From assembly GCA_041485695.1 (NCBI GenBank), contig JBGPJZ010000001.1, forward strand, positions 44,697 to 108,696: a DNA stretch of 64,000 nucleotides, given 5' to 3'. The DNA comes from Minisyncoccia bacterium. Its GTDB lineage: Bacteria > Patescibacteriota > Minisyncoccia > Phycocordibacterales > Phycocordibacteraceae. The translations under genes were made by a program, and so were the position numbers. Below are positions 1 through 64,000 of this stretch, piece by piece. The notes under the pieces are model-generated. The model searched no databases, was not told where the DNA came from, and worked only from the letters and a program-made list of their open reading frames with translations. Numbering within the stretch: position 1 is the first letter of the stretch; each line of letters opens with the position of its first letter.

Positions 1-55
1 CGATGCCCTTGCGGGTCATCGTTATGGGCCCCTCGTATACCTTTTGGTCGCTCAT
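1..55 (-). CDS. 5' end (about 18 codons: MSDQKVYEGPITMTRKGI...) of a minus-strand gene whose body lies upstream of the window
   Basis: Open frame on the - strand from an ATG at about 53-55, running off the window start. Too short to identify. Confidence 0.2.
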   Translation of the reverse strand, partial: MSDQKVYEGPITMTRKGI

Positions 56-105
56 TTTTTATCACTCTAGCAATATCGGAGCCATTCTGCTATAGTGGCG
101 CCCAC

Positions 106-579
106 ATGTTGATGATTCGATTCCAGCGGATTGGCCGGACCAATGACCCGGCATTTCGCATTGTCGTACTCGAAAAAGCTCGCGCCGCGAAGACTGGCCG
201 CATCACCGAACAGCTCGGCACCTACAACCCGCGCACCAAGGCAGTGACCCTCAATGAGGCCAAGGTGAAAGAGTGGATTAGTAAGGGTGCCCAGCCCTCG
301 CCGACGATGCACAACTTCTTGATTACGAAGGGTGTGATTGAAGGTAAAAAAATAAACGTTCTCCCGCGCAAGCATCCGATTAAGGTTGAGGCGCCAGCAG
401 CTCCGGCCGCGCCTGTCGCAGCCGCACCAGCAGCCGAAGCAGTTCCGGCAGTCGAGGCAGCTCCAGTAGTTGAAGAGGTAACACCCGCACCTGAAGAGGC
501 TCCTGCAGTGGCCGAAGAAGCTCCAATAGCCGTTGAGGAGACGCCAGCTGAAGTTGTAGCAGAAGCGCCGGCTGCGTAA
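106..579 (+). CDS. rpsP: 30S ribosomal protein S16 with an about 65-aa Ala/Pro/Glu-rich low-complexity C-terminal tail
   Basis: N-terminus MLMIRFQRIGRTNDPAFRIVVLEKARAAKTGRITEQLGTYNP aligns to S16 ([21 protein letters not shown]...GRFIE.IGFFNP). Gene order is rpsP-KH-trmD. Confidence 0.9.
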   Translation: MLMIRFQRIGRTNDPAFRIVVLEKARAAKTGRITEQLGTYNPRTKAVTLNEAKVKEWISKGAQPSPTMHNFLITKGVIEGKKINVLPRKHPIKVEAPAAPAAPVAAAPAAEAVPAVEAAPVVEEVTPAPEEAPAVAEEAPIAVEETPAEVVAEAPAA

Positions 580-583
580 CGCC

Positions 584-889
584 ATGGAGGCTGACTACGT
601 CTTTTTAGAATTTGTCGTCAAAGCGCTCGTTGATAAACCGGAGGCGGTACAAGTCGTGCGTACGGTAGACGAGATGGGCGTGTTGCTGACCCTCACCGTT
701 CACCCAGAGGACATGGGCAAGATTATCGGCAAGAGTGGCAAGACCGCCGAATCCCTTCGGGTACTCTTGCGCGTTGTCGGCATGAAGCACAACGCACGCG
801 TGAATTTGAAAATTAACGAGCCGGTCGGCGGCAAGCGCGACCAAGAGAAAAAGACCGTCGACCAAGTCGTCGACGAACTCGGACAGTAA
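584..889 (+). CDS. KH-domain RNA-binding protein (YlqC/UPF0109 family)
   Basis: GxxG KH motif (IGKSGKTAESLRVLL). Conserved position between rpsP and trmD. Confidence 0.8.
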   Translation: MEADYVFLEFVVKALVDKPEAVQVVRTVDEMGVLLTLTVHPEDMGKIIGKSGKTAESLRVLLRVVGMKHNARVNLKINEPVGGKRDQEKKTVDQVVDELGQ

Positions 890-902
890 TTACGCGCTTC
901 GA

Positions 903-976
903 AGAAAGCGCCTGCGAAAAAGTCCTCGGATCTCCTCGCCTTCGGCTCGGCCAGACTATTTTCTCGGCATCTTTCT
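903..976 (+). repeat. Copy 1 of an about 75-bp REP-like intergenic repeat (agaaagCgcctgcgaaaaagtcctcggNtctcctcgccttcggctcggccagactattttctcggcatctttct)
   Basis: Near-identical copies at about 36112-36185 (+) and 45540-45613 (reverse complement). Internal gcc-UUCG-ggc stem-loop. Confidence 0.85.
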
Positions 977-988
977 TCTTTGCTTGCT

Positions 989-1633
989 ATGAAATTCACT
1001 CTCGTAACACTTTTTCAAGAAGCCTGCGACGCATATTTGAGCGCGTCGATTTTGGGGCGGGCACGTAAAGATAAAAAGATAAGCGTTTCGTACGCGAATC
1101 CGCGCGATTTTGTAGAAAATAAATGGGGCAAGGTAGACGAGCGCCCGTATGGCGGCGGGCCGGGGATGGTGATGCAGGCGTTGCCTGTTATAAAGGCGGC
1201 TCAAAAAGCGTTGAAGGGCAAAAAGAAGCCGGTCATAGTTTGGTTTTCTCCAAGCGCGAAACAATTCACGAACAAAGACGCCGACGCGCTCGTAAAGTAC
1301 AACAATATCGTGTTCGTGTGCGGGCGCTACGAGGGAATCGATGAACGCGCATTAAAAATCCTAAAAACCCTCGCACCGGTCAAATCGTTTGCCGTCGGCG
1401 AAGCCGTGCTTACGGGCGGCGAAGTGCCTGCGATGGCCATCGTTGACGCGGTGACGCGCCGCTTGCCGGGCGTCCTCGGCAAAGACGCTTCAGTAGAGGA
1501 GCGCCGTATCGCCGCCTCACAGGTCTACACCCGCCCGGAAGTCATCAAATGGAAAGGGAAGAGCTACAAAGTCCCCGCCGTCCTCCAAACCGGCCACCAC
1601 GCCAACATAGACGCCTGGCGAAAGGGCAGATAA
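989..1633 (+). CDS. trmD: tRNA (guanine37-N1)-methyltransferase
   Basis: ERPYGGGPGMVM, CGRYEGIDER and LTGGE motifs. ATG at 989, 3 codons downstream of the ORF-track TTG at 980, and aligns with the TrmD N-terminus. Confidence 0.9.
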   Translation: MKFTLVTLFQEACDAYLSASILGRARKDKKISVSYANPRDFVENKWGKVDERPYGGGPGMVMQALPVIKAAQKALKGKKKPVIVWFSPSAKQFTNKDADALVKYNNIVFVCGRYEGIDERALKILKTLAPVKSFAVGEAVLTGGEVPAMAIVDAVTRRLPGVLGKDASVEERRIAASQVYTRPEVIKWKGKSYKVPAVLQTGHHANIDAWRKGR

Positions 1634-1635
1634 AA

Positions 1636-1656
1636 AAGCGCCCTTACGGGCGCTTT
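1636..1656. terminator. Bidirectional hairpin terminator between convergent trmD and the 1644..2843 gene
   Basis: agcgccc-ttac-gggcgct stem-loop flanked by A-run and T-run. It overlaps the stop codon of the minus-strand gene. Confidence 0.5.
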
Positions 1657-2843
1657 GCAGGGTCTGATTTCTCAACGTTGACCGAAAGAGCTTTGGCGCA
1701 CTTTTCTTTGATTTCGTCAGAAATCTGCAGGTGTTCGTCGGTAGCATATTGCTGGAGCTCCCGTATTTGCTGCTGCAAGAGGGCGATTCTCGAAACCGCT
1801 TCCCACAGTAGCCGAGCGACCTTTCTCCCTTCTCGCGTTTTACTCCGGGCGAACTTCCGCGTCTTTTCCTGCTCTTCTCGTTCTGCGATTTCTTGCTCTC
1901 TTTGCTCTCTTTTTGCTTTTCGCTCTTTCGCAAGCCACTGACGCGCCTCCTCTTTTTGTCTTGCAGCCTCGGCACGTCGGGCAGCTTTCTCCTTTTGGAC
2001 ACCCCGTCGCTTTTCTTTGGATTGTTCTTGAAATGCAGCTAACTCAAGCTGCCTCTCTACTGAACAAAGCGAGCAGTACGTCTGGTCTTTTTCCGCAACC
2101 GACAAAACATAACCCCGTTGCCGCAGACGGCGAAGAAAGTCTCGTGCCATTGAAGTACTTGCGCCAAACCGTTTACTCACGTTCTTGATGAAGTCACGCT
2201 CCATGAAATCCCCTGACGGGTAGCACAGGCGGATACCTTCAAGGACGTTTACGAGGTTCGCGCTATTCTGCAAGAACTCTTTGCTGCGGAATTCGCGTTC
2301 GAAGACCTGACGAGCTGCGACGGGTGCCTTCATCGCCAGCTCAGGCCCGATATTTCTTTGAGGGGATTTGAGTGCGTTTGACAGTATTTGCGACAACCGT
2401 GCTGAATCTCGTGTAGCGCTCGGGTGTCGCAGGATGCAAAGAAAGCGGCGCTTCAACAGCTCATCTTGGAGAGCGAGTTCAACGCCTCCTCCTGAGACAA
2501 ATTTGCCTGTCAGCACGACACCTCCTCGGCAGAATTCTGCGCGCTCATCGTACTGGACATTGAGAGCCCAGTTCTGATCACCCCCTAGGGAGGCGAGACA
2601 TTCTTGAAGCCGAGCGAATGCGCCGAGCTTCAGTACTTTCGTACGGAGCGCCTCCTCAGCATAAATGTTCATTGGTCCCTCCCAGGGGTTGCGTTGGATG
2701 CGAAGTTGCAGTCCGAGGCGAGCATACCACCTCATACAGGCTTCATCCACACCCCCTATAAAATCGGGCTTGACGAGGAGGGCAGGGAGGTATATCTTAC
2801 GAGTACCAGAGGACGAGTGAGTTTTGAAAGATCTGGAGGGCAC
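1644..2843 (-). CDS. Hypothetical protein with a globular N-terminal region, a winged-helix-like segment and a long K/E/R/A-rich coiled-coil C-terminus
   Basis: 399-aa ORF with a GTG start. The antisense frames are low complexity. No motif recognised. It sits opposite-strand between trmD and rpoB. Confidence 0.5.
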   Translation of the reverse strand: MPSRSFKTHSSSGTRKIYLPALLVKPDFIGGVDEACMRWYARLGLQLRIQRNPWEGPMNIYAEEALRTKVLKLGAFARLQECLASLGGDQNWALNVQYDERAEFCRGGVVLTGKFVSGGGVELALQDELLKRRFLCILRHPSATRDSARLSQILSNALKSPQRNIGPELAMKAPVAARQVFEREFRSKEFLQNSANLVNVLEGIRLCYPSGDFMERDFIKNVSKRFGASTSMARDFLRRLRQRGYVLSVAEKDQTYCSLCSVERQLELAAFQEQSKEKRRGVQKEKAARRAEAARQKEEARQWLAKERKAKREQREQEIAEREEQEKTRKFARSKTREGRKVARLLWEAVSRIALLQQQIRELQQYATDEHLQISDEIKEKCAKALSVNVEKSDPAKRP

Positions 2844-2990
2844 ACATTTGAATAGAGGACCGTTCCGAAACGCGAGAGGCGTCTGTCGCCGTGCGTTTAT
2901 GTATCGTTTATTTTCCGACCCTCCTTCGCCTCAAAAAGGCTACGGACGGGCAAGCGTTCACGATTAACCGACCCCTAATCTCTACGCCGC

Positions 2991-5900
2991 ATGCAAAAAA
3001 AGCCGCTCCCCCAGAAGACCTTCGGCGCTTACCGGGCGCCGTCCGTGCCCTTGCCCGACCTTGTCGGGCACCAGCGCGAGTCGTTCGACTGGCTCCTTAA
3101 AGACGGGTTCAAGGAGCTTTTCAAGGAGTTCTCGCCTATCTCTGACTACTCGGGCAAAAAATTCGAGCTTAAGTTCGATGACTTTGAGCTTGGCGAGCCT
3201 GCCTATGACGAGGAGTTTGCGCGCGATAACATGCGCACCTACGAAGCGCCTTTGAAGGTGACGGTGAAGCTGCGCAACAAAACGTTCGGCACTGAAAAGT
3301 CGCAAGATATCTTCTTGGCCGACATGCCTATCATGACGCCGCACGGTTCGTTCATCGTCTCGGGCGTTGAGCGCGCCATCGTCCCCCAGCTTGCCCGCTC
3401 GTTTGGAGCCTTTTTTGTCTCCGAGCTTATCCGCGGCAAGCAGTTCTTCGGCGCCAAGATCATCCCGGCTCGCGGCGTATGGATTGAGATTGATTCTGAA
3501 GCTGACGGCGCGATTTTCGTGAAGATCGATCGCAAGCGCAAGTTCCCGGTGACGCACCTCCTGACCGTCTTTGGTGCAGGCTTGGGCGACAAGATCGCAC
3601 AGCTCTTTAAGGGTGATGAAACCGCGCTTGCGGCCCTTAAGGCGACGCTTGTGCACGATACGGCGAAGAGTGTCGAGGAAGCCTACATCGAGATTCACCG
3701 CCGTATGCGCGATGGCGACCTCGCAACCCCGGAGAACGCGAAAAACTTCGTGCAGGCTCTCTTCGGTGCTGACCGCTATGACCTCTCCAAGGTCGGTCGC
3801 CATCGCTTGAACGCACGTTTCGGTCTCCCGACGACCGACAAACAGCTCGAGAAAAGGGCTCTCTCTTTGGCTGATTTCACCCGCATCGTCGCCGAGATTG
3901 CGCGTCTCAATAGCGACCCGAACGCTCGTCCTGATGATATCGACCACCTCGGCTTTCGCCGTGTGCGCTTCGTGGGCGAGCTCCTCCAGTCGCGTATGCG
4001 CGTCGGTATGTCGCGCATGAAGCGCAATATCCAAGACCGCATGTCGACGATTGAAAGCGAGACCACCTTGCCGATGTCCCTCATTAATCCGCGGCCGTTT
4101 TCAGCTGCGGTACGCGAGTTCTTTACGGCGAACCAGCTCTCGCAGTTCATGGACCAGCAAAATATCCTTGCGGAGCTTGAGAACATGCGGACCCTTTCTG
4201 CGCTCGGCCCCGGCGGCCTTACCCGTGAGCGCGCAGGCTTTGAAGTGCGCGACGTGCACTCCAGCCACTACGGACGTCTCTGCCCCATCCATACGCCTGA
4301 AGGGCAGAATATCGGACTCATCTTGCGTTTAGCGACGCACGCGACGACGAACGACTACGGTGTCATCGAGACGCCGTATGTCCGGGTCAAGAACGGTAAA
4401 GTGACCGGTGAAATCGTCACGATAAACGCGCTTGAAGAGGAGCAGGAAACGGTCGCCCACGGGGCGACCAAGGTTGACGCGAGCGGACACATTACCGAGG
4501 AGCTTGTCGAGGCACGCCGCAAGGGCGAACCTGTCATCGTAGAGCGCGATGAGGTGACGCTTATGGATGCCTCGACCTACCAGATGTTTTCCATAGCCAC
4601 GGCGATGATTCCCTTCGTCGACCACGATGATGCGAACCGGGCGCTGATGGGTTCGAACATGCAAAAGCAGGCGACACCGGTGCTTATCCCTGAGGCGCCC
4701 TTGGTCTCGACCGGTATCGAGGCGCATGCCGCTAAGAACACCGGCCGTCTTGTCCTCGCCGGCGAGGCGGGCGAGGTGAACTACGTCGATGCACGCAAGA
4801 TTTCTGTGACCAACAAGGAGGGGAAGAAGAAGGAATATCGTCTCCAGGGCCTCACCCAAACCAACCAAAACTCCGCCTTCTCCCAGCGGCCTTCAGTCTT
4901 CGTCGGGGACAAGGTGAAAAAGGGCGACGTTCTTGCGGACGCCTCGTCCTCGGCACACGGCCAGATGGCACTCGGGCAAAACGCACGCGTCGCCTTCATG
5001 AGCTGGAACGGCGCTAACTACGAAGACGCCATCATCATCTCCGAGCGTCTCGTCGAGGACGCTAAATTTACGACCGTACATATCGAAGACTTCGACTGCG
5101 TGGTGCGCGACACCAAACTCGGCCCCGAGGTCACGACGCACGACATCCCGAATGTCGGCGAACTCCGACTCAAGAATCTTGATGAAGAGGGCGTTATCCG
5201 CATCGGCGCAGAAGTGCGGCCGGGCGATATCCTGGTCGGGAAGGTGACGCCGAAGGGCGAGACCCAGCTCACGCCTGAAGAACGCCTTTTGCGCTCCATC
5301 TTCGGCGATAAGGCAAAGGATGTGAAAGACACCTCGCTCCGCATGGAAGGCGGTAAGCGCGGTCGCGTCATCGGCGTGCGCGTCTTTTCTCGCGAAAAGG
5401 GCGACCAGCTTGAGAGCGGCATCATCAAAAAGATCGTAGTGACGGTCGCACAAGTGCGTAACGTAAGCGTGGGCGACAAGCTCGCAGGGCGCCACGGTAA
5501 CAAAGGCGTCATCTCCCGCGTCCTCCCCGTCGAGGATATGCCCTACGACAAAGACGGCAACCCGGTCGACATCATTTTAACACCGCTTGGCGTACCTTCG
5601 CGTATGAATCTCGGGCAGATTCTCGAGATGCACTTGGGGCTTGCCGCGCATACCTTGAATTACCAAGCAGTGGTGCCGCCCTTTGCGGGCGCCTCTGCTG
5701 ATGAGATTCGAGACGAGCTTCAAGCGGCTGGTTTTGACCGCTCGGGCAAGATGACTCTCTATAACGGTCACACGGGTGAGGCCTTCGCCTCGCCGATAGC
5801 TGTCGGGTACATGTATATCTTAAAGCTTCACCACATGGTCGAAGACAAGATTCACATGCGCTCCATTGGCCCCTACTCCTTGATCACGCAGCAGCCGCTT

Positions 5901-6167
5901 GGCGGCAAGGCGCAAAACGGCGGCCAGCGTTTCGGCGAGATGGAAGTGTGGGCGCTCCTCGGCTACGGCGCGGCATATACCTTGCGCGAGATGCTCACGA
6001 TCAAGTCTGACGACATCACCGGCCGTTCGGCTGCCTTCGACGCAATCGTGAAAGGCGAACCGATCTCCCACACTGGTACCCCGGCCTCGTTCTCGGTCTT
6101 GACGAACCAGATTCGCGGCCTTGCGCTCGATGTTGAGCCGATGGATCTCCCGCCAGAAGCGGAGTGA
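2991..6167 (+). CDS. rpoB: DNA-directed RNA polymerase subunit beta (compact 1058-aa form)
   Basis: Full-length similarity to RpoB, including the C-terminal PYSLITQQPLGGKAQNGGQRFGEMEVWAL region. Confidence 0.97.
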   Translation: MQKKPLPQKTFGAYRAPSVPLPDLVGHQRESFDWLLKDGFKELFKEFSPISDYSGKKFELKFDDFELGEPAYDEEFARDNMRTYEAPLKVTVKLRNKTFGTEKSQDIFLADMPIMTPHGSFIVSGVERAIVPQLARSFGAFFVSELIRGKQFFGAKIIPARGVWIEIDSEADGAIFVKIDRKRKFPVTHLLTVFGAGLGDKIAQLFKGDETALAALKATLVHDTAKSVEEAYIEIHRRMRDGDLATPENAKNFVQALFGADRYDLSKVGRHRLNARFGLPTTDKQLEKRALSLADFTRIVAEIARLNSDPNARPDDIDHLGFRRVRFVGELLQSRMRVGMSRMKRNIQDRMSTIESETTLPMSLINPRPFSAAVREFFTANQLSQFMDQQNILAELENMRTLSALGPGGLTRERAGFEVRDVHSSHYGRLCPIHTPEGQNIGLILRLATHATTNDYGVIETPYVRVKNGKVTGEIVTINALEEEQETVAHGATKVDASGHITEELVEARRKGEPVIVERDEVTLMDASTYQMFSIATAMIPFVDHDDANRALMGSNMQKQATPVLIPEAPLVSTGIEAHAAKNTGRLVLAGEAGEVNYVDARKISVTNKEGKKKEYRLQGLTQTNQNSAFSQRPSVFVGDKVKKGDVLADASSSAHGQMALGQNARVAFMSWNGANYEDAIIISERLVEDAKFTTVHIEDFDCVVRDTKLGPEVTTHDIPNVGELRLKNLDEEGVIRIGAEVRPGDILVGKVTPKGETQLTPEERLLRSIFGDKAKDVKDTSLRMEGGKRGRVIGVRVFSREKGDQLESGIIKKIVVTVAQVRNVSVGDKLAGRHGNKGVISRVLPVEDMPYDKDGNPVDIILTPLGVPSRMNLGQILEMHLGLAAHTLNYQAVVPPFAGASADEIRDELQAAGFDRSGKMTLYNGHTGEAFASPIAVGYMYILKLHHMVEDKIHMRSIGPYSLITQQPLGGKAQNGGQRFGEMEVWALLGYGAAYTLREMLTIKSDDITGRSAAFDAIVKGEPISHTGTPASFSVLTNQIRGLALDVEPMDLPPEAE

Positions 6168-6190
6168 TTTACTAATATTCTTTTACGATT

Positions 6191-9100
6191 ATGGCCTACT
6201 CACCCCGCAAATTGACCGGACAGCGCGATACCTGGAACGCGCTCCGCCTTGGCGTTGCCTCGCCCGAGCGCATCCTCGAATGGTCGCACGGCGAAATCAC
6301 GAAGCCCGAGACCATCAATTACCGTACGCAACGGAGCGAAAAGCACGGCCTCTTTGATGAAAAGATCTTCGGCCCGGAGAAGGACTACGAATGCTACTGC
6401 GGCAAGTACAAGGGTATCCGCTACAAAGGCATCGTTTGCGACAAGTGCGGTGTCGAGATCACCCGCTCCATCGTGCGCCGCGAGCGTATGGGCCATATCG
6501 AGCTCTGCAGCCCCGTTGCGCACATCTGGTTCTTGCGCTCAGTGCCTTCGCGCATGGCGCTTCTCCTTGGCGCCTCGGCTGCGGACATAGAGAAGGTCGT
6601 CTACTTCGCGGGCTATATCGTGACCAAGGTCAATGATGACGGCAAAAAGCGCCTCCTCTCCGAGCTTGAGAGCGAGTACAAGACGAAATATAAGTCTCAA
6701 AACGACGACAAAGAACGTGATGCTTTGAAAGAACGCATGACCGTCGCTAAGGCCGAGATTGAAGGTCTCGCGGTCGGCCGTGTCTTGGACGAGCTTGAAT
6801 ACCACCGCTTCTCGGTGAAGTACGGCGGCCTCTTCGAGGCGCGTATCGGTGCTGAAGCGATTTATGACATTTTCCGCTCTATCGACCTCAAAGAGCTCGA
6901 AAAAATGCTCCTTGCCAAGTATCAGAAGGCAGGTGCCGCAGAGCGAGAAAAACTCGCGAAGCGCCTCTCGCTTATCGCGGGAATGCTTTCAGCCGGCGTC
7001 CGCCCGGATTGGATGTTCCTCTCTCGTATCCCCGTCATTCCGCCGGCGCTTCGTCCGATGGTCGCCCTTGAGGGCGGCCGCCATGCGACCAGCGATGTCA
7101 ACGACCTCTATCGCCGTGTCATCAATCGCAATAATCGTTTGAAGAAACTCCTCGATATTCACGCGCCTGAGGTGATTCTTCGCAATGAGAAGCGCATCCT
7201 CCAGGAAGCGGTCGATGCCTTGCTCGACAACTCAATCCGTAAGGGTGGCGCTTCTGCGGGCGCACTGACGCCAGCGCAGCGCCGGCCTCTTAAGTCGCTC
7301 GCGGATTATTTGAAAGGGAAGCAGGGCTACTTCCGCCAGAACCTTCTCGGCAAGCGCGTCGACTATTCGGGCCGTTCGGTCATCGTCGTCGGCCCTGATT
7401 TGGAGCTCGATGAATGCGGTCTCCCTAAGCACATGGCGCTTGAACTCTTCCGACCCTTCGTTATCGCAGGGCTTCTTTCGCGCGAGCTTGCATTTAATAT
7501 TCGCGGCGCCGGCCGCCTTATTGAAGACGGCGTCCCCGAGGTATGGGAGATCCTTGAAGAGGCGATTAAGGGCAAATACGTCTTACTTAACCGCGCTCCG
7601 ACCCTCCACCGCCAGGGTATCCAGGCATTTCGCCCGCGGCTTATCGAGGGTGATGCTATCCAGCTCCACCCGCTTGTTTGCAACGCCTTCAATGCGGACT
7701 TCGACGGTGACCAGATGGCCGTCCACGTTCCCCTTTCAGAGGAGGCGCAGTGGGAGGCGGCGAATGTGATGAGTGCGAACAAGAACATCTTGAAGCCTGG
7801 CTCGGGCGATATGATCGTGCTCACCGGGAAGCCTCTGGACATCGTCCTTGGCGTGTACTGGCTTACGCGAGAAATGAAAAAGGCGAAGGGCGAAGGCGAG
7901 CACTTCACGTCACCGAACGCAGCCATCCTCGCCTATGAATACAATGGCGTTGATCTCCGCGCCCTGATTAATGTCATGCCGACGACCGACAAAGCGAAGT
8001 ACGCGCACTTCGACGGCAAGCCGTTCCAAACGACCGTCGGTAGGCTCCTCTTCAACACCGTCTTGCCTTCGGATTACCCGTTCATAAACGACACCATCAC
8101 GAAGAAGGTTCTCTCGCGTATCGTGAATGACTGCGCGACCCGCTATGGGCTCGATCGTGTCCCGTCAATCGTTAATAAAGTGAAGCGCTTCGGTTTCGAG
8201 TATGCGACCAAGTCAGGTGTTTCGTGGAGCCTCGACGACGTCTCGGTACCCAAAGGCAAGGGAAAGATCATCGATACGGCGCGCGAAAAGGTCTCGCATA
8301 TCGAGGGAGATTACCGAAACGGGCTCCTCTCTGCCGATGAGAAGCGCCGCATGGCCATCGAGATATGGCAGGGCGCCAAACAGGAGGTTGAAAAACTCGT
8401 TGCAGAGGAGCTCGACCCCTTGGGCTCGGTCGCCGATATGGTGACCTCGGGAGCGCGTGGCTCAATGGGCAACCTTACGCAAATGGCCGGTATGAAAGGC
8501 CTTATCCAGAACACGCAAGGCGAGACTATCGAAGTGCCCATCATCTCTTCGATGTCCGAAGGGCTTAACCCCGTTGAATACTTTATGAGTACGCACGGCG
8601 CGCGAAAAGGCCTCACCGACACCGCTCTTGGTACGGCAAAAGCGGGGTATCTCACGCGCCGTCTCTTCGACGTCGCACAAGACTCGATTATCACTGAAGA
8701 GGATTGCAAGACGAAGCGCGGCGTCGCTATCCGCCGCGTCTCGGCCTCGGGCATCGAGATCGATTACGCTGAAACCTTGACCGGCCGCGTGCTTTCTGAA
8801 GACGCAAAGGACGCGCTCGGCGAGACGATTTTCAAGAAGGGTCACTATATCTCTCCCGATGATGGCAAGAAAATCGCAGCGGGAAGCGTCGAATCAGTCG
8901 CCGTACGGAGCGCCATGGGTTGCGAGACCCGCTATGGCGTCTGCCAGAAATGCTACGGCATGGACCTGACGACAAGGAGGATGGTCGACCTCGGCGAGGC
9001 CGTCGGTACCGTCGCAGCGCAAGCCATCGGCGAACCGGGCACTCAGCTTACGATGCGCACCTTTCATGCGGGCGGCGTGGCTTCGATAGGCGGGGACATC

Positions 9101-9922
9101 ACGCAAGGCCTCCCTCGCGTTGAAGAATTGTTCGAGAAGCGCTCACCGAAGAACCCCGCGGTTATCTCGAAGACCGATGGCATCGTGAGCGAAATCAAGG
9201 AGCTCGGCCGCGAGAAAGTTCTCGTTGTCGTGCCGTCCTCGGGGCAAGGCAAGAAAGACGGCTCGGCGTTCGAGTACCTTGCTCCCTATCCGCGCATGCC
9301 TTTGGTGAAAGCAGGTGACGAGGTAAAAAAAGGGCAGATACTCACCGATGGTTCGTCTGACCTCGATGAGCTCTTCGAGTACGCCGGCCGCGCCATTGTG
9401 CAGGAATACATCATCGCCGAGACCTCGAAGATTTATGAGCTTCAGGGCGCATCCGTGTCTCGTAAGCACCTCGAGGTTATCGTGAAGCAGATGTTCTCAC
9501 GTGTGAAGATCACCGAGGCGGGCGACACCGAGTACTCGGTTGGCGATGTGATTGAAGACTGGGAGTTCGCTCAAGCGGTAATCGATGCCGAGAACGGAAA
9601 TAAGATGCCGCCCTCGGCAGCTGAAATTGTCTTTGGCATCAAGGAGTCCGCACTTTCTCGCCGCTCCTTCCTCTCCGCGGCCTCATTCGAGCAGACGACC
9701 AAAATCCTCATCAACGCAGCCCTCAAAGGGAGCGTGGACCGGCTCCGCGGCCTTAAAGAGAACGTCATCCTCGGGCGCCTCATCCCTGCGGGCACTGGTT
9801 TCAAGGGGAGCGCGAAGCACGCGGCAATCACCAAGCTCCAAGCGGAGCGGCCGGTGCCGGTCGCAAGCGAGCGTATGAGTTCGTATATAGGGAAGCCGTT
9901 TGCGGGCAAGGGCCGCTCTTAA
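6191..9922 (+). CDS. rpoC: DNA-directed RNA polymerase subunit beta'
   Basis: NADFDGDQMAVHVPLS catalytic motif. N-terminal Zn-binding CYCGKYK...CDKCGVE. Confidence 0.97.
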   Translation: MAYSPRKLTGQRDTWNALRLGVASPERILEWSHGEITKPETINYRTQRSEKHGLFDEKIFGPEKDYECYCGKYKGIRYKGIVCDKCGVEITRSIVRRERMGHIELCSPVAHIWFLRSVPSRMALLLGASAADIEKVVYFAGYIVTKVNDDGKKRLLSELESEYKTKYKSQNDDKERDALKERMTVAKAEIEGLAVGRVLDELEYHRFSVKYGGLFEARIGAEAIYDIFRSIDLKELEKMLLAKYQKAGAAEREKLAKRLSLIAGMLSAGVRPDWMFLSRIPVIPPALRPMVALEGGRHATSDVNDLYRRVINRNNRLKKLLDIHAPEVILRNEKRILQEAVDALLDNSIRKGGASAGALTPAQRRPLKSLADYLKGKQGYFRQNLLGKRVDYSGRSVIVVGPDLELDECGLPKHMALELFRPFVIAGLLSRELAFNIRGAGRLIEDGVPEVWEILEEAIKGKYVLLNRAPTLHRQGIQAFRPRLIEGDAIQLHPLVCNAFNADFDGDQMAVHVPLSEEAQWEAANVMSANKNILKPGSGDMIVLTGKPLDIVLGVYWLTREMKKAKGEGEHFTSPNAAILAYEYNGVDLRALINVMPTTDKAKYAHFDGKPFQTTVGRLLFNTVLPSDYPFINDTITKKVLSRIVNDCATRYGLDRVPSIVNKVKRFGFEYATKSGVSWSLDDVSVPKGKGKIIDTAREKVSHIEGDYRNGLLSADEKRRMAIEIWQGAKQEVEKLVAEELDPLGSVADMVTSGARGSMGNLTQMAGMKGLIQNTQGETIEVPIISSMSEGLNPVEYFMSTHGARKGLTDTALGTAKAGYLTRRLFDVAQDSIITEEDCKTKRGVAIRRVSASGIEIDYAETLTGRVLSEDAKDALGETIFKKGHYISPDDGKKIAAGSVESVAVRSAMGCETRYGVCQKCYGMDLTTRRMVDLGEAVGTVAAQAIGEPGTQLTMRTFHAGGVASIGGDITQGLPRVEELFEKRSPKNPAVISKTDGIVSEIKELGREKVLVVVPSSGQGKKDGSAFEYLAPYPRMPLVKAGDEVKKGQILTDGSSDLDELFEYAGRAIVQEYIIAETSKIYELQGASVSRKHLEVIVKQMFSRVKITEAGDTEYSVGDVIEDWEFAQAVIDAENGNKMPPSAAEIVFGIKESALSRRSFLSAASFEQTTKILINAALKGSVDRLRGLKENVILGRLIPAGTGFKGSAKHAAITKLQAERPVPVASERMSSYIGKPFAGKGRS

Positions 9923-9928
9923 GCCATC

Positions 9929-11611
9929 ATGCCGCGAGACACTGTCGCGGAAATAAAAAATCGTCTCTCGATACAGGACGTCGTGGCTCCGTACGTCAAG
10001 CTCACGAAGGCCGGCCGCTCCCTTAAAGGGTTATGCCCCTTCCACAAAGAGAAGACGCCTTCATTCAATATCTCGATTGACCGAGGGACCTTCCACTGTT
10101 TCGGGTGTGGCGAGGGGGGCGATATGTTTACGTTTATTGAAAAGATCGAAGGCGTCGATTTCAAGGGAGCGCTTACGCTCCTCGCGGAGAAGGCTGGTGT
10201 CGAAGTGGTGTACAACCCAGGCGCGCGCGAGGGCGCCTCTCGCACAGAACGCCTTCGTGAGGCGATGGCGCGCGCCGTCGAGTTTTACGTTTTGCTCCTC
10301 ACCCCTGAAAGCGAAGCGTATCGCTACGCACTTTTGCGCGGGCTCACGCGGGATACGATTAAGGGCTGGCAGCTTGGCGTGGCCCCCGACGACTGGCGCC
10401 TTCTCCTTGAACATCTAACAGGGAAGAGTTTTACGCTCGATGAACTCAAGGGAGCGGGGCTTATCAAGGAGGCTGACGGTAAGGCGGGGACCTACTACGA
10501 CCGCTTTAGGAATCGCCTCATGTTCCCGATACGCGATACCGCAGGGCGCACGCTTGCCTTTACCGGCCGCGCTCTTGATAAAAATGAACAAGCAAAATAT
10601 CTGAATAGCCCCGAGACCGAGCTCTATCACAAGTCCCAGATACTCTTCGGAATGGACAAAGCCAAGGAGGCGATACGTACGCGAGGGTTCGCCCTCCTTG
10701 TCGAAGGACAGATGGATCTCCTCCATGCGCACCAAGCGGGATTTGAAAACGCCATAGCGCTTTCAGGCACGGCGTTTACGGGGGAGCATGCTCGGCTCCT
10801 GAAACGGTACAGCGAGAACTTGATGCTGGCGCTCGACGCCGACTCCGCAGGGCTCACCGCTACGCAAAAGTCGGCCTTGGTCGCTTTGGGTTCGGGGATG
10901 CACGTTAAGGCTGTCCGGTTGCCGACTGGCTCGGACCCGGCCGACGTCATCAGTCATGATGCGAAAGATTTCACGGCGCGCGTTAAAGAGGCCAAGCCGG
11001 TCGTGGAGTTCTTTCTTAGTATCCTGGCTGAACGCGAACATAACCCGCACCGCCTCGTACTTGCTGCTGAGAGCATCGTCTTGCCCTTGTTGCGTGCGGT
11101 TACGAGCCCGATGGAGCGGGAGCACTTCATCCAGAGCGCCGCGCAGACCTTAGGCCTCTCGTCCGAAGCGGTACGCGCATCGCTCACGAAATTGCCTCCG
11201 CCCGCGGCAGATGAAACAGATCGAGGCGCTCGTGCAGTAGCGGTTGCGAAGCGTCCGGAGCGCGATGCGCGCGAGGATGCGCTCCGAGCCCTCTCATCTG
11301 CTTATCCGAGCACTCTGCTTGCAGAGCGCGTCATGAGGGAGTACGCTCGTATTACTGAAGCCCCGCTTGCTGTGGGGGAGGTCACGGAGGCCGCCCTGTT
11401 CGAGGTAGAGCAAGCCTTTGGCGAAGACCCTCCCGAGACGGCAGCGGACGAGCTTCTCCATGCCTTCGAAACTGCGTACGTACGCGAGGCGTATCAGGAG
11501 GCGGTTGCCACCCTTCGCCGAGCCGAGAACGCAGGCGACGTTGCTGTTACGAAAAAGATCCAGGGAGAAGTCGCCACGCTTTCAAAGCGTCTCGCCTCGC
11601 TCACGCACTAA
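9929..11611 (+). CDS. dnaG: DNA primase
   Basis: CHC2 zinc finger CPFHKEKTPSFNI...FHCFGCGEGGDMFTF. TOPRIM region. Position between rpoC and rpoD. Confidence 0.9.
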   Translation: MPRDTVAEIKNRLSIQDVVAPYVKLTKAGRSLKGLCPFHKEKTPSFNISIDRGTFHCFGCGEGGDMFTFIEKIEGVDFKGALTLLAEKAGVEVVYNPGAREGASRTERLREAMARAVEFYVLLLTPESEAYRYALLRGLTRDTIKGWQLGVAPDDWRLLLEHLTGKSFTLDELKGAGLIKEADGKAGTYYDRFRNRLMFPIRDTAGRTLAFTGRALDKNEQAKYLNSPETELYHKSQILFGMDKAKEAIRTRGFALLVEGQMDLLHAHQAGFENAIALSGTAFTGEHARLLKRYSENLMLALDADSAGLTATQKSALVALGSGMHVKAVRLPTGSDPADVISHDAKDFTARVKEAKPVVEFFLSILAEREHNPHRLVLAAESIVLPLLRAVTSPMEREHFIQSAAQTLGLSSEAVRASLTKLPPPAADETDRGARAVAVAKRPERDAREDALRALSSAYPSTLLAERVMREYARITEAPLAVGEVTEAALFEVEQAFGEDPPETAADELLHAFETAYVREAYQEAVATLRRAENAGDVAVTKKIQGEVATLSKRLASLTH

Positions 11612-11617
11612 CTACCT

Positions 11618-12853
11618 ATGCCAAAACGAAAAATTAAGAAAATAAAAAAGGCTGCAAAGCACGCGAAGACGAAAGCGAAAATTCGCAAAGCAAGCCCGCG
11701 CCTGCCTGCCGGCAGGCAGGCCACAAGGCATGCGCGGGTGAAACGCATCGTGCGCATCGCTGCGACTGGCGTAAGGGCGAAGGCGGCGGCGCAGATGCAG
11801 CTTTCAGCCGAACAGCTCATCACGAAGGGCAAGGAGCGCGGCTACATCACCTACAACGAGATCCTTAAGTCCTTCCCGCATGTCGAAGACGACGTCGACT
11901 TCCTCGAGGCTCTCTACGAACGCTTCTCGATAGCAGGCATCGATGTCCTTGAAGGGGGCATGCTTGAGGATAATGCCGATCAGTATCTTGCGACCAAGAA
12001 CATCAAAGACCGGCAGTCGACCTCGTACGATTCCATCCAGATTTATTTGCGCGAAATCGGCCAGTACCCTTTGCTTACCGCCGCTGAAGAGCGCCAGTTG
12101 GCTCAACGGATCGAGAGGGGTGATGCTGAAGCGCGCAATATCCTCGCGAGGAGCAACCTCCGCCTCGTCGTTTCAATAGCAAAAAAGTATGTCGGCCGTT
12201 CACCTGACCTGACCTTGCTTGACCTCATTCAAGAGGGGAATTTGGGCCTCTTTCGCGCCGTCGATAAGTTCGACTGGAAAAAAGGCTATAAGTTCTCGAC
12301 CTACGCTACGTGGTGGATTCGCCAGGCGATTACGCGCGCCTTGGCCGACCAGTCGCGCACTATCCGCATCCCCGTGCACATGGTAGAAACAATCGCAAAA
12401 TACAAGCAAGTCTCGAGGCGCCTGGCGCAGGCCTTGGGCCGCGACCCGCAGGCTGAGGAGATTGCGGTCGAGATGGGCGTCGAACCGGAGAAGATCTACC
12501 AGATCGAGAAAATCAACCAAGACACCCTCTCTTTGGAGAACCCTGTCGGCTCTGACGACGATGAAAAGTCCACCCTGGGCGACTTTATTGCTGATGACAA
12601 AATCCCCAGCCCGGTTCAAGAGTCGTCGGAGCGTATCCTTGCCGAGCAGGTTCGGAGTATCTTGAGCGACCTTTCGCCCAAGGAGCGCAAGATTTTGGAA
12701 ATGCGCCACGGGCTCCTCGACGGTATTTACCACACGCTTGAAGAAGTGGGTAAGGAGTTCGGCGTGACTCGCGAGCGCATCCGCCAAATCGAGGCGAAGG
12801 CGCTCGAAAAAATCCGGACCCATGACAGAGCTAGACACCTGAAGAGTTATTAA
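11618..12853 (+). CDS. rpoD: RNA polymerase sigma factor, sigma-70 family, with a Lys-rich N-terminal extension
   Basis: Region 2 [40 protein letters not shown] and region 4 [24 protein letters not shown]. Confidence 0.95.
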
Positions 12854-12856
12854 AAA

Positions 12857-12881
12857 GGCCCGGATTGCTCCGGGCCTTTTG
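12857..12881 (+). terminator. Rho-independent terminator of the rpoB-rpoC-dnaG-rpoD unit
   Basis: ggcccgg-attgct-ccgggcc hairpin followed by TTTTG. Confidence 0.7.
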
Positions 12882-12894
12882 CAAGGCACTGACG

Positions 12895-13203
12895 TCATTT
12901 CCCCGCCACATGTTCTTTATATAGATCAAGGGCGGATTCCCTCGGCGAAGCTCTTCTTTCGTCGAGCGGTACCACCACCTCCAGCCGTTCTGGGAACCGC
13001 TCCCAGGGCAAGGCAATCTGGCGCGCATCTCCCTCCCGAAAAAGAAGCCATGGCCTCGCACTCGTGCGGCTCACGAATGCTACGACTTCTTCGACAGCTT
13101 CGAGCGTTCCTCGGGCAAAGAATTGGTAAACAGTAAAGACGCCGTCTGGAAATCGGTAGTAGTGGAACTCGTAGGTGTGATTGAAAAGTTCAAACTGACT
13201 CAT
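12895..13203 (-). CDS. Small hypothetical protein (102 aa)
   Basis: ATG preceded by GAGAGGGG at -8. This is the non-overlapped 3' part of ORF-track 12895..13584. No recognisable domain. Confidence 0.45.
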   Translation of the reverse strand: MSQFELFNHTYEFHYYRFPDGVFTVYQFFARGTLEAVEEVVAFVSRTSARPWLLFREGDARQIALPWERFPERLEVVVPLDERRASPRESALDLYKEHVAGK

Positions 13204-13257
13204 CCGGGCAGCCCCTCTCGTTGATCTGAAATCGATAGTACCATGTAGGTTCAGCCT

Positions 13258-14118
13258 ATGAAACGGAAAAGGAAGGGGAAAAAGCTGCCTATCAAGCACT
13301 GGAGCCACTCGAGCTTGATGGCATTCTTGCGGAACCCTCTTGCGTGGTACAAGCGCTATGTCGAGGAGGTCTACGACACGCCTTCGAGCCCTTCGTCTAT
13401 CGTTGGCCGGGCAGGGCACCTCGCGCTCCAGCATTTTTACCAGGGCGTCGATAAAGACGCCGCGATACTGCTTGGCCTTGAGTACGTGCGTAACGTGCAG
13501 GATTTTGAGATAAACTTCGGCAAGGCAAAGAGTCGCAAGGCCCGGCGCGCAAAGCGCGCCGGGATGGAGCACGAGTACCTCCAAGCCATCGGGTTCTACT
13601 TAGCGAAACCCCCACGCCACAAAGTACTCGGGGTGGAGGTGCGCGGCGTGGTCGGCGTCGAAGGGCTCCCGCTCCCTTTAAAGGCCATCTCGGATTTAGT
13701 CGTAGAGTCAAAGCTTGAGAAGGGCGCCGTCGATATTGTCGACCACAAGTTCGTCGATTCGTTCAGTAAGACAGGAGCGAGGAAGTCACTCTTTATCATG
13801 CAGGCTATTTTTAATTACTACACCGTGCGCGAGCTCTTTGGCCGCCCCGTGCGGCGCTTCATCGTCTATGAGTGCAAAAAGTCGAAGAACGCGAAGGGCG
13901 GTGCGCAATTAAAACGCCACGTCATCGACTACCGTGAGGCAAAAGAGGACTTTGCTGTCTTTCATCGTCTCATCAAAGAGGCTACCGAGGAGCTCTCGCG
14001 GCGTCGCCACTACCTCCCCAACCCCTCCGACATGTTCGAGGGCGACCACTCGTTCGATATCTATCGCCTCCGCCTTCTCGAGACAGAAGAGATTGACGAA
14101 ACCGAGGAGGAACTGTAA
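13258..14118 (+). CDS. PD-(D/E)XK nuclease superfamily protein (RecB/Cas4-like fold)
   Basis: N-terminal HWSHSSLMAFLRNPLAWYKRYV, ISD...VDIVDHK (D/ExK) and QAIFNYY (QxxxY) motifs. Confidence 0.7.
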   Translation: MKRKRKGKKLPIKHWSHSSLMAFLRNPLAWYKRYVEEVYDTPSSPSSIVGRAGHLALQHFYQGVDKDAAILLGLEYVRNVQDFEINFGKAKSRKARRAKRAGMEHEYLQAIGFYLAKPPRHKVLGVEVRGVVGVEGLPLPLKAISDLVVESKLEKGAVDIVDHKFVDSFSKTGARKSLFIMQAIFNYYTVRELFGRPVRRFIVYECKKSKNAKGGAQLKRHVIDYREAKEDFAVFHRLIKEATEELSRRRHYLPNPSDMFEGDHSFDIYRLRLLETEEIDETEEEL

Positions 14119-14150
14119 ACCTAGTGCAGAGGCTAAGAGTGGAGCAAGGA

Positions 14151-14333
14151 ATGAATCAGCAATTTCAGAAGAAGAAAGCGGAGAGAGCATCGCCGCTTCT
14201 CATGTTTGCCACGCTCTTTCTCCTTATCGCGGTACTCACCTTATATTTTGCCAGGGACCGCCCGCAACCTGTGCAGTCGCCCGACTTGCCGATTCGAGCT
14301 GTAGTAAGCGTGCCTGCGTCGCCCACTCGCTAG
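14151..14333 (+). CDS. Small membrane protein (61 aa, one TM helix)
   Basis: GGAG SD 6-8 nt upstream of the ATG. Hydrophobic core LLMFATLFLLIAVLTLYF. Followed by a terminator. Confidence 0.4.
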   Translation: MNQQFQKKKAERASPLLMFATLFLLIAVLTLYFARDRPQPVQSPDLPIRAVVSVPASPTR

Positions 14334-14354
14334 GAAGAAGGCAGATGCGGTCAA

Positions 14355-14387
14355 GGCCCGGAGCGATGCTCCGGGCCTTCCTTATTT
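14355..14387 (+). terminator. Hairpin terminator (ggcccgg-agcgatgct-ccgggcc + T-rich), nearly the same stem as the rpoD terminator
   Basis: Perfect 7-bp GC stem followed by ttccttattt. It overlaps the 3' end of the convergent dsbA-like gene. Confidence 0.6.
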
Positions 14388-15059
14388 GCTAGCAGCGAGA
14401 GCCGCGTCGAGCTGGTCTTTGAGGTCGGCGTAGCTCCAGGCGCCATCGATGACTATAGGCGGCTTGCCGTCGATAAGAATGAGCGAATAGGGCGTACCTC
14501 CTGCCCCAGCGTCAATCGCGTTCTGCCTTTCGGCATCGATGCGCGCATCGATGCCGTTCGTCGCGGCATTTTGGATGCATGAAGCGACCGCTTCCGGTGA
14601 GGCGCCCGTGGCGCGCGCATACTCGGCGTACTTGGTCGGGTCGGCAGGCTGGTTAGCGAAGAGGAGGTCGTTAAACTTAAAGTATGCCTCGTTCCCAGCC
14701 GTCTGTGCCACGCACTCGGCTGCCTCGGCGTGCTTCTTCGCATTCGGATGGAGTTCAGTAATCGCGAAATTACGAAAAATCCACGCCACGTCGCCCCCTG
14801 TGCCATAGTCATTTACAAGCTGGTGGAGGGTCGCATTGAAAGTCGCGCAGTGGGGGCAATCGAAGTCCGAGTATTCGACAATCTTCACTTTGGCGGTCGG
14901 ATTGCCGAGGATATGGTCGTCGGCGCTGATGGCAGCCGCGGCGCTCGCGGCTTGAGAGGCCGCTGACGGGTTCGCGCCTTTGAAGCTCGCGTACACTGCG
15001 CCCGCGAGGATGACGCCGGCACAGATGATCGCACCCGGTATGACAAAAGAAGCTTTCAT
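14382..15059 (-). CDS. DsbA-like thiol:disulfide oxidoreductase (thioredoxin fold, secreted)
   Basis: CPHC active site, N-terminal signal anchor. Confidence 0.85.
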   Translation of the reverse strand: MKASFVIPGAIICAGVILAGAVYASFKGANPSAASQAASAAAAISADDHILGNPTAKVKIVEYSDFDCPHCATFNATLHQLVNDYGTGGDVAWIFRNFAITELHPNAKKHAEAAECVAQTAGNEAYFKFNDLLFANQPADPTKYAEYARATGASPEAVASCIQNAATNGIDARIDAERQNAIDAGAGGTPYSLILIDGKPPIVIDGAWSYADLKDQLDAALAASK

Positions 15060-15640
15060 AATGTGAGTGTGTGGGTGAGAGAAGGGGCAACGGCGCCCTG
15101 CCCCCAGTGCGAGGTGTCTATTTTGAGGTCGCGTACGTCGCGTAAGTCCTTGTATTTCAAAAGGCCGTTCTTTAATGCGTACTCATAGAGTTCTCGCGTC
15201 AGGCGGACGTCCTCAATGCAATACTCACGCACTTTATCGACAGCGCCCTCTCGCCACCATATACCTGCTTTCAGGCCGTCACCTTTTTTACTGCGGCCAA
15301 GCGTCGCCTGGGCAAGCGAATCGAGACGAACGCGCCGCCCCAAGACTTTATAGACTTCAGTCAGGAGGTCGAGAGAGGCGATTTTCGTAAGGTCGCCGGG
15401 GTAGTAACGATTTAAAAGCGGGATGTCGAACGAGTCAGAGTTAAAGCCGATGAGCAGGTCGGTGCGCTCGATAATCGGCCAGAGTTTCGGCAGCTCCTCC
15501 TTAAGGTATGAAGAGTACGAGTCGGTCTCGGAGTCGTAAATGGCGATGAGGGTTAGATCTTGGTCGCCGAGGTCAATCTTCCCGCGTACATTGGAGCCGC
15601 TTGCCGAGATACTCTCGATATCAAAGACAAGGTAACGCAT
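15056..15640 (-). CDS. 3'-5' exonuclease, DEDD(y) RNase H-like fold
   Basis: LVFDIE, LIAIYD, GFNSDSFDIPLL and YCIEDVRL motifs. 4-bp overlap with the downstream gene. Confidence 0.7.
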   Translation of the reverse strand: MRYLVFDIESISASGSNVRGKIDLGDQDLTLIAIYDSETDSYSSYLKEELPKLWPIIERTDLLIGFNSDSFDIPLLNRYYPGDLTKIASLDLLTEVYKVLGRRVRLDSLAQATLGRSKKGDGLKAGIWWREGAVDKVREYCIEDVRLTRELYEYALKNGLLKYKDLRDVRDLKIDTSHWGQGAVAPSLTHTLTL

Positions 15641-15649
15641 CAGGGCAGT

Positions 15650-16900
15650 TTACGCGTTCCTAATATGAGCTGCAACATCCGCAAGCGAGAGCGAGCGCTC
15701 CTCACCGGTCGAGAGCCGCTTCACGCGGAGCGTGTGCGAATGCTTCTCTTCGTCGCCGACGGCAGCAAAGTACGGGATGCCGCGACGGTCGGCGTCCTTT
15801 ACTTGGTCGCCGAGCGATTTGGCCGACAGGTTTATAAAAACGCGGAGCCCGCTCGCGCGGAGCATCTCGGCCGCTCCGTTAGCCGCGGCGAGGTCGTTTT
15901 CAGAAGGGGTGCCGAGGTAGAGCTCGGGCGCGCTTGTCGATGCGGGGAGCAGGTCGTGGGTCGTAAGAAAGTCGACCAAGGTCACATCTCCCATGCCGAA
16001 GCCCACCGCAGGGACGGGCTCGCCGCCAAAGAGGCTGACGAGGTCGTCGTAGCGCCCGCCGCCGAACAACGCGCGCGAGTTCGCAGGGTCGGTATCGTAA
16101 ATTTCAAAGACGATGCCAGTGTAGTAGTCGAAGCCCCGCACGATCGAGGGGTCGAAGACGACATTCGCTATCCCGCGCGCCTTGAAAGCCTCGATAAGCT
16201 TCATAAGCTTCTCTTTTTCGGCACGTACGCGCTTGTCGCTCTCGATGAGCGCGAGAGGGTCGGTAGAGGTGATTGCGTCAAGCGCTACCTTAAAATCGGC
16301 GCCAGGCATCTTGTCTTTTTTATCGAGGAGGCGTAAGTAGGCGCGCGCCGCCTCCGCCTTCATGCCAGCTGCCTTGCAGGCGGCATCGAGCAAGGCGCGC
16401 GAGCTCATTCGGATGACGAAGTCGTCGTCCGTCGCGCCAAAGGCGGCAAGCAGAGCATGGGCTATGACGATAATCTCGCCATCAGCCTTTGTATCTTTGA
16501 CCCCGAGCAAGTCAACATTGAGTTGGTAGTGCTCCCGCAAGCGCCCCCTCTGCGGCCGTTCATAGCGAAAGAGGTTCGGTAGCGAAAACCAGCGCAAAGG
16601 GAGGGGGAGCTCGCGGCGCTTATGGGCGACCATGCGTGCAAGAGTGGGCGTCATTTCGGGGCGGAGCGTGACGCGCCGCCCGCCGCGGTCTTCAAAGGTG
16701 TACGTCTGCTCACTCACGATCTCTTCATTACCCTTACTCTCGTAGAGCTCTGCGCGCTCCAGAGGGGAGGCGTTGTACTCTTCGTAGCCCCACAAGGCGA
16801 GCGTTTGCCGCAAGCGTTCGAAAATCGCCTGCATCAGTGCCCAGTCGAGCGGGTAAAAGTCGCGTACGCCTTTGTACGAGTCAGTCGAAAGCTCACTCAT
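15650..16900 (-). CDS. hisS: Histidine--tRNA ligase
   Basis: Class II motifs TLRPEMTP, FRYERPQRGRLREHYQ and GGRYD. Confidence 0.93.
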   Translation of the reverse strand: MSELSTDSYKGVRDFYPLDWALMQAIFERLRQTLALWGYEEYNASPLERAELYESKGNEEIVSEQTYTFEDRGGRRVTLRPEMTPTLARMVAHKRRELPLPLRWFSLPNLFRYERPQRGRLREHYQLNVDLLGVKDTKADGEIIVIAHALLAAFGATDDDFVIRMSSRALLDAACKAAGMKAEAARAYLRLLDKKDKMPGADFKVALDAITSTDPLALIESDKRVRAEKEKLMKLIEAFKARGIANVVFDPSIVRGFDYYTGIVFEIYDTDPANSRALFGGGRYDDLVSLFGGEPVPAVGFGMGDVTLVDFLTTHDLLPASTSAPELYLGTPSENDLAAANGAAEMLRASGLRVFINLSAKSLGDQVKDADRRGIPYFAAVGDEEKHSHTLRVKRLSTGEERSLSLADVAAHIRNA

Positions 16901-17436
16901 GCACCCAGTGTATCACCACTCGGTTTTGTCGAAACATACTTCAATATAATGTCGCGCATCTGCGCGGGGTGGGGGATGCCGCGCATCGAAAAGCGGTCAA
17001 CCGCGCCCGCGCTCTGCACGTTGATATCGCCGATATCAAGCAAGGAGACCAGGATGCCTTCGGTGTCGACGGTGATGTCCTGGACGCGGTTAAGGAGGAG
17101 GGACGAGACCTCGCGGCGGAAGAATCCTTTTTGGTGGATGTCGACGATGCGAAAGTTCGTCACGACCCAGAGATTCAAGAAATAGCGGGTGAAGGTGAGC
17201 CATGCCGCCGTCCAGATAAAGAGCCACCAGGTAGCGAGCAATAAGCGTATGACACCGTCCCCGCCCCAATTGACCGTTGACCATAATGGCTGGTTGAACA
17301 TTTCAAGGAGGCGCGGGAGCGCAAGCGGCAGCAGCGCGAGGATGGCGAAAGGGAGGAGTTGAAGCAAAAAGATAAACCAATGCTTGCGCGCCTCCTTGAC
17401 TACATGTTCGCCGGGCTCGAGTTCAAATTCTTTCAT
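16897..17436 (-). CDS. Bacterial PH domain (bPH_2/YdbT-like) membrane protein
   Basis: LEPGEHVVKEARKHW followed by 2 TM helices and a PH-like domain. 4-bp overlap with hisS. Confidence 0.65.
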   Translation of the reverse strand: MKEFELEPGEHVVKEARKHWFIFLLQLLPFAILALLPLALPRLLEMFNQPLWSTVNWGGDGVIRLLLATWWLFIWTAAWLTFTRYFLNLWVVTNFRIVDIHQKGFFRREVSSLLLNRVQDITVDTEGILVSLLDIGDINVQSAGAVDRFSMRGIPHPAQMRDIILKYVSTKPSGDTLGA

Positions 17437-17699
17437 ACGGAGGGGATAAAGTTCCCAGTGAGGGCGTACGACATGAGGGCCACCGAAACAGCGAGATGCA
17501 CGAAGATAGCGGGGAAGGCGAGGAGAGAGGCGTGGCTATACTTAAGCCAATGATAGGTCGCGACCAAAGTGTAGATGAGCCAGACGGCGAACACGAAAGC
17601 GAGCAAAACGGTGAGGGTACTCCCTGCGGGGACAGTAATGCCAAGGTGCGAGAGCGTTTCAAGCGGGTTTTGAAAGGGTACTAAGGGCTGGTCAGGCAT
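17433..17699 (-). CDS. Small 2-TM membrane protein
   Basis: Hydrophobic helices. Translationally coupled (4-bp overlaps on both sides). Confidence 0.5.
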   Translation of the reverse strand: MPDQPLVPFQNPLETLSHLGITVPAGSTLTVLLAFVFAVWLIYTLVATYHWLKYSHASLLAFPAIFVHLAVSVALMSYALTGNFIPSV

Positions 17700-17701
17700 T
17701 A

Positions 17702-18442
17702 CTAAAAGGATATCACGATGACACGAGGCCGCTCGTACTGGTCGTTCTTGATGAAGGCCTTGAAGCCCTGCTCGGTAAAGAGCTCACGCGCAGCATCGGC
17801 ATGTTCGGCATCGCATTCGACCCATGCCGCGCCACCTTTCGCCAGGTGGCGTGGCAATTCAAGCGCGATCCGGCGTATGACCGCGAGCCCGTCAGGGCCA
17901 GCGCGGAGCGCCAACGCGGGTTCGTAGTCCGCAACGCTTACTGGTAATTCGCGGCCTTCGGGCACGTAGGGCGGGTTCGCGGCGATGAAGTCGAATCCGC
18001 CAGCTGGCGGACTCGCCGCGAACGGCTCGAACAAGTCGCCGATGCGTACTTCTGCACGCGATTCATCAAGCTTATTTTCACGAATGTTTTTACGAATCGT
18101 CGCTTCATGCTCTGGGTCGATTTCGCAAAAATAAACTTGTGCGTTCGGGCACTGTGCCAAAATCGCGCACCCAATCGCCCCCGAACCCGCACACAAATCG
18201 AGCACCGAGAGCTGAGAGGTGTCACTGAGGGAGGTTCCGGAAGGCGACGGCCTGAGGCCCAGCGATTTTTCAGCAGAAAAATACGCGTCTCCCGAAGGGA
18301 CACTTTTCAGCTCAAGGATTAGCTCCTCGACCCACCACTCGGTCTCCGGGCGAGGGATTAAGGGGTGCGAATCAAGCCAGATTTTGAGGCCCAAAAACGG
18401 CACCCATCCTAGCCTGTACGCCTCTGGCTCTTCGCTCTGCAT
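17702..18442 (-). CDS. prmC: Release factor glutamine N5-methyltransferase
   Basis: LDLCAGSGAIG SAM motif, IAANPPYV (NPPY). Confidence 0.9.
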   Translation of the reverse strand: MQSEEPEAYRLGWVPFLGLKIWLDSHPLIPRPETEWWVEELILELKSVPSGDAYFSAEKSLGLRPSPSGTSLSDTSQLSVLDLCAGSGAIGCAILAQCPNAQVYFCEIDPEHEATIRKNIRENKLDESRAEVRIGDLFEPFAASPPAGGFDFIAANPPYVPEGRELPVSVADYEPALALRAGPDGLAVIRRIALELPRHLAKGGAAWVECDAEHADAARELFTEQGFKAFIKNDQYERPRVIVISF

Positions 18443-18464
18443 CGCCCTATGCTACACTTTTTCT

Positions 18465-18911
18465 ATGCGGTTTCACTTTTGGCACACGTTCCTCTCGCTC
18501 TTTTTCGCGATACTCGTCGTGATGGGCATTGCATGGTTAAACGCTACCGGGCGGCTCGCGAGCTTCGTACCCTTAACCGACTTCTTCCTCATGGCGCTTG
18601 CCATCTTTCGCCTCATTCACCTCTTTACTTACGACAACATCACCGCGTTTATCCGCGAATGGTTCGTGGGCTACGATGGCCGTACCTTAGCCGGCTCCCT
18701 CGGCACCCTCATTAACTGTCCGTGGTGCACCGGGCTCTGGTTCTCGTTCGTCATCGTCTTCTTGTATTTCGCGACGCCTTTCGCGTGGTATATCATCCTT
18801 ATCCTCGCGCTCTCGGCGCTTGCATCATTTTTTCAACTCCTTTCAAATTTAATCGGCCGGAGTGCTGAACTGAAGAAGCGCGAAGCGCAAAATATAACAT
18901 TGCCTCATTAA
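18465..18911 (+). CDS. DUF1360-family membrane protein
   Basis: CPWCTGLW motif and 4 TM helices. Start taken at the internal ATG after prmC ends. Confidence 0.7.
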   Translation: MRFHFWHTFLSLFFAILVVMGIAWLNATGRLASFVPLTDFFLMALAIFRLIHLFTYDNITAFIREWFVGYDGRTLAGSLGTLINCPWCTGLWFSFVIVFLYFATPFAWYIILILALSALASFFQLLSNLIGRSAELKKREAQNITLPH

Positions 18912-18956
18912 GAAAACGTGCTATAGTGATCGTAGGAATTCAGAACATAAAGGGTA

Positions 18957-19391
18957 ATGGTGGGGCTCATCCAGAAAACGGAGTGTCCCTTGCAAGAGAA
19001 AATCTACACGAGCAGAATGCTCGAATGGTTGGCGGTAGAGATGGAGAAGCGGCCAGGGCAGAGAGCCGCCATCATCAAGGACTTCATCGAAGCGTTCAAG
19101 ATGCCGTTCAGCATCGGCCGCCTTGCGCATCTGCAGCAGACGGCAGGCGGTAAAGAGGCCTTCATCAAGAAATACAAGCCAAAAAATAAGCGGGCTTTGC
19201 CTGAATGGGAGGAGGAAGAAATAATAGTCGAGGCGGTTGAAGAATGGGCGTCCGAAACGAGATTCGAGCGTTATGCGTATGCGGCGATGAAGGTCAACAA
19301 GGCGCGAATCGCGGCCGGCATCAAGCACACGATTGACGCAGAAGAGGTCGAACGCATATTGAAGAGGCCGGTAACGAAGAGCAAGGGATAG
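18957..19391 (+). CDS. Hypothetical acidic protein
   Basis: 144-aa ORF with AAAGGG SD. It has its own terminator. No recognised domain. Confidence 0.5.
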   Translation: MVGLIQKTECPLQEKIYTSRMLEWLAVEMEKRPGQRAAIIKDFIEAFKMPFSIGRLAHLQQTAGGKEAFIKKYKPKNKRALPEWEEEEIIVEAVEEWASETRFERYAYAAMKVNKARIAAGIKHTIDAEEVERILKRPVTKSKG

Positions 19392-19400
19392 TGGTGGGTA

Positions 19401-19441
19401 GGCGGCGCGAGGGTCAAGAAACCCCGCGCCGCCTTTTTCTT
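19401..19441 (+). terminator. Rho-independent terminator
   Basis: ggcggcgcg...cgcgccgcc stem followed by TTTTTCTTTT. Confidence 0.7.
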
Positions 19442-19491
19442 TTACGGGGGCTATGCTTTACTCTCTGCGGAGAAGAAGAAAGGGGGCCACG

Positions 19492-20241
19492 ATGGCCGAC
19501 AAGGATTATGAATCACGAATGGAGGAGACTCCCGTAGAAATAGAGTTCGGCGGGGTGTTTGCCGGGCTCGGAATCGGACGCAGGCTGATTACGCTCATTG
19601 ACCAGGGTTATTCGCGTCATACGATTGCGCGAACGTTGCGGCTAGAGTTCAAGGCCGATGTCAGTTCGAATGCAGTCGCGGGTGCACGCAGGCGGCTACA
19701 GATGCATCGGGCGCGGATGGAAGGCCAACCAGAAAAAGTTGAAGTCAAGCGCGCGTTGCCCTTTGACTGGGGCCAACCACTACGGAATCAGGACTGCATG
19801 GCATCAGAACGCCTGCGTGAACTGGTTGCGAGGCCAGAAAGCTATTCGGCCAAGCAAATCGCGCTTTTTCTCCGGACGGCGGGTTGCGCCGGCCTCACTG
19901 AACAAGAAGTGATGAGGCAGGTCACGCGCACGGGGCTCAGGCTTAAAGGCCGGGGTAAGCACCAAGACTCCAAGCCTCGAGCAGTGGCACCGGCGTTGCC
20001 AGCCGAAACGAAGCCTGCGCCCGCCAAGGCAGAGCCGCATTCGGAGGATGTCATGGCTAAGGAGGGCGAAAAGAGCTGCCAATGGCCCATCGGCGACCCG
20101 GCCGACAAAGACTTTCATTCTTGCCCCTACAAGGCAAAACCGGGGAAGCCGTATTGCGAGAAGCACTGCCGGAAAGCTTATGAGCCCCAGCCTCGGCAAC
20201 GACGCCAACATCAGCAACTTCGTTCGGCGCGGATTCACTGA
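19492..20241 (+). CDS. GcrA-family cell-cycle-regulator-like protein
   Basis: C-terminal CQWPIGDPADKDFHSCPYKAKPGKPYCEKHCRKAY matches the GcrA signature C.WP.GDP...F.FCG...PYC..H...AY. N-terminal HTH SRHTIARTL...SSNAVAGARRRL. AAGGGGG SD before the ATG at 19492. Confidence 0.75.
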   Translation: MADKDYESRMEETPVEIEFGGVFAGLGIGRRLITLIDQGYSRHTIARTLRLEFKADVSSNAVAGARRRLQMHRARMEGQPEKVEVKRALPFDWGQPLRNQDCMASERLRELVARPESYSAKQIALFLRTAGCAGLTEQEVMRQVTRTGLRLKGRGKHQDSKPRAVAPALPAETKPAPAKAEPHSEDVMAKEGEKSCQWPIGDPADKDFHSCPYKAKPGKPYCEKHCRKAYEPQPRQRRQHQQLRSARIH

Positions 20242-20271
20242 GAAGGATTCTCACAAACGTTATTGGTTATT

Positions 20272-20312
20272 GCGGCGCCCTCGGCTTCGTCGGGGCGCCG
20301 CTTTTCTTTTTT
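20272..20312 (+). terminator. Rho-independent terminator of the gcrA-like gene
   Basis: gcggcgccc...gggcgccgc 9-bp stem followed by TTTTCTTTTTT. Confidence 0.75.
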
Positions 20313-20313
20313 G

Positions 20314-20356
20314 TGCCAAAAATGCAAAACGCGCCCCCAGAGGGGGCGCGTTTTGC
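20314..20356 (-). terminator. Rho-independent terminator of the RRM protein gene
   Basis: 15-bp stem gcaaaacgcgccccc/gggggcgcgttttgc with a U-run on the minus strand. Confidence 0.7.
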
Positions 20357-20373
20357 ATGCGAGAGCTTGGGGA

Positions 20374-20745
20374 CTAATATCCGCCGCGGCCGTAGCCGCC
20401 GCCTCCACCACCACCGAAACCACCACCACCGCGACCACCTCCGAAGCCGCCGCCGTTGCTGCGGGGAGGGCGCTCACCTTGCGGGCGAGCGAACGAGACA
20501 GAGAGCGTACGCCCGTCCATCTCCTTGCCGTCCCAACGATCAATCGCCGCTTGAGCCTCCGCCTCAGTGCCCATTTCGACGAAACCGAATCCGCGCGAGC
20601 GGCCGGTCATACGATCGCTGATAATGCTCGCTGAAACGACTGTGCCAGCCTCTTCAAAGGTCTTGCGCAGGTCATCTTCAGTCGAGCGATAGGGGATACC
20701 GCCTACGTAAAGCTTGTTCCCCTGTACACTTGCTGCTTGATCCAT
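20374..20745 (-). CDS. RRM-type RNA-binding protein with Gly/Arg-rich C-terminus
   Basis: RNP-2 LYVGGIPY and RNP-1 RGFGFVEM motifs. GGGFGGGRGGGG tail. Confidence 0.9.
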   Translation of the reverse strand: MDQAASVQGNKLYVGGIPYRSTEDDLRKTFEEAGTVVSASIISDRMTGRSRGFGFVEMGTEAEAQAAIDRWDGKEMDGRTLSVSFARPQGERPPRSNGGGFGGGRGGGGFGGGGGGGYGRGGY

Positions 20746-20754
20746 TCTAGTGAA

Positions 20755-20768
20755 CTTAACCGGTTAAG
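20755..20768. promoter_or_regulatory. Perfect 14-bp palindrome cttaaccggttaag about 10 nt upstream of the RRM gene start
   Basis: Self-complementary sequence in the divergent intergenic region between the RRM gene and 20916..21185. Confidence 0.3.
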
Positions 20769-20915
20769 CTCGCCGATACTGCCGCTCTTTGACGCCTGCC
20801 GGCCGACATGGCTGGCTTGCGCGCCGACTAGCTCTGATACTTGCGAGTAGCAGCAATATGACAGAAAGTTGAGGACTACGCAAGAGTCTATCCCCACCTT
20901 TGTTATACTAGCCGT

Positions 20916-21185
20916 ATGTCTATCCAGGGTTTTCTCTTGAAGCAATACGCCAATTGGAAGTTAAAAAAACTCCCGCCCGCGCAGCGCGAACAGATGGTAA
21001 GCATGGTGGGGAAGGATCCAGAGCTTTTTAAAAAAATCGGCGAAGAAATCGAGAAGCGTAAGAAGGGAGGCGAGAACGAGACCCGCGCCTCTATCGAGGT
21101 GATGAAAAAATATCGTGCAGAATTGGCCGGCCTCATGCCCGACCGACCGAATGGCTTCGGCCGTTCGGGCCGGCAACATCGATGA
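20916..21185 (+). CDS. Small hypothetical protein (89 aa)
   Basis: ATG 6 nt downstream of TATACT. ATGA overlap with the next gene. Confidence 0.45.
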   Translation: MSIQGFLLKQYANWKLKKLPPAQREQMVSMVGKDPELFKKIGEEIEKRKKGGENETRASIEVMKKYRAELAGLMPDRPNGFGRSGRQHR

Positions 21186-21688
21186 ACGCTTTACTTTTCA
21201 GCTTTGCTCTCCTGCAAGCCGTCGGCAGCGTCGTCGGCGCCGGCGGCGCAGTCTTTGCAGAGATCTTCTATCTGCGCGCCATTCAAGACGGCACCATCGA
21301 CGACGCCGAGCGCGCGCATCTGCGCATCGTCGCGAATGCGCTACGGTGGGGCATGCTCATCCTCTTGGTCGGCTCCATCGGCCTCGTGCTGACCGATTTT
21401 ATCTATGACGTGCCCGTACAGCCGGCGCTTACGCATGCGTACTGGATAGAGATGGGTCTCGCGTTCGCAATCATCTTCTTTTCCTGGGCGCTCTCGCGCC
21501 GCCGCGTCGGCTTCATCGTGAGCTCGGCCGCGGTCTTCGCCGGCTGGTGGTTCATGGCGCTCCTCGTCTTCGGCCGCCTGCCCTATATCACCTTCGGTGC
21601 GGCCGCCGCGCTCTATGTCGTCACGACTGCCGTCATCGCCGCACTCCTTTTTTACGTGAGAATATTCATCGTCAAACCTGCCGTATGA
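21182..21688 (+). CDS. Hypothetical integral membrane protein (4-5 TM)
   Basis: Hydrophobic helices. Overlaps its neighbours by 4 bp. Confidence 0.55.
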   Translation: MNALLFSFALLQAVGSVVGAGGAVFAEIFYLRAIQDGTIDDAERAHLRIVANALRWGMLILLVGSIGLVLTDFIYDVPVQPALTHAYWIEMGLAFAIIFFSWALSRRRVGFIVSSAAVFAGWWFMALLVFGRLPYITFGAAAALYVVTTAVIAALLFYVRIFIVKPAV

Positions 21689-22254
21689 AAATCTTCATAT
21701 TGCTCGGGCATACCGACCGCGAGACGCTTTCAGGCGCGATGGCCGATACCTATGAAAAAGCGGCACAAGCCGTGGGGCACGAGGTGCGCCGCATGAACAT
21801 CGGCGAGATGCAGTTCGACCCCGTCCTCCATAGGGGCTACAAAGTCATCCAAGACCTCGAGCCAGACTTGAAGACGTTTCTCGATAACGTGAAGTGGTGC
21901 GAGCATTTCGTCCTCGTCTACCCTATATGGTGGAGCGAGATGCCGGCGAAGCTGAAAGGCCTCTTCGACCGCGCCTGGCTCCCGGGGATCTGCTTCAAAT
22001 TCGCCGACCATGGGCTCACGTGGGAGAAGCGCCTCAAAGGCCGCACGGGGCGCCTCATCACGAGCGCCAACTCCTCGCCCTGGATGATTTATTTCATGTA
22101 TGGGCCCGTCACGAACGTCGTCTCTTCGGCAATCCTCGGCTTCGCCGGCGTCCGTACCCGCACCACCATCTTCGGCCCCTCCGAACGTGCTTCTGCTCGG
22201 AAGCATCAGCGCTGGATGCAGAAGGTTGAGAGACTTGGACGCCGCGGCGCCTAG
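21685..22254 (+). CDS. Flavodoxin-like fold NAD(P)H-dependent oxidoreductase (Flavodoxin_2 / MdaB-KefF-like)
   Basis: MKIFILLGHTDRETLSGAMADTY...VLVYPIWWSEMPAKLKGLFDR is typical of NAD(P)H dehydrogenase (quinone) family proteins. Confidence 0.7.
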   Translation: MKIFILLGHTDRETLSGAMADTYEKAAQAVGHEVRRMNIGEMQFDPVLHRGYKVIQDLEPDLKTFLDNVKWCEHFVLVYPIWWSEMPAKLKGLFDRAWLPGICFKFADHGLTWEKRLKGRTGRLITSANSSPWMIYFMYGPVTNVVSSAILGFAGVRTRTTIFGPSERASARKHQRWMQKVERLGRRGA

Positions 22255-22270
22255 CCTGTAAGGTGCGAGC

Positions 22271-23368
22271 ATGCTGAAAATCGGGATTGTCGGGTTACCG
22301 AACGTGGGGAAGTCCACGCTTTTTAATGCACTCACGAAGCAAAGCGTCTTGGCGGCCAATTACCCCTTCGCGACGATTGACCCGAATGTGGGCGTCGTCG
22401 GCGTGCCCGACCCGCGTCTCGATAAGCTCGCGAAGCTCTCGCAAAGCGAGCAGGTGATACCCGCAGCAATCGAGTTTGTTGATATCGCGGGCTTGGTGAA
22501 GGGCGCCTCAGAAGGCGCCGGACTCGGCAACCAATTCCTCTCTCACATACGCGAGTGCGACGCGATACTCGAGGTCGTGCGGTTTTTCGATGACCCTGAC
22601 GTCATCCACGTCGATAACACCATCGACCCCGCCAAAGATATCGAAGTTATCAATCTCGAGCTTGTTTTGGCCGATACCGAGCAAGTGCAGGATCGTCGCG
22701 AGCGCATCGAAGGAGACATCAAGTCGGGCGATAAGAAGGTCGTAGCTGAAGAGGCGGCGCTTGCCAAACTCGAGCAGGCATTCGCTGCGGGCAAACTCGC
22801 GCTCCATGCCGGGCTCACGCTTGAAGAAATGGCACTCGTAAAACACCTCGATTTGCTCACGATGAAGCCGATTTTGTATGCTTTGAATCGCAAGAGCGGC
22901 GGGCACAACATCGACGAACAGAAAGACGGCCGAGCTGAACGAGCGTACGAACTCATCATCTCGTTCGGTAGCGAGTACGTACTCGTCGATGCTGCAACCG
23001 AGCAAGAGTTAAACGACGTTTCTGATACCGATCGGCAGAGCTTTCGGCAGGAGCTCGGCGTGCATGATGATGGGCTTGCAGAGCTTATCCGTGGCGCGTA
23101 CACGACGCTCGGACTCATTTCATTCTTTACGACCGGCCCTAAAGAGACGCGTGCGTGGACCATTCTGAAAGGCTCTACTGCCCCGCAGGCAGGAGCTGCG
23201 ATACACACCGACTTCAAGGATAAATTCATCCGCGCCGAAGTCGTCTCCACCCCTGACCTCCTCGCCGCCGACTCGTATGCTGCCGCCCGCGAAGCGGCCA
23301 AGGTCCGCACGGAGGGAAAAGATTACGTCGTCAAGGACGGCGACGTCATGCTTTTTCTGCACTCCTAA
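22271..23368 (+). CDS. ychF: Ribosome-binding ATPase YchF
   Basis: GIVGLPNVGKSTLFNALT P-loop and TGS domain. TAAGGT 6 nt before the ATG. Confidence 0.93.
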   Translation: MLKIGIVGLPNVGKSTLFNALTKQSVLAANYPFATIDPNVGVVGVPDPRLDKLAKLSQSEQVIPAAIEFVDIAGLVKGASEGAGLGNQFLSHIRECDAILEVVRFFDDPDVIHVDNTIDPAKDIEVINLELVLADTEQVQDRRERIEGDIKSGDKKVVAEEAALAKLEQAFAAGKLALHAGLTLEEMALVKHLDLLTMKPILYALNRKSGGHNIDEQKDGRAERAYELIISFGSEYVLVDAATEQELNDVSDTDRQSFRQELGVHDDGLAELIRGAYTTLGLISFFTTGPKETRAWTILKGSTAPQAGAAIHTDFKDKFIRAEVVSTPDLLAADSYAAAREAAKVRTEGKDYVVKDGDVMLFLHS

Positions 23369-23421
23369 GGAGCCCTTTCGGGGTAGTTAGGATACTTGGT
23401 TTTGTGGTATAATCCACCCCT

Positions 23422-24372
23422 ATGGATAAACCAAAAATAACGCCCAAGGATTTCTTTCTATGGTTCGCCGCGATGGCCTTTCTCTACGCGAGCGTGTTCG
23501 CGTTCATCTCGCTCATTTTCAGCTACCTCGACTACGCGTATCCCGACGCGCTCCAATATTATTCAGGCGACCCCTATTCGGGGGGTATCAGTTACGAGAT
23601 GGCGTCCTTAATCGTCCTCTTTCCGCTCTTCCTTATCCTGATGCGTGTCATCCACCGCTCAATCGAGGTTGACCCGACGAGAAGGGAGGTGTGGGTGCGT
23701 CGCTGGGCTCTCTACCTCGTTCTCTTCGTCGCCGGCGTCACGGTCGCTGCCGACCTCATCACGCTCATCATGTACTTCTTCAACGGCGACGTGACGCTCC
23801 GCTTCGCGCTCAAGGTGCTCGTCATCCTCCTCGTCGCCGGCGCGGGTTTCGTGCACTTTCTCTCCGACTTGCGCGACTACTGGCAGAAGAATCCGGAGAA
23901 ATCGCACATCGTGGGGTACGCGACAGGCGCCCTCGTCATCATCGCCATCGTCGCTGGCTTCTTCATCGTCGGCACTCCGTGGCAGGCGCGGCTTTACCGC
24001 TTTGACGACCAGAAGATAGGCGACCTACAGAACATTCAGTCGCAGATCGTCTCATATTGGCAGGCGAAGCAAGTGCTCCCGGGGAGCCTCTCTGACCTCA
24101 CGAACAACATCTCCGGATTCATGGCGCCTGTTGACCCGCAAACCGGCGCGTCCTACGACTACGCGGTCAAAGGCCAGACGGCCTTCGAGCTCTGCGCTTC
24201 ATTCAATGCCAAGACCCAGCCGGGTTCGCTCTACGGCCGCGCAGCTCCCATGGCTATCAGTTACCCGGTGAAGTCGGGCGGGAACGACGTGTGGCAACAC
24301 GCAAGCGGCCGCGTCTGTTTCGAACGGACGATAGACCCGAAACTCTACCCGCCATACCCGAAGCCGCTCTAG
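23422..24372 (+). CDS. DUF5671-like membrane protein (4 TM N-terminal + extracellular C-terminal domain)
   Basis: Architecture and sequence resemble the CPR-enriched DUF5671 family. Extended -10 TGgTATAAT 8 nt before the ATG. Confidence 0.55.
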   Translation: MDKPKITPKDFFLWFAAMAFLYASVFAFISLIFSYLDYAYPDALQYYSGDPYSGGISYEMASLIVLFPLFLILMRVIHRSIEVDPTRREVWVRRWALYLVLFVAGVTVAADLITLIMYFFNGDVTLRFALKVLVILLVAGAGFVHFLSDLRDYWQKNPEKSHIVGYATGALVIIAIVAGFFIVGTPWQARLYRFDDQKIGDLQNIQSQIVSYWQAKQVLPGSLSDLTNNISGFMAPVDPQTGASYDYAVKGQTAFELCASFNAKTQPGSLYGRAAPMAISYPVKSGGNDVWQHASGRVCFERTIDPKLYPPYPKPL

Positions 24373-24384
24373 ACGTGCGCTCTC

Positions 24385-27204
24385 ATGCGGACGTATGACC
24401 ACCAAGAGATAGAGAAGCGCGCCCAAGAGAAATGGGCCTCGCTCGGCTTATATCAAGCAGACCTCGAAGACGATTCGAAAGACCCGTACTACCTCCTCAC
24501 CGAATTCCCCTACCCATCGGGCGACCTCCACATCGGGCACTGGTACGCGTTTGCGGTCACCGATATCTTCGCGCGAGTGAAGCGCATGAAGGGGGAGAAT
24601 GTCTTCTTTCCCATCGGGTTCGATGCGTTCGGCCTCCCGGCCGAGAACGCCGCCATCAAGAACAAGCTCGACCCTAAGGAGTGGACGTACAAGAACATGG
24701 AGCGGATGCGCGAACAGCTTCGCTCGATGGGCGCCTCGTTTGACTGGAGCAAAGAGGTCGTTACCTGCGAGCCTTCGTATTACAAATGGACGCAGTGGCT
24801 CTTCGTGAAGCTCATGGAGCACGGCCTCGCGTATCGCGCCGAGGCCTCAGTGAAGTGGTGCCCCAAAGACCAGACCGTGCTCGCGAACGAGCAGGTCGTC
24901 GACGGCTGCTGCGAACGCTGCGGCACGCCAGTCGAAGAGAAGTGGCTCACGCAATGGTTCCTCAAGATTACCGACTACGCCGAGCGCCTGCTTAAAGACC
25001 TCGAGCCTTTGCCGTGGCGCGAAGAGATCAAGGAGGCCCAGCGCGCGTGGGTAGGCAAGAGCGAGGGCGCGCACATCTCATTTACGATTTCTGGCCGAGA
25101 CGAGAAGGTCAAAGTCTTTACGACGCGGCCTGATACGCTTTTCGGCGCGACCTATTTGGTCCTTGCGCCCGAATACCCGCTCGTTTCACCACTCCTGACA
25201 AGCGTTTCGAATAAGAAAGAAGCCGAGAAGTATATCGATGCGACGAAAAAGAAGACGGAACGAGAGCGTTCCGAGAATAAGGAGAAGACCGGGGTGAAAC
25301 TCGAGGGTGTGAGAGCCATCAATCCGGCCAACCAAGAAGAAATCCCTGTGTACATCGCTGATTACGTCCTCGCCTCATATGGCACAGGCGCGGTGATGGC
25401 GGTGCCCGCTCACGACGAACGCGACTTCGCATTCGCGAAGAAATTTGATTTGCCCATTAGAACGGTCGTAGTCCCCAGACTTGTCGATGACCGGAACCCG
25501 CATATCGAAGGGAAAGAATTGGTGCACCGGAAGATAATCCTCGGCATCGTCAGGAATCCGAAGAACGGTAAATTCCTAGCACTTACATGGAAGAAACAGC
25601 CGTGGACGACGTTCGTCGTAGGGGGTATCGAAGAAGGCGAATCGCCTGAGCAAGCGGCTCGACGCGAAATCGAAGAAGAGACAGGGTATAAGAACCTGAG
25701 ATTCATAAAGGTGCTCGGTGACCCTATTCAGACAGAATTTTATGCGGCGCACAAGGACTTCAATCGTGTGGCGCTCGATTGGCCAGTGCTTTTCGAGCTC
25801 GAGGATGAAGAAAAGAGCGAAGTGAGCGACGAGGAGAAAGACAAGCACGAACCGACGTGGGTTAAGCGCAACGAGCTGACGCGCGAGCGTTTTGAGCATA
25901 TCGAACTCGATATCGTACTCGACCGCATGGACAATGGAGAGAGGGCATATACCGGAGCCGGCGTCCTTATCGCGTCAGGCGGATTCGATGGTAAAGAGAG
26001 CGAAGAGGCGAAATGGGAGATTGTGAAGGCAGTCGGGGGAGAGAGGACGACGAACTACCGCCTGCGCGATTGGCTCGTCTCACGCCAGCGATACTGGGGC
26101 TGCCCGATACCGGTCGTGTATGACCCGGAGGGGGCGCCGCACGCCGTGCCGCCCGAACACCTGCCGTGGCTCCTGCCGACCGATGTCGATTTCGCTCCGC
26201 ACGGGGAGGCGCCGCTCGCATCATCAAAGGAGCTCAAAAAGCGCGTCGAGAAGCTTTTCGGCAAAGGCTGGACGCCCGAATACGACACTCTCGATACGTT
26301 CGTCGACTCCTCATGGTATTTCTTGCGGTATCTCGACCCGAAAGATGAAAACGATTTCAGCGATAAGGGCCTCATGAAAAAGTGGCTCCCCGTCGACCGC
26401 TATTCGGGCGGGAGCGAGCACACGACCATGCACCTCCTCTACGCGCGTTTCTTTCATAAAGCGCTCTCTGACCTTGCACTCGTGCCTACGGCGGAACCGT
26501 TCAACGAACGCTTCAACCGCGGGCTCATCCTCGGGTCAGACGGGCAAAAGATGAGCAAGAGCAAAGGGAATGTCCTCAACCCCGACGAATTCGTGCAAAA
26601 GTACGGCGCCGACGCCGTGCGCCTCTACCTCGCCTTCATCGGGCCCTACAACGAGCCCGGTAGCTACCCCTGGAGTCTCGACGGGGTCGCGGCGATGCGC
26701 AAATTCATCGATCGCGTCGTACGCATGGTCGAGACTGCTACAGGAACTACCAACGTAGATTCAGAGTTCATAGCCGGGAAGGTGAAAATAGATACCGAGC
26801 GTTTTAAATTCAATACTGCAATTGCTGCACTCATGTCTCATCTTAATCTTTGCGAAAAATCTAAACCCGTATCAATAAAAACTGCAAGAGAATTTATTAT
26901 CTTGCTTGCGCCCTTCGCTCCGCATTTGGCTGAGCATCTTTGGGAGCAAATCAACGGGGAGGGGAGTGTTCACCAAGCTTCATGGCCTGTTGTGAACGAA
27001 GAGATACTCGGATTTTTCAACGGGGAAATTGCGGTGCAAGTCAACGGCAAAAAACGCGGCTCGATTACGCTCTCCGCTGATGCGACAGAAGCGGATGCAG
27101 TCGCTCTTGCGCGGAACATTGCTAGCGTACGCACCGCGCTCGGCGGAAAAGAGCCCCAACGAGTCGTCTATCGGCCCGGGAAGATTCTGAACCTCGTCAT
27201 TTGA
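24385..27204 (+). CDS. leuS: Leucine--tRNA ligase carrying a nested NUDIX hydrolase domain
   Basis: HIGH (LHIGHWYAF), CP1 editing motifs (TRPDTLFGATY, GTGAVMAVPAHDERDFAFA), NYRLRDWLVSRQRYWGCPIP and KMSKSKGN. Extra segment aa about 363-520 with Nudix box GGIEEGESPEQAARREIEEETGY. Confidence 0.95.
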   Translation: MRTYDHQEIEKRAQEKWASLGLYQADLEDDSKDPYYLLTEFPYPSGDLHIGHWYAFAVTDIFARVKRMKGENVFFPIGFDAFGLPAENAAIKNKLDPKEWTYKNMERMREQLRSMGASFDWSKEVVTCEPSYYKWTQWLFVKLMEHGLAYRAEASVKWCPKDQTVLANEQVVDGCCERCGTPVEEKWLTQWFLKITDYAERLLKDLEPLPWREEIKEAQRAWVGKSEGAHISFTISGRDEKVKVFTTRPDTLFGATYLVLAPEYPLVSPLLTSVSNKKEAEKYIDATKKKTERERSENKEKTGVKLEGVRAINPANQEEIPVYIADYVLASYGTGAVMAVPAHDERDFAFAKKFDLPIRTVVVPRLVDDRNPHIEGKELVHRKIILGIVRNPKNGKFLALTWKKQPWTTFVVGGIEEGESPEQAARREIEEETGYKNLRFIKVLGDPIQTEFYAAHKDFNRVALDWPVLFELEDEEKSEVSDEEKDKHEPTWVKRNELTRERFEHIELDIVLDRMDNGERAYTGAGVLIASGGFDGKESEEAKWEIVKAVGGERTTNYRLRDWLVSRQRYWGCPIPVVYDPEGAPHAVPPEHLPWLLPTDVDFAPHGEAPLASSKELKKRVEKLFGKGWTPEYDTLDTFVDSSWYFLRYLDPKDENDFSDKGLMKKWLPVDRYSGGSEHTTMHLLYARFFHKALSDLALVPTAEPFNERFNRGLILGSDGQKMSKSKGNVLNPDEFVQKYGADAVRLYLAFIGPYNEPGSYPWSLDGVAAMRKFIDRVVRMVETATGTTNVDSEFIAGKVKIDTERFKFNTAIAALMSHLNLCEKSKPVSIKTAREFIILLAPFAPHLAEHLWEQINGEGSVHQASWPVVNEEILGFFNGEIAVQVNGKKRGSITLSADATEADAVALARNIASVRTALGGKEPQRVVYRPGKILNLVI
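25471..25944 (+). other. Nested NUDIX hydrolase domain inside the LeuS CP1/editing region
   Basis: Perfect GX5EX7REUXEEXGU motif. About 135-aa Nudix-fold-sized insert between ...LPIRTVV and GAGVLIASGGFDG...NYRLRDW. Locally lower GC. Confidence 0.75.
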
Positions 27205-27243
27205 CTCGAACCCGGGGGGGTGATATAAATACACCACACGAAT

Positions 27244-28308
27244 ATGGCAAAGAAAGCGAGCCCCCATAAGCACTCGGACGGAGCCGCGCTCTCTTTTGAC
27301 AGCGCGGTACTTGTCAAACGCCTCCTTGCCGAGGTGCCTGAGCGCGCACGCGACGTCCTCGTCCGCCGTTTCGGCCTCGGTGCAACGCCGCTCCGCGAGA
27401 CTTTGGAGGCTATCGGCGACCGCTCCTCGATTACCCGAGAGCGCGTCCGCCAGATCGAGGCGGCAGGCCTTGAGGCAGTGCAAGCGAGCAAAGCCTTCCG
27501 CGATGCCGAGCCCGCCTTCGAGGAGCTCCGCAAAGAGGTCGTCAGGCTCGGCAGTATCGTCCATGAAGACGAGCTCCTTTCGCATTTTGCAAAAGACGAG
27601 AAGAGCCGCAACCGCTTCCGCTTCCTTCTTGTCGTTGGGAGCGCCTTCTACCGCGAACGCGAGACGGATGATTTCTATGCACGCTGGCACGTTGACCACG
27701 AGACCGCGAAGGCGGTTCATGGGGCGCTCTCCCGGCTCTACTCCTCGCTTGATGACAACGACGTCCTCGCTGAAGACGCGCTGATGGACCGCTTCCTTGA
27801 CGAGCTCAAGGACATCAACGAGGCGTACAAGAACGAGGAAATCTTGAAGCGCTGGCTCACCCTCTCGAAGAATATCGGCAAAAATCCGCTTGCGGAGTGG
27901 GGCAGGGTGACTGCGCCCGCCATCCGCACTAAAGGTATCCGTGATTATGCGTATCTCGCCATCAAGCGTCACGGCAAGCCGATGCATTTCTCTGAAGTTG
28001 CTCGCGCCATCGGCACCCTCTTCTCGAAGAAGGCGCATGTTGCGACTACCCATAATGAGCTCATCAAGGATCCGCGCTTTGTCCTCGTTGGCCGCGGCCT
28101 CTACGCGCTCTCCGAATGGGGCTATACGCCGGGCGTCGTGCGCGACGTCATTCGCGAGGTCCTCTCGAAAGAGGGCCCTTTGAAGAAAGACGATGTCATC
28201 AAGCACGTGAAGAAGGCGCGCTTCGTCAAAGACAACACTATTTTGGTAAACTTAAACGACAGCCGCTACTTTAAGCGTCTCAAAGACGGCCGCTACGCAG
28301 CTGCATAA
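27244..28308 (+). CDS. Sigma-70 region-4 HTH + C-terminal HARE-HTH (RpoE delta-subunit-like winged helix) domain protein
   Basis: ERARDVLVRRFGLGATPLRETLEAIGDRSSITRERVRQIEAAGL (sigma region 4). C-terminal PMHFSEVARAI...THNELIKDPRFVLVGRGLYALSEWGY (HARE-HTH pattern). Confidence 0.65.
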   Translation: MAKKASPHKHSDGAALSFDSAVLVKRLLAEVPERARDVLVRRFGLGATPLRETLEAIGDRSSITRERVRQIEAAGLEAVQASKAFRDAEPAFEELRKEVVRLGSIVHEDELLSHFAKDEKSRNRFRFLLVVGSAFYRERETDDFYARWHVDHETAKAVHGALSRLYSSLDDNDVLAEDALMDRFLDELKDINEAYKNEEILKRWLTLSKNIGKNPLAEWGRVTAPAIRTKGIRDYAYLAIKRHGKPMHFSEVARAIGTLFSKKAHVATTHNELIKDPRFVLVGRGLYALSEWGYTPGVVRDVIREVLSKEGPLKKDDVIKHVKKARFVKDNTILVNLNDSRYFKRLKDGRYAAA

Positions 28309-28322
28309 GCGAGTCCAGGTAA

Positions 28323-28358
28323 GAAAAAACGCGCTCCCGCCTTAGGGGCGCGTTTTTT
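28323..28358 (+). terminator. Rho-independent terminator
   Basis: acgcgc(t)ccc...ggggcgcgt stem followed by TTTTTT. Confidence 0.65.
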
Positions 28359-28374
28359 CTGTTACAATTACCGC

Positions 28375-29739
28375 ATGAGCTTTTTGCCAGGCTTCCATGC
28401 TCTTGAGGAGTGGATGAAAGGTGCGCGCGATCGGAGCGGATTGCGGCCTCCCGGCTGGCCCATATTCCTTCTCGGAATCCTTATCTTCTTCAACGGGTAC
28501 CTTTTCTTCCAGTCGAACGTAGAGGCTGCGCTCTCGTACATGCTTTTTCTTTCGCCTTTGTGGCTTGCAGCCTTGATTGCAAGCGCGTCATGGGGGCTGT
28601 GGATGATTATGCGCCGCTCCTACTTCATCGCAGCACAAAGCTATATCCTGCTTGAAATAAAGCCGCCTCGCTCGCTTGTCAAGACGCCGCTCGCGATGGA
28701 GGCCGTGCTCGCCAGTTTCTGGCACTATCCGGGCGAAAGCGACTGGCATAGATTATATTGGTATGGCAGGGTCCGGCCATGGTGGTCCTTGGAGATAGTC
28801 TCTCTTGAAGGGCAGATACATTTCTATATCTGGACGCGCGCTAACTTTCGCAAGCTTGTCGAGGCAGCGGTGTATGCCCAGTACCCGGGCGCACAAGTGG
28901 TCGAAGCCGAGGACTACACTAAGACCATCTCGGCGATACCTGGCGCGGAGTGGGGCGTCTGGGGTTGTGATTACAAGCATACCAAGCGAGACCCGTACCC
29001 GATTAAAACCTATATAGAGTACGGGCTTGATAAGATCCAGGAAGAGCCCGAGCAGGTTGACCCCCTCTCAAACCTGGTTGAATTCGCGGCTGGGCTTGGT
29101 AAGGGCGAGTATCTGTGGATTCAATACATCTTTCGGGTACATCTGTGGGGAGAAAAGTATAAGAAAAGGAATAAAGAAGGTAAGCCTTGGACGTGGAAGG
29201 ACGAGGCGAAAGAGATCGTCCAAGAAATCAGGTCGCAAACGCGCGACCCGTATGTCGACCCTGCGACTGGTGAAGAGCGCCCTGGATTCCCCAACCCGAC
29301 CAAGCAGCAGACAGAGACTATGGCGGCAATCGAGCGCAACGTCGGGAAGCTCCCCTTCGATGTCGGCGCCCGCGCAATCTATCTTGCGAAGCCTGAGCGA
29401 TTCGACCCCATCGCTATCACCGGCCTCATCGGCCTCTTCAGGGCATTCTCGTCTGCCGGGTGGAATGAAATCAGGGCGACCCGGTGGCTTATGGAGTACG
29501 CCGACTACCCGTGGGAACTCGGCAATACCAGGCGTAAAGAGCGGCGTGCCGGGGAACTCGTCGACGCCTATCGCCGTCGGCAGTATTTTCACGAGCCGTG
29601 GTCGTTCCACGATTACATGGTGATGAGCACCGAAGAGCTTGCAACCCTTTTCCATATCCCATCGCGCGCCGTTACGTCGCCAGCGCTCGGACGCATCGAA
29701 TCAGCTACGGGCGAAGCGCCTGTCAATCTCCCGACCTAG
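28375..29739 (+). CDS. Hypothetical 454-aa membrane protein (2 N-terminal TM helices, large Trp/Tyr-rich soluble domain)
   Basis: Long ORF with consistent codon usage. No recognised motif. Immediately upstream of mltG. Confidence 0.6.
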   Translation: MSFLPGFHALEEWMKGARDRSGLRPPGWPIFLLGILIFFNGYLFFQSNVEAALSYMLFLSPLWLAALIASASWGLWMIMRRSYFIAAQSYILLEIKPPRSLVKTPLAMEAVLASFWHYPGESDWHRLYWYGRVRPWWSLEIVSLEGQIHFYIWTRANFRKLVEAAVYAQYPGAQVVEAEDYTKTISAIPGAEWGVWGCDYKHTKRDPYPIKTYIEYGLDKIQEEPEQVDPLSNLVEFAAGLGKGEYLWIQYIFRVHLWGEKYKKRNKEGKPWTWKDEAKEIVQEIRSQTRDPYVDPATGEERPGFPNPTKQQTETMAAIERNVGKLPFDVGARAIYLAKPERFDPIAITGLIGLFRAFSSAGWNEIRATRWLMEYADYPWELGNTRRKERRAGELVDAYRRRQYFHEPWSFHDYMVMSTEELATLFHIPSRAVTSPALGRIESATGEAPVNLPT

Positions 29740-29742
29740 GAT

Positions 29743-30678
29743 ATGCCGCTGCGCTTCTTTCACGCGACCGTAAGTGCGCTTCATATGCACGTGCTCCGAT
29801 GGTGGCGCGAATACGTACTCACGCTTGCCGCCGTGCTTATCGTCGTACTCGGCGGGTACTTTTTCTTTTTTGCAGCGCCGTACGGTTTCCCTGCTGACAT
29901 GACCATTACTATCCCGGAAGGAGCTTCGCTGGGCGCTACAGCGGAGGAACTCAAAAAGGCTGGCCTGATTCCAAATCAAACGGCATTCGTTCTTTTCGTA
30001 CGTCTGATTGGAGGTTCTGACCGCATACATGCTGGGCGATATCGATTTCCTAGGCCGCAAAATGCAATCATCATTGCCGGGCGGCTCATTGCCGCTGATT
30101 CAGGCATACCTCCGATTCGCATTACGTTTCCCGAAGGCAGCACCAATACCGAGATGGCTGCCCTTATCCACGCGCAATTTTCTGACCTTGCCGAAAGCGA
30201 TTTCATTGCTGCAGGCGCCAGTGGCCAGGGATACCTCTTCCCCGACACCTATGTCTTTGCCGCGGGCGATACGCAGGACAGCATCATCGTGCGGCTACGG
30301 AGCACGTTTGATAAGCGTATAGCTACGATAGAACACCAGATCAGAGCTTCAGGGCATTCGCTTGGCGATATCGTAACGATGGCTTCCATCCTTGAGGCGG
30401 AGACGAAAACGCCGGAGGACCGCCGCATCGTCGCAGGCATCTTATGGAAGCGTCTTGCGATAGGTATGGCGCTCCAGGTAGACGCCGCGCCGGAGACGTA
30501 CAAAACGCTGGGGCTTCCGAGATCCCCTATTGATAACCCGGGTCTTGACGCTGTCCTCGCCGCCGCGGAGCCGACCAAAACCAAGTACCTCTATTACCTC
30601 ACCGGCTCCGATGGCCGGATGCACTACGCCGTCACGTTCGCGGAGCATCAAGCAAACCTCGAAAGATACTTGAAATGA
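29743..30678 (+). CDS. mltG: Endolytic murein transglycosylase MltG (YceG-like)
   Basis: N-terminal TM, QGYLFPDTYVF and catalytic-Glu region ASILEAET. Confidence 0.8.
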   Translation: MPLRFFHATVSALHMHVLRWWREYVLTLAAVLIVVLGGYFFFFAAPYGFPADMTITIPEGASLGATAEELKKAGLIPNQTAFVLFVRLIGGSDRIHAGRYRFPRPQNAIIIAGRLIAADSGIPPIRITFPEGSTNTEMAALIHAQFSDLAESDFIAAGASGQGYLFPDTYVFAAGDTQDSIIVRLRSTFDKRIATIEHQIRASGHSLGDIVTMASILEAETKTPEDRRIVAGILWKRLAIGMALQVDAAPETYKTLGLPRSPIDNPGLDAVLAAAEPTKTKYLYYLTGSDGRMHYAVTFAEHQANLERYLK

Positions 30679-30745
30679 GAAATGAAAAGCCGCGCGACGT
30701 GCACCATACTGGTGTCGTGTCGCGCGGCAAGCTTTCCAGCCCGCA

Positions 30746-31045
30746 TCATGTGAAGTGCTCCTCTCCGCTCCTATTGGTCGCCCTGACGGTTTTTGTGACC
30801 TTGGCCAATCGTCGGAGATTCTCATACTCGATTCCACGGCTATGATCCTCATGCAAGAGCGCGTATTCGATATCATCGCAGGGGACGATATCGAAGAGAT
30901 ACTTCTTGCCGGGATTAAGCCGGTGTTCGATTTGAGGATTATCGAGATTGTGAATCAGCAAGTGAGGATCGGGACTGTCCCGGTGGTCGACAACCTCAAC
31001 GTACACAGATCCTAAGTGAATGAACTGAGCGTTCACGGTACTCAC
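30746..31045 (-). CDS. Small hypothetical His-rich protein (99 aa) in a lower-GC patch
   Basis: GTG start preceded by aggaaaggaag. The overlapping plus-strand ORF 30755..31015 is an alternative. Low confidence. Confidence 0.3.
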   Translation of the reverse strand: MSTVNAQFIHLGSVYVEVVDHRDSPDPHLLIHNLDNPQIEHRLNPGKKYLFDIVPCDDIEYALLHEDHSRGIEYENLRRLAKVTKTVRATNRSGEEHFT

Positions 31046-31122
31046 CTTCCTTTCCTGACGCCCTCTAGCTTTAAGAGAATCGCATTTTGCGCCTGGTTGT
31101 CAAGCATGATTATATGAGGACA

Positions 31123-32058
31123 ATGGAGAACGTGAAGGGGAAGAAGGTGTTTATAGGCCTCTCGGGGGGAGTAGATTCGGCTGTCTCAGCTGCGCTCTTG
31201 AAGCGCGGTGGGGCAATCGTAACAGGTGTATTCATAAAAGGCTGGTACCCGCCAGGCATGCCCTGTACCTGGGCAGAAGATCGCCGCGACGCGATGCGCG
31301 TCGCGGCTCGTCTGCGTATCCCGTTCGTAACGCTCGATGCGAGCGCGGAGTACAAGAAGTGGGTCATCGATTATCTTTTGGCCGAATATCGGGCAGGCAG
31401 GACCCCGAATCCGGATGTCATGTGCAATCGTGAAATAAAATTTGGCGTTTTTTACCGCTATGCGAAAGCAGAAGGCGCCGATTATATCGCCACCGGTCAC
31501 TATCGGAGCGGAGAGAAGGACCAGAGCTACTTCTTATGGGCTGTCCCGCACGATGTTCTTGCTGAAACCATCTTTCCCATAGGGGACATGAATAAAAAAG
31601 AGGTTCGTGCGCTTGCAAAGCGACTTCGCTTGCCAGTCGCAGGGAAAAAAGATAGTCAGGGCATCTGCTTCTTGGGCGATGTATCAGTCGAAGATTTCTT
31701 GAAGAAAGAATTAGGGACTCACAATCCCGCGCTTCTCTATACGCTCGGGCAAAGAATCTCGCTCCCTGACGGCCCATGGTATGTCGTCGGGAAAGACGTG
31801 GGGAAGAAAGAAGTCGCTGTTTCAAGAGAGCGAGTACGACAAAGGAACGAGATACCCTTTCGTGATGCCAACTGGCTTGCTCTGCCCGCACGAGCCACCG
31901 AAGCGCAGTATCGGTATCGAGCGAGGCACGTCGCAGGCCGCATCAAGGGCTCTACCTTCATCCCTTCTGTCCCGATTCAAGAACCCATAGCGCCAGGGCA
32001 ATCCATCGTCTTTTATCGAGGACAGGAACTTATCGGCGGTGGTATCATTGGCTCATGA
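31123..32058 (+). CDS. mnmA: tRNA-specific 2-thiouridylase
   Basis: SGGVDSAV PP-loop, NPDVMCN, ATGHY. Start at the ATG with GAGGA SD, aligned to the MnmA N-terminus. Confidence 0.9.
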   Translation: MENVKGKKVFIGLSGGVDSAVSAALLKRGGAIVTGVFIKGWYPPGMPCTWAEDRRDAMRVAARLRIPFVTLDASAEYKKWVIDYLLAEYRAGRTPNPDVMCNREIKFGVFYRYAKAEGADYIATGHYRSGEKDQSYFLWAVPHDVLAETIFPIGDMNKKEVRALAKRLRLPVAGKKDSQGICFLGDVSVEDFLKKELGTHNPALLYTLGQRISLPDGPWYVVGKDVGKKEVAVSRERVRQRNEIPFRDANWLALPARATEAQYRYRARHVAGRIKGSTFIPSVPIQEPIAPGQSIVFYRGQELIGGGIIGS

Positions 32059-32468
32059 CGCTACGGATAGCCCTTGCAGTCTTTGTAGCCGTGGTCATCA
32101 TCATTGCGGCGTTCGCCTTCTTCACCCCTCACGCCAACAGGGGCGGAGAGCAGGCGCCGAGCGCGAGTATCGTCCAGAAACCAGTGCCAGATGTCTCCCT
32201 TTCCGACTCATATAAAAAAGGCATGCATACGATTTCTGGGTCAATCATGGCGCCCACGCCCTGCACGAGCGTCACTGCCGATGCGAGCGTCGCAAGCGGC
32301 ACGCCGGCGGTCATCTCGGTCACCATCTCGATGCCCTCTGATGCAGGTATTTGTTTGCAGCAAGCGACCGTAGTGCCGTTCAAAGTTTCTGCAGCGGCGG
32401 GAGCCGACGCGATCATCGCGGCGTATGTGAATGGGGCACCTGCCTCGACGACTGTAAAAACGTTATGA
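32055..32468 (+). CDS. Small membrane-anchored A/S/T-rich protein (137 aa)
   Basis: N-terminal TM helix. ATGA overlaps with mnmA and the next gene. Confidence 0.5.
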   Translation: MTLRIALAVFVAVVIIIAAFAFFTPHANRGGEQAPSASIVQKPVPDVSLSDSYKKGMHTISGSIMAPTPCTSVTADASVASGTPAVISVTISMPSDAGICLQQATVVPFKVSAAAGADAIIAAYVNGAPASTTVKTL

Positions 32469-33358
32469 CGCCGAATCTTGCACAGGCCGAGAATATCCGA
32501 AGCAGGCCCGCTGGCGTCCCGATAGTCAAAGCCGATGGCACCATTGAGACGTTCGATCCTGAACGCCTGCGCTCATCGCTTATGCGTGCAGGTGCGGGCT
32601 CCCACGCGGCCGAGCGCATCGCAGAGCAGATTACGGAGACAGTGGTACCCGGTGCGGCCTCTCGAGAGATCTATGCGCGGGCGTTCGCACTCCTGCGAAA
32701 AGAGGCGCGGCCAGTTGCAGCTCGGTACGCTCTGCGTCGTGCACTCCTTGAATTCGGCCCCACGGGCCATCCTTTTGAGGACTTCGTGTCGCACCTCTTT
32801 CGCGCGAGCGGATGGCAGGTGAAAACGCGCCAGATGATGCAGGGTAAGTGCGTTACTCACGAAGTTGATTTTTATGCAACGCGCGAGAGCGAGTACCTCG
32901 CCGCCGAGCTCAAATATCACAACGACCCGGCCTACAAGACCGACCTCAAGGTCGCGCTCTATGTAAAAGCGCGCTTCGAAGATATCTGGCAGTGCGACCC
33001 GGCTTTCCAGACGTGCCCCGTAAACCGCGGATTCCTCATTACGAATACCAAATTCACGAGCGAAGCTATCGCGTACGCTTCGTGTGCAGGCATCGAGCTC
33101 CTCGGGTGGAGCTATCCTGCGGGCGCCGGGCTCCTTGAGGAAATGTCTCGTACCCGGGTGTATCCTGTGACGACCCTGACCACGCTCGCGCGCGCGGAAA
33201 AGCGCCTCTTAATCGACCAGGGCGTGGTGGCGGTAGACGAACTCGTGAAGAAGCCGAAGGCTCTTGATGCGCTGCACCTTTCGCCATCGCGGGTAGGGGA
33301 GATACGCGCTGAAGCAGATGGGCTTTTACAACTTGCGCACCCTTTCGACCATGAATGA
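32465..33358 (+). CDS. ATP-cone domain fused to an Mrr-like (PD-(D/E)XK) restriction-endonuclease catalytic domain
   Basis: N-terminal IVKADGTIETFDPERLRSSLMRAG (NrdR-like ATP-cone). C-terminal FEDFVSHLFRASGWQV...CVTHEVDFYATRESEYLAAELKYH (Mrr_cat-like D...ExK). Confidence 0.65.
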   Translation: MTPNLAQAENIRSRPAGVPIVKADGTIETFDPERLRSSLMRAGAGSHAAERIAEQITETVVPGAASREIYARAFALLRKEARPVAARYALRRALLEFGPTGHPFEDFVSHLFRASGWQVKTRQMMQGKCVTHEVDFYATRESEYLAAELKYHNDPAYKTDLKVALYVKARFEDIWQCDPAFQTCPVNRGFLITNTKFTSEAIAYASCAGIELLGWSYPAGAGLLEEMSRTRVYPVTTLTTLARAEKRLLIDQGVVAVDELVKKPKALDALHLSPSRVGEIRAEADGLLQLAHPFDHE

Positions 33359-33833
33359 CGTTATACGACCAACCTTTATATTTATTGCTGGCGCTTTGAT
33401 TGGTGGCCTTGCCGCTACGGTATGGTTTTCAGCCTCTCAGCCGGTTCCCTGGCCGGGCGGCGGCGTAAGTACTTCGACCGGAAGCGCTGCGGCACTCCCG
33501 CCTGATACGAGCGGGAGAGTCTCGGTAATCGGTCAGAAAGCTGGCGACACCGTCGAGGTTGAGTCGGTAACCGTGCCCCCTCCTGGCGTGTGGGTTACCG
33601 TACGAGAAGTTTCCGGTACCGAACTCGGGAATGTGCTCGGGGCCGCGCGTGCCCGCGGCCCCGTTTCAACCCTCACCATTCCGCTCCTCCGAGCGACCGT
33701 ACCTGGCCACGCGTACGCGGTCGAGCTTTATCGCGATGACGGGAATGACGCGTTCGACATCACGCAAGATAGTGTATATGTCGATTTCGATACGGGAAAC
33801 CCTGTCATCGCTCCGTTTGCCACGACCAATTGA
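33351..33833 (+). CDS. Membrane-anchored hypothetical protein (161 aa)
   Basis: N-terminal TM. Translationally coupled to its neighbours. Confidence 0.5.
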   Translation: MNDVIRPTFIFIAGALIGGLAATVWFSASQPVPWPGGGVSTSTGSAAALPPDTSGRVSVIGQKAGDTVEVESVTVPPPGVWVTVREVSGTELGNVLGAARARGPVSTLTIPLLRATVPGHAYAVELYRDDGNDAFDITQDSVYVDFDTGNPVIAPFATTN

Positions 33834-33834
33834 T

Positions 33835-34626
33835 ATGGCGGGCGCTAAACGGTATGCGAAGACGTTCGAACCTCTTTCGTCAGAGCCTTTTACGTTGAGC
33901 CGATCCAAGATAGATACGTTTACCGAGTGTGCCCGCTGCTCGTATCTCGACCTGCGTCTTGGCGTCAAGCGTCCACAAGGCCCGAGTTTTACTTTAAACA
34001 ACGCTGTCGACGAGCTCTTGAAACGTGAATTCGACGGGTACCGCGCAAACGGGACGGTCCATCCCCTCGCAAAGTCGTACGGCCTCGACCTCACCCCCCT
34101 CAAAGATGAACGGCTTGAAGAGTGGCGTGATGCCCTGCGACGGGGGATTAGAGCGCATCACAAAGAGACAAATCTTATCGTGCGCGGCGGCATCGATGAC
34201 GTGTGGCAAGACAAGCGAGGCCAGCTCTACGTGGTCGACTACAAGGCCACCGCGAAGAAGGAGGGGCCGAAGACCGCCGACGACCTCTACCCTTCATACA
34301 AGAAGCAGGTCGAGGTATACCAGTGGCTCTTTCGTAAAAACGGCTTTGTCGTCTCGCCGACCGCATATTTCGTATACGTGAATGGGAAATCCGATGCGAA
34401 GGCGTTCGACGGCAAGCTTGAGTTCGATATCGAGCTCATCCCGTATGAAGGCGATGATTCGTGGGTCGACCCTATGCTCGGCGACCTCAAGGCCATGCTC
34501 ATGAGCGATGAGATTCCACCCGTAGGGACCGCATTTGGAGGGGGCCCGTGCGACTACTGCACGTACCGCGAGAACGCTGGCAAAACGCTGCAAGAAGCGC
34601 AGAAGCATGCAAAAAGCAAGAAATAA
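33835..34626 (+). CDS. Cas4/RecB-like PD-(D/E)XK nuclease with 4-Cys (Fe-S) signature
   Basis: N-terminal ECARC and C-terminal CDYC cysteines. VVDYK (D/ExK) and EVYQWLF (QxxxY). Confidence 0.65.
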   Translation: MAGAKRYAKTFEPLSSEPFTLSRSKIDTFTECARCSYLDLRLGVKRPQGPSFTLNNAVDELLKREFDGYRANGTVHPLAKSYGLDLTPLKDERLEEWRDALRRGIRAHHKETNLIVRGGIDDVWQDKRGQLYVVDYKATAKKEGPKTADDLYPSYKKQVEVYQWLFRKNGFVVSPTAYFVYVNGKSDAKAFDGKLEFDIELIPYEGDDSWVDPMLGDLKAMLMSDEIPPVGTAFGGGPCDYCTYRENAGKTLQEAQKHAKSKK

Positions 34627-34873
34627 TTTCCGCGAACGCGTCTTTGCGGTCGTGAGAAAGATTCCAAAAGGGAAGACACTCGCGTATGGCGAAGTCGCGC
34701 GCCGCGCAGGGAAGCCGAGCGCGGCGCGCGCCGTGGGCGCCATTTTGCATACGAACTTTGACCCTGCAATCCCATGCCATCGCGTCATCCGCGCAGACGG
34801 CACCTTGGGTGGCTATAATCGCGGTGCGCGTAAAAAGAAGTTGATATTATCAGTAGAGAGGGCTGTGTGGTGA
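34607..34873 (+). CDS. Minimal methylated-DNA--protein-cysteine methyltransferase (MGMT/Ogt C-terminal DNA-binding domain only, 88 aa)
   Basis: PCHRV active-site motif (IPCHRVIRADGTLGGY) and HTH AYGEVARRAG. Confidence 0.75.
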   Translation: MQKARNNFRERVFAVVRKIPKGKTLAYGEVARRAGKPSAARAVGAILHTNFDPAIPCHRVIRADGTLGGYNRGARKKKLILSVERAVW

Positions 34874-34927
34874 TACGCTAGAGTGCAGGTTCGCAATCAG
34901 GCGATTTCCGTAGGGAGGGTTCACGTC

Positions 34928-35338
34928 ATGAAACGGATACGCGCGAGTATCGCCTTGTTCTTTGTCTCGTGGCTTGCAGTAGCTCCTGTGTATGGCGCTG
35001 ATCCTGCAACCAAGAGCGAGGTGCTGCGGGCAATCGTGTGTCGTACCGCCCCATGTCAATATTCCATCTTATGTCCCGTGGTGCGTCGGCTGAACGGGAG
35101 AGAGATGTCGTTCATGCTTGGTGTCAAGGTGAGCGGAGATGTGGTCATCCTCCACGATTCTCTTTTCGGCGTCACTCTCGTCTCTGCACATGGGGAGGAT
35201 ACTCTCGCCGACATCGTCCCTGAACGACCAGAGGAGGCCATGGGGTTTGATAAGCCTACGATGCGGATTGTCTTCGCCAAGGAGCTCGTTGTGGCTGTGC
35301 AGTGTGCGCTAGACAGTTCTCGGAATCCTCCAATCTGA
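34928..35338 (+). CDS. Secreted hypothetical protein (signal peptide)
   Basis: MKRIRASIALFFVSWLAVAPVYGA signal-peptide-like N-terminus. Confidence 0.45.
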   Translation: MKRIRASIALFFVSWLAVAPVYGADPATKSEVLRAIVCRTAPCQYSILCPVVRRLNGREMSFMLGVKVSGDVVILHDSLFGVTLVSAHGEDTLADIVPERPEEAMGFDKPTMRIVFAKELVVAVQCALDSSRNPPI

Positions 35339-35409
35339 CCGGTGCCTCGTTCCTTTCCTGAAAACCTGCACGCCTCGCGCGTACAGGTTTTCTCTCATAT
35401 ACTCCCCCC

Positions 35410-36102
35410 ATGGAGGTCAAGATTGACGCATCGTGGAAGAAGCATTTAAACACAGAATTTAAGGCGCCGTATTTCAAAGAGCTTACAGAGTTTGTTAAGA
35501 AAGAATATGTGAGCGAGATGGTGTATCCGCCGCCCAAATATATTTTTCATGCCTTTGATCTCTGCCCGTTCGACAAGGTCAAGGTGGTGATTCTAGGGCA
35601 GGATCCGTATCACGGCAAAGGCCAAGCCAACGGCTTGTGTTTTGCTGTGAACGATGACATCGTACTCCCGCCCTCGCTCCAGAATATCTTTAAAGAAATC
35701 GAAAGCGATCTCGGCGACCGAGCGAAGAGCGAGGAAGTCCCGAGGCTAGCAAGCCGAGGGGGCAATCTTTCGCGATGGGCAGAGCAGGGTGTCCTCTTGC
35801 TGAACGCGACACTCACCGTCCGTGCAAATCTCGCTGGCTCGCATCAGGGGCGTGGCTGGGAACAGTTTACCGACGCGGCTATCAAGGCGCTTTCAAGCGA
35901 GCGCGAGCACCTCGTCTTCATCCTCTGGGGAAATTATGCGAAGCAAAAAGGCGCGCATATCGACCGCAGTAAACACTTGGTCATCGAGTCCGCCCACCCC
36001 TCACCCTTCTCCGCTGCAAGCGGTTTCTTCGGCTCTAAACCTTTCAGCAAAGCGAACACCTACCTCGCCGAACACGGCGAAACGCCTGTCGATTGGCTAT
36101 AA
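35410..36102 (+). CDS. ung: Uracil-DNA glycosylase (family 1)
   Basis: GQDPYH and HPSPFS motifs. Confidence 0.95.
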
Positions 36103-36111
36103 GCGCTACAG

Positions 36112-36185
36112 AGAAAGTGCCTGCGAAAAAGTCCTCGGGTCTCCTCGCCTTCGGCTCGGCCAGACTATTTTCTCGGCAGCTTTCT
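36112..36185 (+). repeat. Copy 2 of the about 75-bp REP-like repeat, between convergent ung and the M13 peptidase
   Basis: About 95% identical to the 903-976 copy, with a UUCG loop. Confidence 0.85.
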
Positions 36186-36192
36186 CCTTCAC

Positions 36193-38157
36193 CTACCAAA
36201 TCTTGGCGCGGGCTTTGGGGGCGCGATAGAGCTTGTCTCCTTTTTTCACCCCAAACGCTTCGTAGAACTCGGTCAGATTAGAAAGCGGGCCGTTAACACG
36301 AAAAATGTCAGGCGAATGCGGGTCGGTAAGAATCGAGGTTTTTAAATGTTCAGGCCGTGCAATCTCACGCCAATCCTGTGCCTTAGCAAGGAAGAAGCGT
36401 TGTTCGGGAGCAAAGCCGTCAATTATTTTGCGCCCTGTCTTTTTAAGATGCCGCTCATATGCAGCGAAGGCAATCGCGTCCCCGCCAAGATCCGCAATAT
36501 TTTCGCCAAGCGTGAGTTTACCGTTGACCTTCACTCCATGCAGCTCGTACTGATTGAACTGTCGTTCAACCACGCGAGCCTTTTTCTCAAATCGGGCGCG
36601 GTCAAGCGATGTCCACCAGCTTTTTAAGTTGCCTTTTTCATCGAACTTCGAGCCCTGGTCGTCGAAGCCGTGCGTAATCTCGTGGCCGATTACAGCGCCG
36701 ATGGCACCATAGTTCACTGCGTCGTCGGCGCTTGCGTCGAAAAAAGGATGCTGGAGAATCGCAGCAGGAAAGACTATCTCGTTCGTACCCTGGTTATAGT
36801 ACGCATTGACCGTTTGCGGCGTCATAAACCACTCCTCGCGGTCAACTGGCTTACCGAGCTTGTGCATCTGGCGCGCGTGCTCATGGAGCGAGGCGCGCAT
36901 CACATTCCCGAAATAATCGGCGGGGTCGATGACGAGTCTTCGGTAACTCTTCCAGCGTTTTGGGTACCCGATCTTGCGGACCATGGTCTTTAGTTTCTTC
37001 TGCGCGCGTTTTTTCGTTGCCGGGCTCATCCAGTCAAGGACCTTGATGCGTTCGGCATACACGGCAAACAAGTCGCTGATGAGAGCGTCCATTTTTCGCT
37101 TTGCTTCGTGGGTGAAATATTTTTCTACATAAATCTGCCCGAGCGATTCACCAACCGTGCCGTTAACTGTCGAGAGTGCTCGGCGCCATAAAGGGCGCAT
37201 CTTTTTAGCTCCCGAAAGTACCTTGCCGTAAAAATCGAAATTAGCTTGCACAAATCGTTGCGAAAGCAGGCCCGCCGTCCCTATGAAAAGATGCCATTCA
37301 AGATACACTCGCCAGTCTTCCATCGAGGTTTGCTTAAGGAGAGAGCTCACCGCTTTCAAAAAGCCGGGCTGCATAACCAATATCTTGGTCGGCGTGCGCG
37401 CCCCGATAGCTTTCAAATATGAACGCCAGTTGACGACCGGCGACAACTTCTGAAGAGCCTTTACCGAGAGTTTATGGTAGGTCTTGTGCGGGTCACGCGT
37501 GTCCTCTTTGCGCATTGAGGCCGTTGCCAGCGTTTTTTCAATCGCGAAAATAATCGCTGCATTCCGCCTCGCATCTTGCGGTGCCCAGCCGAAGAGCTTC
37601 AGCATCCTTTCAATATGTGCGAGATACGCAGTACGAACTCTAACCTGTTCGGGGTTATTGAGAAGATAATAGTCGCGCTCGGGCACGCCGAGACCGTCTT
37701 GGTAGAGATGCAAGAGATATGTCTCGCTGTTTTTTGCATCTTGATCAATTGCTGCACCCCACAAAACACCGATACCAAGCTTGTGAAATTTAGCGACGAG
37801 GCGAAGCACATCCTCTTTTGTTTTAAGCTTCTTAATCTTTGTGCGGAAGCGTTCAAGCGGCTTCGCGCCGAGTGCATTACGCGCCTTCATATCCATGCCC
37901 GAGCGATACAAGTCACCAACAAGTTGCGGGGCAGTGCCTTTCATAAGGTGCTTGGCCTTGAGCAAGCCGTTGACGATTTCTCTCAGCTTCTTTTGCGTTT
38001 CAGTTTGGAGGATTTGGAAACTGCCCCAGCGTGACTCATGAGGAGGGATTTTCTCTCTTTTAATCCACCCCCCGTTCGCGTAATGAAAAAAGTCGTCCTG
38101 CGGGCGGACGCGCTTATCTATGTCTCGCGTATCAAATCCCCACCCTTTTTTCTTCAT
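36193..38157 (-). CDS. M13-family zinc metalloendopeptidase (PepO/neprilysin-like)
   Basis: HEITHGFDDQG (HExxH) and ENIADLGG motifs. Confidence 0.9.
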   Translation of the reverse strand: MKKKGWGFDTRDIDKRVRPQDDFFHYANGGWIKREKIPPHESRWGSFQILQTETQKKLREIVNGLLKAKHLMKGTAPQLVGDLYRSGMDMKARNALGAKPLERFRTKIKKLKTKEDVLRLVAKFHKLGIGVLWGAAIDQDAKNSETYLLHLYQDGLGVPERDYYLLNNPEQVRVRTAYLAHIERMLKLFGWAPQDARRNAAIIFAIEKTLATASMRKEDTRDPHKTYHKLSVKALQKLSPVVNWRSYLKAIGARTPTKILVMQPGFLKAVSSLLKQTSMEDWRVYLEWHLFIGTAGLLSQRFVQANFDFYGKVLSGAKKMRPLWRRALSTVNGTVGESLGQIYVEKYFTHEAKRKMDALISDLFAVYAERIKVLDWMSPATKKRAQKKLKTMVRKIGYPKRWKSYRRLVIDPADYFGNVMRASLHEHARQMHKLGKPVDREEWFMTPQTVNAYYNQGTNEIVFPAAILQHPFFDASADDAVNYGAIGAVIGHEITHGFDDQGSKFDEKGNLKSWWTSLDRARFEKKARVVERQFNQYELHGVKVNGKLTLGENIADLGGDAIAFAAYERHLKKTGRKIIDGFAPEQRFFLAKAQDWREIARPEHLKTSILTDPHSPDIFRVNGPLSNLTEFYEAFGVKKGDKLYRAPKARAKIW

Positions 38158-38203
38158 GCCGCCATACTACACGACCTTCTATTCGCGTGCTATCGTCTCA
38201 TGC

Positions 38204-39943
38204 ATGACGGTGAATGAAGTACGGAAGCGATACTTAGACTTTTTTGAGAAAAGAGGGCACAAGGTAATACCCTCGGCGCCCATCGTGCCCGAGAATGACC
38301 CGACGACGCTTTTCACGTCGTCGGGGATGCAGCCTTTGGTGCCGTATTTGCTCGGGAAGGATCACCCGGAAGGGAAGCGGTTGGTAAACTCGCAACTTTC
38401 ATTTCGCGCGGGCGATATTGAAGAGGTGGGCGATAATCGCCACACCACTTTTTTCGAAATGCTCGGCAACTGGTCGTTGGGTGATTACTTTAAAAAAGAG
38501 CAATTGCCGTGGGTCTATGAATTTTTAACTACCGAACTAAAACTACCGAAAGAGCGGATATGGGTAACGTGCTTTGCAGGTGATGAAAATCTAGGTCTAC
38601 CAAAAGATACGGAGTCGGCAGAGATTTGGAAATCGCTCGGCGTGCCCGAAGACCGCATCCTTTTTTATGACGCCAAGAAGAATTGGTGGAGCCGCTCCGG
38701 CACGCCAGAGAAGATGCCGGCAGGGGAGCCAGGCGGCCCCGATTCTGAAATCTTTTATGACTTCGGCACGCCGCACGACTTTGCGTTTGGCGACGAGTGC
38801 CACCCTAACTGTGATTGCGGGCGTTTTATGGAGATTGGAAACTCGGTGTTTATGGAGTACATCAAAACTGCCGATGGTTTCGATAAGCTTCCGAAACGCA
38901 ATGTCGACTTCGGCGGTGGGCTCGAGCGCCTCACGGCCGCAACCCTCGGTAATCCGGATGTCTTCCTCATTGACGTGTTTGATGCGGCGCGTGAAGAGTT
39001 GGGGCGCCTCTCGGGTAAGCGGTATGAAGAATCCCTTGAAGTTACACGCGTATTCCGAATCATTTTAGATCACACACGTGCGGCTTCGGTGATGTTCGAT
39101 TTCGGCCTTCGACCCTCGAATACAGAACAAGGATACATACTCCGGCGATTAATTCGCCGCGCTATTCGTGAGGCCGACCGGCTCGGTATTACCGAAAATA
39201 TCTTAGCGGAAGTCGCTGGTGCGCACAGGGAAGAATTCCAGCAAGAAGAGGAACGATTCCGTAAAACTCTTACCCAAGGCATGCGGGAGCTCGAGAAGAT
39301 GGATCCGATTGACGCCTTTACTCTTTTTACGACCTACGGATTTCCGGTTGAACTCACGGCTGAAATAGCGGCAGAACGGGGGAAGCCGATCAATTTTGAA
39401 GAGGTAAAGACGCAAATGGAGGAGCATCAAGCGAAAAGCCGTGCAGGGGCGGCGCAAAAGTTCGCGGGGGGATTAGCGGATCATGCAGAGCAGACCATCC
39501 GCTACCACACGGCGCACCATATTTTACTCAAAGCGCTCCAGATGGTGCTCGGACCCGACGTCCACCAGCGGGGGAGCAATATCACAAGCGAACGGCTTCG
39601 CATCGATTTTTCGCATGGGCAAAAAATGACACCCGAACAGATTGCTCAAGTAGAAAGAATCGTGAATGAAAAGATAGCTGAAGCAATTCCCGTCATCCGC
39701 ACTGATATGAAGAAAGAAGAAGCAGAGAAGCTCGGGGCCGAGCACGAGTTCGGTGTTAAGTACCCCGATACTGTTTCAATCTACTCGGTGGGCCCGCTTG
39801 ATAGTGCATTTTCAATAGAATTCTGCGGCGGCCCGCATGTAGAGAATACAAAAGAGTTAGGTGCCGGCGGGAAGAAATTCGAAATCCTGAAAGAAGAGGC
39901 GTCTTCAGCCGGTGTGCGTCGCATCAAAGCGGTGCTCCAATAG
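38204..39943 (+). CDS. alaS: Alanine--tRNA ligase, short form lacking the C-terminal C-Ala domain
   Basis: Class II catalytic core FTSSGMQP. Editing-domain HTAHHIL...CGGPHV. 579 aa vs about 870 canonical. TATCGT 7 nt before the ATG. Confidence 0.85.
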   Translation: MTVNEVRKRYLDFFEKRGHKVIPSAPIVPENDPTTLFTSSGMQPLVPYLLGKDHPEGKRLVNSQLSFRAGDIEEVGDNRHTTFFEMLGNWSLGDYFKKEQLPWVYEFLTTELKLPKERIWVTCFAGDENLGLPKDTESAEIWKSLGVPEDRILFYDAKKNWWSRSGTPEKMPAGEPGGPDSEIFYDFGTPHDFAFGDECHPNCDCGRFMEIGNSVFMEYIKTADGFDKLPKRNVDFGGGLERLTAATLGNPDVFLIDVFDAAREELGRLSGKRYEESLEVTRVFRIILDHTRAASVMFDFGLRPSNTEQGYILRRLIRRAIREADRLGITENILAEVAGAHREEFQQEEERFRKTLTQGMRELEKMDPIDAFTLFTTYGFPVELTAEIAAERGKPINFEEVKTQMEEHQAKSRAGAAQKFAGGLADHAEQTIRYHTAHHILLKALQMVLGPDVHQRGSNITSERLRIDFSHGQKMTPEQIAQVERIVNEKIAEAIPVIRTDMKKEEAEKLGAEHEFGVKYPDTVSIYSVGPLDSAFSIEFCGGPHVENTKELGAGGKKFEILKEEASSAGVRRIKAVLQ

Positions 39944-39958
39944 TTTATACTTAACCCA

Positions 39959-41002
39959 ATGAGTTTCTTTGGGAATCTTTTCGGCACTAAGAAAACAGCC
40001 GAGTCGGTTGCGCTGATTGAAATCGGGCCGGATTCTATCGCGGGCGGCTTTGGATATTTTAAACGTGGCGAGACCCCGCTTATCGTCTATGCGAGCCGTG
40101 CGCCGATACAACAAGCGCAGGGTGAGTCCCCCGTGCAGGCCACGGTGCGCACCTTAGACGTTCTTGGCCAAAGCCTTATTGGCCAAGGGGCTCCTTTACT
40201 CCTCCGGGCAGCCGGGAGCGGGCGCATCGATTCAGTACTGGTCTCGGTCAAAGCTCCGTGGCAAGAGACCACTATCCGCTCTGAAAAGATCGAACGTACG
40301 GAGCGCTTCTTCTTCACTCGCGCGCTCCTCAACACGGCGCTCGTCAAGTCGGCAGAGGCTCCCCAAGGTCGCCTCCTTGCTGACGAAATCGTCGTGGGTA
40401 CCATCCTTGACGGCTACGAAACCAAGAAGGCGATCGGCAAGCGTGCAAGCCGCGTAAGCATCATCGTGCTTTCATCGTTCATCGACGAACAGCTCTCGCT
40501 CGCGATTGCAGAAGGGTTGCGCAAGCTTTTTCATACCACCTCCATCCGGCTTGTCGCGGCTGCGGCGATTCGTTACGAGGCGCTGCAGGCAGTCTTCCCG
40601 CATGAAGATGAATACCTGACCGTCGATATCACTGGCGGCGCCATCGTGACCACGCTCATCCGCCGTGGGCTCCTCTCTGCCGTTGAGCACGCCACGGCAG
40701 ATACCGCTCCAGGCATTCAAGACGCGTGGCTTGGAGCTCTCACAAAAACGCTTGAGGCAATCACGAAGCGCTATCCCTTGCCGCGCAAAGTGCTCCTCCT
40801 TGCTGCCGAGAGCGACCGGGCGGCTTTGAAACAAAAAATCGAGGGGGCTCCGCTCGCATCGCTCCGCCTCTCTGAAGATCCTCCAGCCGTGATTCCCATC
40901 TCGCCCTCGAATCTCACCGACATCGTGCGCATTGCCGAGAATGTCGAGCCAGACCTCGGGTTGGAGCTCATGGCAGCTTTTTGGCGTAAGGTCGAGAGCT
41001 AA
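39959..41002 (+). CDS. Actin-fold ATPase-like protein (FtsA/PilM/MreB superfamily)
   Basis: N-terminal LIEIGPDSIAGGFGYF (phosphate-1-like) and LTVDITGGAIVTT (phosphate-2-like). Confidence 0.4.
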   Translation: MSFFGNLFGTKKTAESVALIEIGPDSIAGGFGYFKRGETPLIVYASRAPIQQAQGESPVQATVRTLDVLGQSLIGQGAPLLLRAAGSGRIDSVLVSVKAPWQETTIRSEKIERTERFFFTRALLNTALVKSAEAPQGRLLADEIVVGTILDGYETKKAIGKRASRVSIIVLSSFIDEQLSLAIAEGLRKLFHTTSIRLVAAAAIRYEALQAVFPHEDEYLTVDITGGAIVTTLIRRGLLSAVEHATADTAPGIQDAWLGALTKTLEAITKRYPLPRKVLLLAAESDRAALKQKIEGAPLASLRLSEDPPAVIPISPSNLTDIVRIAENVEPDLGLELMAAFWRKVES

Positions 41003-41066
41003 TCGTATCCACTCCTCGCCGGGGCTTGCGGTGTTACTTTTTCCGAAGTAGCCTATACTATCCTCT

Positions 41067-42284
41067 ATGAGAACACTCGATGACATCATCCCACCGTCAC
41101 GTCGCCCGCAATCGGCTGAAGCGGTTCCGCCCGCGCCCGCGCCAAGATTCCGCACGCGAGGGCGCTTCCCCTTAGGGACGCTCGTCGTCGTCCTCCTTAT
41201 CGTCGCCGTTTCGGCCGGGGCGCTGTTCTATTTCTCGAGCGCGCTTGTTAAGGTTACGCCTCAATCGCGCACGGCGACCCTCGCTAGTGCCGCGCTTACG
41301 GCTACCGCAGGGACGGGGGACCTCTCCTTTGAAATCGTTACTGTTCAAAAAGTCGCGTCACAGTCGGTCACAAGCTCGGGCACGCGTGCAGTAAGCTCGT
41401 CCGCGCAAGGCACGATTACGATTTATAACGCCCAAAGCACGACTCAAAAGCTTATCGTCAATACTCGTTTCCAGACTGCGAGCGGCTTGGTCTACCGTGT
41501 CCACGCGCCGGTCACCATACCGGGGGCGAAGGGTGGCACGCCGGGGAGCGTGAATGCAACCGTCTACGCCGACAAGCAGGGGAGCCAGTATAATGTCGGC
41601 CCCACCTCCTTTACGCTCCCTGGCCTCTCGGGTACGCCCCAATTTACGCAAGTCACTGCCAAATCGGCCTCCGCCATGACCGGTGGCGCCTCCGGCAATG
41701 AGCCCGTCGTAGCCGAGGGAACCGAGTCGGCTACCCGCGCTGCCTTGATGGACTCGCTCGGGAAGGATCTCACGACGGCGCTCGCAGCAGAGGTACCCAA
41801 AGGGTACGTGCTCCTCCCGGGCGCCTCTGATACGAGCTACGCGCCTATGCCTACCGTTGCCGGCACAGGCGCCGGTATGGCAGATCTCAAAGAACAGGGC
41901 ACCATGCGGGGCGTTATCCTCCCTGAGGAAGCACTCGCAAAGGTGGTCGCGACAAACGGGCTCGGCGCTACTTACAAAGGCGAGACGGTTGTCCTAGGCG
42001 ATGTTAGTACCCTCATACTTAAGCCCGCGACCGCCTTCCCCGCAGCCGGCGACCAATCGTTTGCCTTCACGCTCTCTGGGACGGCAACGGTCATCTCGGT
42101 CATTGACCCGGCGCGCGTGAGCGCCGCGGTCGCTGGCAAGGACAGAGCCGCTGCAGAGTCCGTTTTGAAACAGTACACCGAGGTGCGGCAAGCCATCCTC
42201 GTGCTACGCCCCTTCTGGCGCTCCTCATTCCCCGAGGACCCGGCGCAAATCAAGGTGGAAGTCCTCCCGGCGGCCTCCAATTGA
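41067..42284 (+). CDS. Bitopic membrane protein with a Pro-rich cytoplasmic N-terminus, one TM and a large S/T/G-rich extracytoplasmic domain
   Basis: TM LGTLVVVLLIVAVSAGALFYF. No recognised motif. Confidence 0.5.
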   Translation: MRTLDDIIPPSRRPQSAEAVPPAPAPRFRTRGRFPLGTLVVVLLIVAVSAGALFYFSSALVKVTPQSRTATLASAALTATAGTGDLSFEIVTVQKVASQSVTSSGTRAVSSSAQGTITIYNAQSTTQKLIVNTRFQTASGLVYRVHAPVTIPGAKGGTPGSVNATVYADKQGSQYNVGPTSFTLPGLSGTPQFTQVTAKSASAMTGGASGNEPVVAEGTESATRAALMDSLGKDLTTALAAEVPKGYVLLPGASDTSYAPMPTVAGTGAGMADLKEQGTMRGVILPEEALAKVVATNGLGATYKGETVVLGDVSTLILKPATAFPAAGDQSFAFTLSGTATVISVIDPARVSAAVAGKDRAAAESVLKQYTEVRQAILVLRPFWRSSFPEDPAQIKVEVLPAASN

Positions 42285-42323
42285 CGGCTTAGTAGCCTAA
42301 TGCTAAGGTAATTTGGTATCCGC

Positions 42324-42566
42324 ATGAATGAAGCGAGAGAGAAACAGACGGCGACAGGCGTCGTCGAGGAGGTGCTACCTGACTCACTGTTTCGCGTACG
42401 TGTCGCTCCAGCGGAGGACGGGACCCCTCCCAAAGAGGAGCTCGTGCTCGCATATCTTGCGGGGAAGATGCGCATGAATCGCATCCGGGTCTTGATGGGA
42501 GACAAGGTTGAGATGGTTATCGACCCCTACGGGGGCAGGGCGCGCATCGTTCGACGGCTTACTTGA
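42324..42566 (+). CDS. infA: Translation initiation factor IF-1
   Basis: S1-like GKMRMNRIRVLMGDKVEMVIDPY aligns to IF-1 ([24 protein letters not shown]). Confidence 0.9.
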   Translation: MNEAREKQTATGVVEEVLPDSLFRVRVAPAEDGTPPKEELVLAYLAGKMRMNRIRVLMGDKVEMVIDPYGGRARIVRRLT

Positions 42567-42590
42567 TTTCTTAATTTTATCTAACGATAC

Positions 42591-42707
42591 ATGAAGGTTC
42601 GGGCATCTATCAAAAAGCAGCAACCAGGAGATTTGCTCGTCCGCCGAGGCGGGCGTTTATATCGTATCAACAAGCGTAACCCGCGCCGTAAGGCTCGCCA
42701 GGGCTAA
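42591..42707 (+). CDS. rpmJ: 50S ribosomal protein L36, Zn-independent (YkgO/RpmJ2-type, no Cys)
   Basis: 38-aa [41 protein letters not shown]. It lies between infA and rpsM. It is missing from the ORF track because it is under 60 aa. Confidence 0.85.
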
Positions 42708-42736
42708 CAGCTATGTATAGCAAATTAAACTAGCGT

Positions 42737-43117
42737 ATGCGTATTTCCGGCGTCACCATCCCCGATGATAAGCAGCTAGCTTACTCGCTGCCGTTGATCT
42801 ACGGCATCGGGCCGACGCGCGCCAAAGATATCCTCACCAAGGCGGGTATCGCCTTCTCTAAAAAAGGCAGCGAGCTCACCTCGGACGAAGAGCAGAAGGT
42901 CCGCGCCTTGGCAGAGGGCTACACCATCGAGGGCGAGCTCCGCCGCGAGATTGGGCAGAACATCAAGCGCTTGAAGGACATCAAGAGCTGGAGGGGCAAC
43001 CGCCACGAGCGTGGGCTCCCGGTCAGGAATCAACGCACCAAGACGAACTCGCGCACGCGCCGCGGCAACGTCCGCAAGACTATGGGAAGCGGCCGCCGTA
43101 CGCTCGAAAAGACATAA
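42737..43117 (+). CDS. rpsM: 30S ribosomal protein S13
   Basis: MRISGVTIPDDKQLAYSLPLIYGIGPTRAKDIL. Confidence 0.95.
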   Translation: MRISGVTIPDDKQLAYSLPLIYGIGPTRAKDILTKAGIAFSKKGSELTSDEEQKVRALAEGYTIEGELRREIGQNIKRLKDIKSWRGNRHERGLPVRNQRTKTNSRTRRGNVRKTMGSGRRTLEKT

Positions 43118-43123
43118 ACCAGT

Positions 43124-43558
43124 ATGGGTAAAAAACGCATCATCAAGAAAAGCGGCAAGGGCCTCGACCAGGGGCGCAAAGAACGTGCGCTCTCGAAGGT
43201 TTCGAAGCGCCACCTTGAGAAGGGCATCCTCCACATCGAGGCGACTTTTAATAACACCAAGGCGACCTTGACCGACGAAAAGGGCAATGCCGTCGTCTCC
43301 TCGTCGGCAGGCGCGCTCGGCTTCAGCGGTGCGCGCAAGTCGACGCCCTACGCCGCCGCAAAGGTAGGCGAACTTATCGGCGAGAAGGGCGCGATGATTG
43401 GCCTCAAGGAGGCGACCGTCGTCATCAGCGGGGTAGGCGCTGGCCGCGAGTCGGCCTTGCGCGCCTTTGCCGGCAAGGGTATCCAGATACGCTCTATCAA
43501 GGACGCGACGCCTATTCCGCACAACGGCCCGCGCCCGCCTAAGCCTCGCCGCGTCTAG
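43124..43558 (+). CDS. rpsK: 30S ribosomal protein S11
   Basis: ILHIEATFNNTKATLTD...GFSGARKSTPYAA. Confidence 0.95.
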   Translation: MGKKRIIKKSGKGLDQGRKERALSKVSKRHLEKGILHIEATFNNTKATLTDEKGNAVVSSSAGALGFSGARKSTPYAAAKVGELIGEKGAMIGLKEATVVISGVGAGRESALRAFAGKGIQIRSIKDATPIPHNGPRPPKPRRV

Positions 43559-43559
43559 T

Positions 43560-44171
43560 ATGAAAACCGGACCACGATTCAAGATAGCGAAGCGGCTCGG
43601 CGCCTCTGTGTTCGAAAAAGCACAGTCGCAAAAGTTCGCGCTCTCGGCTGACCGCTCTGCAAAGAATAAGAAGGGCGGTCGCGGCGGCCGTAGCGAGTAC
43701 GGCAAGCAGATGCTCGAGAAGCAAAAAGTGCGCGTGACTTATGGGGTGACCGAGCGCCAATTCCGCAATTACGTGCGCAAGTCCTTGATGGCGGGCGTCG
43801 GCACGCCGCTTGAGCGCCTCCACGCGTCTCTTGAACTCCGCCTCGACAATGTCATCTACCGCATGGGGCTCGTCACAACTCGCCGCGCCGCGCGCCAGAT
43901 GGTCGCTCACGGGCACATAGTGGTAAATGGTAAGAAAGTGCGCATCCCCTCGTACCGCGTCGAAGAGCGCGACAAGATCTCGGTACGCGAGGGGAGTAAG
44001 GCGCACGGTTCGTTTGTGAACTTCGCCGAGCGTTTCGCCGAGCGCCCTTTGCCCTCATGGCTCATGTGGGACGCGGGCCAGATGGAGGGAGGCATTAAGA
44101 CGGTGCCGACCGCCGAGAACGCTGACCCGGCAGGCGATTTGCGTGCAGTGCTTTCGTTCTACACCCGCTAG
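43560..44171 (+). CDS. rpsD: 30S ribosomal protein S4
   Basis: MKTGPRFKIAKRLG... and S4 domain. ATG one nt after the rpsK stop. Confidence 0.92.
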   Translation: MKTGPRFKIAKRLGASVFEKAQSQKFALSADRSAKNKKGGRGGRSEYGKQMLEKQKVRVTYGVTERQFRNYVRKSLMAGVGTPLERLHASLELRLDNVIYRMGLVTTRRAARQMVAHGHIVVNGKKVRIPSYRVEERDKISVREGSKAHGSFVNFAERFAERPLPSWLMWDAGQMEGGIKTVPTAENADPAGDLRAVLSFYTR

Positions 44172-44217
44172 ATTTATCCTGTTACATTTATTCACCGCAG
44201 GTAATTACGATTGAGTT

Positions 44218-45162
44218 ATGGAATACCACATCACACTACCCAGCAAGCCTCGTGTCGTCTCTGAAAAGGACCTTCAAGGCGTTTATGAAATAGATTCTTT
44301 GTACCCGGGCTACGGCCACACCTTGGGGAACTCGCTCCGCCGTATCATCCTTTCGTCCCTCCCGGGTGCGACCGTCACTTCGGTAAAGATCGAGGGCATC
44401 CCGCACGAGTTTGCGACCATCGAGGGCATGCGCGAGACCGTTATCGAGCTCCTCTTGAACCTCAAGCGCGTGCACTTCATCCTTCATGGCGACGAGCCGC
44501 AGACCATCAAGCTTAAGGTCAAGGGTCCGAAGAGCGTCACGGCAGCAGATTTTGAAATGCCTTCGCAAGTGGAGATTAAGAACCCAGAGCAGAATGTGTG
44601 TGAGATTAGCGGCAAGAACGAGCTCGAGCTCGAGGCGACGATTGAGCGCGGCCTCGGCTACGTGCCGCGCGAGACGCTGACCAAAGAAAAGGTAGACATC
44701 GGCACCATCGCGCTTGATGCGACCTTCACCCCGATTCGCCGCGTGAATTACGAAGTGGAGAACATGCGCGTTGGCGACCGTACCGACTTTAACCGTCTCC
44801 GCATCCTGATAGAGACGAACGGCACCATCATGCCGCGCGAAGCCTTGGAGAAGTCGATAGAGACCATGATCCACCAGCTTAAGGCGGTTATCGGCTTTCA
44901 AGAAGAGCCGGTCCTTACCTCAAACTCTGCTAATGAAGATCCAGTTGCCCTCACTGGCGACGCAAGCAAGGCAAAGGTTGCCGAGCTCGGCCTCTCGGCG
45001 CGCATCGTTTCAGCGCTTGAAGATGCCGGCATCAAGAGCGCCGCAGGCCTCGCTCGCAAAACTGCCTCGGCCTTGAAAGAGCTCGAGGGCATTGGCGACA
45101 GGGCGGTCACCGAGATAGAAGAGGCTCTTAGCAAGCTCGGCCTCGCGCTTAAGGGCGAATAA
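44218..45162 (+). CDS. rpoA: DNA-directed RNA polymerase subunit alpha
   Basis: N-terminal dimerisation domain. C-terminal domain LGLSARIVSALEDAGIKSAAGL. Confidence 0.95.
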   Translation: MEYHITLPSKPRVVSEKDLQGVYEIDSLYPGYGHTLGNSLRRIILSSLPGATVTSVKIEGIPHEFATIEGMRETVIELLLNLKRVHFILHGDEPQTIKLKVKGPKSVTAADFEMPSQVEIKNPEQNVCEISGKNELELEATIERGLGYVPRETLTKEKVDIGTIALDATFTPIRRVNYEVENMRVGDRTDFNRLRILIETNGTIMPREALEKSIETMIHQLKAVIGFQEEPVLTSNSANEDPVALTGDASKAKVAELGLSARIVSALEDAGIKSAAGLARKTASALKELEGIGDRAVTEIEEALSKLGLALKGE

Positions 45163-45166
45163 ACCT

Positions 45167-45520
45167 ATGGCATCTCGCAGCAAAGCACGTTCATTCAACC
45201 GACCGGTTAACCAGCGCCGGGCTTTGCTGCGCTCACTTGCGCGCTCACTCATCATCCACGAGCGCGTCTCGACGACCGAAGCGAAGGCTAAGGAGCTCCG
45301 TCCCTTTATCGAGCGCCTCGTCACCTACGGCAAGAAAAATACGCTTGCATCCCGCCGGCTCGCCATCGCAAAATTGGGTGACAAGGCGGCAGTAAAAAAG
45401 CTCTTCGACGCTATCGCCCCGCGCTACACCGAGCGAGCCGGCGGTTATACCCGCGTCGTGAAGCGCGCGGCGCGCGGCTCTAACGATGCCCGCAAGCTTG
45501 CGTACATCCTGTTTGTATGA
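45167..45520 (+). CDS. rplQ: 50S ribosomal protein L17
   Basis: NRPVNQRRALLRSLARSLIIHERVSTTEAKAKELR. Confidence 0.95.
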   Translation: MASRSKARSFNRPVNQRRALLRSLARSLIIHERVSTTEAKAKELRPFIERLVTYGKKNTLASRRLAIAKLGDKAAVKKLFDAIAPRYTERAGGYTRVVKRAARGSNDARKLAYILFV

Positions 45521-45539
45521 GAAATATAACCAGCGTAGG

Positions 45540-45613
45540 AGAAAGATGCCGAGAAAACAGTCTGGCCGAGCCGCAGGCGAGGAGAACCGAGGACTTTTTC
45601 GCAGGCGCTTTCT
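45540..45613 (-). repeat. Copy 3 of the about 75-bp REP-like repeat (reverse orientation), between rplQ and rplM. The loop variant is UGCG
   Basis: The reverse complement matches the copies at 903-976 and 36112-36185. On the plus strand it supplies aggagaaagATG in frame with rplM. Confidence 0.85.
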
Positions 45614-45626
45614 CCGCAGCATAATT

Positions 45627-45983
45627 ATGATGAAAGCCGCCACCCATACGATAGACGCGACGAACCGCACGCTTGGCCGCGTGGCTAGCGAGGCCGCGCA
45701 CGCCTTGCTTGGTAAGCGCTCGGCGAACTACGCCCAGAACGAGGCGCAAGCCATTAAGGTCACCATCGAAAACACCTCAAAGCTCCACCTCCCAGAGCGC
45801 CGTGTCGCGGGCAAGGTCTACACCCGCTACACTGGTTGGCCGGGCGGCTTCTTTAAGATGGGAATGAAGGAGATGATTGAGAAGAAGGGAATCGAAGAGG
45901 TCGTCCGCAAAACGGTCGACGGCATGCTCCCTAGGAACAAGCTCCGCGCGCCTCGGATGAAAAATTTGACTATCCATGCCTAA
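45627..45983 (+). CDS. rplM: 50S ribosomal protein L13
   Basis: MMKAATHTIDATNRTLGRVASEAA aligns to L13 (..WYVVDATGKTLGRLA..). An upstream in-frame ATG at 45546 lies inside the repeat and is considered unlikely. Confidence 0.9.
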   Translation: MMKAATHTIDATNRTLGRVASEAAHALLGKRSANYAQNEAQAIKVTIENTSKLHLPERRVAGKVYTRYTGWPGGFFKMGMKEMIEKKGIEEVVRKTVDGMLPRNKLRAPRMKNLTIHA

Positions 45984-46380
45984 CAAAAACTCTGCATACG
46001 TTATGGCGGTAGGCCGCCGCAAGACTTCAACCGCATCGGTCCGCATGTTGGCGGGCAAAGACCCTACCATCCGCATCAACGGCTTGACTCCTATCGAATA
46101 TTTCAAGACTGCAGACCGCGTTGACGTCGTTGAAGAGGCTTTGAAGAAGGCCGAGAGCGCGAACGTGTACTCTGTCTCGGCGCACGTCGAGGGCGGCGGT
46201 ATCTCGTCGCAGGCTGGCGCTGTGCGCCACGCTATCGCGCGCGGCCTCATCAAGGCAGAGCCGAACCTCCGCGGCACCCTTAAAAAGCTCGGCTTCCTTA
46301 CCCGCGACCCTCGCGCCAAAGAACGCAAGAAACCAGGCCTCAAAAAAGCCCGCAAAGCTCCGCAATGGTCAAAGCGATAG
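45976..46380 (+). CDS. rpsI: 30S ribosomal protein S9
   Basis: GGGISSQAGAVRHAIARGL, and C-terminal ...APQWSKR. Confidence 0.95.
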   Translation: MPNKNSAYVMAVGRRKTSTASVRMLAGKDPTIRINGLTPIEYFKTADRVDVVEEALKKAESANVYSVSAHVEGGGISSQAGAVRHAIARGLIKAEPNLRGTLKKLGFLTRDPRAKERKKPGLKKARKAPQWSKR

Positions 46381-47015
46381 ATTGGAAAGCCGTAAGGATC
46401 CTCACTCTTTTTCTTCCACCCGTTTTATTTACGCTTATTATAAGCTCGCAATTCTCTGCAGAAGAAGTTTTCCCAGTACCCGACAAAACCAATGTGGACG
46501 TAATTTACAGCCCTGGAGAGATTGTAAGTGGACTGATTGCTAACCAAGAACGACACCTCAAATTTCTTAACCCAATAATTAATCCTGAATGGTTCCTTTA
46601 CACCACGCAAGTCATCAATAGTATGAAATTTGCTGTTATTTCAAAAACAGCAACCCCGCCATATGTGGAGGACAAAATCTCGCTGGTGCTTATTGTAAAT
46701 GGGCATCAAACCAAAATAAAGTACGGAAATTACGAAACAGTTTTTGACCAAACTCGAGACGAAATTTTATCAGGACTAACTGGATATATGTTTGTCTTCG
46801 AAGAAAACCACAATCAGCAGTATGCTTCTAATTCTTATATTGAATTCCAACATTCTAGCGACCAGGGGTGGGCATTTGTCAAAATCTATTTATCAGGCCT
46901 TTCACTCTTGATTATATTAATATCTTCCTTTATTGCTTGGGGAGGTTTTATTATTTTTACAAAACCACTTTATCAATTCCTTACTCGTGGAGAGCAGTGG
47001 TATCACAAGCCGTAA
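46365..47015 (+). CDS. Hypothetical 2-TM membrane protein encoded in a sharply AT-rich island (about 38-40% GC)
   Basis: 216-aa ORF overlapping the rpsI 3' end by 16 nt. N- and C-terminal TM helices. Composition contrasts with the about 60% GC surroundings. Confidence 0.55.
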   Translation: MVKAIDWKAVRILTLFLPPVLFTLIISSQFSAEEVFPVPDKTNVDVIYSPGEIVSGLIANQERHLKFLNPIINPEWFLYTTQVINSMKFAVISKTATPPYVEDKISLVLIVNGHQTKIKYGNYETVFDQTRDEILSGLTGYMFVFEENHNQQYASNSYIEFQHSSDQGWAFVKIYLSGLSLLIILISSFIAWGGFIIFTKPLYQFLTRGEQWYHKP

Positions 47016-47166
47016 AGGTTAATGTCATCGATAACGATAGCGCGGAAGGCGTAGTGGGGAGATTGTAACCTAACCGGCAAGAGGGGAGTTGTAGGGGATA
47101 GACTTGGACATTCGTATTTATACGATTTTTCAGACCACGCTACGGCGACCTGTCACACAGGTAATT

Positions 47167-47195
47167 CCCATCACTTTGTTGATGGGTTCTTTATA
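47167..47195 (+). terminator. Hairpin terminator (cccatca-ctttgt-tgatggg + T-rich)
   Basis: 7-bp stem followed by ttctttatatat. Confidence 0.45.
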
Positions 47196-47200
47196 TATAA

Positions 47201-47237
47201 AAAGAAAAAGCCCCGGGCGGTGAAGCGCGGGGCTTTT
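47201..47237 (-). terminator. Rho-independent terminator of the 47615..47256 minus-strand pair
   Basis: gccccgggcgg...cgcggggc hairpin, with tttttcttttt following on the minus strand. Confidence 0.65.
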
Positions 47238-47255
47238 GAGTCGAGGGCGGGACGT

Positions 47256-47603
47256 TCAGGTGCCGGCGAAAAAGCCGGTTTCGCGATAGACAATGTCTCG
47301 AGCGTAACAGAGGCCGGCAGTGCCGCGAATATGGAGTTCGTCAGCACGTTCGACCAACTCTTTGGCATAGCGGTATTTGAAGCCGGACTCCGCTTGTATC
47401 CGAAACCGAAAAACGGTCATCATGAATGCCGCAGTCAATTGATCGAGGTTGTCGATGATGGCAACGGCTTCCTCGATGTCATAGTTGGCAATGATATCGG
47501 CGGCATTCGCGGGGTCGTAAGCATTACGAATTTCGCTCAACAAATCATTCACGTCCCTGCCCTTAACGACAAGGGCTAGGCGGTTTGGTCTTTCTTTGGC
47601 CAT
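47256..47603 (-). CDS. Hypothetical protein (115 aa)
   Basis: Strong SD AAGGAGGG 4 nt upstream of the ATG. No recognised domain. Confidence 0.55.
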   Translation of the reverse strand: MAKERPNRLALVVKGRDVNDLLSEIRNAYDPANAADIIANYDIEEAVAIIDNLDQLTAAFMMTVFRFRIQAESGFKYRYAKELVERADELHIRGTAGLCYARDIVYRETGFFAGT

Positions 47604-47614
47604 TAAACCCTCCT

Positions 47615-47815
47615 TCAGCAGATGGTGATGACGGTGTGGTCATAGATGTGACCATGAGCGTCGAGTTGAAACAAAAGTTTCCCTTTCTGTTTCAGGCTGT
47701 CGAGAATTTCCCAAAGGCCGCGTTTGATCCGAGTACGTTCACGCAATTGACCGTAGGTTACGGTCGCCCCTGCCTCGCAAGGCAAGTTGCGAATCACAAT
47801 GCTTTCGAAGTTCAT
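47615..47815 (-). CDS. Small hypothetical protein (66 aa), possibly winged-helix-like
   Basis: AAGGA about 10 nt upstream. Immediately precedes 47256..47603 (11-nt gap), so it is probably co-transcribed. Confidence 0.4.
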   Translation of the reverse strand: MNFESIVIRNLPCEAGATVTYGQLRERTRIKRGLWEILDSLKQKGKLLFQLDAHGHIYDHTVITIC

Positions 47816-47888
47816 TGACTTTGCGTCCTTGGGCGCATTCAGGTTTCCTGAAAACCAGTGTTACATATGAATGTACTTCTGTCAACTA

Positions 47889-48164
47889 CCACGGGTGGAT
47901 TTTTGATTGCTGAACTCTTTTCTGGCACACTGTCGTGGGATTGAATTGCGCTAGGCTCGAGAGCGCGGTACGCTACAGATGTCGTCCCTTGACATCGGAC
48001 GATCTCCACCTTGGCCCCGCTCCCTCGGCGGGGTCTTTTTAATTTCGGAATACGCTATAATAAAAGCGTCTCCCGTTGTGGGCGACACCCCCAACTTGGC
48101 CCCGCACTTCCCCGCGGGGCCTTTTTTTGACTACCAAACTCTTTTCAGGCATAGTGTAGGGATG
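47889..48164 (+). promoter_or_regulatory. Hairpin-rich grpE leader/regulatory region: three terminator-like stem-loops, a TATAAT box and a duplicated about 30-nt motif
   Basis: Hairpins ccacgggtgg+TTTTT (47889-47905), ccccgc..gcgggg+TCTTTTT (48015-48040) and ggccccgc..gcggggcc+TTTTTTT (48098-48128). TATAAT at 48056-48061. Motif aactcttttcNggcaNaNtgtNgggat at 47913-47943 and at 48137-48164, the latter ending in the grpE ATG. Confidence 0.45.
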
Positions 48165-48680
48165 CAGGACGAGGACGAAGTAAAGATTGAGTCCGAAGAC
48201 CCGGAGGCGGAGGAGAAGGCCGAGAACAAAGTAAAGAAACTCCGCGATGAGATTGAAACCCTGCGTAAAGAGAAGCAGGAGTATCTTGATGGCTGGCAGA
48301 GAGCCAAGGCCGACTACGTGAACGCCCTGAAGCGCTTTGAGGGCGACGTAAAGAATGCCAAGGGGGATGGGGTCAAGAAGGCCGTAGAGGCCCTTTTACC
48401 GGCCTTTGACGCCCTAGAGAGGGCTAAGGAGCATGGGGAAGTCCCAGAGGGTTTTATGGCTATTGCGAAGCAATTAGAGGCTGGTTTTGCCGGTTTAGGC
48501 CTCGAGGCGGTGGGGCAGGTTGGGGAGCGATTCAACCCCGAGCTCCACGAGGCTTTGGGGCAGGACGCGGTGAGCGATTCAAACCAAGACGACGCGATTA
48601 CCGCCGTACTCGAGAAAGGATACCGTTTGGGCGACCAGATTATCCGCCCGGCGAAGGTGCGAGTTGCGCATTATGAGTAA
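48162..48680 (+). CDS. grpE: Nucleotide exchange factor GrpE
   Basis: Coiled-coil plus GrpE domain (DYVNALKRFE...NPELHEA...AITAVLEKGYRLGDQIIRPAKVRV). Start at the internal ATG, because the upstream part of the ORF is translated hairpins. Confidence 0.85.
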   Translation: MQDEDEVKIESEDPEAEEKAENKVKKLRDEIETLRKEKQEYLDGWQRAKADYVNALKRFEGDVKNAKGDGVKKAVEALLPAFDALERAKEHGEVPEGFMAIAKQLEAGFAGLGLEAVGQVGERFNPELHEALGQDAVSDSNQDDAITAVLEKGYRLGDQIIRPAKVRVAHYE

Positions 48681-48700
48681 CGCTCGACTCAACTCCTCGA

Positions 48701-48730
48701 TTGACATGCGGTCTCACTTTTAAATATAAT
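48701..48730 (+). promoter_or_regulatory. Consensus sigma-70-type promoter TTGACA-18-TATAAT ending 8 nt before the dnaK ATG (leaderless-type)
   Basis: Exact hexamers at 48701-48706 and 48725-48730. No SD before the ATG at 48739. Confidence 0.6.
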
Positions 48731-48738
48731 CAGCACCT

Positions 48739-50637
48739 ATGGCAAAAATACTCGGAATAGACTTGGGCACCACGAACTCCGCGATGGCTATCATCGAGGG
48801 CGGCGAGCCGCGCGTGTTGGAGAATGCCGAAGGCGCGCGCACCACACCCTCGATTGTTGCTGTAGGTAAAAACGGCGAACGCATCGTCGGCACTTTGGCG
48901 AAGCGCCAGTCGGTAACGAACCCTTTGAACACGATTTACCAGATCAAGCGCTTCATTGGCCACAATTTTGACGAGCCGGCAGTGCAAAAAGACAAGGAGT
49001 CAGTGCCCTTTGAGATGCGTAAGGCCGAGAATGGCGGCATCGAGGTCAAGATGAGTCAAGGAGATAAAGAAGTGTGGTACCGACCGGAGGAGCTCTCGGC
49101 CATGATTTTGGGCAAGCTTAAGGCCGATGCCGAGGCAAAGCTCGGGGAGAAGATTACCGAGGCAGTCATCACTGTGCCTGCCTACTTTAACGATGCACAG
49201 CGCAATGCGACTAAGGACGCTGGCAAAATTGCTGGCCTTGAAGTGAAGCGCATCATCAACGAGCCCACTGCTGCCGCGCTTGCCTACGGCTTTAATAAAA
49301 AGAAGGAGGAGAAGATAGCGGTCTTCGACTTTGGCGGCGGCACCTTCGACGTCTCTATTCTTGAGGTGGGCGACAACGTGATTGAGGTCAAATCGACCGA
49401 TGGCGATGCGCACTTGGGTGGTAAAGACATTGACCAAAAGATAATCAACTGGCTTGCCGACGAGTTTAAGAAGCAGAGCGGTATCGATGTCCGCGGCGAC
49501 GCGCTCGCGCGCCAGCGCCTCGACGAGGCGGCAGAGAAGGCGAAGATAGAGCTCTCAAGCGCGATGGAGAGCGAGGTCAATATCCCCTTCATCACCTCGA
49601 ACGCCTCGGGCCCCCAGCACCTCCTTATAAAGATGACACGCGCGAAGCTCGAAGAGCTCTCGGCCGAGTTCGTCGACCGCGCGATGGCTATCACCAAGCG
49701 CGCGATGGAGGCCTCACCCTTTAAGGTGGGCGAGATTAATGAAGTCATCTTGGTGGGCGGCCAGACCCGCATGCCAAAGATCCAGCAGGCGGTGAAAGAG
49801 TTCTTCGGCAAGCAGCCGAACATGACGGTGAACCCTGACGAAGTAGTCGCCGTCGGTGCCGCTATCCAAGCCGGCATCTTGCAGGGCGACGTCAAGGATA
49901 TCCTGCTCGTCGACGTCATCCCGCTCTCGCTCTCAATCGAGACCATGGGCGGCGTTGCGACTAAATTAATTGAGCGCAATACCGCCATCCCGACCTCGCG
50001 CTCGCAGACCTTCTCAACGGCTGCCGACAACCAGCCTTCAGTCGAGATACATATCACCCAGGGCGAACGCGCGATGAGCGCCGACAATAAATCCCTCGGG
50101 CGCTTTATGCTGGATGGCATCCCGCCCTCGCCGCGCGGCCTCCCGCAGATCGAGGTCACCTTCGACGTCGACAGTAATGGCATCTTGACCGTGAAAGCGA
50201 AGGAGAAGACGACAAGCAAAGAGCAGTCGATACGCATCGAGGGCTCGACTGGCCTCTCAAAGGCAGATATCGACCGCATGCAAAAAGATGCTGAAGAGCA
50301 CACAGCTGACGACGCGAAGCGCAAAGAGCTCGTTGACGCGCGCAATGTCGGCGAACAGGTAATCTATGCGGCTGAAAAGGCAGTGAAGGAGAACGGCGAG
50401 AAGATTGGCGCTGAACTCGTGAAGGAGGTGGGGGATGCGGTCGAAACCGCGAAAACGGCGGCGAAGAGCGAAGACCCGGCGACCATCAAGGGCGCGACTG
50501 AAAAGCTTTCGCAGACGATGTCAAAAATTGGAGAAGCGATGATGAAGAGTCAGACTCCACCGCCGGCGTCAGACGCCGGCAGCCAAACTCCTCCCCCCGA
50601 ACCTCCTCCGACGGACGCCGAATTTAAAGAAAAATAG
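48739..50637 (+). CDS. dnaK: Chaperone protein DnaK (Hsp70)
   Basis: [16 protein letters not shown], and an EEVD-less C-terminus. Confidence 0.97.
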
Positions 50638-50660
50638 CCGTCGGTGTATACTGATTCTCA

Positions 50661-51743
50661 ATGGCAAAGGATTACTACAACGTGCTCGGGCTCGATAAGA
50701 AGGCTTCGAAGGACGATATCAAAAAGGCTTTTCGCAAGCTTGCACAAAAGCATCACCCTGATAAAGGCGGAGATGAAGCGAGGTTTAAGGAGATTACCGA
50801 GGCCTACGCGATTTTGAGCGACGAGAAGCGTCGCCGCGAGTACGATACCTACGGCCAGTCGTTCGCCGGGGGCGGCCCTTCAGCAGGTGGGGCGCAAGGC
50901 TTCCCGGGCGGGTTCGACTTTTCGCAATTCCAGCAAGGTGATGGCAGTTTTGATTTCGGCGATATCTTCGAGGGCTTCGGCGATATCTTCGGCGCGCGCG
51001 GCTCGCGCGCGCCTCGCGGTCGCCGCGGCCGCGACATCTCTATCGATATCGAGGTACCTTTTAAGGATTCTATTTTTGGTACCAAGCGTTCCGTGCTAAT
51101 CGCAAAAGTGAGCACGTGCGAGATATGCGGCGGTTCAGGAGCTAAGCCTGGCACCGAACTCGAAAATTGTAAGAGCTGCGGCGGCTCCGGCCGCGTGCAC
51201 GAGACTCGCAATTCTGTCTTGGGCTCGTTTACGAGCGTACGCACCTGCCCAGCCTGCGATGGTATGGGCAAGATGCCTAAAGAAAGATGTGCCGAGTGCA
51301 AGGGCCAGGGTGTCAAACGCAAAGAGGAGGAGATACACGTCACCATCCCTGCCGGCCTCGATAGCGGCGAGATGATACGCATCCCCCAGCACGGCGAGGC
51401 GGTAAAGGGTGGCGCCTCGGGAGATCTCTATGTCAAAGTGCATGTAAAGCCGCACCCGATTTTCCGTAAAGAAGGGACTAATCTCGTGATGAACTTGCCT
51501 GTGAGGCTCACCGACGCTCTGCTCGGTTCAACCGTCTCCATCGAATCGCTTGAGGGCAAGACGCTCGAGGTCAAGATACCGATGATGAAGAAGCCTCTCG
51601 AAACCTTGCGGGTGCGCGGCAAGGGCGTCCCCGTAGGTGCCTTGCGCGGCGATCTTTTGATACACCTCGAGGCTGCGCTTCCTCATAAATTATCCGCAAA
51701 GGCGAAGCAGGCAGTCGAAGATTTGAAAACCGAAGGATTGTAA
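50661..51743 (+). CDS. dnaJ: Chaperone protein DnaJ
   Basis: J-domain HPD. G/F region. CxxCxGxG zinc-finger repeats. Confidence 0.95.
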
Positions 51744-51766
51744 AAAATAGGGGTTATAATCCCCGT

Positions 51767-52291
51767 ATGGATTCTCTTAGCGGGCAATTGGGCGATATCA
51801 ATTCGCTTGCAACCCATAGCGCTCTCGGCGCGTGGGCGTGGGGGAGCGACTTCCTCATCGCCATCATCCTTGTCGGCCTGCTCTTTCTTTTCGCGTGGTA
51901 CATGGGCCGTGGCCCTTTCATCGCGCTCCTCATCTCGTTGTATGCGGGGTACGCGCTCTACACTACCTTTCCCTACGCGTCATATTTACCCTCTTCGCCG
52001 CCCTTGGCAGCACTCGGCGCAGCCGTAGGCGTCTACGTCGTGCTTGCAGGTATCGCCTATACCATCCTGCGCCGCGCCGTTGTCTCTGACTTCGTCTACA
52101 TCGGCATCTTCGGCCTCATCGCTCTCTCCATATTCGGCGCCGGCTTCTTGCTCGCCCTCGCGTACAACCTTTTCCCGGTTCACGACGCCTATACCTTCAC
52201 CCCCGCAATCGATGCCCTGTTCGCGCCGAAGCAATACTTCTTCTGGTGGTTTGCCGCCCCTCTCGTTGGTCTTTTCGTCCTCGCTCGGTAA
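51767..52291 (+). CDS. Hypothetical integral membrane protein (5 TM)
   Basis: TTATAAT 6 nt before the ATG. Strongly hydrophobic. Confidence 0.5.
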   Translation: MDSLSGQLGDINSLATHSALGAWAWGSDFLIAIILVGLLFLFAWYMGRGPFIALLISLYAGYALYTTFPYASYLPSSPPLAALGAAVGVYVVLAGIAYTILRRAVVSDFVYIGIFGLIALSIFGAGFLLALAYNLFPVHDAYTFTPAIDALFAPKQYFFWWFAAPLVGLFVLAR

Positions 52292-52346
52292 TAGAAGCCC
52301 GGCGTTCAATGTCAATCAACATCAGTGCGATATACTAAAACCTCCC

Positions 52347-54122
52347 ATGAAAGATATCTGGCGTGACGACTTGCCACGCAATATTAATCCGTTTCGGTTC
52401 TTGCTTTTTGTATCTCGTCCGTATCGAACGGTCGTGGCGGGCGCGCTCGTCTCGGTGGCTCTCGGTGCCGCACTCAACGTCGGCAGTTCGTACGTGTTCA
52501 AATTAGTCGTGAACGCTGCGACAGGTATTCAGAGCGCAAACACCGTCCCTTTTCTCTGGCAAGCGGCTATTGCGTACCTGATGGTTTCACTTGGCTCTAC
52601 GCTTGCGTGGCGTGCAAGCGGCTTCATCGGCATGCGTTGGGCGACGGGAGTGCGCGCGACGTCCCGTTACACGCTCACGTCGTACGTGACGCTGCACAGT
52701 CATCAGTACTTCAGCGAGCGGTTTGCGGGCTCTATTTCGAGCAAGATTTCAAACGCCGCGAATAGCATTAAGGAGATGGCTGAGCAGATCATGTGGCAGT
52801 TTACGGGCTTTTTTGTCACGATGATAGCGAGCTTCGCCATGGCCTTTTGGTCAAACCCGTACCTTGGGTGGGTTTTCCTCCTTTGGATCGTGGTCATTAC
52901 CCCGCTTAATGTTTTCTTGGCGCGCAAGAGAGTGGAGCTTTCTGCAGCAACGCAAAAGGCCGAGACCGCGCTCGTCGGGAGCACGGTAGATATGCTTACC
53001 AATATTTCAGCCGTGCACGAGTACGCGAGCAGAGACTTTGAGATGACGCGGCTCAAGGGACTCATTATCGATCGGCGCGAATCAGGCCTCCGCAACTGGC
53101 GCTACGGTGAGACCGTCCTTCTTGCAAACGGGGTTCTTCAAATCGTCTTTGTCGGGCTCCTCCTTTTTATGTCAGTCGTACTCACCCTTCAAGGCGTCAT
53201 TTCGCCAGGTGATATCGCGCTCATCCTCACCATCATCATCCTTGTCGAAGACCGTCTCACGTTTATTGGGCAGCAACTCAATACTTTTGCCGACGCATGG
53301 GGGCAGGTTACCGAAAGCCTCACCGACATCGTCCACCCGCATGACGTGCCCGACGTCGTTCACGCGCGCGCGACTCCTCACATTCAAGGAACAATCGATA
53401 TCGATAATGTCACGTTTGAGTATGGGGGAGTGAATGTCTTTGACCACCTTTCGCTATCGATTCCAAAAGGACAGCGTGTTGGCCTCGTAGGGAAAAGCGG
53501 GGCGGGGAAGAGCACCCTCGTGAAGCTTCTCCTGCGACACTATGATTTGGCAAAAGGCGAGATACGCATTGACGGCGTTAACATCGCCGAAATCGCAAAA
53601 CAGACCTTGCGGAAGGCCATTGCGGTTGTCCCGCAAGAGCCCCTCCTCTTTCACCGAAGTATTCATGAAAACATCGCATACGGGAAGCCAGACGCCTCAC
53701 GCGAAGAGGTTATCCAGGCGGCATCTCTTGCACAGGCGCACGAATTCATCGAGCGGTTGCCCGAGAGCTACGAGGCTCTCGTTGGTGAACGTGGCATCAA
53801 GCTTTCAGGTGGGCAACGACAACGCGTTGCGATTGCGCGCGCCATTTTAAAAAATGCACCCATCTTACTTTTGGACGAGGCTACCTCCGCACTTGATAGC
53901 GAAAGCGAGGTGGCAGTTCAAAAGGCGCTCCTTGCGCTTATGGAGGGTCGTACCGTCATCGCGATTGCGCATCGCTTATCGACCTTGCGCGCGATGGACC
54001 GCATTATCGTCATGGACGATGGCAGGATTATCGAGGACGGCAACCATACGCTCTTACTGCAAAAGGGCGGCCTCTACGCGCAGCTCTGGGAGCATCAGGC
54101 AGGAGGATTCCTCGAAGAGTAA
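52347..54122 (+). CDS. ABC exporter, fused permease/ATP-binding protein (MsbA-like)
   Basis: 6-TM N-terminal domain. Walker A GKSGAGKST. LSGGQRQRVAIARA. Walker B LLLDEATSALD. Confidence 0.9.
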   Translation: MKDIWRDDLPRNINPFRFLLFVSRPYRTVVAGALVSVALGAALNVGSSYVFKLVVNAATGIQSANTVPFLWQAAIAYLMVSLGSTLAWRASGFIGMRWATGVRATSRYTLTSYVTLHSHQYFSERFAGSISSKISNAANSIKEMAEQIMWQFTGFFVTMIASFAMAFWSNPYLGWVFLLWIVVITPLNVFLARKRVELSAATQKAETALVGSTVDMLTNISAVHEYASRDFEMTRLKGLIIDRRESGLRNWRYGETVLLANGVLQIVFVGLLLFMSVVLTLQGVISPGDIALILTIIILVEDRLTFIGQQLNTFADAWGQVTESLTDIVHPHDVPDVVHARATPHIQGTIDIDNVTFEYGGVNVFDHLSLSIPKGQRVGLVGKSGAGKSTLVKLLLRHYDLAKGEIRIDGVNIAEIAKQTLRKAIAVVPQEPLLFHRSIHENIAYGKPDASREEVIQAASLAQAHEFIERLPESYEALVGERGIKLSGGQRQRVAIARAILKNAPILLLDEATSALDSESEVAVQKALLALMEGRTVIAIAHRLSTLRAMDRIIVMDDGRIIEDGNHTLLLQKGGLYAQLWEHQAGGFLEE

Positions 54123-54139
54123 AGTGATACAATCGGCGC

Positions 54140-55393
54140 ATGAAGCTTGCTGAAGAGTTGAAAGCGCGGAGGCTGATTGAGCACTCCTCGGCGCCGATCG
54201 AACTCATTTTAAAGGAGCCGCGAACGGTGTATTTAGGCATCGACCCGACCGCCGACTCGATGCAAATCGGGAACTTGGCCGTAGTCCTCTTGATGAAGCG
54301 TTTAGCGGATGCCGGCAACAAGCTCATTTTCTTGGTTGGGGGCGGTACCGGCATGATTGGCGACCCGCGCGAGAATGGTGAGCGCAGTATGCTCGACGAA
54401 AAAACACTAGGGAACAATACGCGTGCCTTACAAAAACAGCTCTACAAAATTTTAGGCAAGACGAGCTTTCGCATGGTCGACAACGCCGACTGGCTCACGC
54501 GTATCCGCCTCGTTCCTTTTTTGCGCGAAATCGGCAAGCTCTTTACGGTGAACGACCTGATTAAGCGCGAGATAATCGCGAAGCGTCTCGCGACGGCTGA
54601 TGAGAGCATCTCGTACACCGAGTTTACGTACGCACTCTTACAAGCCTATGACTACTTGGTGCTGAATGAAAAATACAAGTGCGACTTGCAAATCGGCGCA
54701 TCAGATCAGTGGACGAACATCCTCTCGGGCGTCGAGCTTATCCGCAAGCGCGCGGGGCGCGAGGCCTACGCGCTCACGATGCCGCTCGTTACCGACGCGT
54801 CGGGCAAGAAGTTCGGCAAGAGCGAGGGCAATGCTGTCTGGCTCGACGCGGCGAAGACGTCGCCCTACGCGTTCTACCAATTCTGGGTGAATGTGCCCGA
54901 CGATGGCGTCGAGAAGTACCTCAAAGCCTATACCTTCATGCCGCTCGAAGAGATAGAGTCGCTGATGGCGAAGCACCGGGCGAGCCCGCAAGCGCGTCTC
55001 GCGCAAAAGGCATTGGCCGAGATTGTCACCGAGATTGTGCACGGCCCGACCGCGTCGAACCACGCGGCGCTCGCAACTGAAGCACTCTTCGGCGCTCTGC
55101 CGTTCGAAGAGCTCCCGCGCGAGACGCGCGCCATTGCCTTGAGCGAGGCGCCCTCGCTCAAGCTCGGCAAAGCAGATCTTGCCGCTGGCTATCCGCTCGT
55201 CGACGCTCTCGTCGCCGGCGGCCTCGCGAGCTCTAAGAGCGATGCGCGTCGGCTTATCGAATCGAAAGGGATCTCTATCACCGGCGCCCAAGCGGCCGAC
55301 GCGAACTACCAGATAGGGGAGGGCGATGTGAAAGAGGGGTACGGGCTCATCCGAAAGGGCAAGCGCGAAGTGCTTATTCTCGTTTTGAAATAG
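54140..55393 (+). CDS. tyrS: Tyrosine--tRNA ligase
   Basis: HIGH-region GIDPTADSMQIGN. KFGKSEGN (KMSKS). C-terminal S4-like domain. TGaTACAAT 6 nt before the ATG. Confidence 0.93.
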   Translation: MKLAEELKARRLIEHSSAPIELILKEPRTVYLGIDPTADSMQIGNLAVVLLMKRLADAGNKLIFLVGGGTGMIGDPRENGERSMLDEKTLGNNTRALQKQLYKILGKTSFRMVDNADWLTRIRLVPFLREIGKLFTVNDLIKREIIAKRLATADESISYTEFTYALLQAYDYLVLNEKYKCDLQIGASDQWTNILSGVELIRKRAGREAYALTMPLVTDASGKKFGKSEGNAVWLDAAKTSPYAFYQFWVNVPDDGVEKYLKAYTFMPLEEIESLMAKHRASPQARLAQKALAEIVTEIVHGPTASNHAALATEALFGALPFEELPRETRAIALSEAPSLKLGKADLAAGYPLVDALVAGGLASSKSDARRLIESKGISITGAQAADANYQIGEGDVKEGYGLIRKGKREVLILVLK

Positions 55394-55422
55394 AACACGA
55401 AATCGCGTATAGTGCATAGATT

Positions 55423-55508
55423 GCGTCGGTGGCAGAGTGGTCAATTGCACTTGGCTGTAAACCAAGCGACTTCGGTCTCCGTTGGTTCGAATCCAACCCG
55501 GCGCACCA
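55423..55508 (+). tRNA. tRNA-Tyr (anticodon GTA), long variable arm, encoded 3' CCA
   Basis: Cloverleaf. Acceptor GCGTCGG/CCGGCGC with one G-U pair. Anticodon stem cttgg/ccaag with loop ctGTAaa. Long variable arm. GGTTCGAATCC T-loop. Confidence 0.9.
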
Positions 55509-55512
55509 GGTA

Positions 55513-55541
55513 TTGACTATTTGCATACATTATGCTACTCT
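55513..55541 (+). promoter_or_regulatory. Putative promoter TTGACT-17-TACTCT for the small ORF
   Basis: -35 at 55513-55518 and -10 at 55536-55541. Confidence 0.4.
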
Positions 55542-55568
55542 GCTTTTGGACGTAGCAAAGGAGGCAAT

Positions 55569-55751
55569 ATGCATACGCCAGTAGTTGGAATTGGTAACGA
55601 GATGCAACAGGAGATGACGACACAGATCTATAAGACCCTGTGCCTAATGTTTCCGGGCTCGAGCCCACCCCTTCTTATGGCTCAAGCTGACATATCATTT
55701 CGCTACAATGACGAACTAGCCCAAATCGTATTCAAGGCAGAAGCGGCATAA
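55569..55751 (+). CDS. Small hypothetical protein (60 aa) with its own promoter, SD and terminator, in a lower-GC patch
   Basis: AAGGAGG SD 5 nt upstream of the ATG. A terminator follows. It is in frame with ORF-track 55482..55751. Confidence 0.5.
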   Translation: MHTPVVGIGNEMQQEMTTQIYKTLCLMFPGSSPPLLMAQADISFRYNDELAQIVFKAEAA

Positions 55752-55767
55752 GGCCGAAGGTGTCCGA

Positions 55768-55801
55768 GGTCCCAAGCGCAGAACGCGCGCGGGACTTTTT
55801 C
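55768..55801 (+). terminator. Rho-independent terminator
   Basis: gtccc...gggac stem (with an inner gcgc pairing) followed by TTTTT. Confidence 0.6.
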
Positions 55802-55823
55802 GTTTCTATGGTAGAGTTTTTGA

Positions 55824-56786
55824 ATGAGCGACAGCGGGAAGAAAACGATGCTCTCGGGGATACAGCCCTCGGGTGAGCTCCATATCGGCAACTATTTTGG
55901 CGCCATGCGCCAGCAAATTGAGCTTGTCAATTCAGGCGAGTACACCTCGTACTTGATGGTGGCTGACTATCACGCCCTCAACACCATCCAAGACCCTGAA
56001 GAGATGCGTCGCCGCACGCGAGAGCTTGTCATTGGTTACTTGGCCGCGGGTCTCGACACTAAGCAGGCGGTTATTTTCAAACAATCAGAGGTACCGGCAC
56101 ACACCGAACTCGCTTGGATTTTCGATACCATCATCACCATGCCGTACCTCATGCGGGCGCACGCCTTTAAGGATGCTGAAGTGAAGAATAAAGAGATAAG
56201 CGTCGGCAAATTCAACTACCCCGTCCTCATGGCGGCCGACATATTGCTCTACGACACGAACATCGTGCCGGTCGGCGCTGACCAAAAGCAGCATGTTGAA
56301 TACGCGCGCGACATCGCAGAGAAATTCAACCGTACGTTTACAACGGAGGTTTTTCGGCTACCCGAAGCGTTCATCAAGCCCGAGGTCGCCGTCGTGCCGG
56401 GCACCGATGGCCAGAAGATGAGCAAGAGTTATGGCAATGTGATCCCCCTTTTCGGTTCTCGCGACGAACTCGTAAAAGCCGTTATGGGTATCGTTACCGA
56501 TTCATCCGGCGAACGGCCGGAGAACGTCTACGCGATACATAAGCTGGTACGGGGCGAAGAGGAGCTTGCTCCTCTCTATGAAGAGAACAAGGGCAACTAC
56601 AAAGCGCTTAAAGAGGCGTTGATTGAAGATTTGGGCCGTTACCTCGCTCCTCTGCGTGCAAAATATGAGGAGCTTAAAAGCAACCCCGATATCATCGAGC
56701 AAGTCCTTATGGAAGGGAAACGTGCTGCGCAAGCCGCAAGCGAGACAAAAATGGAACAAGTGCGTAAAGCGGTCGGAGTGGCATAA
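55824..56786 (+). CDS. trpS: Tryptophan--tRNA ligase
   Basis: LSGIQPSGELHIGNY (HIGH-like) and KMSKSYGN. Confidence 0.93.
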   Translation: MSDSGKKTMLSGIQPSGELHIGNYFGAMRQQIELVNSGEYTSYLMVADYHALNTIQDPEEMRRRTRELVIGYLAAGLDTKQAVIFKQSEVPAHTELAWIFDTIITMPYLMRAHAFKDAEVKNKEISVGKFNYPVLMAADILLYDTNIVPVGADQKQHVEYARDIAEKFNRTFTTEVFRLPEAFIKPEVAVVPGTDGQKMSKSYGNVIPLFGSRDELVKAVMGIVTDSSGERPENVYAIHKLVRGEEELAPLYEENKGNYKALKEALIEDLGRYLAPLRAKYEELKSNPDIIEQVLMEGKRAAQAASETKMEQVRKAVGVA

Positions 56787-56795
56787 TAAAGGACT

Positions 56796-58115
56796 ATGGA
56801 GCGTACGCTTATAGGCGAGCTTGGGAAGCACATCGGGGAAGCCGTCTCGATGAGCGGTTGGGTGGATGTCCGTCGCGACCAAGGCAAGATGGTCTTTTTT
56901 GATTTTCGCGACCGAAGCGGGGTAGTGCAGGGGGTGGTCTTGCCTGGCTCGGAGGCGTTAGAAACGGCCAAAGAGGTGCGTAACGAGTACGTCGTGCGCG
57001 TAGAGGGTATTGTCAACAAGCGCCCGGAGAAAAATGCACAGGCTAATAGACAAAACGGCGATATCGAGCTTGAGATAAAAAGGATTGAGGTCTTGAGCGC
57101 AGCCCACACGCTCCCCTTTGAAAAAGACACCGAAGTAAATCTCGACACCCTCCTCGATTACCGGCCATTTACCATCCGGAGCGAACGCGAGCGCGCCATT
57201 TTTGCTGTTCAGGCCACCATTCTCGACACGTATCGCCACGCGCTCGCCAAGCAAGGCTTCACCGAATTTCAGGCGCCGGCCTTGGTTGGCGGCGACGCCG
57301 AAGGCGGCGCCGCTGTCTTCAAGGTCGGCTATTACTACGACCAAACCGCCTACCTTGCCACCAGCCCGCAGCTCTATAAGCAAATCATGGTAGGAGCATT
57401 TGAACGGGTTTCAACCATCGCAAAAGCATTTCGTGCAGAAAAGAGCTCGACAACCCGCCATCTTTCGGAGTCTACCCAGATGGATTTTGAAATGGGCTTC
57501 ATACAAGACGAGCGAGAGGTCATGGCAGTGCTCGAGAGCGTGATTCGAGAGGTCGTGAATGAGGTTAGCTCGAAACATCCTGACGCGTTTACTAAACTCA
57601 AGACAAGCGTGCCAGCTCTCGGAGAGAAATTTCCTATCCTCACGCTTGCTGAAGCGCACAAGATACTTGACGTGCCAGAGGGTGCGCTTGATATGGAGCC
57701 CGAGCACGAGCGCCGTATCTGCGAATGGGTAAAAAAAGAGCACGACTCTGACTTCGTGTTCATCACCCGATTCCCAACGAAAGTACGCGCGTTTTATACC
57801 TACGAAGATCCGGGTGAAGCGCCGTACTCGCGCGGTTTCGACCTCCTTTTCCGGGGTCTTGAAATCAACAGCGGCAGCCAGCGTATCCATGCATACGATG
57901 AGATGGTAGAGAAGATACAAAGCCGCGGCCTTGATCCCGATAGATTTGCGTTTTATTTGCAGGCATTCAAGTACGGGATGCCTCCTCACGGCGGTTCTTC
58001 TACCGGCCTTGAGCGCTTCACGGCGCGTATGCTTGAGCTCGGTAATGTAAAGGAAGCCTCGTTGTTCCCACGCGATATGAATCGCATCGACACGCTCCTT
58101 TCTACTCCTGATTAG
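56796..58115 (+). CDS. aspS: Aspartate--tRNA ligase, archaeal/short type (likely non-discriminating)
   Basis: OB-fold N-terminus. Class II motif 2 FRAEKSSTTRHLSESTQMDFEM (D.E favours AspRS over AsnRS). About 440 aa. Confidence 0.7.
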   Translation: MERTLIGELGKHIGEAVSMSGWVDVRRDQGKMVFFDFRDRSGVVQGVVLPGSEALETAKEVRNEYVVRVEGIVNKRPEKNAQANRQNGDIELEIKRIEVLSAAHTLPFEKDTEVNLDTLLDYRPFTIRSERERAIFAVQATILDTYRHALAKQGFTEFQAPALVGGDAEGGAAVFKVGYYYDQTAYLATSPQLYKQIMVGAFERVSTIAKAFRAEKSSTTRHLSESTQMDFEMGFIQDEREVMAVLESVIREVVNEVSSKHPDAFTKLKTSVPALGEKFPILTLAEAHKILDVPEGALDMEPEHERRICEWVKKEHDSDFVFITRFPTKVRAFYTYEDPGEAPYSRGFDLLFRGLEINSGSQRIHAYDEMVEKIQSRGLDPDRFAFYLQAFKYGMPPHGGSSTGLERFTARMLELGNVKEASLFPRDMNRIDTLLSTPD

Positions 58116-58118
58116 TCC

Positions 58119-59510
58119 ATGAAGATTGTTTTCACCGATACTCCCCTCGACAAAGCTCCCTCTGGATACACCCGCGTACGCATCACGGAAGGGAAGCTTT
58201 GTCGCCACGGTGCGGATACCCTTGAGCTAGGGGTCGGCAAATGGGCGGACGTGAACCGACGCACATTCATTCTCATTTGCCGAGGCATCATCCAAAAGGC
58301 AAAGGAACAAAAGATAAAGAAAATCGCCGTGCAGCTGAATCAATCTCCGTTCCCCCAACTCTCGACTATTCCGCTCCCCGAGCTTGGGAGCTTGATAGCA
58401 CAGAACTTCGAGATGGCCAACTTCGAGTTCAATGCCTTTAAGACTCCGCCGAAAGAGGGGTGGAATGTAGTCGAGGAGGTGCTCGTGTGCGGTGCGACGC
58501 CGAAAGATATGCAGGCCGGATTCAAGCGGGGGCAGATTATCGGAGAGGCGGTGAATGCGTGCCGTGCGCTCGCGAATACTCCGGGGGGCGATATGACGCC
58601 CGCGATACTCGCGCAAGCAGCGCGCGATGCTGCGAAGGGGCTCCCGGTCACGGTCGAGGTGCTTGGCCCTAAGGAGATGGAAGCTCTCGGGATGGGTGCG
58701 GTGCTCGGGGTCGCCAAAGGGTCAAGTGAAGAACCAAAATTCATTATTGTTGAATACAAAGGAAGTAACGATAAGCCGATTGTGCTCGTGGGGAAGGGCG
58801 TCACCTTCGACAGTGGAGGCCTCAATATCAAGACGGAAGGGCACATGTACGAGATGCATATGGATATGTCGGGAGGCGCTGCGGTTATTACGAGCGTCGT
58901 GCTTGCTGCAAAGCTAGGCGTGAAGAAGCACGTCGTCGCTCTTGTCCCTGCGGTCGAGAATATGTCCGCGGGGAACGCCGTCCGGCCTGGCGATATCTTG
59001 AAATCGCTCTCCGGCAAGACCATCGAGGTCATTGATACCGATGCTGAAGGCCGGCTTATCCTCTCTGACGCGCTTACGTATGCGAAGCGTCTTGACCCTG
59101 CAGTCGTCCTTGATACGGCAACCCTGACCGGTTCCTCGCTCTCTGCGGTTGGTACGCGTGCGAGCGTCCTCTTTACTCGCGACGACGCATTAGCTCTAAA
59201 AATCTCACAGCTCGGTGAAGAGAGCGGCGACTACGTGTGGCGACTCCCGCTCTGGGATGAGTATGAGGAGAATGTCAAAGGAACCTTCGCTGACCTCGTG
59301 AATCTTCCCGAGAGCGCCTCGATGCGAAAGGGCGACGCCATTAATGCCGCCATGTTCCTCTGGCAATTCGCCAAAGAGCTCGAGTGCCCGTGGGCGCACC
59401 TTGATATGGCGCCACGGATGACCACGATTGATGCCGATAAGCTCGCGAAGGGCGCCGCGGGCACTCCCGTCCGCCTCTTTTTGCGCTTTATCGAAGCATG
59501 GCCGGATTAA
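58119..59510 (+). CDS. pepA: Leucyl aminopeptidase (M17 family)
   Basis: VGKGVTFDSGGLNIK and DTDAEGRL motifs. Confidence 0.9.
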   Translation: MKIVFTDTPLDKAPSGYTRVRITEGKLCRHGADTLELGVGKWADVNRRTFILICRGIIQKAKEQKIKKIAVQLNQSPFPQLSTIPLPELGSLIAQNFEMANFEFNAFKTPPKEGWNVVEEVLVCGATPKDMQAGFKRGQIIGEAVNACRALANTPGGDMTPAILAQAARDAAKGLPVTVEVLGPKEMEALGMGAVLGVAKGSSEEPKFIIVEYKGSNDKPIVLVGKGVTFDSGGLNIKTEGHMYEMHMDMSGGAAVITSVVLAAKLGVKKHVVALVPAVENMSAGNAVRPGDILKSLSGKTIEVIDTDAEGRLILSDALTYAKRLDPAVVLDTATLTGSSLSAVGTRASVLFTRDDALALKISQLGEESGDYVWRLPLWDEYEENVKGTFADLVNLPESASMRKGDAINAAMFLWQFAKELECPWAHLDMAPRMTTIDADKLAKGAAGTPVRLFLRFIEAWPD

Positions 59511-60241
59511 GCCGTCATACGGGGTTCTCTATCCAAACGCCGAGCTACGCGGGGCCCTTCGACCTTGTCCTTGACCTTATCGAGGGCCGCAAACTCCTTG
59601 TCAACGAGCTCGCGCTTGCCACGATAACCGACGGGTTCATCGCGCACGTAAAAGCACAGGTCGACTTCCCGGTAGAGGAGACAGCGAATTTCATACAAAT
59701 CGCTGCGACCCTGCTCCTCATCAAGTCGAAGTCCCTCATACCCGACTTCGCGCTCTCCGACGAAGAGGAGGGAGATATCAAGGACCTCGAGCGCCGACTC
59801 GCGGCCTACGAGAAAGTCCGTGAAGCGTCGAGAGAGCTCGCACGCATCTACGACAAGCATTTCATGTTTGAGGCGGGCGAGCGGGCGCCTGAAGTCACCT
59901 TCAGCCCCAGTCGAGATCTAAGCGCCGAGACTTTAGCTGCTGCGCTGGCGCGCATCCTCGCTGCTCGCGAAGAGATCGAGCAATTGCCCGAAGCGCGCGT
60001 CAAGCCCATGATCACGATTGAGGAGATGATGGATACCCTCGCGAAACGCGTGCAAGAGGCTATGACGCTTTCCTTCGGCGAATTTTCAAAAACTGCAAAA
60101 GAACGGATAGAGGTCATCGTCTCATTCTTGGCTCTCCTTGAGCTCGTGAAGCAAGGCGCGGTTGCCGCCGAGCAGTTTAATCAGCACGGCGATATCCGCA
60201 TCACCCACACTGCCTCTCACAAAACTCCCCATTACGGCTAA
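59498..60241 (+). CDS. scpA: Segregation and condensation protein A
   Basis: F.GPFDLVLDLI N-terminal signature. Length about 245 aa. Confidence 0.8.
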   Translation: MAGLSRHTGFSIQTPSYAGPFDLVLDLIEGRKLLVNELALATITDGFIAHVKAQVDFPVEETANFIQIAATLLLIKSKSLIPDFALSDEEEGDIKDLERRLAAYEKVREASRELARIYDKHFMFEAGERAPEVTFSPSRDLSAETLAAALARILAAREEIEQLPEARVKPMITIEEMMDTLAKRVQEAMTLSFGEFSKTAKERIEVIVSFLALLELVKQGAVAAEQFNQHGDIRITHTASHKTPHYG

Positions 60242-60247
60242 ACCGCT

Positions 60248-60388
60248 CTAGAGCGAGTTTGCGGTTGGTGCCGGTGTGGGCGTTACCGGCTGTGAAGCCG
60301 AGAAAATGGGGAAGAAGAGCGCGACCGTCGAGAACATCATCAAGACGGCGATTGCGATTGCAAAGGCCCGCTGCCATGTACGCTTCAT
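60248..60388 (-). CDS. Possible tiny hydrophobic peptide (46 aa: MKRTWQRAFAIAIAVLMMFSTVALFFPIFSASQPVTPTPAPTANSL)
   Basis: ATG-initiated ORF at the tail of the minus-strand ABC operon. No clear SD. Confidence 0.25.
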   Translation of the reverse strand: MKRTWQRAFAIAIAVLMMFSTVALFFPIFSASQPVTPTPAPTANSL

Positions 60389-60434
60389 ATGAGGGCCATA
60401 CTATCAAAAGCCCCTGCAAAATGAAACCGCCGCG

Positions 60435-60842
60435 CTACTTCGTTGGTTGAGCCGTATCTGCCGGCCGCAGCTGTATCGAGCTGGCTGAGACGCTGCCATC
60501 CTTGTTAGCCGTGCCCGAGACAAGGATTGTGCTCCCGACCGAGACGTCAGCGAGCGTTCCCGCAACGTTTTTGGCGACTGTCGTTGCTGGCGAGATGAGG
60601 ACGACATGGGAACTGCCGTCGCGCGTATCGATCGTTATGCTCGAGGCATCTTTAGCCGCGACGGTGCCAGAGAGAGCGCCACTGCCCATTCCTCCGCCGC
60701 GCATAAAGCTCCCCACGCCGGCCATGCGACTAAAACTGCCGGTCGCACCTGCTGTCTTTGCAAGGCTGTGCGGGGCGAGGTAGCCCGCAGCACCGCCGAC
60801 AATGAGAGCGATGACAGCAGTGATAAGCAATTGTTTATTCAT
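60435..60842 (-). CDS. Small secreted/membrane-anchored Gly/Ser-rich protein
   Basis: N-terminal TM/signal MNKQLLITAVIALIVGGAAG. Last gene of the ABC operon. Confidence 0.5.
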   Translation of the reverse strand: MNKQLLITAVIALIVGGAAGYLAPHSLAKTAGATGSFSRMAGVGSFMRGGGMGSGALSGTVAAKDASSITIDTRDGSSHVVLISPATTVAKNVAGTLADVSVGSTILVSGTANKDGSVSASSIQLRPADTAQPTK

Positions 60843-60853
60843 AGTTTTGTTTA

Positions 60854-62086
60854 TTATTCATAACGAAGCGCCTCGATCGGGTTTAAATTCGCGGCTCTTC
60901 GCGCCGGATACCACCCGAAGGCGATACCGATGGCCGCTGAGACACCGAACGCGAGAGCGACTGAAAACCACGACACGCTCGTCGTGACGATGCCGGTTGC
61001 ATTGACGCCGTACGCGATAAGCCATCCGAGGGCTATCCCGATTACCCCGCCGATGACGGTGAGCGCGACAGCTTCAGCGAGAAACTGGCGGCTGATATCC
61101 TGTTTTTTCGCCCCGATAGCCTTACGGAGGCCTATTTCGCGGGTACGCTCGGTAACGTTCGTCAGCATCATATTCATGATGCCGATGCCCCCGACAAGAA
61201 GCGAGATGCCCGCTATCGCGCCAAGGAGCAAGGTCAGGGTAGAAGTTATGCTTGAAGCAGTTGCTGCGATATCAGCTTGATTCAAGGTCGAAAAGTCAGC
61301 TTGCGCTGGGTCGCTCAAGTGGTGCCGATCAAGGAGCAGGTTCGTGATATCGGTCTGCACTTGTTTGGCGGTGTCAGCCGAGGCGGCCGAGACATCAATC
61401 TCTGAAAGGTACTGATTACCCGTGAGGTAGCGCTGCGCAGTGGTATAGGGGATATAGACCGTGTCGTCGACGTTTGAGAATCCGCTCCCGCCCTTAGCGA
61501 CCGTGACGCCAACCACTCGGTAGTTTGTGCCCTTAATGCGTATCGTCTGGCCGAGCGCCTGATCTCCCGTCGCGTCGGCGCCAAACAGGTCAGTAACAAC
61601 GGTTGGCCCGATGACCGCGACTTTTGCGCCGCTCTGCACGTTTGAGTCTGATATGAATACGCCCTGGTCAACCGAAAGGTTGCGCACGCTCTGATATGAG
61701 GGCGAGGTTCCGATAACGGAGGTATTCGTGTTCGTACCCTTAGCGGTGATTTGCTGGCGGCTGGAGACATCAAGGGCGACGGCTGAAGCATTCGGGATTT
61801 GTGTCGTAACAGCGAGCCCGTCATCTACGGTAAGCGACTGCGCGGTCCCGCGTCCGGCTGAAGCGCCGGCCCCGAAGGTTCGCTGGGCGCCCGGCATGAC
61901 AATAATCAGGTTTGAACCGATTGCCGCAATCGACGATGAAATGGAGTTAGAGGCTCCGCTCCCGATTGCCACCATGGCGATAACCGAGCTGATGCCGATG
62001 ACGATGCCGAGAATCGTAAGCCCTGAACGCACCGCGTTAGCTCGAAGCGCAATGGAGGTCTCTTCAAATAAGTCGACGACTCTCAT
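60854..62086 (-). CDS. ABC transporter permease, FtsX/MacB-type with a large extracytoplasmic domain
   Basis: N-terminal TM, about 230-aa periplasmic-like domain, 3 C-terminal TM helices. 4-bp overlap with the ATPase gene. Confidence 0.85.
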   Translation of the reverse strand: MRVVDLFEETSIALRANAVRSGLTILGIVIGISSVIAMVAIGSGASNSISSSIAAIGSNLIIVMPGAQRTFGAGASAGRGTAQSLTVDDGLAVTTQIPNASAVALDVSSRQQITAKGTNTNTSVIGTSPSYQSVRNLSVDQGVFISDSNVQSGAKVAVIGPTVVTDLFGADATGDQALGQTIRIKGTNYRVVGVTVAKGGSGFSNVDDTVYIPYTTAQRYLTGNQYLSEIDVSAASADTAKQVQTDITNLLLDRHHLSDPAQADFSTLNQADIAATASSITSTLTLLLGAIAGISLLVGGIGIMNMMLTNVTERTREIGLRKAIGAKKQDISRQFLAEAVALTVIGGVIGIALGWLIAYGVNATGIVTTSVSWFSVALAFGVSAAIGIAFGWYPARRAANLNPIEALRYE

Positions 62087-62781
62087 ACCGTGCGGCGAAC
62101 CCCGTTTTTAGCATCCTCAATGACGCGCCCGTCTTTAATAAAAATGACTCGTTTCGCGTACTCGGCGATAGAAGCTTCGTGGGTAATGACGATGATCGTC
62201 CGCTTCTGCTCCTCATTGAGTTTTATAAAGGTGCGCAGCACCATCTCGCCTGTGACGGTGTCGAGATTTCCTGTCGGTTCATCGGCAAGAATCAGGGATG
62301 GGTTGTTGACGAGGGCTCGGGCTATCGCAACCCGCTGGATCTGCCCGCCCGAGAGCTGGTTAGAAAGATGAGTGGAAAAAGTAACGTCAAGGCCAGCCGC
62401 GGCAAGCGCTTCGTTTGAGCGTCGCACGCGTTCGGCAGGTTCGATTCCTTCGTAGACCAAGGGCAGCATCACGTTTCGCAGTACGGTGGTGCGGGGTAGG
62501 AGATTGAAGGATTGAAAGACAAAGCCGATTTTATCGCTCCGTATTTGCGCAAGTTCGTCATCAGACATCTTCGAGACATCGCGACCGTCGAGGTGGTACG
62601 TCCCACTGGTCGGAGTATCGAGGCAGCCGATGATATGCATCAAGGTTGACTTGCCAGAGCCAGACGGCCCCATAATGGCGACAAATTCGCCGTCCTCAAT
62701 CGTAAACGAGATGTCTTTTAACGCTTCGTATGCCGCGTCGCCCTGCCCATACGTTTTACGGATATTCTTAATCTCTATCAT
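62083..62781 (-). CDS. ABC transporter ATP-binding protein (MacB/LolD family)
   Basis: GPSGSGKST, LSGGQIQRVAIARA, ILADEPTGNLD. Confidence 0.93.
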   Translation of the reverse strand: MIEIKNIRKTYGQGDAAYEALKDISFTIEDGEFVAIMGPSGSGKSTLMHIIGCLDTPTSGTYHLDGRDVSKMSDDELAQIRSDKIGFVFQSFNLLPRTTVLRNVMLPLVYEGIEPAERVRRSNEALAAAGLDVTFSTHLSNQLSGGQIQRVAIARALVNNPSLILADEPTGNLDTVTGEMVLRTFIKLNEEQKRTIIVITHEASIAEYAKRVIFIKDGRVIEDAKNGVRRTV

Positions 62782-64000
62782 GGGAGCCGGATGCCGCCGA
62801 TGCTTCCGGCTCGCGCTCCGCCTCCCGCCGTCGTAGTCGTTACGGGAGTGGTGCCCGTGACAGTGCGCACGATGACCTGCATGCCAGCCGTGAGCCCGGA
62901 GACAATCTCGGTGTCAGTGTCGCTCGTGAGCCCTGTCGTCACTTGCACCGCTTCAGGAGTCTCGGTCGTCTGGATGCCCTGGCTCTGGGTCACGCCGCCC
63001 GTATCTACGGGCGGCGAAAACACTTGCACATAGGAGCCGTTTGCATTTGATTTTACGGCACTTGAGGGGACGATGAGGACCCCATTCTTGCTCCCCGTGA
63101 CGATTGATGCGTCGACGCTCATGCCGGGCTTCACGAGAGGATTCTTGGTATCAAAGGTGATAGTGGCTCCGTAGGTAACGACGCCTTGGGAGACGGCCCC
63201 GATTGCGTTGACTGACGTGACGGTGCCCGCGATAGAGACGCCCGGCAAAGCGTCGAAGGCGAGAGTCGCTTTTTGGCCGACCTTAAATTTCGCCGCGTCG
63301 ACTTCATTCACTGATATCGCCGCCTCTTGTTGGTCGGTCACTAAGGTCGCGACTGACGTACCCGCCCCTGCCTGGTCGTACCTCTGGACATTTACCGAGG
63401 CAATGGTACCGGCAAAGGGCGCCACGACGGTATAATCCGCAAGATTCTGCTGTGCGGTCGTGACGGCCTCCTGCGCACGTTTCAGCGTGAGTTCAGCCGA
63501 TTGAACCGCGACCGTATTTGACCCCGCCTGGGTCGCCTCAAGCGTGTTCTTAGTCTGTGCGAGCACTTGTTCGGCCGATATGATAGTGGTCTTTGTCGAA
63601 AGCGCCGCTGAGAGATCGTTTGTAACTATAGTGGTGTAGGTCCCGGTGCTTGAGAGCAAGCCTGCAAGACCCGAAGGAGTGCCGAGATTATAAAACGTGG
63701 AGTCGTTATTCACGCGGTCAAAAAGGTCATGCGTATTTTTCACTGCATCAGCTACGGCTTGCGTCGCCAGGTAGGTTGATTGCGCAAGCGCGACGAGGTC
63801 ATCATTCGATATCGAACGACTCGTCACCTTATAAGCGATAAGCGCGCTCTGATAGGCGGTCACTGCAGACGTATATGAGGTGGCTGCCGAACTCTGATAG
63901 AGCGAAATGCTCGCATCGTGCGTTATGACCGCATCGCCGTAGGCATCGATATTTTTCTGGTACTCGCGACCGGCAACGTTCGACCCGTGGAGCGCCGTGT
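62778..64000 (-). CDS. HlyD-family periplasmic adaptor (MacA-like), 5' end beyond the window
   Basis: Coiled-coil then beta-barrel domains (ADYTVVAPFAGTIASVNV). The frame stays open to position 64000. Confidence 0.8.
   Translation of the reverse strand, partial: TALHGSNVAGREYQKNIDAYGDAVITHDASISLYQSSAATSYTSAVTAYQSALIAYKVTSRSISNDDLVALAQSTYLATQAVADAVKNTHDLFDRVNNDSTFYNLGTPSGLAGLLSSTGTYTTIVTNDLSAALSTKTTIISAEQVLAQTKNTLEATQAGSNTVAVQSAELTLKRAQEAVTTAQQNLADYTVVAPFAGTIASVNVQRYDQAGAGTSVATLVTDQQEAAISVNEVDAAKFKVGQKATLAFDALPGVSIAGTVTSVNAIGAVSQGVVTYGATITFDTKNPLVKPGMSVDASIVTGSKNGVLIVPSSAVKSNANGSYVQVFSPPVDTGGVTQSQGIQTTETPEAVQVTTGLTSDTDTEIVSGLTAGMQVIVRTVTGTTPVTTTTAGGGARAGSIGGIRLP

Follow-up and report, generated by a model that had tools for sequence, protein, structure and literature searches.

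A putative family of mobile hairpins with a near-invariant asymmetric core, between and within genes of Patescibacteria

Patescibacteria have very small, gene-dense genomes that are usually said to hold little mobile DNA and few known regulatory RNAs. What, then, are three nearly identical hairpin-forming repeats doing in the short spaces between the genes of one stretch of such a genome? An earlier examination of the letters alone (the sequence-only reading) had offered two answers, an element that stabilises or terminates transcripts or a MITE-like mobile sequence. Here we analysed that whole stretch of 64,000 nt, referred to as the window, together with copies of the repeat from other genomes, and consider it probable, although far from assured, that the repeats belong to a non-autonomous, hairpin-forming family of mobile DNA that is specific to Patescibacteria (CPR).

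The three copies lie at the places, on the strands and in the intergenic gene contexts that had been claimed for them, with pairwise identities of 96%, 96% and 93% over exactly the intervals of the sequence-only reading (903-976, 36112-36185 and 45540-45613). The copies, the parts of copy 1 and one empty site that is considered below are as follows.

896..983, plus strand: copy 1, whole hairpin element (covariance model R1, 86.5 bits, E 7e-23; predicted fold)
901..912, plus strand: copy 1, 5' arm of the outer stem P1 (GAAGAAAGcGCC), pairing with 966-978 in the predicted fold
914..935, plus strand: copy 1, 5' half of the core (GCGAAAAAGTCCTCGGaTCTCC), invariant in 18 of 18 copies and nearly so in 93 distinct copies
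936..948, plus strand: copy 1, variable apical hairpin TCGCC-TTC-GGCTC, previously read as a 'UUCG' loop and more variable than all other parts of the family
949..965, plus strand: copy 1, 3' half of the core (GGCCAGACTaTTTTCTC), conserved though absent from the probe of the genome scan
966..978, plus strand: copy 1, 3' arm of P1 (GGCatCTTTCTTC), from the predicted fold and the family alignment
36105..36190, plus strand: copy 2 (covariance model, 85.7 bits; Pfam matches for the flanking genes)
45533..45620, minus strand: copy 3, inverted (covariance model, 84.7 bits)
31489..31551, plus strand: empty site in the window's own mnmA, ..ATGHYRS/GEKDQSYF.. (tblastn of the MnmA of locus L031 against the window)

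Copy 1 occupies 88 of the 99 nt between the stop of the KH gene (889) and the start of trmD (989) and is sense to the rpsP-KH-trmD operon (KH 584-889, trmD 989-1633). Copy 2 fills the 90-nt spacer of the convergent genes for ung (35410-36102, PF03167) and an M13 peptidase (36193-38157, minus strand), and copy 3, antisense to both neighbours, fills the 106-nt spacer between rplQ (45167-45520) and rplM (from about 45627). All three are certainly or probably transcribed. On a metagenome contig with an identical spacer, the public gene call for rplM has been extended into the element. The source names of TrmD and L17 homologues with 76-85% identity suggest that the window genome is Kaiserbacteria-like.

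A 20-mer of the repeat occurs three times in the window against a chance expectation of 0.01. Similarity among the copies reaches past the intervals first given (891/896-990, 36100-36189 and 45526-45620; 89-92% identity over 84-95 nt) and then breaks off abruptly, no more than about 10 nt from the hairpin, which makes the copies discrete units and not parts of larger duplications. The prospect of longer duplicated segments, which the sequence-only reading had raised against itself, falls away. When the whole window was scanned with two covariance models with filters off, the three copies scored 76-87 bits and everything else about 15 bits or less, i.e. no further or diverged copies were found in the 64 kb. 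Two weak model matches (20319-20360 and 28320-28363) are ordinary GC-rich hairpins and were rejected as copies.

The element is a unit of about 78-100 nt that consists, from outside to inside, of a GC clamp, a TNC/TNC internal loop, the outer stem P1, a core helix, an asymmetric junction and an apical hairpin. P1 has 10-16 bp and drifts in sequence with its complementarity kept, while the tip is hypervariable and places the core halves 7-43 nt apart. Between these two lies an invariant asymmetric core, GAAAAAGTCCTCGG.TCTCC / GGCCAGACT.TTTTC. Its helix, in which GAAAAAGTC pairs with GAC-N-TTTTC, never varies among 93 distinct copies, and at the conserved asymmetric junction CTCGG-N-TCTCC stands opposite GGCCA. 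In the outer motif, GC-TNC / TNC-GC, 58 of 88 copies have C at position -1, and 56 of 88 have T at +1.

The predicted fold is a long imperfect hairpin, in line with the long imperfect enclosing stem proposed previously. The tip, which had been given as gcc-UUCG-ggc, needs correction: the sequence is GCC-TTC-GGC, predicted to fold as a 3-nt loop on a 3-bp stem, and a C(UUCG)G reading of it has one closing pair only. Nor did the proposal of an UNCG tetraloop as a selected feature survive, since UNCG is present in 3 of 99 predicted terminal loops and the tip varies more than any other part of the family.

Alignment of the 93 distinct copies to the model gave 91% paired cells, compensatory two-sided changes in 12 of 12 P1 pairs and a covariation score of 0.407, compared to 0.118 for shuffles and 0.045-0.097 for slid partners, all of these being figures from an alignment that was fitted to the model and hence leaning towards structure. 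The complementarity of wholly different P1 sequences is visible directly in the raw sequences. The suggestion of selection on RNA structure therefore stands as far as strong covariation goes, but the covariation is not assignable to RNA over single-stranded DNA. Of the two strands, the one that reads as the reverse complement of our orientation folds better in all cases, by about 6 kcal/mol, because a conserved C·A of one turns into U·G in the other, and this asymmetry of the predicted energies fits recognition of one particular single strand.

An exact 18-mer of the element matched 32 loci in 185,579 genomes, one per bacterial or archaeal species. The whole element is present at 15 of these loci, in 16 copies, and all 15 are from Patescibacteria MAGs labelled Kaiserbacteria, Paceibacterota, Parcubacteria, 'Saccharibacteria' or Patescibacteria group; the remaining 17 share the bare 18-mer only, which is about the chance number. 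A gapped pattern built from the two core halves retrieved 92 metagenome stretches, mostly from groundwater and sediment, and the covariance model gave 86 matches among the 80 metagenome loci listed, all with E < 1e-7, the GC content of the element ranging from 36 to 65% among the metagenome copies scored. Together, pattern scans and covariance model bring the family to about 100 copies from Patescibacteria MAGs and metagenomes, so that both observations on which the sequence-only reading had wished to be checked, additional genomic copies (in relatives) and structural covariation, were made. The 18-mer probe had one match in a complete 993-kb chromosome, and at least some genomes appear to hold few copies. 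A scan of viral contigs returned no copies, hence there is no sign of a phage vector.

At gathering thresholds, the only Rfam 15 match in the window was a tRNA-Tyr. In E-value mode, the best matches were RydC at 13 bits for copy 1 (gathering score 48) and mir-559 at 24 bits for eight loci with other subtypes (gathering score 95). Our literature search on palindromic, REP, MITE or RPE repeats in CPR, Patescibacteria or Parcubacteria found no description of the element; none of the recent papers citing the original paper on Rickettsia palindromic elements (RPEs) was on CPR, and a 2024 review of prokaryotic MITEs makes no mention of Patescibacteria-type phyla. Repeats of this kind had been called undocumented for such genomes, with which these searches of Rfam and the literature agree.

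Fifty-eight of 103 copies sit inside ORFs that run through them in the same frame with at least 50 codons on each side (two of the frames are doubtful), and about 45 are intergenic. The in-frame intragenic copies belong to relatives; the three copies of the window are all extragenic. Pfam verified 15 intragenic sites, at which domain matches flank the insert on both sides: TsaD (two sites), MnmA, IleRS, Dus, Tgt, PolA, RecG, Fmt, Mur ligase, M50 peptidase, HhH-GPD glycosylase, phosphoribosyltransferase, YfhO and a PF10672 SAM-methyltransferase. Both orientations of the element and at least five frames are read there, giving unrelated peptides (RENSLA..EDFFAG, EKIVWP..GDPRTFSQ, RKQSGRPEGG.., EKVLGSP..GQTIFS and AKKSSDL..ARLFSQ). 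All intragenic copies examined keep the host frame without stops, and in the one frame in which A at the variable core base would give TAG, they have G or C. The depletion of stop codons is modest, in that the window copies are open in five of six frames, as are 7.4% of random 84-nt windows, and it was given no weight. All 10 intergenic pairs tested are separate complete genes (e.g. NusG/L11, RecR/VKOR, Def/Fmt and RmuC/L21), and no gene split out of frame by the element was found among these flanking pairs and the intragenic copies. In an AlphaFold model of a filled methyltransferase (pLDDT 89 overall), the 26 extra residues are modelled as a helix extension and a low-confidence loop before the first Rossmann strand.

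Comparison of filled and empty sites bears directly on mobility. The copy-1 site is empty in three relatives (TrmD 83-84% identical), in which KH and trmD overlap or abut, and the copy-3 site is empty in two relatives (L17 88-89% identical), in which the rplQ-rplM spacer measures 13 nt against 106 nt in the window. Since these orthologous sites are empty in the nearest relatives, the insertion of copies 1 and 3 is recent and lineage-specific. All three window copies are full-length at unrelated loci and 89-96% identical, P1 included. This P1 sequence is common to all three, and P1 differs between the copies of other genomes; in another MAG, its two or three copies themselves differ in P1. The shared P1 points to a recent multiplication of the element in the window lineage.

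The converse case is mnmA, which is empty in the window and filled in frame at the same position at three loci of other Patescibacteria (L031, L089 and L094). Among the best 120 homologues of the SAM-methyltransferase, 61 are empty (most of 287 aa, with the junction ..KLEK/PNVLNLF..), 25 are filled (typically 313 aa, i.e. 26 additional codons or 78 nt), two carry short footprint-like remnants (291 and 295 aa), and the other 32 have a different small insert there or are unclassified. Filled and empty methyltransferases are interleaved in a neighbour-joining tree from which the insert region was left out.

Both orientations occur at seven of the 14 sites that were seen in more than one lineage, namely the methyltransferase, TsaD, IleRS, MnmA, Dus, RecR/VKOR and KH/trmD. 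At the last of these, the orthologous spacer of the relative L116 holds the window's own subfamily, inverted. In the methyltransferase, a single sense copy (P0075/L129) groups as sister with antisense copies that share its tip subtype, and its whole 78-nt unit is reversed, including the distinguishing mismatches of the arms. We infer from such pairs that the whole unit may flip in place, or may excise and then re-insert at the same site. No target-site duplication is evident at the methyltransferase, KH/trmD and rplQ/rplM junctions, in genomes too diverged to exclude one of 2-4 bp, and no convincing target-site motif was found. A 'GCT..' likeness on both flanks of the window copies is the outer clamp of the element and was rejected as a duplication. 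Of the two original answers, the MITE-like mobile sequence is the one that agrees with the filled and empty sites, the multiple copies at unrelated loci and the same-site flips.

A possible course of events for the favoured reading, mobile DNA, can be outlined. The invariant core would be the recognition site of a putative trans-acting enzyme that moves or flips the unit, probably via a single-stranded DNA hairpin by analogy with IS200/IS605 and REP/RAYT; this route is proposed because neither terminal inverted repeats nor a clear target duplication is seen. Whole units come and go at precise positions, in one orientation or the other, and lie in very short spacers and, in relatives, also in frame in loops of housekeeping proteins, where they would be read as extra peptide. 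Copies 1 and 3 have pushed apart genes that overlap or lie 13 nt apart in relatives, and the window copies have no demonstrated host role. A Pfam search of the 40 window proteins gave no DDE transposase, Y1 transposase or serine/tyrosine recombinase, and neither these proteins nor 868 kb of loci yielded a parent IS. Approximate queries for RAYT and IS200 found one IS200-like gene by tblastn in the 868 kb, in locus L074. It is the only Y1 transposase found near any copy, and was rejected as the parent on account of end hairpins that are unrelated to the element.

Mobility by itself leaves the conservation of the core to be accounted for. In nine orthologous methyltransferase genes that bear the element, identity at third codon positions of invariant residues is 0.98 in the core (10 columns) versus 0.49 in the host gene (132 columns), while P1 and the tip of the same nine have diverged, including a 9-nt change in length. 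Sampling of methyltransferase homologues at the protein level gave the same near-invariance of the core. Seven of the nine loci came from the genome scan, the probe of which leaves out half of the core; given this and the protein-level near-invariance, ascertainment is no full explanation of the conservation. A decaying selfish copy should not behave so: judged from these alignments, the core is conserved in place far beyond it, and pure selfishness would not explain this. Purifying selection may act on resident copies, defective ones may disappear fast and precisely so that only competent ones are left visible, or some process may homogenise the core.

As a tentative extension, there is an appreciable chance that the element is a new type of hairpin transposon, with precise excision, re-insertion or flipping at the same site and an unrecognised enzyme that Patescibacteria genomes would encode, or else a single-stranded DNA signal used by the cell, and that it is actively kept intact. 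Both versions would account for a core that resists synonymous change amid drifting stems, and for gene positions that very divergent lineages share, with the element in one orientation or the other.

A related but distinct view, in which mobility accounts for the spread only, would make the element a host-functional signal at the DNA level, for example a binding or loading site for a conserved protein of Patescibacteria, or a single-stranded hairpin for replication, repair or DNA uptake, maintained by purifying selection. The invariance of synonymous sites in the core (0.98 against 0.49) beside diverged stems and tips is what such a signal would leave, as are a hairpin kept by compensatory change, the same core in hosts of 36-65% GC and the occupation of the same gene positions in very divergent lineages; its independence of orientation also fits a DNA role better than an RNA role. 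However, the element is absent from the corresponding sites of many close relatives with no visible compensation, the sites are scattered over unrelated genes and spacers, the density is low and uneven, and no partner protein is known. Template switching from arm to arm could, as we see it, yield compensatory changes without selection. On balance, we regard a host signal of this kind as rather unlikely.

A cis-acting RNA would be a terminator, a stabiliser or a processing site for RNase III or RNase E that tunes the flanking genes. The certain or probable transcription of all three window copies and the strong covariation are compatible with it, and hairpins of similar size in other MITEs (Correia, ERIC) are substrates of RNase III (PMC10969869). 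At copy 3, the end of the element and its flank give a weak match to a promoter directly upstream of rplM. Sense and antisense copies are nevertheless about equally frequent (32 and 39, respectively, among distinct copies of known direction of transcription), the same site can hold both orientations, and the difference in folding energy between strands is independent of which strand is transcribed (Mann-Whitney p = 0.26), i.e. the transcribed strand has no folding advantage. G-U usage showed no trend in the direction expected for selection at the RNA level. The three window copies carry no terminator pattern, no terminator call and no U-tract, the T run being located inside the 3' arm and not after the stem. 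No Rfam family matches the element, and most members are situated in essential ORFs, where it would be harmful to terminate or cleave the transcript. Random orientation, the missing strand-energy effect and the missing terminator match make a strand-specific RNA role unlikely, so that the stability or terminator function proposed at the outset is not upheld, and a cis-acting RNA of any of these types appears quite improbable.

More improbable still is an intervening sequence that is removed from the RNA or bypassed by the ribosome, with core and hairpin as splice or bypass signals. It would account for conservation within genes of the nucleotides over the peptide and for the compensatory upkeep of the stem, but every intragenic copy examined keeps the frame and is stop-free, all 10 candidate split genes turned out to be separate genes, copies have G or C at the variable core position where A would make a TAG in frame, one and the same gene can hold either orientation, and about 45 of 103 copies are intergenic. 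Chance similarity or simple segmental duplication within the genome, with which the small copy number in the window would agree, is practically negligible in view of three matches where 0.01 is expected, similarity that ends at the hairpin and about 100 homologous copies elsewhere.

If the preferred reading, non-autonomous mobile DNA, is correct, the family would be a second, independent case of 'selfish DNA inside protein-coding genes', for which Rickettsia offers the best documentation, and a dispersed hairpin family would be inserting into, and be tolerated in, essential translation and DNA-repair genes of Patescibacteria. The element serves as a marker for insertion polymorphism, and is a source of annotation errors and of length variation in conserved marker proteins. 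Conservation at synonymous sites combined with same-site flips also offers a concrete, testable handle on a putative DNA-processing activity in bacteria not yet grown alone.

Among known systems, the RPEs come close in being short palindromes of a reduced genome that are located between genes and, unusually often, in frame inside unrelated housekeeping genes, the proteins of which tolerate the added peptide in their fold. We know of no mobilising enzyme for them. RPEs are about 150 bp long, and each family encodes one conserved peptide and is thus read in one frame (PMC10969869), whereas the Patescibacteria element has 78-100 nt, is read in both orientations and at least five frames, is conserved at the level of nucleotides and not of a peptide, and belongs to another phylum. 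Compared with RPEs as they have been described, on which descriptions this comparison rests, the element in relatives shares the in-frame insertion in unrelated genes and does not share the single conserved peptide.

REP/RAYT and IS200/IS605 systems have imperfect hairpins, asymmetric conserved features and flanking motifs, with no terminal inverted repeats of the DDE type; they make no obvious target duplication and are plausibly recognised as single-stranded DNA. Like REPs and REPINs, the element is an imperfect palindrome with a conserved short flanking motif, here GC-TNC...TNC-GC. REPs are extragenic and usually 20-40 nt long, their sequences are specific to a species, and their copies number in the hundreds. 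In contrast, more than half of the copies here are intragenic (58 of 103 in ORFs, those of the window being extragenic), the core is superphylum-wide and the copy number seems modest. ERIC, for its part, was reportedly noted by Wilson and Sharp in 2006 to be puzzlingly well conserved between genera. ERIC and Correia elements resemble the present family as imperfect palindromes of about 100 nt that occur in either orientation in transcribed spacers, with a copy number that varies between lineages (PMC10969869). They are, however, essentially intergenic, with documented effects of RNase E or RNase III on transcripts (PMC10969869), whereas intragenic in-frame copies dominate here.

Classical MITEs derived from IS elements are likewise small, non-coding and repeated, with presence/absence polymorphism, but in the present family it is the termini that are conserved least, with the core lying inside, the loci searched gave no parent IS, and three filled/empty comparisons between diverged genomes show no clear target-site duplication. 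The mitochondrial coding palindromes of Nematomorpha and the QMITEs of Coxiella are further published inverted repeats in or fused to coding sequence, the former being long (up to 284 bp) and perfect. They differ from the element in organism or organelle and in sequence, and the mitochondrial ones, as described, are no dispersed family with a conserved core. An intrinsic terminator is a GC-rich stem-loop followed by a U/T tract, a layout from which the element departs. The element resembles RPEs in its in-frame residence in housekeeping genes and REP/REPIN or IS200-type units in its hairpin, yet differs from each group in the very traits by which that group is defined.

At exactly the site that the element occupies in the PF10672 SAM-methyltransferase gene, a different and unrelated palindromic insert was also found (L136, P0025, P0031, P0033, P0036 and others). 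It is present in 19 of the 120 methyltransferase homologues and forms a perfect 21-bp stem (GGACGTGGTACGTCCTACATC-AGA-..., -42.6 kcal/mol), from which the peptide RPTSDVGRTTSYM is read. Further short inserts, e.g. SQRLGTVSEGVRNRSH, lie at the same site, and the insertion loop of this methyltransferase is a hotspot for hairpin insertions. Two other alleles are footprint-like, with 'ERQE..LT' or 'ERPAGV' being all that remains at the insertion site. Both resemble remnants of an insert whose core would have been deleted, with the arms of the outer stem partly retained.

L136 ~635-690, second palindromic insert, inside the methyltransferase gene 301-1200
L130 1231-2106, methyltransferase gene of the footprint-like allele P0041, 291 aa
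P0062, footprint-like methyltransferase allele, 295 aa

Two copies of the element were observed in a single TsaD gene of the locus L086, at different positions and in opposite orientations, both in frame and surrounded by Pfam TsaD matches.

L086 315-1715, TsaD gene
L086 640-737 (-), element within TsaD
L086 1157-1262 (+), element within TsaD

The rplQ-rplM spacer of the window, which carries the inverted copy 3, is identical in two metagenome contigs (L003 and L004), where the public gene call of rplM gives 145 aa with the start ATG within the element, compared to 117-120 aa in relatives without the element. The N-terminus of rplM is over-extended in the annotation because the element has stop-free frames.

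Window 45486-45983 (also L003 and L004), rplM over-extension case
Window 45598-45625 (+), weak sigma-70-like match, TTCGCA-16-CATAAT, 9/12

The sigma-70-like match is composed of the end of copy 3 and its flank, directly upstream of the rplM start. From the consensus match alone, insertion of copy 3 might have supplied or disturbed a promoter.

Elsewhere in the window, ribosomal protein S16 (106-579 +; 157 aa in total) is extended at its C-terminus by ~70 residues, with Ala, Pro, Glu and Val abundant among them, and the whole protein ranges from 120 to 176 aa among relatives. Nucleases such as those encoded in the window would be putative candidates for a phylogenetic-profile search.

13258-14115, PD-(D/E)XK nuclease-family gene
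33631-34623, PD-(D/E)XK nuclease-family gene
32351-33355, ATP-cone/Mrr_cat protein
19453-20238, GcrA-like protein

At 20319-20360 and 28320-28363 lie two GC-rich hairpins that resemble each other, have A/T on their flanks (AAAACGCGCCCCC..GGGGGCGCG..) and show a mutual complementarity of 80%. Scoring only 13-15 bits with the covariance model, they were rejected as members of the element family and look like ordinary bidirectional terminators.

On one Patescibacteria contig, an IS200/IS605-type transposase gene is located 1.1 kb from an element copy.

L074 3894-4265 (same DNA in L096), Y1 transposase gene

This gene is flanked by hairpins of its own, CCTCGCAGC-TCT-GCTGCGAGC and CCTCGTCAGC-TT-GCTGCGAGG, neither of them related to the element core.

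Follow-up and report, generated by a model that had tools for sequence, protein, structure and literature searches.

Two adjacent genes in the window, i.e., the entire 64-kb stretch of DNA analysed, lie between a DUF1360 gene and a gene for an RRM protein. The first is an orphan gene, and the second encodes a GcrA-family protein. The neighbouring genes include rpoB, rpoC, dnaG, rpoD, hisS, a PrmC-like methyltransferase and YchF, and both the housekeeping surroundings and the non-alphaproteobacterial, CPR-like context described in the initial annotation were borne out. The best named RpoB matches are to Candidatus Kaiserbacteria, Paceibacterota and Patescibacteria (85–89% identity), and the 89% identity with Candidatus Kaiserbacteria confirms the CPR context. 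The features of the two-gene cassette, together with the relevant segment of the sigma-A gene, are the following.

12095..12118, + strand: codons Q160-R167 (QLAQRIER) of sigma-A region 1.2, the predicted docking face for the sigma-interacting domain (SID)
18900..18927, + strand: promoter-like site (TTGCCT-16-TATAGT; TG precedes the -10) ahead of the orphan gene, from a consensus scan
18957..19391, + strand: orphan gene, 144 aa if read from ATG 18957, or 124 aa if M21 (19017) is the start
19401..19443, + strand: intrinsic terminator after the orphan gene, a G+C hairpin (GGCGGCGCG...CGCGCCGCC) and T-run
19454..19462, + strand: possible extended -10 element of the GcrA-like gene, TGCTTTACT, identical in the relative L002
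19480..19486, + strand: Shine-Dalgarno sequence AAGGGGG, 5 nt before ATG 19492, read from the sequence
19492..20241, + strand: GcrA-family gene, 249 aa, assigned from PF07750, PDB SID matches, AF2 and Foldseek
19573..19719, + strand: HTH1, residues 28-76, an extra N-terminal module resembling the GcrA DNA-binding domain (DBD)
19768..19947, + strand: HTH2, residues 93-152, occupying the place of the canonical GcrA DBD
19948..20046, + strand: Pro/Ala/Lys-rich linker, residues 153-185, pLDDT 61-64, devoid of secondary structure
20047..20187, + strand: SID, residues 186-232, with a CCCH zinc motif
20188..20238, + strand: basic C-terminal tail PRQRRQHQQLRSARIH, read from the sequence, counterpart of the GcrA basic patch
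20272..20312, + strand: intrinsic terminator of the GcrA-like gene, a G+C hairpin and TTTTCTTTTTT
20322..20358, - strand: terminator of the convergent RRM gene, a 17-bp hairpin in the minus-strand fold, followed by a T-run

The slot flanked by DUF1360 and RRM is variable. It holds the cassette in one relative, the metagenome-assembled genome GCA_030651385.1 (L002), and is empty or otherwise filled in five others. In L002 the order DUF1360, orphan gene, GcrA-like gene and RRM is the same, and the cassette, the promoter-like element, the Shine-Dalgarno sequence and the terminators recur at the same position within conserved intergenic DNA. The 144-aa gene reported to precede the GcrA-like gene does exist, and it is 73% identical to a 123-aa gene in the same slot of L002, for which the HisS identity is lower (66%). 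The 20 codons ahead of M21 are kept in frame in L002, yet no in-frame start is present there, and the gene may begin at M21. No match to the orphan gene was obtained in Pfam, NCBIfam, PHROGs, PADLOC, the PDB or a phage tblastn search, and scans of metagenome contigs with the orphan-gene alignment and with the GcrA alignment found no relative. The single-sequence structure model of its product has a pLDDT of 47. A relationship of the orphan gene to the GcrA DBD was also considered and is ruled out (HMM score below 0; hhalign probability 0.3%).

Control elements flank both genes. The TGCTATAGT/TGCTATAAT element of the promoter-like site is retained in L002, and the site presumably has promoter function. 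The strong terminators ascribed to each gene correspond to real G+C hairpins with T-runs. The hairpin and T-run at 19401–19443 (fold -32.6 kcal/mol; z -3.5) are nearly identical in L002, and the intergenic region is 89% identical. The whole 131-nt region with the 3' hairpins has a z of -5.9. The Rfam scan around the cassette returned sub-threshold terminator-like matches only, and the conserved leader hairpin displayed no covariation in the two sequences compared.

The ORF of the second gene (19453..20241, +) encodes 262 aa if translation starts at the first ATG, and 249 aa if it starts at ATG 19492. The latter is the likely start, because it and its Shine-Dalgarno sequence align with those of the L002 orthologue, where the ribosome-binding sequence reads AAGGAGG; the frame upstream of the start is closed in that orthologue. 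The gene has its own Shine-Dalgarno sequence and terminator, as proposed earlier. The initial annotation had also recognised a GcrA homologue from the C-terminal string CQWPIGDPADKDFHSCPYKAKPGKPYCEKHCRKAY, which is present, and had pointed to the PF07750 profile as a check. The protein scores 61.5 bits (E value 1.6e-16) with PF07750, against a gathering cutoff of 26.9. When the protein is split, residues 92–249 match the SID portion of the profile with 52.6 bits, and residues 1–91 alone reach just 14.4 bits (E value 0.05). In a PDB sequence search the SID structures of Caulobacter crescentus GcrA, 5yix_B and 7ye1_G, match the protein with E values of about 1e-10, and the alignment spans residues 167–239 approximately, the SID included. 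The top Foldseek matches of the AF2 model (mean pLDDT 77.6) are 7ye1_G, 7ye2_G and 5yix_B; since a GcrA alignment went into the model, the fold match shows consistency and does not count as independent proof.

An exhaustive HMMER search with the GcrA-like protein gave 3490 family matches, just one of them closer than an E value of 1e-27, and a word-indexed protein search returned nothing beyond the protein itself. A scan of genome contigs found alphaproteobacterial GcrA loci only. The NCBIfam equivalog NF050816 (sig70cofacGcrA) gives 54 bits, far short of its cutoff of 280, and covers residues 160–241 alone. Judged by this score, the protein is a member of the GcrA family and not a functional orthologue of the Caulobacter cell-cycle regulator. 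The orthologue in L002 (MDO8624130.1; P0002) has been named 'GcrA family cell cycle regulator'. It consists of 186 aa, is devoid of HTH1, and shares the GEKSCQWPIGDP...KPYC signature of the SID, a degenerate HTH2 and the SARI tail. The two proteins are 43% identical and the neighbouring genes 66–93%; such fast evolution could also mean relaxed constraint.

Two three-helix modules of the GcrA type come first in the protein; an intact CCCH zinc SID and then a basic tail follow. The SID includes the motif C196-X14-C211-X10-C222-X2-H225. Caulobacter GcrA (5YIX, 5Z7I, 7YE1/7YE2) likewise has a C-terminal CCCH zinc SID with the same predicted fold, although its motif is C-X14-C-X9-C-X2-H (C118, C133, C143, and H146), i.e., the second spacer is one residue longer here. 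C196, C211, Y221, and C222 are invariant across 109 homologues, and no second CCCH SID motif occurs in any real ORF of the window. The SID is modelled with a pLDDT of about 95 and has an rmsd of 1.4 Å to 5yix_B over 39 columns (Foldseek; target TM 0.71). The basic patch that follows reads YEPQPRQRRQHQQLRSARIH here versus YQPQQTKKKS in Caulobacter, where its role has been described (PMC9976885), and SARI in the tail is retained in L002. The basic patch, a flexible linker, an N-terminal three-helix HTH and a monomer-style architecture are all shared with Caulobacter GcrA, but the linker after the proximal HTH has about 33 residues here and about 60 in Caulobacter.

An N-terminal HTH had been claimed; two are present, whereas Caulobacter GcrA has one. 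HTH1 is modelled as three helices (pLDDT 62–83), scores 17.4 bits with a custom HMM of 53 canonical DBDs (model positions 10–48), and has 36% identity (E value 4e-6; BLASTP) to the canonical DBD encoded by another relative, L022. HTH2 is also modelled as three helices (pLDDT about 90) and scores 11.9 bits with the same HMM, over helices 1–2 only; its W93, I123, and R146 fall in near-invariant DBD columns of a MAFFT alignment of 108 homologues. The kinship of both modules to the GcrA DBD is visible with a profile only, and BLASTP of residues 1–91 against 92–172 gave no alignment that would indicate an internal duplication. The residues that read DNA and m6A in Caulobacter GcrA were taken as T32, R33, N34, I37, G38, K39, H41, and R42, and its recognition helix motif TRNAVIGKxHR is not kept here. 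The recognition helix of HTH1 (SSNAVAGARRRL) retains the equivalents of N34, G38, and R42, and no others of the set. That of HTH2 is degenerate (TEQEVMRQVTRTGL versus canonical TRNAVIGKVHRLGL) and retains T32 and R42 only. Neither module retains R33 or I37, and HTH2, the SID-proximal one, also lacks N34 and G38; in place of a single N-terminal DBD with the full reading set there are two modules, both incomplete. Because the m6A pockets (R33, N34, I37, and G38) are incomplete in both, reading of methyl-GANTC is unlikely, and because the SID-proximal HTH has lost recognition residues, specific DNA binding is uncertain.

These observations bear on whether the protein could be a functional orthologue of Caulobacter GcrA, that is, an m6A-GANTC reader which, with a CcrM-type methyltransferase, drives cell-cycle transcription. 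Membership in PF07750 and the N34, G38, and R42 equivalents of HTH1 are compatible with this role. Moreover, the near relative L022 encodes an essentially canonical GcrA DBD in the same slot (TRNAVIGKVHRLGL, matching 7ye1_G with an E value of 1e-19), read over 78 codons up to the contig end, and GANTC is moderately under-represented (z -4.6). The depletion does not seem specific, however, since GATC (z -13) and CTNAG (z -8.3) are depleted more strongly. No DNA methyltransferase domain was detected in any ORF of the 64-kb window, and together with the NF050816 score and the missing reading residues this makes the role very improbable.

In Caulobacter, eight SID residues are needed for sigma70 binding. 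Five have their equivalents here (W120, D124, F130, Y142, and Y151) and three are altered, K119Q, G129D, and F132S (Caulobacter numbering); of these, G129D has a disruptive effect in Caulobacter GcrA. The L002 orthologue keeps the G129 equivalent and has an aromatic residue at the F132 position. The sigma-A of the window has no non-conserved region (NCR): region 1.2 (138–170) runs directly into region 2 (176–248), and a full-length alignment is obtained with SigA of Firmicutes, which is NCR-less too. Among the residues of Caulobacter sigma70 that contact the SID, L128, L129, and R140 are kept, and G133, A136, K139, and A143 are replaced by E, Q, Q, and R, so that the putative partner differs from an NCR-containing sigma70 with the contact set L128, L129, G133, A136, K139, R140, and A143. 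Given the three SID substitutions, the bulky or charged residues at the G133, A136, and A143 positions, and the missing NCR, the canonical GcrA-sigma interface cannot be assumed here.

A comparison of sigma-A among the relatives indicates where the putative partner has changed. At only three positions, E160Q, K163Q, and K167R, do the two cassette-bearing genomes have a residue in common (Q, Q, and R) that differs from an invariant one (E, K, and K) in five relatives. They correspond to A136, K139, and A143 of Caulobacter sigma70, which contact the SID and whose mutation diminishes SID binding. The chance of finding three such positions among ~17 contact positions of 348 is near 1e-4, a rough figure that assumes independent sites, and the three sites are close together and found in one clade, equivalent to one evolutionary event. 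The changed sigma and SID contact positions are consistent with a re-fitted interface, and the substitutions in sigma-A lend indirect support to binding of the principal sigma factor and activation of transcription by the protein. One might go further and pair sigma E160Q/K163Q/K167R with SID K119Q/G129D/F132S, as a pre-recruited GcrA-type activator re-fitted to an NCR-less, Gram-positive-type sigma-A. In this proposal the SID and region 1.2 would have co-evolved, the orphan gene product would be an obligatory new partner, and the two HTHs would read a bipartite, methylation-independent site. We advance it tentatively, as a possibility on the doubtful side.

Of the two origins offered in the initial annotation, a phage-derived regulator or an RNAP-associated factor of this lineage, the intact SID and the co-substituted sigma-A surface favour the latter. 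A phage or mobile-element gene for host takeover, i.e., a moron or remnant in a chromosomal hot spot and devoid of an integrated host role, would explain why the cargo of the slot (from DUF1360/methyltransferase to RRM) varies among relatives and why five of them have no cassette. GcrA-like genes are known from phages (PMC3556154, PMC13459779), one with tandem HTHs lies on an IMG/VR contig, and the GC3 of the present gene is 0.62 versus 0.69–0.74 for rpoB, rpoD, and hisS. Around the gene, however, there is no integrase, capsid or tail gene, nor any other of phage type, and a tblastn search of 50,697 phage records produced two matches only, each of 37 residues. The single, weak PHROG match, to the phage GcrA-like phrog_12262 (E value 5.3e-7), is confined to residues 169–236, in place of a full-length match in viral context, and the IMG/VR proteins are just 27–30% identical to the GcrA-like protein. 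In addition, the GC content is level across the cassette, the gene pair and its regulatory DNA have stayed in place in L002 (HisS identity 66%), and the co-substitutions in sigma-A speak for a protein integrated with the host machinery. A phage origin of this kind is accordingly improbable.

There remains the question of what a sigma-A-bound protein of this type would do. RbpA, Crl, and GrgA are small proteins pre-bound to domain 2 of the principal or stress sigma factor, where they raise open-complex formation (PMC5887438); they are functional analogues only, and have no sequence or fold relationship to the GcrA-like protein. The latter could similarly be a general initiation or sigma-remodelling factor like RbpA or Crl, for which the SID and basic tail suffice and in which the HTHs are decaying or serve protein contacts. 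The SID core is the best-conserved part of the gene, with 77–80% DNA identity to L002 versus 25–58% for the linker and HTH2 (25–42% for the linker itself), and it alone is well conserved. The L002 orthologue has lost HTH1 entirely, SID-only family members exist (e.g., the 58-aa P0104), and Caulobacter GcrA with a truncated DBD retains residual activity via the basic patch (PMC9976885). On the other hand, HTH2 is predicted to be well folded and keeps the scaffold residues W93, I123, R146, and G148, HTH1 preserves part of a recognition helix, and a reduced genome is unlikely to keep about 150 functionless residues. A sigma-A binder that does not read DNA sequence is, on balance, rather unlikely.

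We consider that the protein, a divergent GcrA-family member of a Kaiserbacteria-like (CPR/Patescibacteria) bacterium, is probably a sigma-A-tethered, promoter-selective transcription factor. It would be a monomer pre-bound to the housekeeping sigma-A, in outline like Caulobacter GcrA. In this model the SID would dock on the helical face of sigma-A region 1.2/2.1, the basic tail would be close to the non-template strand, and the linker would be flexible enough for one HTH module, or both, to contact DNA near the promoter. RNA polymerase would thereby be biased to a subset of promoters.

Recognisable transcription regulators are very few in CPR bacteria, so that a sigma-tethered factor would be notable in their regulatory repertoire. 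The host is a CPR bacterium here and an alphaproteobacterium in the case of Caulobacter GcrA. In the literature GcrA is treated as an alphaproteobacterial (and phage) regulator, and our literature search found no paper mentioning GcrA together with CPR or Patescibacteria. The two related genomes provide a compact, testable case in which a cofactor evolves fast, one DNA-binding module has been lost, and sigma has changed only on the predicted contact face. Were the co-evolved, re-fitted activator to prove correct, the candidate phyla radiation would have its first described lineage-specific sigma cofactor, and the system would amount to a natural experiment on how a sigma-cofactor interface evolves. 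With a canonical GcrA DBD in the same slot of L022, it seems that various forms of GcrA are sampled by CPR lineages, some of which might also have adenine-methylation signalling that has gone unrecognised.

The tandem arrangement of HTH modules was also found elsewhere. P0115, a 246-aa protein from JGI metagenomes, has an HTH-HTH-SID order collinear with residues 41–231 (29% identity; E value 1e-18), and a 231-aa ORF of the viral contig IMG/VR UViG_3300020202_000067 has the same layout. In both, the SID-proximal HTH is canonical (TRNAVIG/TRNAVVS) and the distal one degenerate, the reverse of the situation here. P0115 has been named GcrA cell cycle regulator by JGI.

The protein of 249 amino acids encoded at window positions 19492-20241 on the plus strand, referred to here as the GcrA-like protein, belongs to the GcrA family. 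In the search against PF07750 that had been proposed in the initial annotation, it scored 61.5 bits (cutoff 26.9; E value 1.6e-16), and residues 167-239 align to the sigma-interacting domain (SID) of Caulobacter GcrA (PDB: 5yix_B, E value 5e-11; 7ye1_G, E value 3e-10). When the protein was split, residues 92-249 matched the SID part of the Pfam profile significantly (52.6 bits), while the match of residues 1-91 to the DNA-binding domain (DBD) part was not significant (14.4 bits; E value 0.05). Among 1.84 billion cluster representatives searched exhaustively with HMMER, 3490 family members were found (E value 1e-3 or lower), with a single close homologue, the 186-residue protein P0002 of GCA_030651385.1 (E value 1e-27); all others had E values of at least 2e-14. 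P0002 carries the NCBI name 'GcrA family cell cycle regulator', and homology to GcrA is not itself new, since automated pipelines already assign relatives to this family.

The CPR-like, non-alphaproteobacterial setting noted at first inspection is borne out by RpoB (2991-6167), which shares 83-92% identity with a large set of CPR proteins (named matches: Candidatus Kaiserbacteria, 89%, Paceibacterota, Minisyncoccia, Patescibacteria group and Parcubacteria group). The window carries a series of core genes, rpoB, rpoC, dnaG, rpoD, hisS, leuS, alaS, tyrS, ribosomal protein genes, rpoA and grpE-dnaK-dnaJ. The GcrA-like gene is chromosomal, has its own expression signals, and forms a cassette with an orphan gene on the same strand.

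Features of the cassette (window positions)
18957-19391, plus strand: orphan gene, ORF of 144 amino acids from the first ATG
19401-19443: terminator 3' of the orphan gene, G+C-rich hairpin with T-run (-32.6 kcal/mol, z -3.5)
19453-20241, plus strand: GcrA-like ORF, 262 amino acids from the first ATG, 249 from ATG 19492
19480-19486: Shine-Dalgarno sequence AAGGGGG of the GcrA-like gene
20272-20312: terminator 3' of the GcrA-like gene, G+C-rich hairpin with T-run
20322-20358: hairpin terminating the convergent RRM gene

ATG 19492 appears to be the better start, because both it and its Shine-Dalgarno sequence align with those of the gene for P0002, whose upstream frame has a stop. The 131-nt terminator region as a whole folds with a z of -5.9. 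The initial observation, i.e., a 249-residue protein with the quoted C-terminal string, its own Shine-Dalgarno sequence and terminator, and a preceding 144-residue gene with a terminator, is confirmed in every detail.

A structure model was obtained with AF2 from 109 family sequences (mean pLDDT 77.6).

Domains of the GcrA-like protein in the AF2 model
Residues 28-76: HTH1, GcrA-type helix-turn-helix module, three helices, pLDDT 62-83
Residues 104-147: HTH2, SID-proximal module, three helices, pLDDT about 90
Residues 153-185: Pro/Ala-rich linker, unstructured
Residues about 186-232: compact SID, pLDDT about 95
C-terminal end: basic helix

The best three Foldseek matches in the PDB were 7ye1_G, 7ye2_G and 5yix_B, and the modelled SID superposes on 5yix_B with an rmsd of 1.4 Å. 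The zinc SID is intact, with ligands C196-X14-C211-X10-C222-X2-H225, whereas the Caulobacter spacing is C-X14-C-X9-C-X2-H (PMC5887438). In Caulobacter, mutation of any of eight non-ligand SID residues abolishes sigma70 binding; the equivalents of W120, D124, F130, Y142 and Y151 are retained here, while the other three are altered (K119Q, G129D, F132S). The basic tail PRQRRQ...R..R is the counterpart of the basic patch of Caulobacter GcrA, which was seen by cryo-EM in contact with non-template DNA (PMC9976885).

Both HTH modules are of the GcrA type. In a MAFFT alignment HTH2 falls in the canonical DBD columns, with W93, I123 and R146 in near-invariant ones, although its recognition helix reads TEQEVMRQVTR as compared with the canonical TRNAVIGKVHR. 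That of HTH1, SSNAVAGARRR, retains the equivalents of Caulobacter N34, G38 and R42 but has lost R33 and I37, which line the first methyl pocket at its sides and floor. Against a custom profile from 53 canonical DBDs, the HTH1 match (17.4 bits) extends over almost the full domain, that of HTH2 (11.9 bits) over helices 1-2 only. With pockets incomplete in both modules, methyl-adenine reading is unlikely. A true CcrM/GcrA cell-cycle module is disfavoured: the m6A-reading residues are lost, the protein fails the NCBIfam equivalog test for sigma-70 cofactor GcrA (54 bits versus 280), and no DNA methyltransferase was found in the 64 kb of the window. Nine GANTC sites per 1 kb occur at 19261-20246, covering the orphan gene end and the GcrA-like gene; this is about 3x the window average, and not significant given 64 such windows. 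Over the whole window, with a second-order Markov model as expectation, GATC (116 observed, 315 expected; z -13), CTNAG (69 and 188; z -8.3) and GANTC (191 and 256; z -4.6) are avoided; such strong avoidance of short palindromes suggests restriction-modification pressure.

The two-HTH layout is not unique, because it is shared by a metagenomic 246-residue protein, P0115 (collinear over residues 41-231; E value 1e-18), and by a protein on an IMG/VR contig. The latter, of 231 amino acids (L019:6840-7535; UViG_3300020202_000067, 81 kb, viral), has a CQWPIGDP SID in which a long insertion separates the second zinc ligand from the third, and the adjoining ORF looks by its sequence like a LuxR-type HTH protein.

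The slot between the DUF1360 / PrmC-like methyltransferase and RRM genes (18912-20373 in the window) was read in eight related contigs with HisS as the anchor.

Slot content in relatives (HisS identity to the window)
L002/L026 (GCA_030651385.1), 66%: same cassette, 123-residue orphan and 186-residue P0002
L022, 76%: gene starting directly after DUF1360, 78 codons to the contig end
L027, 75%: empty
L020, 73%: empty
JGI 115-kb contig (JGI 3300071358), 72%: empty
L023, 72%: 489-residue ParB_N-like gene
L024, 68%: two-component system

This slot is a hot spot of gene turnover. The gene in the Kaiserbacteria-like contig L022 (L022:1-234, minus strand; ENA ERZ27254752 k141_1361203) starts MEWTDERVQELKDLWNEGLSASKIARMLRGVTRNAVIGKVHRLGL, and its DBD, TRNAVIGKVHRLGL, is an essentially canonical one of the GcrA type, matching 7ye1_G residues 1-65 (E value 1e-19); no orphan gene lies between it and DUF1360. 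Between the window and L002, HisS is 66%, RRM 93% and the orphan protein 73% identical, while the GcrA-like proteins share only 43%, HTH1 being wholly absent from L002. At the DNA level, identity is 82-87% for the orphan-GcrA intergenic region, terminator included, 77-80% for the SID core, 53-58% for HTH2 and 25-42% for the linker. The cassette is thus a unit in which the regulatory DNA and the partner are conserved and the GcrA-like gene evolves fast. GC content stays at about 56%, without a dip at the cassette. The variable slot and a slightly lower GC3 are compatible with an old horizontal acquisition. However, the phage-derived option raised in the initial annotation is disfavoured: the genes around the cassette are housekeeping genes, the cassette keeps its position in the relative, and close relatives in phages are lacking.

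The orphan protein, all-helical in a low-confidence structure model, had no match in Pfam, NCBIfam, PHROGs, PADLOC, PDB or phage tblastn. The 60 nt preceding its M21 (18957-19016; L002 9460-9527) are about 85% identical, with in-frame conservation of GLIQ[KR]TECPLQ, and this stretch of L002 has no ATG, GTG or TTG in frame. The two genomes may use different starts; alternatively, the start in L002 is concealed by a G-run indel in the MAG. A small hairpin without covariation is predicted upstream of M21.

In sigma-A (11618-12853), region 1.2 (138-170) continues straight into region 2 (176-248), and the full length of the protein aligns with SigA of Bacillus, Staphylococcus and Clostridioides, which lack the non-conserved region (NCR). 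Gap-free alignment with Caulobacter region 1.2, checked against 7ye1_F, indicates that L128, L129 and R140 are retained, whereas G133, A136, K139 and A143 correspond to E157, Q160, Q163 and R167; in Caulobacter sigma70, G133E, A136E, K139A and A143R are reported to diminish SID binding. The contact face is specifically altered in cassette-carrying genomes: in an alignment of the window sigma-A with six relatives, E160Q, K163Q and K167R are the only three positions invariant in five relatives and altered alike in the two cassette-bearing genomes, and L022, with its canonical DBD, retains E/K/K. These positions lie on one helix face and coincide with Caulobacter contact residues; as a rough estimate that assumes independent sites, and with about 17 contact positions in a total of 348, the chance of three matches is near 1e-4. 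As a single evolutionary event in a single clade, the co-change of sigma and cassette is suggestive rather than proof.

In the mechanism that we propose, the SID binds the region 1.2/2.1 helices of sigma-A via a re-fitted interface, and the basic tail would lie close to the non-template strand of the discriminator. With about 33 residues from HTH2 and about 110 from HTH1, the linker could let one or both HTHs reach promoter-proximal DNA, and holoenzyme bearing the factor may favour a subset of promoters. A serious alternative is a sigma-remodelling factor acting independently of DNA, as the SID is the only well-conserved part and the L002 orthologue has shed one HTH. Searches of a paper collection for GcrA in combination with 'Candidate Phyla Radiation' or 'Patescibacteria' had no result. 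As far as can be told, the new elements are the presence of the GcrA family in CPR genomes of the Kaiserbacteria-like kind; the inverted order of the tandem HTHs, in which the distal module is closer to the canonical form and the proximal module is degenerate; a partner sigma that lacks the NCR and has lineage-specific substitutions on its predicted contact face; the conserved orphan partner gene; and one chromosomal slot with three different GcrA forms.

Elsewhere in the window, a 354-residue protein (27244-28308, plus strand) has an N-terminal sigma-70 region 4 domain (residues 27-80), with no further sigma regions detected, and matches HARE-HTH weakly close to its C-terminus. An ORF at 32351-33358 (plus strand) combines ATP-cone and Mrr_cat (restriction-endonuclease-like) domains. 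In the relative GCA_030651385.1, rpoC and dnaG are separated by an inserted ParE-toxin-like gene pair (L026:19582-20057), which is missing from the window. In the leucyl-tRNA synthetase (939 residues; 24385-27204, plus strand), a NUDIX hydrolase domain (residues 384-504; E value 9e-15) is inserted directly behind the editing domain.

Follow-up and report, generated by a model that had tools for sequence, protein, structure and literature searches.

AF1548 of A. fulgidus (PDB 1Y88) is a structural-genomics entry that is itself uncharacterized, its function having been predicted from sequence alone, with D38, E51, and K53 as the predicted catalytic residues (PMC1821046). In NrdR, nucleotide-driven oligomerization controls DNA binding, and V48 and the nucleotide-binding lysines K50 and K62 of the S. 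coelicolor protein (PMC9110341) have counterparts in the protein described here. That protein, which we call ACMrr, joins an ATP-cone to an AF1548-like Mrr nuclease and an AF1548-like C-terminal domain and belongs to a large, already catalogued family with a widespread architecture; we found no biochemistry of any family member in the literature. The 64-kb window (the whole stretch of DNA that was analyzed) encodes ACMrr among seven plus-strand genes at 32055-36102, directly 3′ of mnmA (Table 1). We tentatively propose, at a probability of about 45%, that the locus represents a conserved, vertically inherited, nucleotide-gated housekeeping operon with which Paceibacteria-type Patescibacteria process damaged DNA.

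Table 1. Genes, domains, and the intergenic hairpin of the ACMrr locus, in window coordinates
Feature	Position	Strand	Description or basis
mnmA	31087..32058	+	tRNA 2-thiouridylase; Pfam tRNA_Me_trans, 205.6 bits
sp1	32055..32468	+	137 aa; N-terminal membrane anchor; no known family
ACMrr	32465..33358	+	297 aa; ATP-cone/Mrr nuclease with AF1548-like Mrr and helical C-terminal domain
ATP-cone domain	32522..32755	+	ACMrr residues 20-97; PF03477
Mrr_cat, PD-(D/E)XK catalytic core	32765..33103	+	ACMrr residues 101-213; PF04471
AF1548-like C-terminal helical domain	33104..33334	+	ACMrr residues 214-290; alignment to C-terminal part of 1Y88
sp2	33351..33833	+	160 aa; membrane-anchored DUF7282 protein
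PDDEXK	33835..34626	+	263 aa; RecB/Cas4-family PD-(D/E)XK nuclease
MGMT	34607..34873	+	88 aa; minimal O6-alkylguanine-DNA alkyltransferase, C-terminal domain alone
sp3	34928..35338	+	136 aa; signal peptide
Terminator-like hairpin	35360..35392	+	between sp3 and UNG; fold energy
UNG	35410..36102	+	230 aa; family-1 uracil-DNA glycosylase

The preliminary description had recognized seven head-to-tail genes after mnmA, in agreement with our gene calls and with independent JGI calls on identical contigs, which yield the same proteins save for an earlier start of sp2 (171 aa). It had, however, placed two small proteins after the first nuclease, where the actual order is sp1, ACMrr, sp2, PDDEXK, MGMT, sp3, and UNG, and it had described ATGA or 4-bp coupling throughout. 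Two such junctions exist (at the first, the mnmA stop overlaps the sp1 start), and the distances from mnmA onward are -4 (ATGA), -4 (ATGA), -8, +1, -20 (the MGMT gene overlapping that of PDDEXK), +54, and +71 nt, so that tight coupling extends only from mnmA through MGMT. These five consecutive junctions of ≤1 nt form the longest such run within the window, where 7 of ~40 same-strand gene pairs can overlap by 4 bp, which makes 4-bp overlaps alone ordinary, and 12 lie ≤20 nt apart. GC content is the same in the region as in its flanks. The hairpin (-19.3 kcal/mol; z = -3.86; no equally stable fold among 200 shuffles) is followed by a U-rich tract, UUUUCUCUC, and may serve as a terminator; it sets UNG apart from the other genes in the window. 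In most relatives, UNG lies within 100 nt 3′ of MGMT or PDDEXK.

Both recognized domains of ACMrr exceed their curated cut-offs (ATP-cone, 27.7 bits versus 25.8; Mrr_cat, 25.1 bits versus 21), and residues 107 to 285 match 1Y88 (E = 3.8e-25, 33% identity). The AlphaFold2 model is of high confidence (mean pLDDT, 92.8), and its fold matches include 1Y88, the nuclease domains of MspJI and AspBHI, and the ATP-cones of NrdR and RNR, such that an NrdR-type ATP-cone fused to an Mrr-like PD-(D/E)XK domain, as first described, is borne out. The C-terminal domain consists of five helices in this model and corresponds to PF22357 (AF1548-like_C), which is carried by ACMrr homologues; it may bind DNA. On E. 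coli NrdR, the ATP-cone superposes with an rmsd of 1.9 to 2.8 Å over 82 to 85 residues at 22 to 25% identity. Its putative phosphate-binding residues K22 (97 to 98% of family members) and K/R34 (100%), as well as I/V20 (~100%), are conserved with the spacing of V48/K50/K62 in S. coelicolor NrdR, and E28, which corresponds to NrdR E56, is retained in only 44 to 70%.

The catalytic residues of ACMrr are intact: E105, H132, E133, D135, E148, and K150 are invariant in sets of 33 and 62 diverse homologues (the latter spanning 34 to 83% identity), and D135, E148, and K150 correspond to AF1548 D38, E51, and K53. Such invariance would be unexpected if catalysis had been lost, leaving the nuclease and helical domains as a mere DNA-binding module through which dATP or ATP brings about repression. 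The ATP-cone does have its closest counterpart in NrdR, but ACMrr is devoid of a zinc ribbon (no cysteine occurs among its first 19 residues), and we find a regulator of this kind hardly credible. ACMrr is probably an endonuclease gated by ATP/dATP, one that presumably binds nucleotides, responds to them allosterically, and acts on DNA.

Genes neighboring ACMrr encode DNA enzymes. The PDDEXK protein matches PDDEXK_1 (PF12705) at 43.9 bits (cut-off, 22), with invariant D121/D122, D135-x-K137, and Q158xxxY162, and its model (pLDDT 87) matches RecE, the AdnA nuclease domain, MGME1, EXO5, lambda exonuclease, and the Cas4 protein SSO0001; among these, RecE, EXO5, MGME1, and lambda exonuclease are 5′-3′ DNA exonucleases. 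It had been likened to Cas4/RecB nucleases with a four-cysteine cluster, and it does have four invariant cysteines (C32, C35, C239, and C242), arranged CxxC...CxxC. This is not the Cas4 pattern, and the protein scores only 22.6 against a cut-off of 65 for the Cas4 model TIGR00372. The remaining two assignments hold: the 88-aa, PCHRV-containing MGMT matches DNA_binding_1 (PF01035) at 98.5 bits (cut-off, 27) and TIGR00589 at 83.8 bits (cut-off, 46.4), and UNG, with GQDPYH and HPSPFS motifs, matches TIGR00628 at 266 bits (cut-off, 185.75). Since MGMT keeps its acceptor cysteine, we expect it to act as a genuine suicide transferase.

The three small proteins, two of which had been described at the outset as membrane anchored or secreted, each contain one N-terminal hydrophobic segment. 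In sp1, the highest 19-residue Kyte-Doolittle hydropathy is 3.19 (residues 5 to 23), and its position is conserved in the close clade only (69 of 73 close versus 3 of 41 distant loci). The segment of sp2 (DUF7282, PF23951; 33.3 bits versus 27) covers residues 8 to 26, with an alternative start at 33318; sp2 follows ACMrr in 48 of 66 close loci and is often absent, though present in locus L166, where ACMrr is only ~42% identical. Family searches with sp3 gave no match, and its sole tblastn match among 169 loci was on an identical contig (sp3 occurs on contigs of the same organism only), making it an orphan inserted where gene content varies. The small exported proteins are lineage-specific or variable inserts rather than core genes.

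We followed gene order through loci whose taxonomic sampling depended on peptide patterns and does not amount to a census. The order mltG–mnmA–nuclease–PDDEXK–(MGMT)–UDG–alaS is kept in Patescibacteria down to ~40% identity. A mnmA gene lies 5′ of the ACMrr homologue in 73 of 73 close and 29 of 41 distant loci; in L160 and L166, the two genes are immediate neighbors and overlap by 4 nt. Downstream of ACMrr in the close clade are PDDEXK (65/66), UNG (51/53), and alaS (46/51); in distant loci of the Patescibacteria type, where ACMrr is only 40 to 48% identical, PDDEXK occurs in 19 of 22 and a uracil glycosylase in 15 of 22, and MGMT is found in 26 of 53 close and 16 of 22 distant loci. Within these 22, the glycosylase belongs to family 1 in 8 and to family 4 in 7 (counted where ≥4 kb of sequence was available downstream); the family-4 matches, 11 in all, are each on the same strand, 0.8 to 3.6 kb downstream. 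This non-orthologous displacement in one slot speaks for selection on function rather than inherited order. The original observation is confirmed, and neither outcome that the preliminary description had named as refuting it was seen: the ATP-cone, Mrr_cat, and DNA_binding_1 domains pass their HMMs, and the genes are linked in many genomes.

It is nevertheless conceivable, if unlikely, that this is synteny without shared function, with compact-genome packing holding together an ACMrr whose role (e.g., RNA or DNA turnover during energy stress) is unrelated to its neighbors. Closely packed genes are frequent in the window, as the overlap and gap counts above attest; ACMrr sits in a long housekeeping array (leuS, a sigma-like gene, mltG, mnmA ... 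alaS), in which mltG, mnmA, and alaS are linked to it as strongly as the repair genes are; L166 retains the upstream array only; and homologues outside Patescibacteria are without these neighbors. Some of the linkage may thus reflect nothing more than synteny. Yet the order persists at ~40% protein identity, a divergence at which gene order that is not under selection is usually lost; the downstream genes without exception encode DNA-acting proteins; and UDG families 1 and 4 alternate in one position.

Conservation also bears on defense, in which ACMrr would be a nucleotide-regulated, restriction-like nuclease directed, with the aid of a Cas4-like nuclease, against phage or foreign DNA. The Mrr_cat fold is common to type IV restriction enzymes and to CARF nucleases, among them Can2 and Cdn1, and the PDDEXK protein gives weak matches to Cas4 models, including those of PADLOC. 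However, ACMrr is 64 to 83% identical across ~75 species-level genomes at a fixed housekeeping position, a degree of conservation on a par with that of aminoacyl-tRNA synthetase and tRNA-modification genes, and its divergence follows that of mnmA and alaS (Spearman rho of 0.73 and 0.74; 0.60 with PDDEXK). It has no significant PADLOC match (best E = 0.05), and domain searches identified in it no domain for target recognition (e.g., Mrr_N or SRA); the window holds no CRISPR array or cas genes; relatives are missing from 2.9 million viral contigs and 50,697 phage records and occur in only 2 of 72,556 plasmids; and GC content is even. We thus regard defense as very improbable. A module for defense or DNA surveillance had been suggested, and this interpretation is partly supported: of the two, surveillance fits better if it is taken to mean a repair operon.

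Homologues outside Patescibacteria (35 to 41% identical) have no Patescibacteria-type neighbors. In nine loci (L110, L114, L141, L154, L159, L161, L162, L163, and L164), ACMrr adjoins an aCPSF1-like beta-CASP nuclease, and because of this pairing, the substrate of ACMrr could be RNA. The operons of two isolates, Pontibacter actiniarum and Criblamydia sequanensis, add a ribose-phosphate diphosphokinase and a thymidine/AMP-phosphorylase-family gene (TIGR02645, 589 to 602 bits versus a cut-off of 434.6; AMP_phos, 480 to 506 bits versus 535), which in Criblamydia are flanked by phosphoketolase, glgP, and acetate kinase. In L110, L164, and L163, either DeoC or another phosphorylase of this family is encoded ~7 kb downstream, and Usp genes are nearby. 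These partners, together with reports that nucleosides enter central metabolism in CPR bacteria (PMC5113843, PMC6389311), suggest a nucleotide-recycling switch: once the ATP-cone senses that adenine nucleotides are scarce or out of balance, ACMrr and its partner exonuclease would degrade nucleic acid to mononucleotides for salvage or energy, with UNG and MGMT as co-transcribed passengers. This we consider doubtful, as the catabolic partners occur in none of the Patescibacteria loci nor in the 64-kb window, where the partners are classical repair enzymes; a passenger UDG is hard to reconcile with a slot that survives a change of family; and a free-running cytoplasmic DNase would endanger the genome of the cell itself.

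Under the repair reading that we prefer, the operon would be transcribed together with mnmA, its core comprising the putative ACMrr endonuclease, the RecB/Cas4-family exonuclease with a four-cysteine metal site, and the uracil-DNA glycosylase, to which the minimal O6-alkylguanine transferase and small membrane proteins would be optional additions. ATP and/or dATP would bind the ATP-cone and shift the oligomeric state of ACMrr, as in NrdR and ribonucleotide reductases, turning the nuclease on or off. DNA incision by ACMrr, followed by resection by the exonuclease, would thereby be tied to adenine-nucleotide/dNTP status, with ACMrr presumably cooperating with the neighboring enzymes. Gating would matter in a host that probably cannot make nucleotides, a trait reported for CPR, such that repair synthesis needs salvage.

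Compared with described systems, ACMrr shares the fold of AF1548 (TM of 0.78, normalized on the target) and an identical predicted catalytic D/E/K triad, but AF1548 lacks an ATP-cone. NrdR is the best structural match to the N-terminal domain, and lysines equivalent to its K50 and K62 are kept at equal spacing; however, NrdR has a zinc ribbon, its ATP-cone is C-terminal to that DNA-binding ribbon whereas that of ACMrr is N-terminal to a nuclease, and its output is repression, where that of ACMrr would be cleavage. With the Mrr/type IV enzymes MspJI and AspBHI, ACMrr shares the PF04471 catalytic family and fold but not a recognition domain (Mrr_N, SRA, or other), and it lies outside mobile or variable regions, conserved like a core gene. 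The PDDEXK protein resembles Cas4/RecB nucleases (AddB, AdnA, EXO5, MGME1, and lambda exonuclease) in having the PDDEXK_1 fold, the motifs D...DxK and QxxxY, and four conserved cysteines that link the N and C termini, but it has CxxC...CxxC in place of C...CxxCx5C and no CRISPR context. MGMT has the DNA_binding_1 domain and PCHRV active site of Ogt/MGMT proteins without the N-terminal domain of Ogt and Ada; ATL proteins likewise consist of this single domain, from which MGMT differs in keeping the acceptor cysteine. Finally, the undescribed ACMrr-beta-CASP operons of Bacteroidota, Chlamydiota, and others also have an orthologous ACMrr directly 5′ of a second nuclease, the stop codon of the one often overlapping the start codon of the other, but there the partner is an aCPSF1/Cas14-like beta-CASP enzyme among nucleotide-phosphorylase, PRPP-synthase, and Usp genes, whereas here it is a RecB-family nuclease accompanied by UDG and MGMT.

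The seven plus-strand genes that directly follow mnmA between positions 32055 and 36102 interleave repair genes with three small proteins (sp1, sp2, and sp3), an arrangement borne out by gene calls (JGI gene prediction on identical contigs agrees, apart from an earlier start for sp2). At its center lies ACMrr, a fusion of an ATP-cone with an Mrr-type catalytic domain, followed by a RecB-family nuclease (hereafter PDDEXK), an MGMT domain, and the uracil glycosylase UNG. All domains named in a preliminary description of the row score above a curated Pfam or TIGRFAM threshold, but its placement of two small proteins after ACMrr was mistaken: one small protein precedes it. Each small protein has one N-terminal hydrophobic segment; mutual homology was considered and rejected, the three being unrelated to each other.

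Features of the gene row, its surroundings, and loci of the second genomic setting (window coordinates unless a plasmid or contig is named)
Feature	Position	Strand	Length	Remarks
leuS	24385-27204	+	939 aa	
Sigma70_r4/HARE-HTH protein, then 454-aa uncharacterized protein	27244-29739	+		upstream of mltG-mnmA
mltG-mnmA spacer	30679-31086		~400 nt	
ORF within spacer	30746-31045	antisense	99 aa	
mnmA	31087-32058	+		immediately upstream of the seven-gene row
sp1		+	137 aa	first gene after mnmA
ACMrr	32465-33358	+	297 aa	ATP-cone/Mrr fusion
sp2		+	160 aa	DUF7282 protein
PD-(D/E)XK nuclease	33835-34626	+	263 aa	
MGMT domain	34607-34873	+	88 aa	
sp3	34928-35338	+	136 aa	signal-peptide protein
Terminator-like hairpin with U-rich tail	35360-35392	+		between sp3 and UNG; -19.3 kcal/mol, z = -3.9
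UNG	35410-36102	+	230 aa	
alaS	38120-39943	+	607 aa	
Pontibacter actiniarum plasmid NZ_CP021236 (L161)	1972-6597			operon of ACMrr, beta-CASP, phosphorylase, and ribose-phosphate diphosphokinase
Criblamydia sequanensis plasmid NZ_LK031773 (L162)	6001-10608			same four-gene operon
Contig Ga0208793_1000001 (L114)	~8000-14200			two ACMrr paralogs flank the beta-CASP gene, then three ~283-aa tandem-Usp genes

The head-to-tail coupling proposed for the row holds up to MGMT but not beyond it: from mnmA to UNG, the junctions measure -4, -4, -8, +1, -20, +54, and +71 nt. Overlap alone is ordinary here, because 7 of the window's ~40 same-strand gene pairs can overlap by 4 bases; the five consecutive junctions of ≤1 nt form the longest run of that kind in the window. 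The gap between MGMT and UNG is a variable slot (0, ~270, or 600 to 800 nt in relatives), and sp3, preceded by a good Shine-Dalgarno sequence (GGGAGGG), sits there. A TATACT hexamer lies ~6 nt 5′ of the UNG start, where no Shine-Dalgarno sequence is visible, and a hairpin search 3′ of UNG gave no significant result (z = -1.7). Rfam, tRNA, and tandem-repeat scans returned no match inside the cluster, and a sigma-70 promoter scan came out near shuffle expectation and was hence not used. The small proteins are accessory. Only the close clade (loci with ACMrr ≥58% identical) has sp1, sp2 is often absent, and sp3, with no homolog among ~160 related loci, is restricted to contigs of the same organism.

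The C-terminal part of ACMrr matches Mrr_cat (PF04471; 25.1 bits versus a cutoff of 21), and residues 107 to 285 are homologous to AF1548 (PDB 1Y88; E = 3.8e-25), an orphan structural-genomics protein with a predicted restriction-type nuclease function and catalytic residues D38, E51, and K53, a sequence-based prediction made in a 2007 GOS paper (PMC1821046). The counterparts of these residues in ACMrr are D135, E148, and K150, which, together with E105, H132, and E133, are invariant in 33 and in 62 homologs at 31 to 83% identity, so that the E...D...ExK catalytic motif of this predicted nuclease is intact. Fold matches to the AlphaFold2 model of ACMrr (pLDDT, 92.8) include 1Y88 and the catalytic domains of MspJI, AspBHI, Can2, and Cdn1. 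The family is large: a HMMER search of 1.84 billion representatives recovered no fewer than 411 clusters (50% identity; E < 1e-30), nearly all of ~280 aa and spread over several phyla, with named members in the Patescibacteria, Bacteroidota (Saprospiraceae, Balneolales, and Cytophagales), Planctomycetota, and Chlamydiota. Homologs carry PF03477, PF04471, and PF22357 (AF1548-like_C), and in NCBI records they appear under the names “ATP cone domain-containing protein” and “restriction endonuclease.” The architecture is thus catalogued in domain databases; literature searches found no functional study or nuclease assay of an ATP-cone plus Mrr/nuclease family, the prediction for AF1548 being the sole lead, and neither the operon nor an ATP-cone nuclease is described in the literature searched.

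The N-terminal domain scores 27.7 bits against the ATP-cone model (PF03477; cutoff, 25.8) over residues 20 to 78, and in the model it has the beta-hairpin and helical bundle of that fold and superposes on the ATP-cone of Escherichia coli NrdR with an rmsd of 1.9 to 2.8 Å over 82 to 85 residues; the fold search also matched ATP-cones of several ribonucleotide reductases. Nucleotide binding by Streptomyces coelicolor NrdR requires V48, K50, E56, and K62 (PMC9110341), and ACMrr presents I20, K22, E28, and R34 at the same spacing. Across the family, I/V20, K22, and K/R34 are conserved at 97 to 100% (K22 at 97 to 98%, K/R34 at 100%) and E28 at 44 to 70%. A PDB sequence search with this segment alone found no match, and a profile search with the region placed designed helical-repeat proteins on top, which we discarded as artifacts; since that profile reached NrdR and ribonucleotide reductases only at E values of ~0.08 to 0.4, the assignment rests on the Pfam and fold matches. 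ACMrr thus joins an intact Mrr-type active site to an NrdR-like ATP-cone in which the putative phosphate-binding lysines are kept. The likeness to NrdR could also indicate a regulator of that kind, a reading made very improbable by the invariant catalytic residues.

The individual enzymes are ordinary. The PDDEXK protein matches PDDEXK_1 (PF12705; 43.9 bits versus 22) and keeps the RecB-family motifs D121/D122, D135-Y-K137, and Q158-x3-Y162 invariant; its model (pLDDT, 87) is similar in fold to RecE, the AdnA nuclease domain, MGME1, EXO5, lambda exonuclease, and the Cas4 protein SSO0001, and a PDB sequence search with it found no match. Of its initial description as a Cas4/RecB-like nuclease with a four-cysteine cluster, the RecB-family motifs and the four invariant cysteines stand, but the latter form a CxxC...CxxC pattern (C32-x2-C35 plus C239-x2-C242) instead of the iron-sulfur C-x(n)-C-x2-C-x5-C pattern of Cas4. 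Pfam assigns PDDEXK_1 and not Cas_Cas4 (PF01930), the Cas4 equivalog TIGR00372 scores 22.6 bits against a cutoff of 65, and there are no cas genes among the neighbors and no repeat array within the 64-kb window; true Cas4 membership was considered and rejected. The MGMT domain matches DNA_binding_1 (PF01035; 98.5 bits versus 27) and TIGR00589 (83.8 versus 46.4) and has the acceptor-cysteine motif PCHRV, within IPCHRVI. Full-length Ogt and Ada-C proteins have an N-terminal domain, whereas here DNA_binding_1 spans residues 7 to 85 of the whole protein, and full-length equivalog models score far under their cutoffs. UNG belongs to family 1 (TIGR00628, 266.3 bits versus 185.75; NF003592, 313 versus 162), and its translation contains both family motifs, GQDPYH and HPSP(L/F)S.

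We ran tblastn with the window proteins against 77 loci from species-level genomes and 80 from metagenomes and found the gene order to be deeply conserved across Patescibacteria. In the close clade, mnmA lies upstream of ACMrr in 73/73 loci and PDDEXK downstream in 65/66, accompanied by sp1 (69/73), mltG (59/62), sp2 (48/66), MGMT (25/53), UNG (51/53), and alaS (46/51). The conservation extends to 22 distant loci of Patescibacteria type (ACMrr 40 to 48% identical), where PDDEXK follows in 19 and MGMT in 16, all matches being on the ACMrr strand. The glycosylase slot of these 22 holds family-1 UNG in eight and a family-4 uracil-DNA glycosylase (192 bits on TIGR00758; cutoff, 125) in seven; the latter has 11 matches in all (L094, L098, L118, L124, L132, L133, L147, L152, L155, L156, and L160), each on the same strand and 0.8 to 3.6 kb downstream of the ACMrr homolog. 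This non-orthologous displacement in situ is the most telling result of the comparison: one glycosylase family standing in for another in a fixed position argues that function, and not inheritance alone, keeps a uracil glycosylase there. The linkage of ACMrr to a 5′–3′-exonuclease-like enzyme and a uracil glycosylase, joined in many loci by an alkyltransferase, is a selected one. The neighbors might instead share their order but no function; given the displacement, we regard this as unlikely.

ACMrr behaves like a core gene. It is 64 to 83% identical across ~75 genomes, its mean identity (~60%) is like those of mnmA (57%), alaS (64%), and PDDEXK (61%), and its identities correlate with those of the same three genes (Spearman coefficients of 0.73, 0.74, and 0.60, respectively), the pattern that vertical co-inheritance would give. 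The cluster is set in an array of core genes (ychF, leuS, the Sigma70_r4/HARE-HTH protein, mltG, and mnmA upstream; alaS downstream), of which the L166 lineage (ACMrr ~42% identical) retains only the upstream part plus DUF7282. A horizontally acquired island was rejected: GC content is flat across the region, mobile-element genes are absent, and divergence is correlated with that of core genes. The defense module first suggested for the row was likewise not borne out. A PADLOC-DB 2.0 scan of all seven proteins gave ZorD as the best match to ACMrr (E = 0.05, not significant) and, for PDDEXK, weak, sub-threshold Cas4 models only; a viral contig scan with the family profile found no ACMrr relatives, and tblastn against 50,697 phage records found none for ACMrr or PDDEXK. 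With core-gene-like conservation added to these results, defense is highly improbable, and the cluster is housekeeping.

Several neighbors in this array have features of their own. LeuS carries a NUDIX insert (PF00293; 55 bits) at residues 384 to 504, just after the editing domain, and the orthologous leuS of L166 is listed without NUDIX. The Sigma70_r4/HARE-HTH protein and the uncharacterized protein after it are conserved upstream of mltG-mnmA, the counterpart of the latter in L166 being labeled DUF8128. In most relatives, the offsets of tblastn matches suggest that mltG ends near mnmA. AlaS is short, with a catalytic domain and SAD but no detected C-terminal domain; the alanyl-tRNA synthetase of L160 is similarly short (536 aa).

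Outside Patescibacteria, none of the window neighbors occurs beside ACMrr. A plasmid search yielded one PDDEXK match, in an uninformative hypothetical-protein region, and two ACMrr matches that led to a second setting: in nine loci, ACMrr adjoins a 450- to 470-aa beta-CASP metallo-beta-lactamase nuclease (best NCBIfam matches, aCPSF1 and Cas14 models, both sub-threshold), the stop codon of one gene often overlapping the start of the next. Cultured carriers of the pair include Pontibacter actiniarum and Natronogracilivirga saccharolytica. On both plasmids, which belong to isolates, the operon includes a thymidine/AMP-phosphorylase-family enzyme that scores above the TIGR02645 cutoff and just under that of AMP_phos, and genes for phosphoketolase, glgP, and acetate kinase border the Criblamydia operon. 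In three further beta-CASP loci, a thymidine/AMP-phosphorylase-family or DeoC gene lies ~7 kb downstream. Usp genes also occur nearby in this setting; in another locus (L159), Usp, BON, DoxX, and PAS-kinase genes surround the pair. ACMrr is thus paired with a second nuclease in two settings, of the RecB family in Patescibacteria and of the beta-CASP type elsewhere, where it also stands among genes of nucleotide catabolism or salvage. CPR bacteria are reported to route nucleosides into central metabolism (PMC5113843 and PMC6389311). ACMrr might accordingly be a switch for nucleic-acid recycling, with UNG and MGMT as passengers; set against the uracil glycosylase apparently kept for its function, this has, in our view, a modest chance at best. 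The DNA-enzyme neighbors and the relationship to Mrr and MspJI favor DNA as the substrate of ACMrr, and the beta-CASP partner elsewhere means that it may be RNA.

The best explanation, to which we assign a probability of roughly 45%, is nucleotide-gated DNA incision and resection within a repair operon, the mechanism being inferred. Binding of ATP and/or dATP would rearrange ACMrr oligomers in the manner of NrdR and ribonucleotide reductases; this change would gate cleavage and so restrict DNA incision and resection to a suitable nucleotide state. Such gating could be useful to a cell that is probably unable to make dNTPs. Inability to make nucleotides, and dependence on scavenged ones, is a reported trait of the CPR group/Patescibacteria; with its core-gene behavior and its place beside enzymes of uracil and alkylation repair, ACMrr may thus illustrate how genome maintenance in a minimal cell is coupled to a supply of nucleotides beyond that cell's control. 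A broader and more tentative proposal, which we think doubtful as a whole, joins both settings: ACMrr would be the first ATP-cone-controlled nuclease, licensing incision and resection during the uracil and alkylation repair of nucleotide-auxotrophic Patescibacteria only while the ATP/dATP pool permits resynthesis, and recruited in Bacteroidota, Chlamydiota, and further phyla, with beta-CASP and AMP-phosphorylase-like enzymes, as a nucleotide-gated switch of nucleic-acid catabolism. The gating hypothesis also provides a clue to the function of 1Y88, an orphan structure.

ACMrr differs from both NrdR and Mrr. NrdR begins with a four-cysteine zinc ribbon that binds NrdR boxes, whereas ACMrr opens with the ATP-cone, its residues 1 to 19 being cysteine-free; the type IV restriction enzyme Mrr has an N-terminal domain (Mrr_N or similar) that recognizes modified DNA, whereas ATP-cone and Mrr_cat are the only domains detected in ACMrr. 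Lacking both the ribbon and an Mrr_N-type recognition domain, ACMrr cannot be classed as an NrdR or as a classical Mrr. In DNA-precursor synthesis, the ATP-cone serves as the classic dATP/ATP switch, so far studied mainly in ribonucleotide reductases and NrdR, and its union with an intact nuclease in a large, conserved family would extend this logic from the synthesis of precursors to the cutting of DNA.
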